From assembly GCA_900617105.1 (NCBI GenBank), contig UYFQ01000794.1, forward strand, positions 1-34,548: DNA of 34,548 bases. The letters run 5' to 3'. The DNA comes from Hydrurus foetidus. Lineage: Eukaryota. Below the pieces are notes generated by a model. That model was not told the DNA's origin, ran no database searches, and was given only the letters and a program-made list of their open reading frames with translations. A program made the position numbers and the translations under genes. Positions within the stretch are counted from its first letter, which is position 1, and each line of letters begins with the position of its first letter. This document shows, one piece after another, positions 1 to 34,548 of this stretch.

Positions 1-399
1 TTCCTTATCGTAGACGATATCATTCTGCAATATCTGGATGCGTGGTTGTTGGGAGGAGGTTTGCTTATCATCTGTAGACAATGATTGCCCAAAGAAGATG
101 GTGGAACGTCGGTCGCTATTCGAACGATCCGCAACAGGTGTCTCAATATCACCAAGAGAGTATGGACTTTCATCGCCAGGCTTCATTGATAACGAAGCGA
201 TGGCTGCACGCAACTCTGTGATGTCTTCTCTGTTGGATTCTTGATTTCTGACACTCTGCTGACAGAATTGCGTAACCATGGCGCGGAATTCGGCATCGTC
301 GTCATTCTTTCGAATAATTGGAGTTTCATCTTTAGTAGTAGGCTTGCCAGGATCCAACTTCGGCGAGTTCTTCGGAACAATAGGAACTTCTTTCGACAT
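1..399 (-). CDS. N-terminus of the X1 ORF (putative gag), open at the window edge
   Basis: ATG at 399 gives MSKEVPIVPKNSPK...EDITELRAAIASLS...QNDIVYDKE with no stop to base 1. It matches the X2 ORF in start context and in TELR(A/S)A. Confidence 0.55.
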   Translation of the reverse strand, partial: MSKEVPIVPKNSPKLDPGKPTTKDETPIIRKNDDDAEFRAMVTQFCQQSVRNQESNREDITELRAAIASLSMKPGDESPYSLGDIETPVADRSNSDRRSTIFFGQSLSTDDKQTSSQQPRIQILQNDIVYDKE

Positions 400-1009
400 G
401 GATTTCTGCTTCGAAGAAGAGAAGGATATTTTTTGTACAAATGTTTTTTGCTTCGTTAAATGTCACTGAAGGAGTTGAATCTCACCCGAACAGAATCAGC
501 TCTTGTTTGGCCAGATTCGCAAACTACGACCGTCGTCTGACTTGAAGAGTCTTATTCTGAACTCGAGATTTGTCTGGTCGTTCTTGTGTAAACGAGAAAA
601 GTACTTTTTATGCTGTCCACGTAGCTTATAGAAGCTAAAACGAGAGGACGGGTTTCTTGATCAACTGCAAGGGCTGTTGATCAGTTTGCGAGAACTGCAA
701 ACTAGGATGAGCGGCTAACGGCCACAGATCGTTCAGCAACAAGAGAGTCGCTGGACAGGATGTTTGGCTAAAAGAAGCCGGTTTGGGTTTGATGTTTTGT
801 TTAAAGATTTAAAAATGTGAGAGGTGTATCGAAGAAGCTGACTACGAGAGTTGCAAGTTGAAGTATTCGAGAAACCAAAAACTGGTACCGAAAAGCTGGT
901 ACCGAAAAACCTGTGGCTGCAAGCAATGTGTACTATGTACGTACATACATGTAACGTACGTGTGAGAATGCAATATAGTGGAAACTATGAAATAGTGGAA
1001 GCTATAACA
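1..1009 (-). mobile_element. Element X1: 5' end of an unclassified, probably LTR, retroelement inserted into the Copia-A gag; runs off the left edge
   Basis: Minus strand starts TGTTATAGCTTCCACTAT where the Copia-A gag frame breaks. It shares collinear blocks with 33833-34548 (TGTTATAG.TTCCACTAT, CACGTACG, CGGCTTCT.TTAGCCA, AAAAGTACTTTTCTCGTT, CCATGTCG). Confidence 0.7.
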
Positions 1010-2586
1010 CATTGAACCGATCGATATGGTTGCTCGACCCATCGCCATTGAAATATTGAGGATCTCCTGATGTCCAGCCGTCAACATCAGCAGATTGTAA
1101 AGTCCTGATGGTTGTAAGTTGGTTCAGCGAATATCCAGCTGGATTCTTTGCCGTTGCAACTCCTTTGGGATATCCAACAAGTGATCGATGGGAATCTGAC
1201 ACGATGATTGGTTTCTTGAAAGGAAACTTTGGTAGAGTCTTCTGATCTTTCTTGAAAGGAGGTGGGTTCTTGTTGGGCTTCTTGTCAGATGGTGCTCCCT
1301 TGTTTGGCGGCGCTGCTGCATGTGAATACTTGCATGAGGAAACCGTTGGTACATAGGCCAGCGATGTGACGTCTGCAAAGCTCCAAGGTTGGAGTAAGGG
1401 AAGCCATCTTGTGAGCTACCGCTGGGGCAGGATCAAGAAGCACAAGGTATTTGATGGTGTCTTCATAGGATGCCTTTGACGTCTTTGATGAGGCCATGAT
1501 TGATAAGACGCTGAATCTTGCATCATGCTCCAGCTTTTCTTGTAGATGGTAAAGCTTTTGATCATCAGTGACGGGCACGCCACTTGCGACTTTGAGGACT
1601 CTGAAGGCCTCTTCGATGGTTGCCACATTCTCCTGAATGGTTTGTGTGGACTTGAGCTTCAGGGAGTGGAGCTGATCCGTTGCCTTCCTGATGTCGCTGT
1701 TCTTTGTGCCGTTGATGTGATCGTAGATAGTCTTGAACCATAAGACCGCATCGTTGTCGGCAATCACACGTTTGATCAAATAATGTAGATCCTTCCCAGT
1801 AACCATATTGAGAATAACTAATAGTCGATCCAAATCGTGTAATCTTTTGTAGATGTCATCGGCTGGGATGACATCATACAATCCTTCTTCTGCTAATACC
1901 AGTGACCTAGGTGAATACCCTCCAGGGTTCCGAGCAGTAATGACTGGTAACTCACGATCGCCTTTGGCTAATGTAAGAAGTTTACATTCACCTAGAGCGA
2001 CCATGAACGTTTCCATGTTGTCGCGGTTGTCCTTCCCAGAGTTGGAAAACTTGGGCATCGAAAAGAAGAATTTCGATTGCGCAGAGGTGGTATCCAAATA
2101 TTCTGATATGGGCACCGATAAGTTAGAAGAAGCCTTGGGCGTTGAAGCACTTGGAATATAGGCAGATCCAACTGTTGATATCGGTTGGGAGACCAACGGT
2201 GGAGGCTGTTGGATCTTAGAAGACATTATGTCGATGAGCCTTGCCACATCGGCGAAGGAAAATCATGTCTCTGCATCCTGAGCCTCCAAATTGTCCGAAA
2301 ATAAAGTTGACGCTGTGGCTCCGAGATTCCGCGCCCGAGGTGCTAGAGGTGGTGTCGGAACAACCTCCTGATTTTGAAGGGCTAATTCCACCTCGTCTAG
2401 AAAATCACTATTTGGATTTTCTGTCCTAGATCTTGTAACTGTCCTAGATCTTGTAACTCGACCAGTGAAGAGGGGTTGAGTTGCTTCGATCAGAGTTCCG
2501 AACGGATTTTGAAGGAGATCGGCAAGAGCCGGAGGAGAGTCTGTGCTGGACAGATCTAACTCGTCTTCAGATCCATTGTAACTCAT
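1010..2586 (-). pseudogene. gag: Copia-type gag (UBN2/Retrotran_gag_2-like) with a CCCH zinc finger; disrupted near 2250-2265 and 1340, truncated by X1
   Basis: ORFs 2263..2586, 1285..2247 and 1002..1202 are consecutive pieces. DAVLWFKTIYDHING...DQLHSLKL..TIQENVATIEEAF...VTDDQKLYHL resembles the copia capsid pattern. Confidence 0.7.
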
Positions 2587-2661
2587 GATTGCAGGGCTCT
2601 GAAAGTTGAGGAAGGAAATTCAGAATCCTGGAATCCACGGCAATCGTTTATTCACCTTAAA

Positions 2662-2673
2662 CAATCGCTACCA
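2662..2673 (-). promoter_or_regulatory. Primer-binding site TGGTAGCGATTG (initiator tRNA-Met type)
   Basis: Immediately follows the LTR terminal CA. The identical 12-mer follows the Copia-C LTR at 33246. TGGTAGC fits the 3' end of eukaryotic tRNAi-Met. Confidence 0.8.
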
Positions 2674-3518
2674 TGTAAGACTAAATACAAGATGTCACCT
2701 TCTAGCGTTCGCAGCGAAGGTGGAGAAGCAGCTGCAGGCTACTGTCTCAATTCAGTGAGCTATCGAGTAGACGAAGCTGTGAAGTACAACGTATTAAATT
2801 CTGATTAGAGTTTACAGATAGCCACGCAAAAGAGCTATCAGAACAGTTCATGACAGTGAAACTACCTTGAGACAAAGTTCACAGCGAGATGTGTTGTTCA
2901 TAGCATGTGCTTGAGGAACGTTGCATGAATGCTTATAGTAACGAAGTGTTTTGGCGATACTGAAGAATCATGAAAGGCGAACGTTCATTTGCGTGAGGTC
3001 AGAGGGTTCGTACTAACTGATACATGGCGATAGTACAGGGTACGTATGCATGTGTATGTATAAGAACGTACATGCGTAAGTACAGTGATACTTACGTATG
3101 TACGCCTATACATCTATGTACTACGCTATTGGCGATCGTACATACGTACATATTATATATGTACATACATGTGTAAGTACGTGTGTGTACGTATGCATAT
3201 AATAATTTGTACTAACATGTGCACGTACGTATGTACGTGTGTGCGTGACCATACAAGTGTACGCTATGCTATATGCGTGCGTACGTACGTACGTACGTAC
3301 ATATTGAATATGTACGTACATGTGTAAGTACATGTGTGTACGTATGCATAAATGAGTATGCACTAACATGTGTAAGTACGTGTGTACGTGTGCATGTTAT
3401 CATATCTGCATGTGTACTTACGTACGTACGTGTCGCATAACGTACATTTATATATTTGTAACTATATTTGCAACTATGTTACTACAGACATATCTTGATA
3501 GAATCAAGTGGTCTGACA
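2674..3518 (-). repeat. 5' LTR of Copia-A (845 bp, TGTCAG...CTTACA)
   Basis: TG...CA termini, bounded by the interrupted RNase H frame on one side and the PBS on the other. Confidence 0.75.
3030..3450. repeat. GTAC/GTAT-rich alternating purine-pyrimidine tract with a ~151-bp internal period, inside the Copia-A LTR
   Basis: GTACGTACGTAC runs; ACATGTGTAAGTAC.TGTGTGTACGTATGCATA near 3167 and 3318; ACTAACATGTG at 3211 and 3362. Confidence 0.85.
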
Positions 3519-3721
3519 CGTACATTTCCTTGATCCCGAGGTGTCTCACTCTCGCTTCCCCTTGATCCACTCTCTCCTTAAGCCAGAAGTACTTGATGGC
3601 TATGTGCCGGGTGCGCTCCGCCGCTGACCGTCCTCTTTCGATAAGTGACATGCATGACATGTTATCTTGGTACACGGTGACCGGTCCGCACGCGTGTCCC
3701 TGCCCATTTTATATATTTTGG
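3519..3721 (-). pseudogene. pol: C-terminal piece of the Copia-B RNase H
   Basis: VTVYQDNMSC...RTRHIAIKYFWLKERV...KEMY. It joins in frame to STEAELVALSDST at 7617 once the Harbinger and one TSD copy are removed (one in-frame stop remains). Confidence 0.9.
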
Positions 3722-3724
3722 TTA

Positions 3725-3742
3725 GGTCATTCCTTATGACGC
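3725..3742 (+). repeat. Left TIR of Harbinger
   Basis: GGTCATTCCTTATGACGC preceded by TTA. Confidence 0.9.
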
Positions 3743-3976
3743 ACCCCTGTACAGATACAATTTTTTAATTCCTTGTATGCACCTTTTGTATTTTCTATTT
3801 TTTTGTGGTTTGTCCTTATAACGCAGTCGATACAGCGTACAGTTTATGGATTAATTTGTACGCTGTATCGTTGAAAAACCATTCGTATTTGGTCACATTG
3901 TCCAATACATTTTTTAAGTGGAACGATGCATTTGGAGTCTAGTGCGACCATTTAACATAATTTAGAGGCAAAAAAG

Positions 3977-5380
3977 ATGATTTACAGCGCGCTAGTCCAA
4001 GTCAACCTTTGGCACTCTACGATCAATACGATGCAAAAGAAGGCGAAGAAAAGAAGAGAGAAAAGAATGGCTGAAATCAAAATTATTGAGGAAATTAAGG
4101 AGCGTAGGCAAAGGAAGTGGGAAGGTCGCCCGAATTACATGGAGTCAACATGGGGTAGGATGCTGCGAAGCGACAGAATCAACGACCCAACCGACAGGAA
4201 GGGTGGGAATTTGTTCAGGAGGCGTTTCAGGGTTCCATACCCAATCGATCTTCAGCTTGTCGATATCACCAGAGCTTCTGGGGTTTTCAAGGAGACTCCA
4301 GATGCTGCCGGAAACCCTGCTGCACCTCTTGAACTCAAAATATTATCCGTTCTTCGTGTGCTTGGAAGAGGCTACTGCTTTGACGGGGTGGAGGAGTTAA
4401 CATGTATTAGTGCTGAGGTATTGAGAGTGTTCTTCAAGAACTTCTGTGAGTACTTTGCCCGAGATAACTTTGCAAGGTATTGCAATCCTCCAAGCACTCC
4501 CGAAGAAATTGCGAATTGCACTGGAATTAACGGGAGGTTGGGTTTACCTGGGTGTATCGGTAGTACTGATTGCGTACACGTTCGGTGGGAGAGGTGTCAT
4601 GCTTCGGAAAGGTCCAATCACAAAGGCAAAGAGGGTTATGCTACACTTTCCTATGAGGTCACAGTCGACCACAGGAAGTAGATAATTGCAGCCACCATCG
4701 GGCATCCAGGCTGCCGGAATGACAAAACTATTGTCAAGTTCGATGGATTTGTCACAGCTATTCATGATGGAGATATCTACAGCGATGTGGAATTCGACCT
4801 GAAGAAGAACAATGGGACTACGACCAAAGAGAAAGGACTGTACCTTATCGTGGATGGAGGATACCACAAATGAAGATGCCTCCAGTGTCCACTGAAGCAC
4901 ACTTCCATTCCCAAAGATGCCTTGTGGAGCAAGTGGGTTGAATCAGTAAGGAAGGATGTTGAGTGTGTGTTTGGTATATTGAAAGGTAGATTCAGATGTC
5001 TCAAATTGCCTATCTATCACCACGACAACGCTGTTATTGATAATATGTTCTTCACCTGCTGCATATTACATAACATGTTATTGACGGAGGATAGGTACGA
5101 TAGAAGATGGGAGAATGGGGTGAACTGGGCAGGTTAGGCGGGTAATCACGAGGAGGATGAGATCCCTGCTGTTTTTAGAAAACATTACATTCGTTCACGT
5201 AATGCCACTACCACAACTGATTTTTCTTTAATTGGTATCAATGCTGTCATCAACAACTATGCTATCACTCATTGCGATATTGAGGAGGAAATTGAACCCA
5301 CTCAAGAGACTTTACGTCGTAGGTTAATAGAGCATTTCGGATACTGCTACCAGAGAAATCTAATCCATTGGTTGTCATAA
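3977..5380 (+). pseudogene. PIF/Harbinger DDE transposase with three in-frame stops
   Basis: FRRRFRVP, LPGCIGSTDCVH, RNDKTI, IVDGGY, RKDVECVFGILKGRF and CCILHNM all lie in one frame; stops at 4679, 4871 and 5135. Confidence 0.93.
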
Positions 5381-5407
5381 AGAAATAATTAATTATCAAA
5401 AGAGTTT

Positions 5408-7378
5408 CTATTTCTTACGCTTAATATTTCTCTTAGCTTGGGTGTGCTTTTCATATATATCTTCGTCACTATCGCTATCAAAGGGTTGATAAGCTTTTGA
5501 GGATGATGATGATGATGAGGAGGAGGAGGACGAAGTTAGTTGATTGAATTGAGAGGGCTTAGAATTACGTGTGTTTGGTTTGTTATTGGGTTTGACATTC
5601 ATATTCATGGGTGCATGGCTTTTATTTAAAGCACGCAAGCTTGTATTATATTGTTGGAGAGGTTGAGTGATAGATGGGGTACGTCTTCTACGTTCAAGTT
5701 CTTGTTGGGTTATTGGAATAAATGGGGTGGTGCGATCAGGGTGTGCAGTATCGGTGGTAGATGGAGTGTATCGGGTAAAATCGTTTTGTTGTCGTAGAGG
5801 TTGGGTAAGCGCTGGAGTAGTAGGATATTGATTAACTTGAGTGGATGGAGTGACAGAAAATGTTGTAGGTACTTCAGCAAATTGTGATGTGGGAGGTAAA
5901 GGTACAACATTGAATTGTAGTAGAGTATTAGATGAAGAGTTTGATATATGGTATGATTGGTTGGTTAAAGCCTCCTCATATTCGTCACGCAGTTGAGTTA
6001 ATTCAGCATCTACACGGGTGTCAGGAGTGAAATCATCATCATAATTATACTTATTGTTCTCTTCGGAGTCCACGTCGTCTCCGAACTTCTCAAGTTCTCT
6101 AAACTCCCGCTTCCGGTTACGTCTGGAGGGACGACTGGATTCGGATTTATCCTCCATACTGGCGTCATTATCCTCATCGTCGTCCGCCAAGATGCCACAG
6201 TCATCATCTACATTTAAAAGGGGCCTGTTAACACCGTGCGGTCAATTATAATATTTAAATCAGAGGTGGGTTACCTGATGATTCTAAGACGCCGTGAACT
6301 GGTGCTTCCAATTCAAGATAATCGGTAAGCTTCTTCAGACGGATGCCCTTCATACTGTCATCTGTTGCGAGCTCATACAGGAGCTTGAGTTCCTGTACCA
6401 ACTTGGCCCGGAACTCTACTCCCCCAGTGAACTTGATGCTTAGTCTAATTTGCTTTTGGATCTTGTGATCCTTCTTGTCCTGCACTTGAATAGCAGAGGG
6501 AATTTTCATCAAGGCCAGTCTCTCTCTTTGCCCCTTCGCTGCTTCAATTCTCCGCTGCTCCTTCCGACTTTTCTTCTTTAAAGGCTCCCCCCCTCAGACA
6601 CAACTGCTGATGGTCCATTGCTCAATCTATCATGGTTAAGTTTAAAATTTTACCAGCGTTATCCCTGTAAACTTAACAATTTGAGCACAAATATGACATC
6701 AACGGACTTTCAGAAAACAACCATATGTCGTAACAAAATTGATTTGATGGAGGTGGAAGTGATATGGGTCATGATATGGATGGTTAATTAAAGGCTTAAA
6801 TGACATGACTCTCTCATGCATTACCTTGCGTTGAGGGACTCCACAGGAGTGGGAGACGCTGCGCCGAATGTTATGAAGGTTTCCCATTCAGGTGGATACC
6901 ACGACTCGACGAATGCATGACGTCTATAGCCTTTTAGTGCTTTTGATTTCTTCTCAGAGATGTCCTCGTATATCTCGTATATTTCATTCCTGACATCGAC
7001 TAAAATCTCAGAGTAACTTTTCCCCGAGGGAGGCTGACCTCCTGGTAATCTCTTCGACAGCAGGGGCGCAAAATCGTTCATCAGTATCAACCTTATTTCC
7101 TTGTATTTCCTCCACAGAGTAGCGCCAGTGTGTAAATCGCTCGCCTCGAGTCGAGATATCTCAACATTATAGTTCTTCGTCCGCAGAAATGCATTACGAT
7201 CAAAGCCATTGAAAGATGGAGGTAGGAGGATAGCTTTGACGGCCTCAGTAAATTCAGTGAGGATCTGCTGGTTGATATTCACAATGCCTTTCTCCTTTGA
7301 TTGACTTACGGCGAGACAAGCTTTCGTTATCAGAACGAATTGTTTTGACTTGATGTCATTGACAGTCAAGCTATTCAT
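5408..7378 (-). CDS. Harbinger second gene (probable Myb/SANT-like DNA-binding partner), 3 predicted exons: 7378-6825, 6626-6275, 6207-5408; one frameshift in a G7 run near 6590
   Basis: Donors AG|GTAATG (6824) and AG|GTAACC (6274) and acceptors TAG (6627, 6208) join ORFs 6821..7378, 6255..6512 and 5408..6190. The function is inferred from Harbinger architecture and a GATLWRKYKEIR helix. Confidence 0.7.
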
Positions 7379-7595
7379 TGCTGAGATCAGGAAAGGTTTT
7401 AGGTGGCGGCAATACTGAGATATGTGACTTTAAATGAAGTCAGATTGTGAATTGTATCATCTACTGTGTCGGAGAATTGCATACAGTAGAATTGCTGTTT
7501 TACTGTACAGGAATTTTTTGGACTGGATACGACGGGTTTATGCGTCATAAAGATGAACCAATACACTTTTTTTGTATAAAAAACGTTTGATGTAC

Positions 7596-7613
7596 GCGTC
7601 ATAAGGAATAGCC
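7596..7613 (-). repeat. Right TIR of Harbinger
   Basis: GCGTCATAAGGAATAGCC followed by TTA. Confidence 0.9.
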
Positions 7614-7616
7614 TTA

Positions 7617-9055
7617 GTGGAGTCAGATAGTGCCACCAGTTCCGCCTCTGTGCTCGACATGGTCACGATCTGCTGCTTGGCTGACTTGCTATGCACCGCA
7701 CCACGCTCTCCGACTACCACACAGCTCCCGGTGTGCGACTTCCCATCTGCATGCACCCCATACGCTGCATCGATCAGTGCACTCACTGCGATCTCCTTGC
7801 TCCCAGCTGAGAACACTAACCCCCTGTCCCTTGTCGCGCTCACATACTTGAGCAGTCTGTCCAGCTTCACGAGGTCATCCGATGTGCACCGAGTTACACA
7901 AGTCGCCAAATATGCCACCGCAGTCAGACAGTCCAACCTCGCACGCTTCGCGAGATACAGCATCTTCGCCACCAGGCGATGGAACTTGATACGCTGCTCC
8001 TCGGTGGCCATTTCTGCATCCTCTCTCACTTCGAACAGTCCCTCTGTCGCCGGTGTCCTCGCACCCCCCTTCGCCTCGCTTTCCTTGAGCATGTCCTCCA
8101 CGTAACCGGTCATCGACACGCGTGCAACACCTGTGGTGGTAAGGTCGAACACCATGCCTAGGTAGTGTACTACAGGTCCATCCTTCCTAGTGATATCGCC
8201 GTACCTTCTTTTTAGCCCGCTAGCCACTGACTCAATCATTGCACCATTCTTGCTAGTCACCATCAGGTCATCCACATGTACTGCGATGATGCACTGCACC
8301 CCGTATTCATCATGCTTGTTAAACACACACATGTCGTGCGCATTCAGTATGTACCCTAGTTCCGATAGACTCACCCTCAGATTCTCGTACCATAGCGCGG
8401 CCGACTCCACGCACCCGTACAGCGCTTTATCCAGTCGCACCATCACACACCATTTGTGGTCTGTAAACCGTGAGTATCCCGGTGACAGTCTGATCATGAT
8501 GTTCGTCATGTTCCTGTCTAACCTCATATGCACCGGTAGTCCTGTTGTCATATCTGCGTTCAGGAAAGCACCGCTGATATCAATCACAGTGATGCTTCTC
8601 CCCTCGTGTGCTGCGATACTTAACAGAGTGAACACTGAACACGTCGCAACAGTAGGCGCGGACAGGTCATCATACAGGTCACGATCCTGCTGATCGCCTT
8701 CTGCAACAAGACGTGCCTTCAGCTTCTCGAACTCGCCACTCGCGAGGAACTTCTCCTTAAGAAACATACTCGACCTGATGTTACGCCGCTTCTCGTCCGG
8801 CGATAGCTCTTTCACATCGACCGGTTCCCACACCTTCTTGTCAACCATTTCCCGTAACTCTTTCTCTATCACACTCCCTCCAGCATCACCCCTTGTGCGC
8901 AGCGCTTCGTTCACCGAGATATTGAGCACGTAGTCGCCCCAGTCTGTACCGTCTCCATCGTAGTTGCGCGCCAGCAGCGCTGTCCCTCTCCCGTTCCTGA
9001 AGAAATCTATCACCGCATGCTTATTCAGGCCGTATCGCTGAGGACTCGCATACAC
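7617..9055 (-). pseudogene. pol: Copia-B reverse transcriptase and N-terminal RNase H
   Basis: KLKARLVA.G, IDISGAFLNA, KALYGCVES, VHVDDL, IDAAYG..DGKSHTG, SSTEAELVA. Confidence 0.95.
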
Positions 9056-9130
9056 TGGTTGCGACTTATTCGCACCACTCAGTGCATCCCTGGAATCAGT
9101 GTGGTCGTCCCACCCGCCACCTGCCGCTGT

Positions 9131-11926
9131 TTAGTCTACTGGTACTCCCCTCTCATCGACAACTCCGATTTCATTTGCGGGGTCATCATGCGGTCCCGCT
9201 CGCATGCCGTTCATGCTGGCTATCAGGTCGTCCATTACGTGGTCGGACTCAATGTCATGTACATGGTGTGTCGGTTCACTATGATGCTCGCTCACATCGA
9301 GCTGATTCGGCTCGTCTAGTGCCCCACCGCTATCGTACTGCTGCTCCCGGTAGTCACCCCCATTTTCAACCGGTTCACCCCCACTGTCCGGTCTCTCTTC
9401 TATCACTTTCTGTTCCTCATCTCCGTCTAGCGGTAGTATGGATGGGTCTACACCGTCGTTCACCGTAGGCTCGATCGTGTCTGGTAGGTCCCTCCTAGAG
9501 TCTCCGTCCTGTTTGTACGACAACGGTCGCTGGTACAGCTCACCTTTACCTTTCACTCGCCCGTCGGCTAGCGCAAGTTCGTTGAGCCTCTTCATCACCG
9601 ATTCTGGCATCGGTAATATTCTAAATTGGTCCCTATTCACCAGTCGTCCAGTACTGAGCGAGAGCATTCTCACGGACCCTGTACGGTTGCCAAGCGGGAG
9701 CATCACCACGCAGTCTTCTGTGCGACTCCCTAGTCCTGCATCTGTGTTTGGTACGGTACACTGCGCGTAGTCACCAAACGAACAACGAAAATCTCGCTTA
9801 CCATCCGGCTTCCTCCCTCTAACTGCCTCGCGGGGACTTGGGCCGTATTCCCGTAAACCGGCCGGTTCGTAGTTCAGCCTAGATATACAGTACAGTACAC
9901 ACATGGCTATACCCACGGTCGACAGGGTGAACGGCAGGTGGTACGCTACGTGAGCCCGTACCCTTTCTTTAATACTTCTTATTCTTCTCTCGATTCTAGC
10001 CACGTGACTGCCGGCTCCACTCACGTCGACTTCAACTCCGAGTTTTCCCAACTCGTCGACAAGGCTGGTAACCGCCCCCTCTCCGTCGCTCATGATAATC
10101 GACGTCCTAAAGTTTTGCGACGCGAGGACACCGAGGAAATGGTTGATGCCGATCTTGACTTGCCCTGCTGTCCTCGATCTTGACTTCAGCTGTGTTAAGA
10201 CTGTATGCGATAGTTAGTCCTAACGGAGTAGCCACCCCAACTAGAATAGCTAATTTCTCTATAAACATAATGTCAATCGATAACACCTGATCCCGTTGTA
10301 AGATTTTTGTGCTCACGGTTATATCGGGGACGGCTGTAGCTCTCTTTGTCGTTTTACCCTTCAGCGATGCGATGTCCTTCCCCCATATTGCGTCTGCGAT
10401 CTGGAAGTCTCTTGCTGTCACGTCAAAGTTGCTCCCGCTATTGACGATTGACATCGCTTGTTCTACCGTCGGGAATCCCATTCTAGCGAGTAGCTCGCGA
10501 GCCCGCCTGCCCTGCTCTATTTCGCGTTTTGTAAATGCCTTTAAATTCTCGACTAATGTCGTGACAAGTGTGCTCCCGTGCTCCATCTCTCTCCAATCAC
10601 AGGAATAGAATCTTCCCTCGCTCCCAACGACACGCTTTCTTCCGAAGCGATAGATCCTCGCGCTTCCCTTCGGCTGGAGAGTGAAGCAGTCGCTCAGGTG
10701 GTCGTGCCGAATCGACGCCCCTGAATCGACTTGGGAAGCAAATGACACAATGTTTGCTGAGGCTGATCCGCTGTAGTACACCGTCCCAAATTCTCCGAAC
10801 TCTCCTTCCCGATCGACTGACACTCCCGCTCCCTGTTGAATTCCGCTCACTTTTATTGTCCTCTCGGACTTTCTAATGTCGGTAAGCAAATCAGGATTGT
10901 TGAATATATTCAGTGATGCCTCGTTGTCTAATAGCACGTCGAATCGCGAGAAGCAGCACACTTCGTCTGCAGCCACAAGTGCTACTCCCCATTCGCTCGA
11001 TTCACCTTCATACTCCTCGTCCGACTCCCCCGCCGTGACGTGGACTTTTTCTGATGACGATTTCTTTTGTGGGCAATCCCTCGCGTAGTGCCCTTTAGTT
11101 TCGCATTTGTAACACTCCACATCCGCTATTGATTTCTTACTGCCCCCTCCGGCTTTCCCCGCTTTCTTCTCAGCCGAGTCCTTAGTCATAGTGACATGTG
11201 CACCTTCGGCAACGTACGCCGCGTTCGCACCCGCAGGTGTCGGAGTGGGTGTGTGAACGGGTACTCGGTCATTCCACTCTGACGAGATGTGGAATGCTAG
11301 GGCGAGCGTGGTGGGGAACGCACCCGGTTTGCGCCGTAGCGCGTCGTGCTTCATGTCGTCTAGCATGACTTTGTATCGACGGATGTCGAGTTTCCCTAGG
11401 AAGTCCACTGCTCGCTTTGACTCCGATACTGCGGCGATCCCCACGGCTGCGTTCGCTGTCACCTGTTCATCAAATCTGTTCTTGAAGGTGACGATATATT
11501 CCCTCTCACCTTGCCTCATGGACCCGTACTTACTCTCCTGCTCGTGTTGATTGTACTCTTGCAGTGACTCGTCTCCACCGTACATGTGTGTGAGGTGGGT
11601 TCTCCTGATGAGTGTCCACAGCAGAACACAATCCAGGTTGTCATACGCGGTCTTAAACACTTCCTCCTCCCTCACCTTACTCTGTGCTAGTAGCGACATA
11701 CGCTTCCACATCATGGGGTACATCGTACGTTCGTTCTCATGTTGCGTTTTGACGTCCCTCTTCCTCTGAATATAATCGTCCTCCTTAAACTTCGTTCTCG
11801 AGCGTTCCGACGCTTTTCGTCTTCTCTCGTTTCTCGCCAGTCTGGCGGCGACACGAGCAGGTTGCGCAGCGGCGTACACTACGGCCTCTGGGTCAGGTGC
11901 TGGCTGTGGTTGATCGTCGACCCCGT
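9131..11926 (-). pseudogene. gag-pol: Copia-B gag, protease and integrase (frameshift near 10180; 5' end cut by the G1 insertion)
   Basis: CYKCETKGHYARDC knuckle, VLLDNEAS protease motif, integrase D,D,E in SIDIMF / SDGEG / IERRIR. Confidence 0.92.
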
Positions 11927-12137
11927 TGTGGTCCGAGAGGGGATGGAAGAAGAGTAGATTTGGCAAGAAAGGATCTCTTTGAGTTACAACAGGGGGAAGC
12001 TGTCTATGGGATAAACAACTGAAAAGTTGCACTGAAAGGTTAGTGATGTCAGGATTGACATCTCAAACTACCATACATCTACAAGCACGTATGTACCGTC
12101 AGAGGGTCCGGGGTCCGGAGACCCCGGAACCACTACA
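11927..12137 (-). repeat. 3' LTR of G1 (211 bp, TGTAGTGG...GACCACA)
   Basis: Preceded on minus by the purine tract AAGTAGGGGTAG; the copia gag frame resumes directly after; ends CCACA like the other gypsy LTRs. Confidence 0.8.
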
Positions 12138-12418
12138 CTACCCCTACTTATTTCTTCAAAATCTATGCCCCTAGTCTCTCTACTCTCTTAACATGCCAGT
12201 AAATATAAACAGAAAATATTTACAAAAAGAAAAGGGTTTTACAGCTAGACTAAAAAAAAGAGAGAGCGGCGGGGACAGTTCTTGAATCCAGAAGCAAAGT
12301 GGTACGTCCGTTCTTGTGATGCCACCGGCGTGGGTATGACAGGTTTTTACTGACTAAACCCCCTGAACCCTGAGGGGGAATTTTCAAAAAATTATCACGC
12401 CGGTGCACGTCCTAGGCC

Positions 12419-15400
12419 TTAGTCCTCCGCTGTGACCGTCTTGGGGATGAAGCGACTTAGGTTGACCGTCTTGAGGTAGGCGTGCAGGGCGTCAGTGAGC
12501 CGAACTCCAGACTATGGCTCCCACGTGTTGTGTGTGTCGTCGTAGTTGAGCCACTTGATATGGAACCAAAGGGATGAAACGCGCAGTGGGTCGCCTCAGT
12601 GAGCGAGGACCGTCTCGATGAAATACTCCATGTAGTCTCTGCGTGCTATGTCGAGGGGCTCCACCCGGTTGGGATCGAAGATGAACTGCCGCAGCTTGCT
12701 TGCGTGGATCTTCTTCATTTTCTTTGAGACCAGGTGCCTTAGAGTGTACTCCGAGTCCGTGTGGGAAATGACTTCCAGGGGGCCCTGCAACTTGGTGTGC
12801 AGCCGAGTGGGCGGTCCTGTGTCGTAGTGGGCGAGGACAAACGAACCGTCAGGGAACACAGTAATGGGGGGCTGGTTAGCCAGCCTGTCTTCATCTTTCT
12901 TCTTGAGACTCTCCTGGGCAGTCAGGATAATCTGGTTCTGAATCTTGAGGATGTCTGCCATGATCTTGGAGGCAGTCTTGTTTAAAGGGGTGTCCACGTT
13001 GAACGGGAGCAGGATTCCTCTTTTTAGGTTCAACCGGCCTCCGAACAGTATGTGGGCAGGTGCAGCACCGGTGGCTTTGTGCAGTGAGCAGTTGATGATG
13101 CGCTGCACAAAAGGGAGACAGAGCTTATACTGCTCGATGTCAATCGTGTCGAAGGTGAACGCGCGGAGGTGCCTGTTGATCTCCTTGTTTATCCTCTCCA
13201 CAATCGAGTTCTCCTCCTTCGAATACGCCAGCGTCTGGTTGTGACCGGTGCCGACCGCAGCGAGTCGTCCAAGAACGTGTGACAAGAACGTGTGAGTCGT
13301 CCGGGAAGGGTCCGATGAAGTCCATGTTGATGGTGTCGAACGGGTTGTACGTCGAAGAGGCGAAGTGGTGGAGCTGGATGGGAATGCGGACCGCGCTCAT
13401 CTTCTGGCAGCAAGGGCAGTGCCGAATGAAGCTGCGGACATGACTCCGCATGAACGGCCACGAGTGACCTAGCGAGGCGAGCTTGTCCAACGTCCTAGCG
13501 TTGCCTCCGTGTCCAATCATGCCGTTGTGGCATTGCTCTATCCACTCCAAATTTTCGTCAGTCGCTGACGGGCACACCTCGAGGGCCGCCATCAGGCGGA
13601 CTGGTCCATCCATCACCACCGGAGTGTTGTCAACCGCCAGCTCAATGAGGTTGGGGCACAGCCTGGATAATGAGTCCGCCATCTCATTGTCTTTGCCTGG
13701 AACGATCTTCACTTCGAAGTCCAGCTCTTGAAGCGCAATGAACCACCGAGATACCATGGAACTTGGACTTTGCTTCATGAACGTGATGTTCTGGTGATCC
13801 GTGTGTATCGTGAACTTGCGGTCTCTGATCAGCGAGTCAAACTGTTGGCAACAGTGAAAGATGGCGTATGCCTCCTTCTGCATTGTGGACCAGTTGATCT
13901 GGGTCGAGGAGAGAGATTTGCTGACAAAGGCGATGGGTCGCCACACCTGACCCACAACTTGGTAAAGAACTCCACCGATGCCGTAGTCGGACGCATCCGT
14001 GTACAACCGGATAGGCGAGTCGTCGTCCAGGAAGTACATTAGGGGGCATCTTGAAATCGCCAGCTTGATCGCATGGAAAGCCTCCACTCCTGCCGGCGTC
14101 CATATGGGGGCTTCCTTCTTTCTGGCTTTGTGGTCAATCATGTTTTGTAGGGGCCTAACTATGTCGGAGTGATTTGGTACAAATCCCCGAAAGTAGTTCG
14201 CCAGTCCGAGCAGGGAGCGCAGTGCGGTCATAGTCTTGGGTCTTGGAAAATTGAGGACATTCTCTATCTTGGGTGCCGACATGGATAGGCCATCTTTAGA
14301 TACCACTCTCCCTACGTACTCGATACTTGCCATTCTGAAACGGCACTTCTTGGCCTTGAGTAAGAGTCCACGGTCTTTGAAGCGCTGGAGGACCTCCCGC
14401 AGTCTCTCCACGAACTGGTCTTCATTGGAGGCGTAGACGATGCAATCATCCAGGTACATCTCACACGAGACATATAGGAGACCTTGTAATACCTTCGAGA
14501 CCATCTGCTCCTGGAAGTACGAGGGCGCCCGCTTGGGGCCGAAAGGTAGTTGGGTGAAGTGGTATATACCAGCAAAGCAGAGGAACGCGGTGTAGATCCG
14601 ATGATCAGGGTGGATGGGTGCCTGATGGTAACCGCTGGTGAGGTCCATCACTCCAAAAATCTCGGGCTTGCAGTTACCGATGCGCTCGAAGAGTCCCTTG
14701 ATGTTCGGCAAGGGCCAACTGGCGGGCTCGATGCACGCGTTAAGGCCTCTGAAATCCATGCACACCCTAACCTTATCCGGAGTCTGCTGTACCACCACGG
14801 GGTGACTGTAGTATGACGCGGTGGATTTCTCCACGATCCCTTTCTTGATCATCTCGTTTATCGACTTGTGTAGCTCCAGCTCCTTTTTTGGTGTAGTGTG
14901 ACGTAAGGGTCCGCGGTTCTTGCTGGTCTCCCATTCGGACTTCTTTACATCGAACGTGAAGGGGTCTATGTCAGCCGGTTCCGCTGCCAGCTCGTCGCTG
15001 AAGATTCCGGGGAACTCAGAGCATACCGCCTTGCATTTAGCTTGGAGGCTAGCAGTACCCTCGAAACCAATCTGCTTTATATATGCAAATTTGTCTTTGG
15101 GTCCTGGGTCCGTCGCCATGTCGTCCAAGAGGAACGGGCCAAACGCGTCTGTTTTCTCACTATCAATCTCGTCATTAGAGATACTGATACCACTGGGCTT
15201 ATCGCAGACAGTGTCGAGAGCAGGGCCTTCGATAACCAAAGGTGGAGCCGGAGGGGTGTGATTAAGGTCGACAACAGGACGCGGTGTATCATCCTTCCGC
15301 GTGACTAAAGTCGCAATGACGCTGGCTAAAAGTCTGCGACTTCCGGGTTGCCTTTGACTAGTGTCCGGAACTGGAGTCGGATGAGCGCATAACGTAGGAA

Positions 15401-16370
15401 CATTGGTCTCAGGCGGTGGGGCGGCCTGGATCACTTGGGGTGCCCCTACTTGAGCCGGAGCTGTAAGGGGACCTGTCCCCAAAGGGATTGCCTGTGGGCC
15501 ATAGCTTGCTAGCTTTTCCTCCGCCTTCTTTTTGTTCTTTGCTGCTTTCCTCTTCTGAGACGCAGCGCGTTTCTCATACGTTAGTTTATTGTCTGGTGCC
15601 GGCGAAGCTCGCAGGTCTTCTGGAGTTGTCTCAATGAGAATCGTGTCCTTAGTCTTCTTGTCAGCTGCAGTTTTGCGGTCGTAAGCCTTGGACGGGCCTG
15701 ACTTCGCGCCAGCAGGGACAGGGGACGGTTTCAGAAGTAGGCCATAGGTGGGTGGAGTAGACTCGGTCGGGAAACCCAAGGCAGTTGGTGTGAGAATGTT
15801 GAACTTATATTTATTAAGGGAAAGACGTCCTATGATCAGGTCTACGGCGGAGTCAGGGTTGACTCTGGCCTGGAGGTACACCGTGTGGATCTTGTTGTCT
15901 TTATAAAGAAAAGTTACGCCTATGTCGACTACTGCAGTGCTAACAAAACAGTCGCTGTTGAGACCCGAGCACACAGTAATAGGCTCGTCAGACTTATACA
16001 TATGTGCCGAAGCACCTAGGCGAATCATGAAAGCTTCAGAAATAAAATATCCGGCCACGGCTCCGGTATCCAAAAACGCTAGAGCCTTGACCTCTCTGGT
16101 TTGCACCACTGAGGGATCCGAGCACCCTTTAGGCTGTGAAGCGGAAACAGTAACAGAGAGACAGTCTTTAGCAGTTAGAAAATGATCGACATTATCCACG
16201 TACAGTGGCATGACAGGTGGCATCTCGAACGATGAGGGTGGGGCAAGCATCTCTTTCGTCGACACCGGCCTGTTAAGTCGAGGAGCAATGGTGGTAAGAA
16301 CAGTAGTCATCATAGTGTACTTACTTCTCTCTGGGGAGCGGTCACGTGCTACGGAGCGCTCACGTGGCTT
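12419..16370 (-). pseudogene. pol: G1 pol: protease, RT, RNase H, integrase (core deleted near 13280), chromodomain with stops
   Basis: FLDTGA, MDFRGLN, YLDD, TDASDYGIG, H-x5-H...CPCC, MDFIGP, FHIKWLNYDDTHNTWEP. Confidence 0.95.
16134..16324 (-). other. Predicted 191-nt gag/protease intron of G1
   Basis: GTAAGT...TTCTAAC...TTCACAG. Splicing gives AGA ACC TAA. Confidence 0.7.
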
Positions 16371-16586
16371 TGTGGCCTCACTAGGATCTAGGCACTGGAA
16401 GCGGAACGGCTGGGAGCGGGAGCAAGGGAAAGGGGGCTACGGGAGCTATTGCTGTGAAAAAATGTGGTTAGCTTACAGATAAACACAGCAGGTATCATGG
16501 CAATGAATCGGGTGGATCGGATCGTCCTCGATTCGATCCGAACGTACGCCTGTACCTGTACAGCCCGTACGGGTGTGCGGGTCACA
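16371..16586 (-). repeat. 3' LTR of G2 (216 bp, TGTGACCC...AGGCCACA)
   Basis: Homologous to, and the same length as, 30369-30584 (shared TGTGGTTAGCTTACAGATAAACACAG); adjacent PPT at 16587-16602. Confidence 0.88.
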
Positions 16587-16794
16587 GTGCCCCTCTCTCT
16601 CTAAAGGGGTGTACTAATGAACAAAATTCATCATCAAAATACTAACTATGAATAACTAACTAACTAATTGAATAACTATTTCAGACTAAGAACTGAAAGT
16701 TCCTTACTGAATAAACCTCCTTAAAATCCCTGAGGATCCAATTTAGGAGGAATCTTTATGATTTAGTTAATCAATTTTTATTTTATTTTACCGG

Positions 16795-19700
16795 TTAACG
16801 GTAGTTTGCGATGAATTCGCGTGGTATTAAGTGTTTGAGGTTCTTTTTGATTAAGAACTCATGTACTTTTTGCGCTTTACGCATGTGTGTCCACGGTTCC
16901 CATGTATTGTGTTCATGGGTGTAGTTGAGCCATTTCACATGAAATGTGAGTGATTTGTATGCTCTTATGTTTCCTTTCATTTCTAGGATTTCCTCTATGA
17001 AGAATTCCAGATAATCTCTACGAGCAATGTCAGTTGGATCGACATGCGTAGGATCAAAGTGAAACGGTTTTAGTTGGGTCATGTGGTACAACTTTTCTTT
17101 GTGTGTTACCAGATCGAGTAATGTATACTCTGCGAAGTTATGGCTGACAACTCGCATTGGGCCGCGCCACAGTGTGTGCATGCGCGTTTCTGGTGATGTT
17201 CTTTGTTGGACAAGTACAAATGTGTCGACTCCGAACTGTGTGACGTTGGGAGGTTGTTGTGCATTGTGCAAGTCGTCGGATTCTTTGAGTAGACGTGCGG
17301 TGATTTCGATGAGTTCATCTTGCAACGTTAACATTTTATCAGTTGACCGTGTGAGTGAGTCGAAATCTAAATCAATTTCATCTCTCGGAAGGAGGATGTT
17401 TGCGTCGAGGTCGATCGCGTTGCCGTAGATGAGTTGTGCTGGAGACACTTTCATCCGGTCATTTACGGTTGAATTTAGTATTCTTTGTACAAACGGTAAT
17501 ATTTCCGCGTAGTTTTCCGTAGTTGCCCGTTCGTATGCGTACGCGGTTATATGGCGATTGATTTCTTTGTTGATTCGCTCGACGATAGCGTTTTCTTCTG
17601 AACAGTATGGTAATATTTTGTTGTGTGTTGTTCCAACAATTTTCACAAACTCATCTATGATGTGGCTTGCGAAGTGGGGTCCATTATCTGATCGAAGTAT
17701 ACACGGTGAGCCGTATCGCCCCACGTGTTCTACAAGTGCTGTGCACGCTGATTTGGCTGTTGCATCAGGTGTTGCGTAGAGTTCGACAAACCTTGAGAAG
17801 GTGTCGATCATAACAAGGATATATCCTTTATCGGGAAATGGACCAATGAAGTCTATGTTGAGGCATTCCATTGGTTTGTAGGTTGAGGTTGTGTACCGGT
17901 ATGCGTTGATGGGATATTTCATCGCCGACATCTTTTGGCAACAAGGACAATTTTTAATGAATGTTTTTACTGCGTCACGCATTCCCAGCCATATGTTATT
18001 TGTTTTTTTAAATTACGCAGTGTGCGTTGTACACCACCATGTCCGACTATCGTGTTGTGGCACGTTGCAATTAGGTTATATTGCTCGGTCGTCATTGGTT
18101 TGTGTGTCAGAATTGCTGCTATTATTCCTGTTTTAGGTGGCATTCTGTTTTTACATAGGCGAGACATTGCGTCAGCAATTTCATTTTGTTTTCCCGGGAT
18201 GTACCCTATCGTATATTCTAGTTCCTGCAGGGCCATACGCCATCTGCCGACCATCTCGTTTTTATCCTTTTCTAGGAACGTAAGATTTTTGTGGTCTGTT
18301 AGGATTGTGAATTTACGGTCTCGTAGCAGTGCGTCAAGATAAGTACAGCAATAGTATAGCGCGAAGGCTTCTTTTTGTATTACTGACCATTTCAGTTGAG
18401 TCTTGGTAAGAGACTTGCTTACGAGAGCGACGAGTTGTTTTTCTCCGTCGACTTCTTGATACAAATAGCCGCCGATCCCGTAATCTGACGCATCGGTCAT
18501 GAGGGTAATGGGCGCTGTATCGTGTATGAAATATAATAAAGGACTCTTTGCAATTAGATCTTTTATCTTTTGAAAAGAATTTGCGGCGTCATCTGTCCAG
18601 ATTAGCATTGATTGCTTTTTCGCGGCGTGATCTATAATTTTGTGCAGTGGTGCTACCACGTTGGAGTGATTTGGTACATGGTCCCGAAAATAATTGGTGA
18701 GTCCGAGGAACGATCTTAGTTCAGTCGTCTTTCGTGGCATAGGAAAGTCGGTCACACCTCTTATCTTTTTGGAACTCATAGTTATACCTTCTTTAGATAT
18801 TTGTCTACCGACATATTCAACTATTCGCACATTTAGCTTTAGCTTTGCGGCTTTTAGTGAAATGTTTTTGTTTTCTAGGCGTTGAAAAAGGATTTCTAAT
18901 CGCTCGCAGAATTGATCAAATCCATTACCATAAACGATGATGTCGTCGAGGTATACTTCACAGATTTGGTATATTAGTCCTAAAAGGACTATTGAGGCCA
19001 TCATTTCTTGGAAATATGAGGGGGCTCTTTTGGGTCCGAAAGGTAGTCGGGTAAAGTGGTAGATGCCCATAAATGTTATGAAAGCTGTATACACACGTGT
19101 ACTTAGAGTTAACGGTGCTTGGTGATATCCTGCTGTGAGGTCTATTACACCGAATGTGTCTGCTTTTTGTGATCCTAATCTTGCTAACATTTGTTTAATA
19201 TTAGGGATTGGCCAGCTTGCTGATTCCGTTGCGTCGTTGAGGTGACGATAGTCAATACAGAATCGGTATGAACCGTCTGGCTTTGCCGCGAGTGTTACTT
19301 GCGAATAGTATGATGCCTCTGATTTAACTATTATACCCTGTTCAAGCATAGTTTCAACTTGTTTTCGGATTTCGACTTGTTTTCGTGTAGACGTTGGTCG
19401 TGGTGCTACGCGGTTTTTGAAAACTTTCCACTCTGGATCCCGTACGGGTAGTCCAAAGGGGGAATTCGCGCGGGCTCTGGTCCGAGTTTGTTGTTGAATA
19501 GCTTTATGTGTTTGACACAAATTGCTCTAATTTTTGCTTGTTGTTCAGGGGTACCATCGATTTGTATGAGATCGATGAGGTACATTTTGTCCTCTGTTGG
19601 ATTGTCTTGGAAAGGAGCGAAGGTATCCTTCGACTTGTAGTCAATCTCTTCGGGTCCGAAGGGTTGAACCTCTGGGAGTTCTTCACGCTCCCGGAGTAGA

Positions 19701-22519
19701 GCAGCAACTAAACCACGTGTTTGGGCTGGTGCCTTGGATGAGGGAGTAGGAGTAGCTAATTCCGGACTCCTGTCGGTTGTTACACCTAAATCATTTTGTC
19801 GGGGAGGTGACAACAAAACTGCTGCCTCGACCGTAGAGTGCAAAATGAACTCATCGGAATCTAGCCTAGCCGCTGCCGCAGCTAAGCTAGTGGGACACCC
19901 ACATGAAGGAGTGCATGTCTTGCTTGTACAAGCACCTCGAGCCACCAGGTCGTCTTGCCATCGACTGTTTGTGTCTGAGGGTTTTATCCCCTCTCGGCTA
20001 GTTGTAACCGGAGGTAAGGTTGGATCTGCAATACTTGTAACCGTGTCCAACTCTGCTTCTAGCATGAGTGGAACGTCCACGTGGTTTAATACCATGTTTG
20101 TGGATTGATTCAGTTTTTGCATTGAGTGAATTTTTTCATTTTCGATATTTCCGGAGATTGGAAGAATTCCGGAATAATTTTAACCAAATTTAGTTTTCTT
20201 ATTGTCTCCAATCCTAAGATTAAGTCGACTTTAGAATCTTCTGCAATTCGCACCGGAAGAGAAAAAGTGTATTTTAAATTGTTTTTGTTAAATGATACAA
20301 CAATATCAAGCACAGCAGTGGATTCAATACATTGATTGTTTAGACCCGAACACATCCATATGGGAGAGTCGGTGGTGCGGAGTTGGGGTTCACCACGTAG
20401 GCCCCGAAGGACTCTACGATTGATTACGTCCCCAACCTGACATCCGGTGTCGATTTGGGCTAAGGCGGCCATGCCGTTATTTTGGTCCATAGCTGGATGA
20501 GGATTTGGGTGGGGACCGGTCTCGATCGCGGCGATCTTTGTCTTTGTCCTTTTCCGCTTGGCGCGAGTCGTCTTTGCGGTTGGAATCGCGGTCGCGACTG
20601 TCAACGCGGTCGCCAAAGCGGTAGCCGGGGATGGGGTCTGAGGAAGATGTATTTTTACTTGTAAGTAATCATTAATCTCGTTAGGTATGATTGTTGATAA
20701 AATCATTTGCATGTTTGGCAAAATACGATTTTCCGAGATATTTTCCGCATACGGAATTTTGGACTCACGTTTTCCTTTGTACCCGCGGTCTTTGATGTCG
20801 CGAGTATCGTGATTTTCGTTGCGATCGGTGTCGCGATTGTCTTTGCGGTCGTTGTCGCGACTGTCTTTGCGGTCGTTGTCGCGGTTGGACCGGTCGTTGT
20901 TACGGTTGTTGTTGTTGTGGTTCGCTTTCTTGTTGTTGTTCTTGTTATTGTTGTTGTTGGTTTTGCGAGGATCTTCTTTTGCGGCGGGACCCATGTCATT
21001 TTCGACGTCGTCTGTTGGGTAGACATATGTTGCCGCGCCAGGATTGTTGGTGGTTCTGGTCATTTCGCCATTGAGGAGGACTTTTGGAACGAATTGGTCG
21101 TGGCCAATGCGCCTGAACTCTGTGGCCATCGATGATTGACTCCACGTGCAGCACGTGTTGTTGCAATGAGGGTTCATAAAATTGCGACAATCGTAGCGGT
21201 TGTGGCCGGCGCGACCGCAGGTGTGGCAAGTATCGACTGTTTTGCTCAACCCTGGGTAGGCGTCGGATTCGCGTTTGGGTATCGTGCGGTATGAGGCGGA
21301 GAGCTGCGTGACGTTGCTGGACGACAATGTGTCAGGAGTGATTTTGGTCTCGAAGTCGTGACGAAGACCACCCATGTTGGACGCGTTGATAACTCTTTGT
21401 CGAGCTTCACTGAGGCAGAGATTCATTCGGCACAACATGTCCGGGATGGAATCCTTCTTGTTGTTTCTTGTTTTGTCCTTTGTAGTTTTCATGAAATTTT
21501 CAGTGAACTTATTATCAAGAGGGAGCTTTTTGTAGATGATCTTACAGATCTCATGTTGGCGGTCTGCAGGGATATTGTCGTAACTTCCGTAGTATCCGAA
21601 GAGGATGTCTCGGAGTCGTGCAATTGCCGCCAACTCTGCGTTTGGGTTTTGCCATTTGATCTTCATTTGCCAGTTTTCAGGGCAAGGTCCAAGTCATAGG
21701 TAGACTCTGTGGCGCGATCACTGAAGAAGAGTTTCTTGAGATCGGTTGCCATGTCGCGAATGGACAGGAGTTTGTCGTCGATGATAGGCCAGGTTTGACA
21801 CATTTTGATTGTGTATCCGAGAGTCTTTCGATTTGGAAGCAGACTGTCTCGGATCACATGGAAAGCTTCGTCTTCAATTAGATCTTCCCAAGGCACATTA
21901 AACTGAGGGTGGTGAGCCTGTGTATAGAACTTTCGGGCTGTGCCGTCCATGTCCTTTAGTAATGTCTCACGTGTTACATAGAACACTTCCTTCATGTTGA
22001 TGAGGGAGGTTGTGAGTGCTTGGGGTGTTCTTTGTTGTTCGAAGGTTGTGTCTGCCTCTTCGGTTTTGCGCTTGCGGTTTGAAGTGGCAGCCGCTTTCGT
22101 GGAAGCTGTCGCTGGCTTCTTTGCAGTTGCTACCGTTGCTTTCGACGTTTTGGATCTGGTGGCACGCGTGGGTTTGTCTTCAGATTGAACGGCAGAGAGT
22201 GGTTTTGCCTCCCTTGTTTTGGCAAGGGCTTTGATTGGCATAGCCTTTTACTTTTTCGGTTTTGGTGACGGTGGGATTGACGCTTCCGACTCACTTTGAT
22301 CTTCCTCGTCCGATTTGGACTTGGTATCGTCGGGGTTGTTGTCTTCCTCTTCGTCCTCGTCATTGGTTTGTTCGTCTTCCGCCTCTTCCGAGGCGTTGTC
22401 AGACACCGAGACGTTATCATCGTCGGAGAGAATTTCCTTCGGAGATGTTTTGGTACCGATTTTGTCGTCGCCCTCTTCCGTTTGCTGACGATGAGGAGTG
22501 TAATGCTGAAGCTCCCGAC
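16795..22519 (-). pseudogene. gag-pol: G2 gag-pol with frameshifts (~21665, ~20115, ~19450, ~17975) and a stop (~22248); integrase-chromodomain part 16795-17982 is open
   Basis: CHTCGRAGHNRYDC, QIDTG, IDYRHLN, YLDD, TDASDYGIG, IDFIGP/RSDNG/IVERIN, FHVKWLNYTHEHNTWEP. Confidence 0.95.
20638..20768 (-). other. Predicted 131-nt gag/protease intron of G2
   Basis: GTGAGT...CCTAAC...CTTCCTCAG. Splicing opens a 53-codon RD-rich tail ending at TAA 20477. Confidence 0.8.
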
Positions 22520-22727
22520 TGTGATAGTACCGGGTCCAGGGTCCCGATCCTACCGGGTACCGACTCTACCGGATCCTACCGGGTACTACTACTGTACACT
22601 ACAGTTAGGCTGTCGTATCGTCGTAGCCATCTACAGCGTCCACGTAGAAGTTAAGTAGCTTCTAGCCTAGATACCTGTAACTAAGCCTACTTCCTCTCGC
22701 CCCCCTTTCTCCATTTGCCCGACCACA
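22520..22727 (+). repeat. 5' LTR of G3 (208 bp, TGTGATAG...GACCACA)
   Basis: The G2 gag frame runs up to 22519; TG...CA termini; size and 3' end resemble the G1 LTR. Confidence 0.8.
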
Positions 22728-23279
22728 ATAGCGCTATTATCCTCGGGAAAATTTCTGCTGCCTCTAATTCCCCTCTACTCGTCCCAACTTTAGTTACGAC
22801 TTCCAACACCTGAGTATTATTACTCACAACATCTTCGGAGTCGAAATTCTTGCTGAGCTACGCTCCAAGAACTTAGTTTTAAGTTAGCGAAAGTTGGGTT
22901 TAGCCTCTTTCCTCTTGGAACCCATTATTGGTGTCTTCAAAGTTCGTAGTTGGTTGAATTCGCGAAAGCCTTCACCACTCGACAATTTGAACATTGGATT
23001 CATTGCTAACGACACCAAATTAGTCTAAGGACTTCTTTTGGCTGGTGGGAATTACTTCCTTCATCCTTTACGGACACCAAAAATTTTCTCCACTCAAAAA
23101 TTGGCTTTCACGCCTAAGAGATTTTATCAACAAGAGTTGGTTGAAATCGACTTATTCGCTGTTACTTGCGTAAAGTATCCTCAAAGCTAACAAGGCGAAG
23201 CTCTGGCAAAAAATTTGACACAGAGATCCCTTCGTTGCTTAGACTTTGATAGATTTATAACGTCTTAAAGTCATATACC

Positions 23280-23970
23280 ATGGCAGATGACGACGAAGCA
23301 TCTTACCCTCGTTACGACGATGAAGGTAAACTCCTCGAACATCCTCCAGTTGATGAAACTGAGGAAGAGGAAGTGCTAGAAGAGGACGGGGGTATTTTAA
23401 ATGCCACCCAAACCTCACAGTCTTCAGTGGCGCAAACTATCCTGTTTCCACAGACTATGCAGATGCAGCGAGAGATATTCGTCCTAAAAGGCGATTACAT
23501 CACTCCGCAAGACGCTGAGAGCTTCTTCGAACAAGCCCAACGGCTGCCTCGCTTACGCATTAATGAATGCATGCAACGTCAGGCAATTGACTTGCTACAT
23601 GTCAAAATTATGACAGACACCGCTCCTTCGTCTCTGACACTAGAACAGAAGTTCGAATGGCAGAATATACTTGACATTGATTATGTTGCGAAACTAATCA
23701 TGCAGTATTTTGGCTCGAATAAACAACGAGACCATGCCGATCATACCCTCGCGGAACTTTTCGCTAAGGTACCATTTCATTACTCACTAAATTCCGATGA
23801 GGAAGAGTTGAGCACGTACATGGCGTACAAAGAATTGGTAACCAATTATGAGCGCACCCGCCGTATCACTCACAACCAACAGACGGAGTTGGTAACGATT
23901 TTGGAGAGACGACTTGCTCGTGGCAGTCGTATCCAATCAGACTACTTTGAGTCTAAGAGGGTTGACAATG
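23280..23970 (+). pseudogene. gag: G3 gag, N-terminal part
   Basis: ORF downstream of the LTR and leader; acidic N-terminus then a helical region like the G2/G4 gags; ends at the junction with the G4 integrase (end approximate). Confidence 0.7.
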
Positions 23971-26900
23971 TGCGGTGAGTAACCAGTACCAACGAGTCGA
24001 TTTCGAACGTTGTGTAGTCGGTTGAACCGCCTGCTTTGCGTTTCTCGCCCGCTTCTTTGAGTAGTTCAGCAGTGATTCTGATGAGTTCATCTTGCATCTG
24101 CATAATTTTCTCAGTAGAATGGGTGACATGAGCCATGTCTAAGTTTATCTCATCTCGAGGGAGAAGGATGTTGGCATCAAGGTCAATAGCATTGCCGTAT
24201 ATAAGCTTTGCTGCTGTTGACTGTGTCCGTACGTTGAATGTCGTATTTATAATTCGTTGTACGAATGGTAAAATTTCTCGGTAGTTTTCCGTAGTTGCAC
24301 GGTCAAATGTAAATGCCGTGATGTGTCGGTTAATTTCCTTATTCATACGCTCTACTATCGAGTTTTCTTGCGAAGAGTATGGTAGAATAAGGTTGTGTGT
24401 TGTACCGGCAACTTTTACAAATTCCTCGAGGATTTTGTTTACGAAATGGGGACCGTTATCGGATCGCAGGAATTTGGGAGCTCCGTAGCGACCGATGTGT
24501 TCTATTAGGCCTGTTACGGCCGATTTTGCAGTATTATCAGTTGTGGCTGATAGTTCGACAAACCTTGTGAAGGTGTCTACCATAACAAGGATGTATCCTT
24601 TATCCGGGAATGGACCAATAAAGTCTATGTTTATGCATTCCATAGGTGCATATGTTGATGTTGTGAAACGATGGGTGACGGGTTTTTGTTTGTCAGCAGA
24701 CATCTTTTGGCAACACGGGCATTGTTTAATGTATGCTCTTATATCGTGTCTCATGCCTTCCCATACTTTCCCTATTTTTTTTAGGTTTCGCAAAGTGCGA
24801 TTGAATCCTCCGTGCCCAACGGTAGAGTTGTGGGCACGCATTAAGTATGCATATATTTCCGCTGCAATCGGTTTGCAAGTAAGGATTGCTGTTATGATGT
24901 GTTTCGGCATCTTGTTTTTACATAGGCGTGACATTGCGTCAGCGACTTCATTATTTTTCCCAGGGATATACCCTATCGTAAAATCTAATTCCTGTAGCGC
25001 ACAGCGCCATCTTCCGACCATCTCATTTTTATCCTTGTGCAGGAAAGTAAGATTTTTGTGATCGGTCAGGATAGTAAACTTACGATCTCGTAGCAGGGCG
25101 TCGAGATAGTCACAGCAAAAGTAAAGGGCGTAAGCCTCTTTTTGTATTACGGACCATTTCAACTGGGTCTTGGTAAGAGATTTGCTTACGAGAGCGACGA
25201 GTTGTTTGACTCCGTCGACTTCTTGATATAAATAACCACCTATACCGTAATCAGACGCATCTGTCATGAGGGTAATAGGTGCTACATCGTCGATGAAATA
25301 TAATAAGGGACTCTTGGAGATAAGATCTTTGACTAACGTAAACGCGTCGGCCGCTTCGTCTGTCCAGACAAGCAATGTTTGCTTTTGGCGGCGTGATCTA
25401 TCATTTTGTGTAGCGGTGCTACCACATTTGAGTGATTTGGTACATGATCCCTAAAGTAATTGGTGAGACCGAGGAACGAACGTAGTTCAGTTGTCTTTCT
25501 TGGCATCGGAAAGTCAGTCACACCCGTTATCTTTTTGGAGCTCATTGATATACCTTCCTTAGATATTTGTCTACCAACATATTCAACTACTTTGACGTTA
25601 AGTCTTAGCTTTGCAGCTTTGAGTGAAATGTTTTATCTTCTAGACGTTGAAACAATGTTTCTAAACGTTCACAGAATTGGATGTGTCCATCAGCATATAT
25701 GATGATGTCGTCTAAATAGACTTCACAGATGCTGTATATAAGGCCAAGTAGTACTATTGACGCCATCATCTGTTGAAAGTATGATGGGGCCATCTTGGGA
25801 CCGAATGGTAGTCGTGTGAATTGGTATATACCCATAAATGTTATAAATGCGGTAAATACTTGTGCCGCCAGTGTTATTGGGGCTTGGTGGTATCCGGCCG
25901 TAAGGTCGATTACGCCGAATACGTTTGGCCGTTGCGCGCCAAGTCTGTATAACATTTGTTTTATATTTGGGATCGGCCAACTTGCAGATTCGGTTGCCTC
26001 ATTGAGGTTCCTGTAATCTATGCAGAATCGGAGTGAACCGTCTGGTTTATTTGCAAGTATTACTTGGGAGTAATATGAGGCATCGGATGGTTTTATTATT
26101 CCCTTTTTGAGCATTGCTACGATTTGTTTTCTGATTTCCTCTTGTCGCATCGTTGAAGCGACTCTGGGAGCACCCCGATTACGGAAGTGTTTCCATTGAG
26201 GTATGTTTACCTTTTTGAAATCGAAAGGGGGAATTCGAGCGGGTTCTGGACCCAGCTCGTTTTTGAAAAGCGATTTGTGTTTTATGCAAATCGCTTTAAT
26301 TTCGGCAATCTCAGTTGGTGTACCATCGATATGTATTAAATCAATTAAGTACATCGAATCGTTGTTTGGATTGTCTTGAAAAGGAGCGAAGGTATCCTTC
26401 GACTTGTAGTCGATCCCTTCCTTATCACGGAAAGACCGAACCTCAGGGAGGTCTTCGTCTTCCTCCCTAAGTAGAGCTGCCGCAATACCACGCGTTTCGG
26501 TTGGTGTTATGGATGAGGGTGTAAGAGTAGCTACTCTCTTACGCCTTTTGGTTTTTACACCAGATCCATTCTGACGCGGAAGTGGCAACACTAGTGTTGT
26601 CAAATTGGTGGTGCGTAGTATGGACTCATCGGAAGCAAGCTGAGCAACTGCCGTCGCTGAGCTTGTAGAACACCCGCATGAAGAGTTGCAAGTCTTGTGT
26701 GTACAAGCACCTCGAGCTACCAGGTTATCCTGCCGGGGAAAGTCTGTAGTCGAGGGATTTATGCCCTCCATGACAGAAATGCCAGGAGGTAGTGGGGACC
26801 CTGGGTCAGCTATTTTACTTTCCTCTTGGACAGTGTCCTTTTCCGTTAGTAACGGTAAAGGAATTTCCGTTTGGATTGTGTCTGCTGACGCTGATTCGGC

Positions 26901-29867
26901 TGATATTACCTCGGGGGGTAGTTCGGTGTCTATGAGTACCGTGTGTGGTACTTGTGCATCGTCCTCAGCCGAGAACGACACCCTTTGTTTTTTTAGCGGT
27001 GAAGCTGGTATCGCACTAGGCGTTATTTTATCGAGGTTCTGGAAGAACTCTGGTATTATTTTTACCAAATTTAAATTTTTTATAGTCTGTAATCCTAAGA
27101 TTAGGTCGACTTTTGACTCCGGAGCTACTCGGACAGGAAGACTAAAAGAGTGTTTTAAATCGTCTTTATTAAATGATACAACAATATCAAGCACATTTGT
27201 AGATTCTACACATTGATTATTTAAGCCACTACACATCCACATGGGTGAGTCGGACTTCCTCAAGTGGGTTTTGCCACGGAGGCCCCGAAGGACTCTACCG
27301 TTGATGACGTCCCCGACTTGACATCCAGTGTCGATTTGGGCTAGGGCTTCCATGCCTCTAGTTTGGTACGTATTGGTTGGAGGAGGAGGAAGAAGAGGAA
27401 GATTTATGTCTGTCCCCCTCCTTGCTCTCCGCCTGGTGCGAGTTGTCCCTGCGATCGTCAGGTCGGTCGCGACTTGGTTTGAAATTTGCGATCGGATCTG
27501 TGGTAAAGATATGTGAACTTGTAAGAAATCATCTATGTTTTCAGTTAGTACAGCTGATAGAAGTTGTTTCATTGATGGTAATACTCGAGCGTACTCGATT
27601 ATGTCCGTACTTGGGTTAGCAAGTTGTGACTTACTTTTTCCCTTGTAGTTGGAGCTCAACTTGTTCGTGTTGGAACGATCGTTGTCCCTATCCGGTTGAG
27701 TCTGGTTGCTCTTGTACTTGTTGTACTTGGTGTTGTTGTTGGTGGCCAGCTTTTGTTTCTTGGTCGGACGGTCGTCTTGGGCTCTCCCTGGAGGAGAGAA
27801 GTCGTTCTCAACATCGTCAGATGGGTACACGTAGGTAGCTGCCCCGGGGTTGTTGGTGTCCCGGGTAAGTTCCCCGTTGATGTACACATTTGGTACGAAG
27901 AATTCGTGACCAATCCGTTTGAAGTCCTTTGCCTCCTCAGACTGCGACCAAGTGCGATGGCTACGGTTGCAGTGAGGGTTCATGTGGTTTTGGCATTCGT
28001 AACGGTTGTGTCCCTTTTTGCCACAGGTGTGACAGAAGTTGGTCGCCCGGCTGAGGCCGGACGACTCAGGGTCCACCTGACGTTTTGGGATTGCCTTGTA
28101 GGCGTTAGCCGAGTGGCTGTCACGGTGAGGTGCGACCTCAACGTCGTCTTGGTCGGTTGGCGTGAGCTTTGACTCGAAGACGAAGTCGAGACCTCCCATG
28201 TCCTCCGCGTCTTTGATCATCTGGCGTGCTTCGCCCAGCATGACGACAAGACGCGTGAGCATTTTGAAGATGGTATCTTTCCCGGTCTTTTTCGTCTTAC
28301 GTTTTGTCTTTGCCATGAAATTGTCTGTAAACTTGTTGTTCTTTGGCAGCTTCTTGTAGAAGGCCTTACAGATGTCATTTTGCATGTCGGCATCGATATT
28401 GTCGTATGACGTCCAGAATCCGAGTAGGATGTCACGGAACTCAGAGAGAGCTCTGTCTTCAACAGAAGGATCTTTCCAGCTGATGCGGAATTTGCAATTC
28501 TTCAACTTCATTTCGAAGTCGAAATGGGAAGACGTACGTTTGTTTTTGTAAAAGATCTTTTTAAGATCATTTGCAATGTTCTTTAACGTTAACGTTTTGC
28601 CTTCGACCGTTGGCCAGGCGAGACAAGTCTTGGTGTTGTAACCTGTCTCGCTTTTGCATCGAAGCAACTGGTCGCGGATCGTTTGGATGGCATCCATTTC
28701 GATTAGCATTTCCCAACTGGTTAACATACCGGGGCGGTATGCTTGTTCGTAAAACGCTCTTGCTGCTTTATCAGCGTCGTCGAGAAGTTTTTCTCGAGTG
28801 AGGTAGTACGCCTCCTTCATGTTGATGATGGAGGTTTGCAAACCCGCTTTGCGTTGTGGAGGGGAATCCTCTTCCGAGTTTTCCGCCTTTTGCGCGCGGT
28901 GTGTTTTACCGGATTTGGCATCGGCTTTGGTTTTCACCTTTTTGTCCTTTGGGGCGGGTTTGGGACCCGCCTTTGGGGACTTTTTCTTGGCGAGGGGTTT
29001 TATCTTAAGGGACTTCTTGTCCTTGGGCTTAGACTTTTCGGGTTCGACCTCCTCGTCGTCTTCGACTTCGACTTCAGCTTTCGCCTCATCGTCGTCGCTG
29101 TTGTCGTTCCCGTCGTCGTCCCCGTCACCCTCTCCGTCGTCCCCGTCGCCACTACTTGCGTCGGACTCGTCGGAGGAGCTGTCGGGGTTGCCACCATCGC
29201 CTCCCGTGTCGTTAACGTCGTCGACGTTACTGTCGTTCTCGTCGTCGGACTCGTCGGGGGGTTTGTCGTCGTCGTTGTTGTTGGCATTGTCGTCACCGTC
29301 GGCGTCAGCCTCCGGATCTGACTCGGCGTCGGCCTCGGCCTTGCCGGTGTCGGATGCCTTTTTTGTTGTGACTTTGGCGTCGACTGATGGTTCGAACAGA
29401 TCGTCCTCTGCACCGATTTGTTGCAGTCGCGGAGGGAGTATCGAGGTTTCTCCCCCTCTTTTTAGGTACCCGCGGGTATCGAGAGGAGAGTCTGTCTCGC
29501 CCTCGGCTTCCTCGGGTGCCAACCCGAGGAGCTCGTCGTTTGAGGGCTCTAAAGCGTCGGCAGCAGCTTGTGCAGCAGCTATTTGTGCTTGCTCTAGTCT
29601 GTGAGCTTCTTGCATTTCTTTTGTTGCTGCCATGACGCTTTGGAAGAAAATTTCCTGGTCCTCAAGACGAGTTGGGGTAGCCGAAACATGTATTGCTTCT
29701 TTGGCCAGAGCCTGTATCGATTTCTCGATGTTTTGCTTTACAAGGGCCTGCTCCGCTTTGTGCTTCTCCTTCTCAGTGAGAGGAGCACTGCGCGAAGCGC
29801 TTGGAGCTGAAGAAGTAGAGGCGGCTGCGTTAGCAGCCGCTTTCTTCTTTATTTGGGCCCTTGTCAT
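23970..29867 (-). pseudogene. gag-pol: G4 gag-pol: gag, PR and RT in one 1420-aa frame, frameshifts near 25630 and 25378, 3'-truncated integrase
   Basis: CHTCGKKGHNRYEC, QIDTG, IDYRNLN, YLDD, TDASDYGIG, RSDNG, IVERMN. Confidence 0.95.
27498..27634 (-). other. Predicted 137-nt gag/protease intron of G4
   Basis: GTAAGT...TACTAAC...TTTACCACAG. Splicing opens a 46-codon tail ending at TAG 27358. Confidence 0.82.
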
Positions 29868-30368
29868 CGGACTTTTGTCTTGAGCTTGAAACGTCTTGAT
29901 CTTGGGGTCTTGGACAGCGACGGAACTCGGACGCGGCGCTCTATGGAGCTGAGGATGTGATCCCGCAGCTATGATGTCGTGGGATCGTAGGATCCTTTAA
30001 ACGATGGAGCTGTTGGTGGTTTACTTTCGCGCGATTTCGTCGGAAATCGCTCGAAAAGTTGCCTGGCGGTTTCTCTAACGATGGGACTTGCTTTTGCTCG
30101 GCTCAGAGCTACTTGCTTCGTTAGGCTTCGAGTTTTGAAGCCGTCACGATTTTGTCGCGAAAATATCGACGACTCGAACTTTTTAACGAAAGCGTTTCAG
30201 AGGCTGTCGATTAGACGTAGCCTTTGTAGTGTCTTTCGACGTTGTTTTCACTTGTTGCCAAGTTACTAGCTTGTTTGCACGCCGTTTTACGGGTCGTGGC
30301 GATGTTTTTGGGAAGCGTTTTGGAACTGGTCTCTAAAAAGAGCACCAAGTTGGTCCAAATACTAGTAT

Positions 30369-30584
30369 TGTGGCCTAACTATGGGCTCGGCGGTGGGACT
30401 GCTGGGACAGGGCGCGGGGGCAAGAGGAAGGCAGCTGTTGTGCTGGTGCTGTTGGCTAAAGATGTGGTTAGCTTACAGATAAACACAGAGATAGGCAAGT
30501 CATGAATCGGATGGCTCGGATCGTCCCCGATCCGAACCAAACGTACGCCGGTACCCGTACAGCTGTACAGCTGTGTGGGTCACA
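30369..30584 (-). repeat. 5' LTR of G4 (216 bp, TGTGACCC...AGGCCACA)
   Basis: Diverged homologue of the G2 3' LTR with the same termini and length. Confidence 0.88.
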
Positions 30585-31059
30585 GGAGTCCTCCATGATG
30601 CGCATCATCTCTGTCGTCTCCGCGGCGCGCGAGGCTATCCGAATGAGCAGGAGCTACGGCAGTCCTGATCTCATCTACTCGTTTCCGAGTACCGCAGTAC
30701 CCCCTCTACGTGCATCACAGAAGAGGGAGAGTACAATCGCGATTCGCGATGTGGATCCGCCTAGCGGCAAAAGCACCTTAGCGGTTCGTACCTCGGCTCC
30801 TCGAGTCTGCCGCTCGTGTGGCAATCCTGCACACATGCTTCCCGCATGCCCTGTGTTATATTACACTGACACAAACAACGATCACTCCACTCAATGGTCT
30901 GAATCAGCTGTGGGGCAGGCATGGTTAGCCAACGGTGAATCCATGTGGCAGGAAAGGTTAATCCTTCCTGGTTACGAAAACGGTCAGCGGCACCATCCCG
31001 CGGGTTCCCCTCCTTTCTTGATGTTCACTAACAAGAAATCAAAGAATAACCATGGGTCG

Positions 31060-31215
31060 GGTAACCAAAACAACCCCAATCAAGGCAACCAAGGAAATAA
31101 CCGCGGTAACCAAGGTTATGGTAACCAGGGTAACCAAGGGAACCAAGGTAACAACCGCGGTAACCGAAATCAAGGTTATGGTAACCAGAGTGCTGGTAGA
31201 GGCTACCAAGGGGGA
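31060..31215 (+). repeat. Coding tandem repeats (GGTAACCAA units) giving an N/Q/G/Y-rich low-complexity Gag tail
   Basis: NQGNQGNNRGNQGYGNQGNQGNQGNNRG. Confidence 0.85.
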
Positions 31216-31291
31216 AATCCCCGTGGGGGTAAATACAACCCACCCCAGGGGGGGCCCACCTCGTCTTCCGATTCAGCGGGACAAAATCAAG

Positions 31292-31455
31292 GTATAAATG
31301 ATTATGATGTTGATTCATCTGACATTTTAAACCTCCTGGATGTTGTGTCGTTCATTTCACATGTCGATACACTTCCAACGCTTATTCAAGATGAATATTT
31401 GCATGACCCGTCTACCCTTCCTTCTAATTACTTAAACGTTACTGTTTCGGTACAG
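31292..31455 (+). other. Predicted 164-nt gag/protease intron of G3
   Basis: AG|GTATAA...TTCTAAT...GGTACAG. Splicing gives CAA GGA TAA. The donor is weaker than in the other three. Confidence 0.65.
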
Positions 31456-32759
31456 GATAAGGATACGGATAACCAGACTAGCGTACGACGCATTGTGGGC
31501 AAGGCCGTGTTGGACACCGCCAATTATTCTGAGGATTTTATTTCTTTCATTATGATTCCTCTGTTATGAGGCTCCTAAAGCCATAACTGTTTGCTCTGGT
31601 CTTGATGGCCATTGCTATATAAATAACGAAATTATTAATTTGACTCTCCAGTTTCATTCTTATGATGGCGAATGTCACAAAATCCCTTTAACCTTGCGAG
31701 TTAATCGGAATACAGATATTGAACTTTTGTTAAGTCGCAACACTGTAAATAAATATGATTTTATGTCATTAACACCTTTTGCTTTTGGTATCTCTCCTGA
31801 GCTCAGTGCGGAGAACAAAAGGAAAAGGGATATTCGTTGGCGCGAATTTGAAGAAAGGGAAGCGATAACAAAGCTTGACCCGCTTCACTGGAGCAAATAC
31901 ACCAGGCGTATGATATCGGAGGGAGTTCTACCCGAAGAACCAGAGGTAGAGTCGATTACCCCAACATATGACTTGTTGAAGGGAATCACACAGACTAAAC
32001 TCGCTCTGAAAAGAGACGCATACGGTTTTTGCCTTAAGCCAACCTCAAAACCAAAGAAGGCCATTTTGCACGCACCTCTAATTGAGAAAGTCGTGGGGTC
32101 AGGTTGTCATGCAACGTTCACGTGTAGCGTTACCCAGGTTGGTTCCGAGGGAGTCATGACCCAAAGTCCATGTGGTGATGTGGGTTCAGCGACTGAGTGT
32201 CACGACTAGACTCGCAAAACGTACGGGTGATACCCCGCACCTAGGTGGTGACTCGATTCCCACCCTCACACATACCTCTGGGGACTCTGTTACATCAGAC
32301 TATGACGTGGAAGCCGTATGGCCAAGCGGTGTCGCACTCTCCGTTGACGAGATTGACAATGACAAGACTGACACTTTCGCACCTTTCTTGCGTGACAAGA
32401 CGTGCCGAAATGTACCGCCCAATGGGCCGGATGATTTTTTGTCACAAATCCATTTTGAGGGGGATGAAAGCCTTCAGAAGGATTTGCGTACTCTCTGTTC
32501 AGAATTCGCTGATATTTTCAGTGATAAGCCAGCCCCGCAAGCTGCACATCTCAAACCATTTGAGATCAATTTGCCTAAGCAAAAATGGGAGGTTCCATCG
32601 AACCGCACACCAGTGCGCCCCCAATCCTCTAAAAAGGAACATTATCTCCGCACTTCAATTGAAGAGATGCTGGAGGATGGTGTGATCGAGAGGTCGAACG
32701 CTGCATACTACAGTCATCCTGTAATGGTAAATAAGACAGCCGATACATATCGAACCTGC

Positions 32760-33245
32760 TGTCAGTCCAGCATATTCATGCATGATCTGTTAGCATAGTT
32801 TCATCTGTAGATTAGCATTCACATGTCACAAGTAGTGTAGCGCTTCCTCACCCAAAACACCGCCATACACTGTTGTGTACATACGCTCATCGTTCTTCTA
32901 GCGATATCCCCCTTCGGGGCCATCACCAAGCATCCGGATTTCCACCAGGTATCCGGTTTCCACCAAGCATCCGATTTCATGGGCAGCGAGGGTTCCGCCC
33001 ATTGCTCAATCGCCAACTTGAATATTCGCTGAATATATTTCCACTTCGGCGATCACCATTTCATGCACAATGGATGCTTTGCTTTGCTTCTTTGATGGTT
33101 GTCTTCTCTGATATCATCGCCAGTTGTTTTACTACTTGATCGTTGTAAGTAAACACGTCTTCCGAGACCACTTCCATCAGTCAGTCTTTCCTTTGCGCTT
33201 CCGCAGCCAACAGGTAGCTCGCTTCACTCCACAGTCTGACTCACA
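32760..33245 (+). repeat. 5' LTR of Copia-C (486 bp, TGTCAG...CTCACA) with a ~18-bp triple repeat near 32920-32980
   Basis: TG...CA termini between the broken RT and the PBS; ATCCGG.TTTCCACCA units. Confidence 0.8.
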
Positions 33246-33257
33246 TGGTAGCGATTG
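33246..33257 (+). promoter_or_regulatory. Primer-binding site TGGTAGCGATTG
   Basis: Directly after the LTR CA; identical to the Copia-A PBS. Confidence 0.8.
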
Positions 33258-33365
33258 CATAGAAAGTTCAGCAATCATCGATATAGTATCAATATATCAA
33301 CGGTATCTCATTCCAACAGATATCTCCTTTGTGCTTCCGCAGCCAACAGATATCTCAAGTCGGCC

Positions 33366-33832
33366 ATGATGCTACGATCGTCCGACAACACAGACCAAAA
33401 CAACGAGGAATACCATGACCCAACTGGGCTAGAGACTCCCAGCCGCGCCCAGCTGCCGCGCATGCTCTCCATGACCCTTGCAGAGTTCGATGAACGTGTC
33501 GCCGAGGCCATAAGAGCCCAAACTCAAAATTTGGTCACCAGCTCGACGGCAAATCGTCAAAATCCCTCGACACCAAACCGACCTCGACGAGACTCCCATG
33601 CAGAGGAAGCCACGCCACCGCGCCAAACTTCGGCAGAAGTTTCAGCAAGTGAGATATCATATAATGCCGCGTTGGAATCCGTTTTGGAGCTCAAACGGCT
33701 GAAACTCGATCTCGTTCTGACGACCTCTTTCGAAATGGATAGCATCAAGCAAAACCAGATCTCCACAACGACTGTGGGATCTAACAAGCGGTTCAAAGCT
33801 CTTGACGACATGCTCCACGTCGTTGGACTCTA
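33366..33832 (+). pseudogene. Putative gag N-terminus of Copia-C, truncated by X2
   Basis: First ATG-initiated long frame after the PBS; no diagnostic motif is reached. Confidence 0.55.
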
Positions 33833-34548
33833 TGTTATAGTTTCCACTATGTATATATCACACGTACGTACGCACGTTGCTCACAACCACAAGTTTTTCA
33901 TTCCAGTCTTCTGTTTCTGATTCTTGGATTGCTTCAATTCGTGATGCACTCGTTGCCTGTCAATCTCACTCACTTTTTATCGCTTTAAAACCTTAACTGA
34001 AACACCTATACCGATACGGCTTCTCTTAGCCATCTCCGCTATTCTGGACTGACTTTCTTGTCAGCTAGAAGATCTTCGTCTCCTGCTTTCTTGCAGAACG
34101 AATCACCGCTTTTCGTCACTTCACGACGTGCAACCGGCATAAAAGTACTTTTCTCGTTCACGCACTTCGCGCAATCGAAAGACGCTTTCCTCGGAAAGTT
34201 ATTCAGTATCTTATCTCATAGAGGCCTCGACCAATTTGCACAATTACTCTACTCTGAGAAGATTCGGACATAAAGCTACGCAAGCTCCGAAGAAGCAAGA
34301 GTCAAGAAGTTTCTGTGTAAGTCTTCGTTTCCAATCTGAAACTTCCGTCTACAGCCGATCTACAAATTCTCTTCTCCTATACTCTGGCTAGAAATTCCAT
34401 GTCGCTAGAGGATTCTACCAACTCTAAGGAGAACAACCCAGCAGTGGATAGTCAACTAGACATGATGCTCATGTTCAAACAGTTCATGAAGTCAAGCCAA
34501 GAAGACAGAATCCGCAACTCAAATTAGTTTACAGAGCTCCGATCAGCG
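33833..34548 (+). mobile_element. Element X2, homologue of X1; ORF starts at 34399 (one premature TAG); runs off the right edge
   Basis: Starts TGTTATAGTTTCCACTAT and shares collinear blocks with X1. Confidence 0.7.

Follow-up and report, generated by a model that had tools for sequence, protein, structure and literature searches.

Candidate retained coding introns at the Gag-protease junction in a clade of chromodomain Ty3/gypsy elements

Results

Nested gypsy elements in the window

The window, which is the whole stretch of DNA analysed here (34,548 nt of Hydrurus foetidus contig UYFQ01000794.1), contains four chromodomain Ty3/gypsy elements nested in one another, G2 being inserted in G1, G3 in G2 and G4 in G3. 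The nest is decayed: every one of the four elements has frame breaks in pol, and G3 and G4 are without their 3′ ends. LTRs with TG..CA ends are present, one each, for G2, G3 and G4 (none of the copies has both), and a polypurine tract was found for G1 and G2. The features are as follows.

12422..16133, minus strand: G1 pol downstream of the acceptor (PR core, RT, RNase H, IN, chromodomain), interrupted by one frame break near 13290
16325..16370, minus strand: G1 gag, last 15 codons, the rest displaced by G2; matches the P0041 gag end
16371..16586, minus strand: G2 3′ LTR, preceded by the polypurine tract and inserted in G1 gag
16795..20637, minus strand: G2 pol downstream of the acceptor (PR, RT, RNase H, IN, chromodomain), with three frame breaks
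20769..22519, minus strand: G2 gag, containing a CCHC knuckle and a single frame break near 21675, its 5′ end truncated by the G3 LTR
22520..22727, plus strand: G3 5′ LTR
23280..23972, plus strand: G3 gag, first part, split by G4; matches P0041 residues 69-252
23969..27497, minus strand: G4 pol downstream of the acceptor (PR, RT, RNase H, IN), with two frame breaks and no 3′ end
27635..29867, minus strand: G4 gag, 744 codons with CCHC knuckle, in frame with PR
30369..30584, minus strand: G4 5′ LTR, 75% like the G2 3′ LTR
30586..31291, plus strand: G3 gag, second part
31456..32760, plus strand: G3 PR with the beginning of RT, disrupted and cut short

The PR-RT-RNase H-IN domain order is that of Ty3/gypsy elements, and the nearest solved relatives of the RT are the Ty3 Gag-Pol structures 7q5b and 4ol8 (E 1e-69; the next match has 1e-30). 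A chromodomain at the integrase C-terminus (PF00385) is found in G2 and in 4/4 full-length relatives. The joint that connects the two parts of G3 gag across G4 (23957 to 30593) is present in one contig of sequencing run X3. Frames flanking the nest correspond to a copia element, a piece of a Harbinger-type transposase and orphans.

An earlier sequence-only reading of this DNA had described four divergent gypsy elements. Four elements are indeed present, but G2 and G4 share 75-79% DNA identity over PR and pol and are relatives, so that the window holds three lineages. The same reading placed gag and protease in one frame in each element. The junctions of G1-G4 are all open, but G1 gag is nearly gone (only 15 codons stand above its donor, because the G2 3′ LTR ends at 16371), and its single gag-pol frame is taken from the relatives P0011 and P0041.

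Candidate retained introns

At the end of gag, each element carries an interval bounded by a putative splice donor and a putative acceptor:

16134..16324, minus strand: G1 candidate retained intron, 191 nt, CTRAY at 16174-16178
20638..20768, minus strand: G2 candidate retained intron, 131 nt, CTRAY at 20680-20684
27498..27634, minus strand: G4 candidate retained intron, 137 nt, CTRAY at 27544-27548; would code a helix and the first protease strand
31292..31455, plus strand: G3 candidate retained intron, 164 nt, CTRAY at 31424-31428
16129-16131, minus strand: G1 spliced-frame stop
31458-31460, plus strand: G3 spliced-frame stop
20477..20637, minus strand: G2 dual-coding stretch, 53-codon spliced-frame Gag tail overlapping a spacer of 62 residues that precedes the catalytic Asp (20451)
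27358..27497, minus strand: G4 dual-coding stretch, 46-codon spliced-frame Gag tail overlapping a spacer of 55 residues that precedes the catalytic Asp (27332)

Donors, acceptors, interval lengths and the location of each donor after the first base of a codon are exactly those previously claimed, as are the openness of all four intervals in the pol frame and the branch-like motif in each of them. After splicing, the frame would close one codon past the junction for G1 and G3 and would read on for 53 and 46 codons in G2 and G4, in line with the immediate end and the short tail claimed before. A blind scan for the best donor 60-200 nt above a protein-anchored acceptor recovers precisely these four intervals. 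The 3n+2 length, which had been put forward as a further shared property, is true of all four but is not an independent fact, since it follows from a phase-1 donor and a whole-codon acceptor; strong phase-2 donors are impossible in an open frame. When donors were compared with shuffles element by element, only G1 reached p 0.05 (G2 0.27, G3 0.20, G4 0.15). G3 carries further phase-1 donors more upstream, and its exact donor is therefore less sure. The beyond-chance case for the window's putative signals comes from the clade, not from single elements.

Conservation of the putative splice signals in the clade

The comparative set comprised 30 representatives of one clade (RT identity 49-94%), elements from freshwater samples; the tree used was a quick one, built without reference chromovirus sequences. 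Intact relatives have one gag-PR-RT-RH-IN-chromo frame: P0041, P0053 and P0062 are 1860-2058 aa long, with RT, RNase H, IN and Chromo domains, and 11/30 representatives are open over at least 430 codons above and at least 1190 below the catalytic Asp. Relatives on contigs with bacterial titles look like eukaryotic contaminants of bins. No relatives were found in protease-based scans of viral and metagenome contigs or in an RT scan of viral contigs.

The earlier reading had proposed a check of family copies for GT, CTAAY, CAG and a frame-shifting length, and the same design recurs across the 30 representatives. The first Gln after protease strand 1, the putative acceptor, is CAG in 26 of the 29 that have one, compared with 0.37 in the same frames (P 2e-9 if representatives are independent; because they are related, P values here come out too low). 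CAG is used in 39/107 (36%) when five other sites of conserved Gln are counted. The acceptor rule was extended to AAG after three exceptions (L015, L018, L033) had appeared. A phase-1 donor lies 77-197 nt above the acceptor, and the best donor 60-200 nt upstream is in phase 1 in 29/30, that of L015 being in phase 2. Donor scores, obtained with a matrix of generic frequencies from general knowledge that may not be those of the host's introns, exceed the mean of synonymous shuffles, which preserve the protein, in 29/30 (4.15 vs 0.58 bits); singly, only 8/30 donors reach p 0.05. Five of six control windows are without donor excess and one has a mild excess (0.80 vs 0.10, p 0.008). With a wider donor window, other phase-1 donors win in G3, L012, L018, L021 and L031, and a phase-0 donor in L004. 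CTRAY occurs in 23/30 (12.3 expected) and is absent from 7/30, the pyrimidine share is above the shuffles in 25/30, and the GC content of the interval is 0.36 vs 0.52 in the flanks, lower in 29/29. AWTAAA, which could bear on early polyadenylation of the spliced RNA, was counted 36 times in 28 elements, 25.5 being expected. In the outer clade the donor is above the shuffle in 15/16, without a clear common acceptor. The outgroup L102 has one strong phase-1 donor as well, a single case.

If chance and protein constraint had produced this pattern, Lys/Gly/Ser-rich Gag ends would give donor-like words and a conserved Gln the acceptor-like word. Phase 1 is the commonest best phase in several control windows too, and of the four donors in the window only that of G1 is significant on its own, as this explanation would have it; nevertheless, protein-keeping shuffles fall far short of the observed donors, CAG is not favoured at the other conserved Gln sites, and the wobble shift and tail-to-spacer match described below have no protein-level cause in pol. 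These comparisons already largely refute such an origin, which we find hardly credible. As judged from the clade, the putative splice signals are conserved beyond the protein's needs.

A predicted overprinted Gag tail

Past the acceptor, the spliced frame codes for a Gly/Arg/Lys-rich Gag tail of up to 55 codons (27% Gly, 27% Lys+Arg and 6% acidic residues, vs 21% acidic in the pol frame over the same bases). Tail length tracks the length of the protease spacer, a disordered insertion (rho 0.85; -0.05 for the third frame). The spliced-frame stop precedes the catalytic Asp in 30/30, being 4-24 codons ahead, and the third frame also ends before this residue in 25/30. Among 17 pairs, substitutions in the overlap are distributed by pol codon position as 48/86/60, with the peak at the spliced-frame wobble position, whereas in the PR core of the same pairs the distribution is 83/46/146 (overlap vs core p 2e-10). 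By this measure, the predicted tail is under purifying selection in the spliced frame, and a selected, overprinted tail would explain the protease insertion. This argument from selection does not extend to G1 and G3, which lack a tail. A structure model gives a retropepsin fold with the intron-coded strand at 37-43 and no structure at 47-94; in the model, the first protease strand derives from the intron, and the overprinted stretch of G4 forms a disordered, floppy loop. The tail would then clearly exemplify the growth of a new exon within a loop of an enzyme. This selected tail, and the extension of the design far outside the window, go beyond what had been read from the window.

A proposed splicing switch between Gag and Gag-Pol

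The proposal that the coding intron is spliced for Gag and retained for Gag-Pol and the genome finds support in the comparative tests on 30 members, from which we infer splicing: the CAG bias, a donor excess confined to its window, the branch and pyrimidine excess, the low GC content and selection on the downstream spliced frame. It is very probable that a coding intron, spliced or retained, gives Gag plus tail on the one hand and Gag-Pol and genome RNA on the other. The host spliceosome would remove the short coding intron from part of the RNA, and removal would shift the frame, giving Gag alone with a basic tail; unspliced RNA would be translated into Gag-Pol and also serve as genome. Splicing would set the Gag to Pol ratio, the tail may bind nucleic acid, and presumably only unspliced RNA is copied, because the intron would otherwise vanish at each round. 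As the new stop lies past the junction, junction-dependent decay would be avoided.

Alternatively, ribosomes on unspliced RNA might enter the tail by a -1 frameshift close to the conserved Gln, in which case the splice-like signals would be incidental. Relative to pol, the tail lies in the -1 frame, selection on the tail is silent on the route, and chromoviruses of the Tf1/sushi group usually rely on -1 frameshifting (10.1101/2022.12.06.519325). Yet in-frame slippery heptamers between 45 nt above and 12 nt below the acceptor occur in 5/30 (a raw count), at unlike positions, and most ribosomes would be required to shift. Since frameshifting also leaves the CAG bias, the donor excess, CTRAY and the low GC content unexplained, we think it very unlikely.

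Splicing at these sites could also yield a minor or damping RNA, or the donor could mostly join another acceptor, Gag excess being reached by another route such as Pol decay, which operates in Tf1. The outer clade keeps the donor with no clear common acceptor, and short sunflower copia isoforms that are without the capsid domain have been proposed as possible inhibitors (PMC7730604). Here, however, the spliced product would retain the whole of Gag with its CCHC knuckle and the tail is under purifying selection, which fits a product needed by the element; a minor or damping role is judged very unlikely.

Among 24 sequencing runs none was listed as an RNA run, and four runs were inspected as contigs. 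None of the 15 better-covered joints viewed, out of 51, corresponds to a predicted junction, a result that is uninformative on splicing: coverage in X2 and X3 is even and DNA-like, and X18 and X20, guessed to be RNA, have only 50 and 19 records. By eye, no spliced Gag was seen among database proteins, mostly genomic gene calls, in P0001-P0032, in 41/69 further cluster members or in 58/148 protease matches with enough upstream sequence. For intron-less DNA copies, 0/94 junction-probe blast matches span a junction in the fetched loci.

A palindrome at the primer site

A tRNA primer-binding site is typical, although not universal, in Ty3/gypsy elements. In G3, G4 and many relatives, a 12-nt perfect palindrome stands in its place:

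22727..22738, plus strand: G3 palindrome, primer-site position, including the last LTR base
30358..30369, minus strand: G4 palindrome, primer-site position

The palindrome has no complement longer than 7 nt in the next 75 bases. Upstream of it, where self-priming of the Tf1 type would call for one, no complement exceeds 8 nt.

Discussion

To our knowledge, the means by which single-frame gypsy elements reach an excess of Gag over Pol is largely an open matter. Should the retained-intron reading be true, the same solution would have arisen in both superfamilies, and annotating these elements as a single polyprotein would be wrong. More tentatively, and with the balance of probability somewhat against it, a deep gypsy lineage (the clade and its wider relatives) may have independently evolved spliceosomal control of Gag, with two Gags, the tail-bearing one, absent in Gag-Pol, binding RNA and chaperoning tRNA-free RNA-dimer priming at the palindrome. 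A comparable site is known from the fungal GalEa copia elements, where a palindrome including the last LTR base, the Conserved Hairpin Site, also replaces the tRNA site; it has 10 nt and a second complementary site, whereas the palindrome here has 12 nt (PMC5445492).

The literature considered here ties spliced Gag to copia elements (PMC3735527, PMC5580714). BARE1 of barley has a 104-nt GT-AG intron at the PR start, which is spliced in half of the poly(A) RNA (PMC3735527). The elements studied here are alike in having a single gag-pol frame with a short candidate GT-AG intron of 3n+2 length at the Gag end/PR start, GC poorer than its flanks, the splicing of which would shift the frame and stop Gag; the spliced RNA may likewise be near full-length, as it is in BARE1 (PMC3735527). 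BARE1 is a copia element whose splicing was shown by RT-PCR and whose stop lies three residues past Gag (PMC3735527), whereas the present candidate case concerns chromodomain gypsy elements and is clade-wide, most members having a selected, predicted tail over the protease loop. BARE1-like in their proposed working, the elements are set apart from Ty1/copia by their gypsy domain order. EVD and the shGAG of Arabidopsis Ty1/copia elements share the conserved donor and acceptor at the protease and, as proposed here, the frameshift giving a Gag-only mRNA, but the intron of EVD takes out the entire protease, and its splicing is coupled to early polyadenylation; for Arabidopsis gypsy elements, the study reports no such conserved splicing (PMC5580714).

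Ogre and CRR are Ty3/gypsy elements with partly spliced gag-pol RNA, as proposed here. Ogre is the opposite case, a non-coding intron between PR and RT being removed to give Pol, whereas here a coding interval stands ahead of the catalytic Asp; CRR splicing removes RT, and neither element, as far as these sources describe them, makes Gag alone by removal of a coding intron (PMC6317226, PMC3735527). Tf1/sushi elements and plant chromoviruses share the PR-RT-RH-IN-chromodomain order and a CCHC Gag, and the Gag-Pol strategies described for chromoviruses in these sources are a -1 frameshift, an in-frame stop or a plain single frame, none of them a spliced Gag (10.1101/2022.12.06.519325, PMC6317226). 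Our literature search found no gypsy case either, in agreement with the sequence-only reading, which knew of none in chromoviruses. Spliced Gag has so far been described for the copia class, and its occurrence in gypsy elements would likely be new.

Candidate coding introns at the gag/protease junction

Each of the four nested chromodomain Ty3/gypsy elements, G1 to G4, carries at its gag/protease junction an interval running from a GT donor to a CAG acceptor, the removal of which shifts the frame. A sequence check placed the intervals as follows.

G1 interval: donor GT 16324, CAG acceptor 16134, 191 nt, minus strand
G2 interval: donor GT 20768, CAG acceptor 20638, 131 nt, minus strand
G4 interval: donor GT 27634, CAG acceptor 27498, 137 nt, minus strand
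G3 interval: donor GT 31292, CAG acceptor 31455, 164 nt, plus strand

All four are stop-free in the pol frame and have the donor after the first base of a codon (phase 1). The donors, acceptors, lengths, open pol frame and phase proposed by the sequence-only reading were all confirmed. The lengths are indeed all 3n+2, as it had noted, but this is no separate evidence, because a phase-1 donor and an acceptor that is a whole codon necessarily yield it. Upon in-silico removal of the interval, G1 and G3 reach a stop one codon past the junction; G2 and G4 read on for 53 and 46 codons, respectively.

Relatives of the elements

Using an RT alignment, we collected 108 loci, 28 of them in genome contigs and the other 80 being the best of 399 confirmed metagenome-contig loci. 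The protease motif was found in 57 of these and in G1, and the other window elements (G2, G3, G4) were included manually. G1, G2 and G4 group in a single clade (SH-aLRT support 99 from a quick IQ-TREE search; 1.0 in FastTree), to which G3 and locus L104, having too little RT for the tree, were assigned by protease likeness. The 40 clade rows were reduced to 30 representatives by removing L094, whose protease hit was false, the truncated L024 and eight near-duplicates. The representatives have RT identities of 49-94% (median 61%; 28 of 30 measured).

Nine close RT relatives (L017, L025, L026, L027, L056, L059, L080, L077 and L078) have separate gag-like frames and no protease motif upstream of RT; they could be non-autonomous families without a protease, or else decayed copies. 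In the distant relative L045, an in-frame stop near 3065, 23 codons above the catalytic Asp, suggests either readthrough or an intron containing the stop. Loci L081-L105 are eukaryotic retrotransposon contigs within genomes titled bacterial MAGs, probably by binning contamination.

Conservation of the splice signals

Testing the signals in family copies, as had been proposed, showed donor, acceptor and branch motif to be conserved in most of the 30 representatives. The acceptor was anchored solely on the protein alignment, as the Gln that first follows strand 1 of the protease. This Gln is present in 29/30 representatives and the codon is CAG in 26, against a background CAG share of 0.37 of Gln codons in the same frames and 39/107 at five other conserved Gln sites. 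L093 has CAG one codon further on, and the close kin L015, L018 and L033 have AAG; a rule of CAG or AAG covers 30/30, AAG having been admitted after seeing the exceptions. Lys also replaces Gln at this position in the protein relatives P0011 and P0041, and a switch to an AAG acceptor is possible in all five.

Donors were scanned 60-200 nt above the acceptor with a generic donor matrix, the null being 400 synonymous-codon shuffles. The best donor is in phase 1 in 29/30 representatives and beats the shuffle mean in 29/30 (4.15 vs 0.58 bits; Wilcoxon 7e-9, optimistic like all P values here because the representatives are kin); taken singly, 8/30 reach p 0.05. This blind scan recovers the four window intervals exactly, and control windows lack the excess in 5/6, with a mild one in the sixth. 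A wider window leads to different upstream donors in six members, G3 among them. CTRAY occurs 12-60 nt above the acceptor in 23/30 (12.3 expected). Interval length is 77-197 nt (median 108), and GC content is 0.36 vs 0.52 in the flanks, being lower in 29/29.

Among 16 more distant elements, 15 show the donor excess, in phase 1 in 11, and no common acceptor could be fixed. Candidate acceptors in this outer clade lie 18 nt past the catalytic Asp (L038, L051, L068) or 10 nt before it (L067, L074), some within the active-site motif; lengths are 3n+1 or 3n+2, and a strong phase-1 donor is kept.

A probable tail overprinted on the protease

Between acceptor and catalytic Asp lie 12-62 residues. The peptide read there in the spliced frame (the tail) is Gly/Arg/Lys-rich (27% Gly, 27% Lys+Arg, 6% acidic); over the same bases the pol frame is 21% acidic, with frequent Glu runs, which arise when Arg-Gly repeats are read in the shifted frame. 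Longer spacers carry longer tails (rho 0.85), a relation not seen for the third frame (rho -0.05). The spliced-frame stop always falls 4-24 codons ahead of the Asp; the third frame stops before it in 25/30. In 17 relative pairs, overlap substitutions by pol codon position are 48/86/60, peaking at position 2, the spliced-frame wobble, vs 83/46/146, peaking at position 3, in the protease core (p 2e-10). Identity over the overlap is 212/313 for the tail vs 196/325 for the pol frame.

The G4 region, modelled with AlphaFold2 (mean pLDDT 80), matches Ddi1 and retroviral proteases in fold. In the model the intron-coded part forms a helix and a strand, and residues 47-94 have no structure; judging from the retropepsin fold, the strand would be required for the enzyme. 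Tail composition, length match, wobble shift and disordered loop together argue that the spliced frame is translated and under selection, and that the protease loop is a by-product of it.

The same frame would be reached by a -1 frameshift on unspliced RNA, but slippery sites occur in just 5/30, at unlike positions, and the splice signals would be left unexplained; we regard this route as very improbable. CAG bias, donor excess, CTRAY, low GC and spliced-frame selection instead support, by comparison of sequences, a coding intron that is very probably spliced for Gag and retained for Gag-Pol. Spliced RNA would encode full Gag, including the CCHC knuckle, plus a basic tail in most members. Unspliced RNA would encode Gag-Pol and also be copied as genome, since the interval persists and none of 94 hits in the fetched loci is an intron-less DNA copy. 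Splicing itself, its rate and the function of the tail are what we infer from these data.

A palindrome in place of the tRNA primer site

After the 5' LTR, a perfect 12-nt palindrome replaces the tRNA primer site.

G3 palindrome: 22727-22738, plus strand
G4 palindrome: 30358-30369, minus strand
Sites in relatives: L002:259, L012:343, L019:509, L021:2168, L031:55, L038:67, L039:78, L042:885, L052:2733, L068:162, L069:295, and others

Perfect palindromes occur at 34/158 flanking-motif sites in the loci, where a few are expected; the middle six bases vary between families yet stay self-complementary. That the palindrome begins at the last LTR base can be seen in L031 and from the G2/G4 LTR pair. 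A role in RNA-dimer priming or dimer initiation is possible. Fungal GalEa copia elements have an analogous palindrome, of 10 rather than 12 nt (PMC5445492), and Skipper elements also lack a tRNA site, but in another way (PMC5006619).

Anatomy and nesting of the elements

Pfam searches found RT, RNase H and integrase domains, and a chromodomain in G2; the closest solved RT structure is that of Ty3. Intact relatives have one frame of 1860-2058 aa with the chromodomain at its end. Window positions 12137-32760 form a four-deep nest, each element in its predecessor's gag.

G2 3' LTR: 16371-16586, within G1 gag, leaving 15 codons above the G1 donor
G3 5' LTR: starts 22520, within G2 gag
G4: 23969-30584, interrupting G3 gag

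The two halves of G3 gag correspond to consecutive stretches of the full-length P0041, and G2 and G4 share 75-79% DNA identity over protease and pol. A copia element (7538-12062) adjoins the nest, an arrangement that fits chromodomain targeting of element-rich chromatin. The DNA occurs in sequencing runs from biofilm, sediment and freshwater samples. Every window copy is broken, by frame breaks or absent ends. The breaks at 18002, 21673, 25382 and 25630 sit in single-base runs that vary in length among many other copies (sequencing runs X2, X3), and some may be assembly errors, not decay. At 3100-3440 and 3956-4681, ACGT-rich short repeats and palindromes adjoin a Harbinger-type transposase fragment (PF04827).

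Comparison with known systems

The sequence-only reading took such a switch to be not known to have been described for chromoviruses. In agreement with this, the full-text literature searched, as far as its available passages go, returned copia cases and no gypsy spliced-Gag RNA; an earlier report is possible, for instance in subscription journals. A December 2025 review (PMC12786077) mentions BARE1, EVD and Ogre, and PMC7197481 links spliced Gag with copia elements; PMC13547354 yielded no gypsy case. For Arabidopsis gypsy elements, conserved splicing is reported to be absent (PMC5580714), and the sole gypsy Gag RNA of PMC7765848 had no intron. Ogre and CRR, as described there, splice differently from the G1-G4 clade (PMC6317226, PMC3735527). 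Spliced Gag-only RNAs are reported for copia elements, namely BARE1 (PMC3735527), EVD and others of Arabidopsis (PMC5580714), and those of triticale and sunflower (PMC7765848, PMC7730604, PMC9784723). The clade of G1-G4 works like BARE1 but is not copia; its clade-wide conservation and the overprinted tail are the new parts.

Follow-up and report, generated by a model that had tools for sequence, protein, structure and literature searches.

A predicted frame-shifting intron and a dual-coded exon at the gag–protease border of Ty3/gypsy retrotransposons

We propose, with a probability of about 0.8, that a Ty3/gypsy retrotransposon (E2) sets its Gag:Pol ratio by optional splicing and that the exon following its predicted intron is read in two frames. 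Unspliced RNA would encode Gag–Pol and would also serve as the genome, and the predicted protease made from it would carry the exon bases as a loose loop. Splicing out the 131-base intron would shift the frame and yield Gag with a 53-residue charged tail that is out of frame with pol. The spliced RNA would supply an excess of Gag, and the same splice would probably disable the protease by removing its first strand. Judged from sequence, the exon is a real, selected dual-coding exon in which the Gag frame is favoured.

The window and its elements

The window (the whole 34,548-nt stretch of DNA analysed here) is a nest of eukaryotic transposons that contains four Ty3/gypsy elements (E1 to E4), a Copia element and a piece of a Harbinger-like transposase (Table 1). 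In E2, which the preliminary description called G2, the domains follow the order protease, RT, RNase H, integrase, as in Ty3/gypsy (Metaviridae) elements, and the top solved-structure matches of its RT and RNase H were to Ty3 (E = 1e-69; next best, 1e-30). This copy is defective, with at least four frame changes, and its gag–protease frame, in which no Pfam family was matched, is broken on both sides. A chromodomain lies at the integrase's C terminus (PF00385, 35.6 bits against a cut-off of 25.1). We do not claim that E2 is a chromovirus, because chromodomains were gained independently in other Gypsy lineages, according to the available parts of two sources (PMC12477816, PMC5348765). The second, archaeal-type RNase H that is the hallmark of Chronos, an oomycete Gypsy element, is absent from E2, which has no room for it: the single RNase H stretch ends at residue 435 and the integrase zinc domain starts at 481. 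Within the window E2 has a 3′ LTR with its purine tract and E3 has a 5′ LTR (30584–30369); neither element shows both.

Table 1. Positions of the Ty3/gypsy elements and their predicted features in the window
Feature	Coordinates	Strand	Description
E1, Ty3/gypsy element	12.5–16.4 kb	minus	
E1 predicted intron	16134..16324	minus	191 nt; splice leads to one codon, then stop
E2, Ty3/gypsy element	16.4–22.5 kb	minus	
E2 gag–protease open frame	20110..21693	minus	Gag C-half, CCHC knuckle, intron region, insert, protease DTG
E2 end of gag exon 1	20769..20960	minus	N-rich and RD-rich repeats
E2 predicted intron	20638..20768	minus	131 nt; GTGAGT donor (20768), CTAAC branch-like site 47 nt before end, CAG acceptor
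E2 dual-coded exon (predicted)	20477..20637	minus	161 nt; Gag tail after predicted splice, protease loop insert if unspliced
E2 Gag stop	20477..20479	minus	TAA (TGA in many family copies)
E2 protease core after Gag stop	20161..20476	minus	Pol-frame constraint
E2 RT, RNase H, integrase, chromodomain	16795..19526	minus	Two broken frames; PF00078, PF17917, PF00665, PF00385
E2 3′ LTR	16371..16586	minus	216 nt, TG...CA, preceded by purine tract; 75% identity to E3 5′ LTR
E3, Ty3/gypsy element	24.0–30.6 kb (23.9–30.0 kb also given)	minus	
E3 gag–protease–RT open frame	25605..29996	minus	Single frame, 1463 aa
E3 predicted intron	27498..27634	minus	137 nt; GTAAGT donor, TACTAAC branch site, CAG acceptor
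E3 dual-coded exon (predicted)	27358..27497	minus	46-residue RD/S Gag tail; TAG at position matching E2 stop
E4, Ty3/gypsy element	23253–23967 and 30585–32800	plus	Split around E3
E4 predicted intron	31292..31455	plus	164 nt; weaker, non-consensus donor picked by eye; splice leads to one codon, then stop

The E2 3′ LTR abuts E1 at 16370, 46 bases upstream of the predicted E1 donor, and the remainder of E1 gag was not seen in the window. E4 is interrupted by E3, and a contig of run X2 links 23967 to 30585 with 19 letters between them. No 3′ LTR of E3 was found in the window; after its 5′ LTR comes a 10-base palindrome (30368–30341, minus strand) and no obvious tRNA primer site. A deep, circular-looking contig of run X20 (organism B) spans the E3 gag core only (27936–28633) and returns after 698 bases. 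The Ty1/Copia element (7538–12062, minus strand) has a CCHC knuckle and RT and carries no GTRAGT donor at its gag/protease border. We also observed a second, Copia-like gag fragment (1285–2262, minus strand; weak PF14223 match), an inverted pair among AT-alternating repeats (3109–3433) and the Harbinger-like transposase fragment (3956–4681, plus strand; PF04827).

At least half of the words of 20001–30000 were present in 17 sequencing runs, drawn from six studies. Most of these runs are metagenomes of freshwater, biofilm or sediment, and one may be the source sample. Scans of viral contigs and prokaryote genomes for DNA relatives of the element found nothing, and one locus from the metagenome scan (L001) was discarded as a false bacterial match.

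A predicted intron and a second reading frame in E2

Removing the predicted E2 intron shifts the frame, so that Gag gains an RD/S-rich tail and then meets a stop. The splice from 20768 to 20638 reproduced exactly the 53-residue tail of the preliminary description, which ends at the TAA at 20479–20477, and placed the 161-nt exon at the coordinates given there. The tail had been described as a continuation of the RD repeats upstream of the donor, and we found a 12-mer and an 11-mer common to exon 2 and those repeats. When retained, the intron codes for a linker and for YLQVKIHL, the first predicted strand of the protease. In the open gag–pol frame the exon bases read TPSPATALATALTVATAIPTAKTT..., and 62 residues separate the acceptor glutamine from the catalytic aspartate.

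Base composition was less informative than first supposed. The contrast between an AT-rich intron (33% GC) and a GC-rich exon (58%) held, but a gag-like character of the exon cannot be read from its GC content, as the 100 nt past the stop, which encode protease only, reach 60%. The open second frame in the exon is likewise not above chance by itself. When the Pol insert was re-encoded synonymously 20,000 times, the second frame stayed open in 17% of cases for E2 and 21% for E3, and elsewhere in pol the second frame has open runs of up to 84–91 codons. This chance-level openness, together with the short words that exon 2 has in common with the upstream repeats, is what would be expected if there were no second product, the insert being a protease loop that arose by repeat expansion and the RD frame its compositional shadow. 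The pattern of variation, however, exceeds chance.

Constraint changes frame at the Gag stop codon

We aligned contigs of four runs from four studies to 20400–20890 and used all 32 variant rows at a frequency of at least 5%. Within the exon, 11 of 14 variants were silent in the Gag frame, including the change of TAA to TGA, and 2 of 14 were silent in the Pol frame. The expected Gag-silent share is 0.23–0.28 (P = 4e-5 to 1e-3, for only 14 variants that include two adjacent pairs and were scored against one defective copy). Gag third positions held 10 of the 14 variants. Past the Gag stop (20400–20476, 77 bases), all seven variants were silent in Pol. Because most exon variants are Gag-silent and those beyond the stop are Pol-silent, the constrained frame switches sharply at the Gag stop codon. 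In the intron, three of eight variants were Pol-silent.

The predicted splice signals were also preserved. None of the 32 listed variants touched the GT or the AG, and a variant in the branch site left it branch-like; the base preceding the donor switches between arginine and serine. The stop varied only between TAA and TGA among E2 family variants. The sole listed indel was at 20769, outside the exon, and none at a frequency of at least 5% fell inside it. Frequent stops in the alternative frame, or constraint in the pol frame alone, had been named as results that would count against a selected Gag frame, and neither was found. The enrichment for Gag-silent rather than Pol-silent changes, the stop kept as TAA, TGA or TAG and the sharp switch at that stop make it extremely improbable that the RD frame is a compositional shadow without a product. 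Antisense coding was also considered and rejected; in E2, the antisense frame that has this wobble in common contains two stops.

Comparison of the E2 and E3 exons gave 20 identities in the Gag frame (z = 6.9) and 14 in the Pol frame (z = 2.8). The two tails are alike in outline, with PI at the start, a DR/RD core, a serine run and YxP before the stop. A further family member, read by hand from a contig end, finishes with SSSSNKYEPK at the same stop.

Intron candidates in all four gypsy elements

The preliminary description had presented the insertion as unique to G2. This did not hold: E3 has the same intron, a 46-residue RD/S tail and a T/A/R/P insert, and only E1 and E4 are without the long tail. 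In all four gypsy elements, GT comes after base 1 of a codon, a branch-like site lies 32–51 nt before the intron end and the CAG acceptor is the glutamine codon that follows the first strand of the protease; each of the four candidates is 3n+2 in length. The sense strands of E1, E2 and E3 contain one, two and two GTRAGT motifs, respectively, one of which in each is the predicted donor, and E4 has none. The pyrimidine tracts of the candidates are modest (0.60–0.73; the 229 other YAG sites gave 0.48, and 22% of them reach 0.60). Dual coding is thus family-wide rather than special to G2, with the splice itself a prediction from sequence.

We also looked at joints on 15500–32000 in runs X18, X19, X20 and X2 (three of 24 runs are presumed to be RNA). 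Of 23 joints 15 were listed, and none of these equals one of the four introns. The sole joint on 20400–20890 came from a DNA run and differs from the intron. Contigs of X19 cross the E2 and E3 introns unspliced at a depth of 3–7, in a run that may be DNA and in an assembly form that drops minor species.

Ribosomal frameshifting could in principle open the second frame or end Gag in place of splicing. It is the usual Gypsy route, according to the available part of PMC3735527, and in E3 the donor is immediately preceded by an in-phase G GGA AAA heptamer at 27642 (27642–27632, minus strand), with a stop at once in the shifted frame. A shift at this heptamer would end Gag before the exon, however, and cannot explain selection on the exon; E2 has no heptamer at its donor. 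Reaching the tail would require a shift in the last ~30 intron bases, a stretch that varies in E2, and a slippery site near the acceptor was checked for and rejected, none being found in E2 or E3. A minority frameshift would, moreover, yield less Gag than Gag–Pol. We therefore regard frameshifting as very unlikely to account for the second frame. As a separate observation, a YKGKS motif recurs in several relatives, and the E3 heptamer could offer another way of making Gag alone.

Protein relatives and history of the tail

A search with E3 residues 600–980 identified nine relatives among 4017 candidates. All nine close relatives carry a T/A/P/R/K-rich insert of 42–70 residues after L-x-Q, and in all eight that are long enough a donor footprint, [S/R][K/E]S, which is what GTRAGT encodes in phase, lies ~42–46 residues before the glutamine. 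The intact relatives are single frames of 1886–2086 aa.

A Gag-silent change alters position 2 of the Pol codon, this position being the Gag wobble. The inserts of seven reference families contained 104 substitutions; 60 affected position 2 and 17 affected position 1, with a further 26 being multi-step and 1 ambiguous. The position-2 share exceeded the expected 0.53 (P ~5e-6), and without the E2 family the split was 42 to 10; the protein families are related and the inserts low-complexity, so these P values are optimistic. In control regions the splits of position 2 to position 1 were 17:26 in the intron, 18:32 in the protease core, 17:11 in exon 1 and 20:15 in the PR–RT linker. The insert did not differ significantly from exon 1 alone (Fisher P = 0.087) and differed marginally from the PR–RT linker (P = 0.041).

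A profile search gave 230 matches, 150 of them among the matches listed; 157 proteins were analysed, of which 87 allowed anchoring and 50 extended far enough upstream. The strand-plus-glutamine pattern was present in 29 of 50, against a shuffled mean of 9, with leucine in place of glutamine scoring 28. Among distant relatives the donor footprint was weak: it occurred in 17 of 30, where shuffling gave a mean of 9.9, and two rows were mis-anchored and nine matches came from close kin. A stop-compatible residue pair before the protease glycine occurred in 16 of 17 rows, against a background of 0.24; we did not count this as independent evidence, since these rows are related and the pair could also reflect turn residues.

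The insert ranges from 12 to ~90 residues among relatives, and in E1 and E4 a tail of one codon suffices. Such latitude, in an exon that is purine-rich and repeat-like, would suit a real splice whose tail is kept as an RNA signal, such as a purine-rich splicing enhancer, or by stop avoidance, with no role for the peptide. An RNA motif would not, however, explain why changes concentrate at Gag third positions, and the E2 and E3 tails share a peptide outline, which leaves this explanation unlikely. A selected tail peptide on a spliced Gag remains our preferred reading.

In a protease tree of 45 rows, 15 long-insert rows formed one branch together with E2 and E3 (support 99/97), placed among short and middle forms. 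The tree omits 48 anchored rows that were too short, without the strand pattern, duplicate or mis-anchored. Grouping all 17 long rows as a single clade was rejected (p-AU = 0.023); two long labels in the tree are doubtful, P0043 being mis-measured and P0098 degenerate. A short-stop design appears to have been lengthened later to give the long tail, in a tree that is midpoint-rooted without an outgroup and does not itself give the order of events. In the long-tail branch, Gag (E3 at 28800–29996, minus strand, and relatives such as P0003) carries an acidic and basic disordered N-terminal extension of ~350 residues before the capsid-like region; such an extension was not seen in E4.

Fold of the protease

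A model of the E2 domain built from an 83-sequence alignment had a mean pLDDT of 83; an earlier model from a 12-sequence alignment was poor (pLDDT 43) and was set aside. The intron-encoded strand occupies residues 9–14, in a block with pLDDT 88, and the insert scores 51–66 and the core 89–97. Foldseek placed the Ddi1 protease best (E = 1.2e-5) and retroviral proteases next, with TM-scores of only 0.3–0.46 by query length. In sequence searches of solved structures, a shallow profile gave nothing and a deep profile gave a weak match to Ddi1 (E = 0.014). With its DTG motif and modelled retropepsin fold, the E2 protease appears to be a retropepsin.

In retropepsins the first strand pairs as a hairpin with the strand that runs into DTG, and by analogy the insert would be an extension of the hairpin loop. 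The protease frame likely tolerates the exon bases as a floppy loop in the modelled structure. It had been inferred from the outset that the Gag frame is selected and that Pol tolerates the insertion; the variant counts and the low-confidence insert within a confident retropepsin fold both bear this out.

Implications

Most likely the tail prolongs Gag at its RNA-binding, mixed-charge end, a putative role. Its RD/RS composition resembles the mixed-charge domains of RNA-processing proteins. More broadly, a whole Ty3/gypsy lineage of freshwater eukaryotes may have reinvented a BARE1-type switch with its acceptor inside the protease. One branch would then have grown a selected 30–90-residue RD/RS tail into a protease loop, present on Gag and not on Gag–Pol and acting as an SR-type mixed-charge domain that tunes its own splicing or condenses with RNA, with the enzyme frame as the passenger. 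We offer this fuller scenario tentatively, as possible but rather doubtful.

Production of more Gag than Pol by splicing in single-frame elements is documented for Copia, and here it would extend to a Gypsy lineage with a precise junction. The exon would be a natural case of overprinting in which the tail of a structural protein is selected and the enzyme pays through a loop of 12 to ~90 residues, and the short and long tail forms stand side by side, open to comparison. For annotation, the gag of these elements would be mis-called without the splice.

Comparison with known systems

Retroviruses have a gag/pro overlap in which p6 lies over the transframe region, so that a C-terminal Gag peptide shares bases with the Pol frame close to the protease. 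There the second frame is reached by ribosomal frameshifting and lies upstream of the mature protease, whereas in E2 it would be reached by the predicted splicing and would lie inside the protease fold.

Our literature search turned up no Gypsy case and no selected overprinted tail; subscription journals, repeat-database entries and supplements lay largely outside it, and a prior mention is possible. The available parts of PMC10085805, PMC7730604, PMC12477816, PMC5348765 and bioRxiv 10.1101/2024.04.02.587720 contain no comparable Gypsy case. A 2025 review, in the part available, singles out two intron-bearing plant elements as notable, Ogre and EVADE (PMC12786077), and the one Gypsy Gag RNA described in the available part of a triticale study is without an intron (PMC7765848).

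Among plant Ty3/Gypsy elements, Ogre splices between ORFs and CRR removes RT (PMC3735527, available part). Both are Gypsy splicers like E2, but in that text they are not described with a gag/protease intron that gives Gag alone and an overprinted tail. In EVD and other Arabidopsis Copia elements, splicing removes the protease, and conserved splicing of this kind was not found in Arabidopsis Ty3/Gypsy elements, as far as the available part of that paper goes (PMC5580714). The predicted E2 splice resembles EVD/shGAG, on that account, in coupling a frameshift to a Gag-only RNA and in being conserved across a lineage. It differs in that the EVD intron takes out the whole protease and is followed soon by a stop, whereas the E2 acceptor sits inside the protease.

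The closest likeness is to BARE1, a barley Ty1/Copia element with a 104-nt GT–AG intron at the start of the protease, the removal of which stops Gag three residues later (PMC3735527, available part). Like BARE1, the elements studied here would combine a single gag–pol frame, found intact through RT in the 1463 aa of E3, with a short GT–AG intron of 3n+2 length, AT-rich against GC-rich flanks, and a frame-shifting splice that leaves Gag only; such a border intron is predicted in four of four elements. BARE1 splicing was shown by RT-PCR, according to the same source, and is predicted here. The quick stop of BARE1 is matched by E1 and E4, and E2 (53 codons) and E3 (46) have a long second-frame tail instead. 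E2 is a Gypsy and not a Copia element and would work like BARE1 without being a member of that group, which suggests that a Gypsy lineage converged on the BARE1 design.
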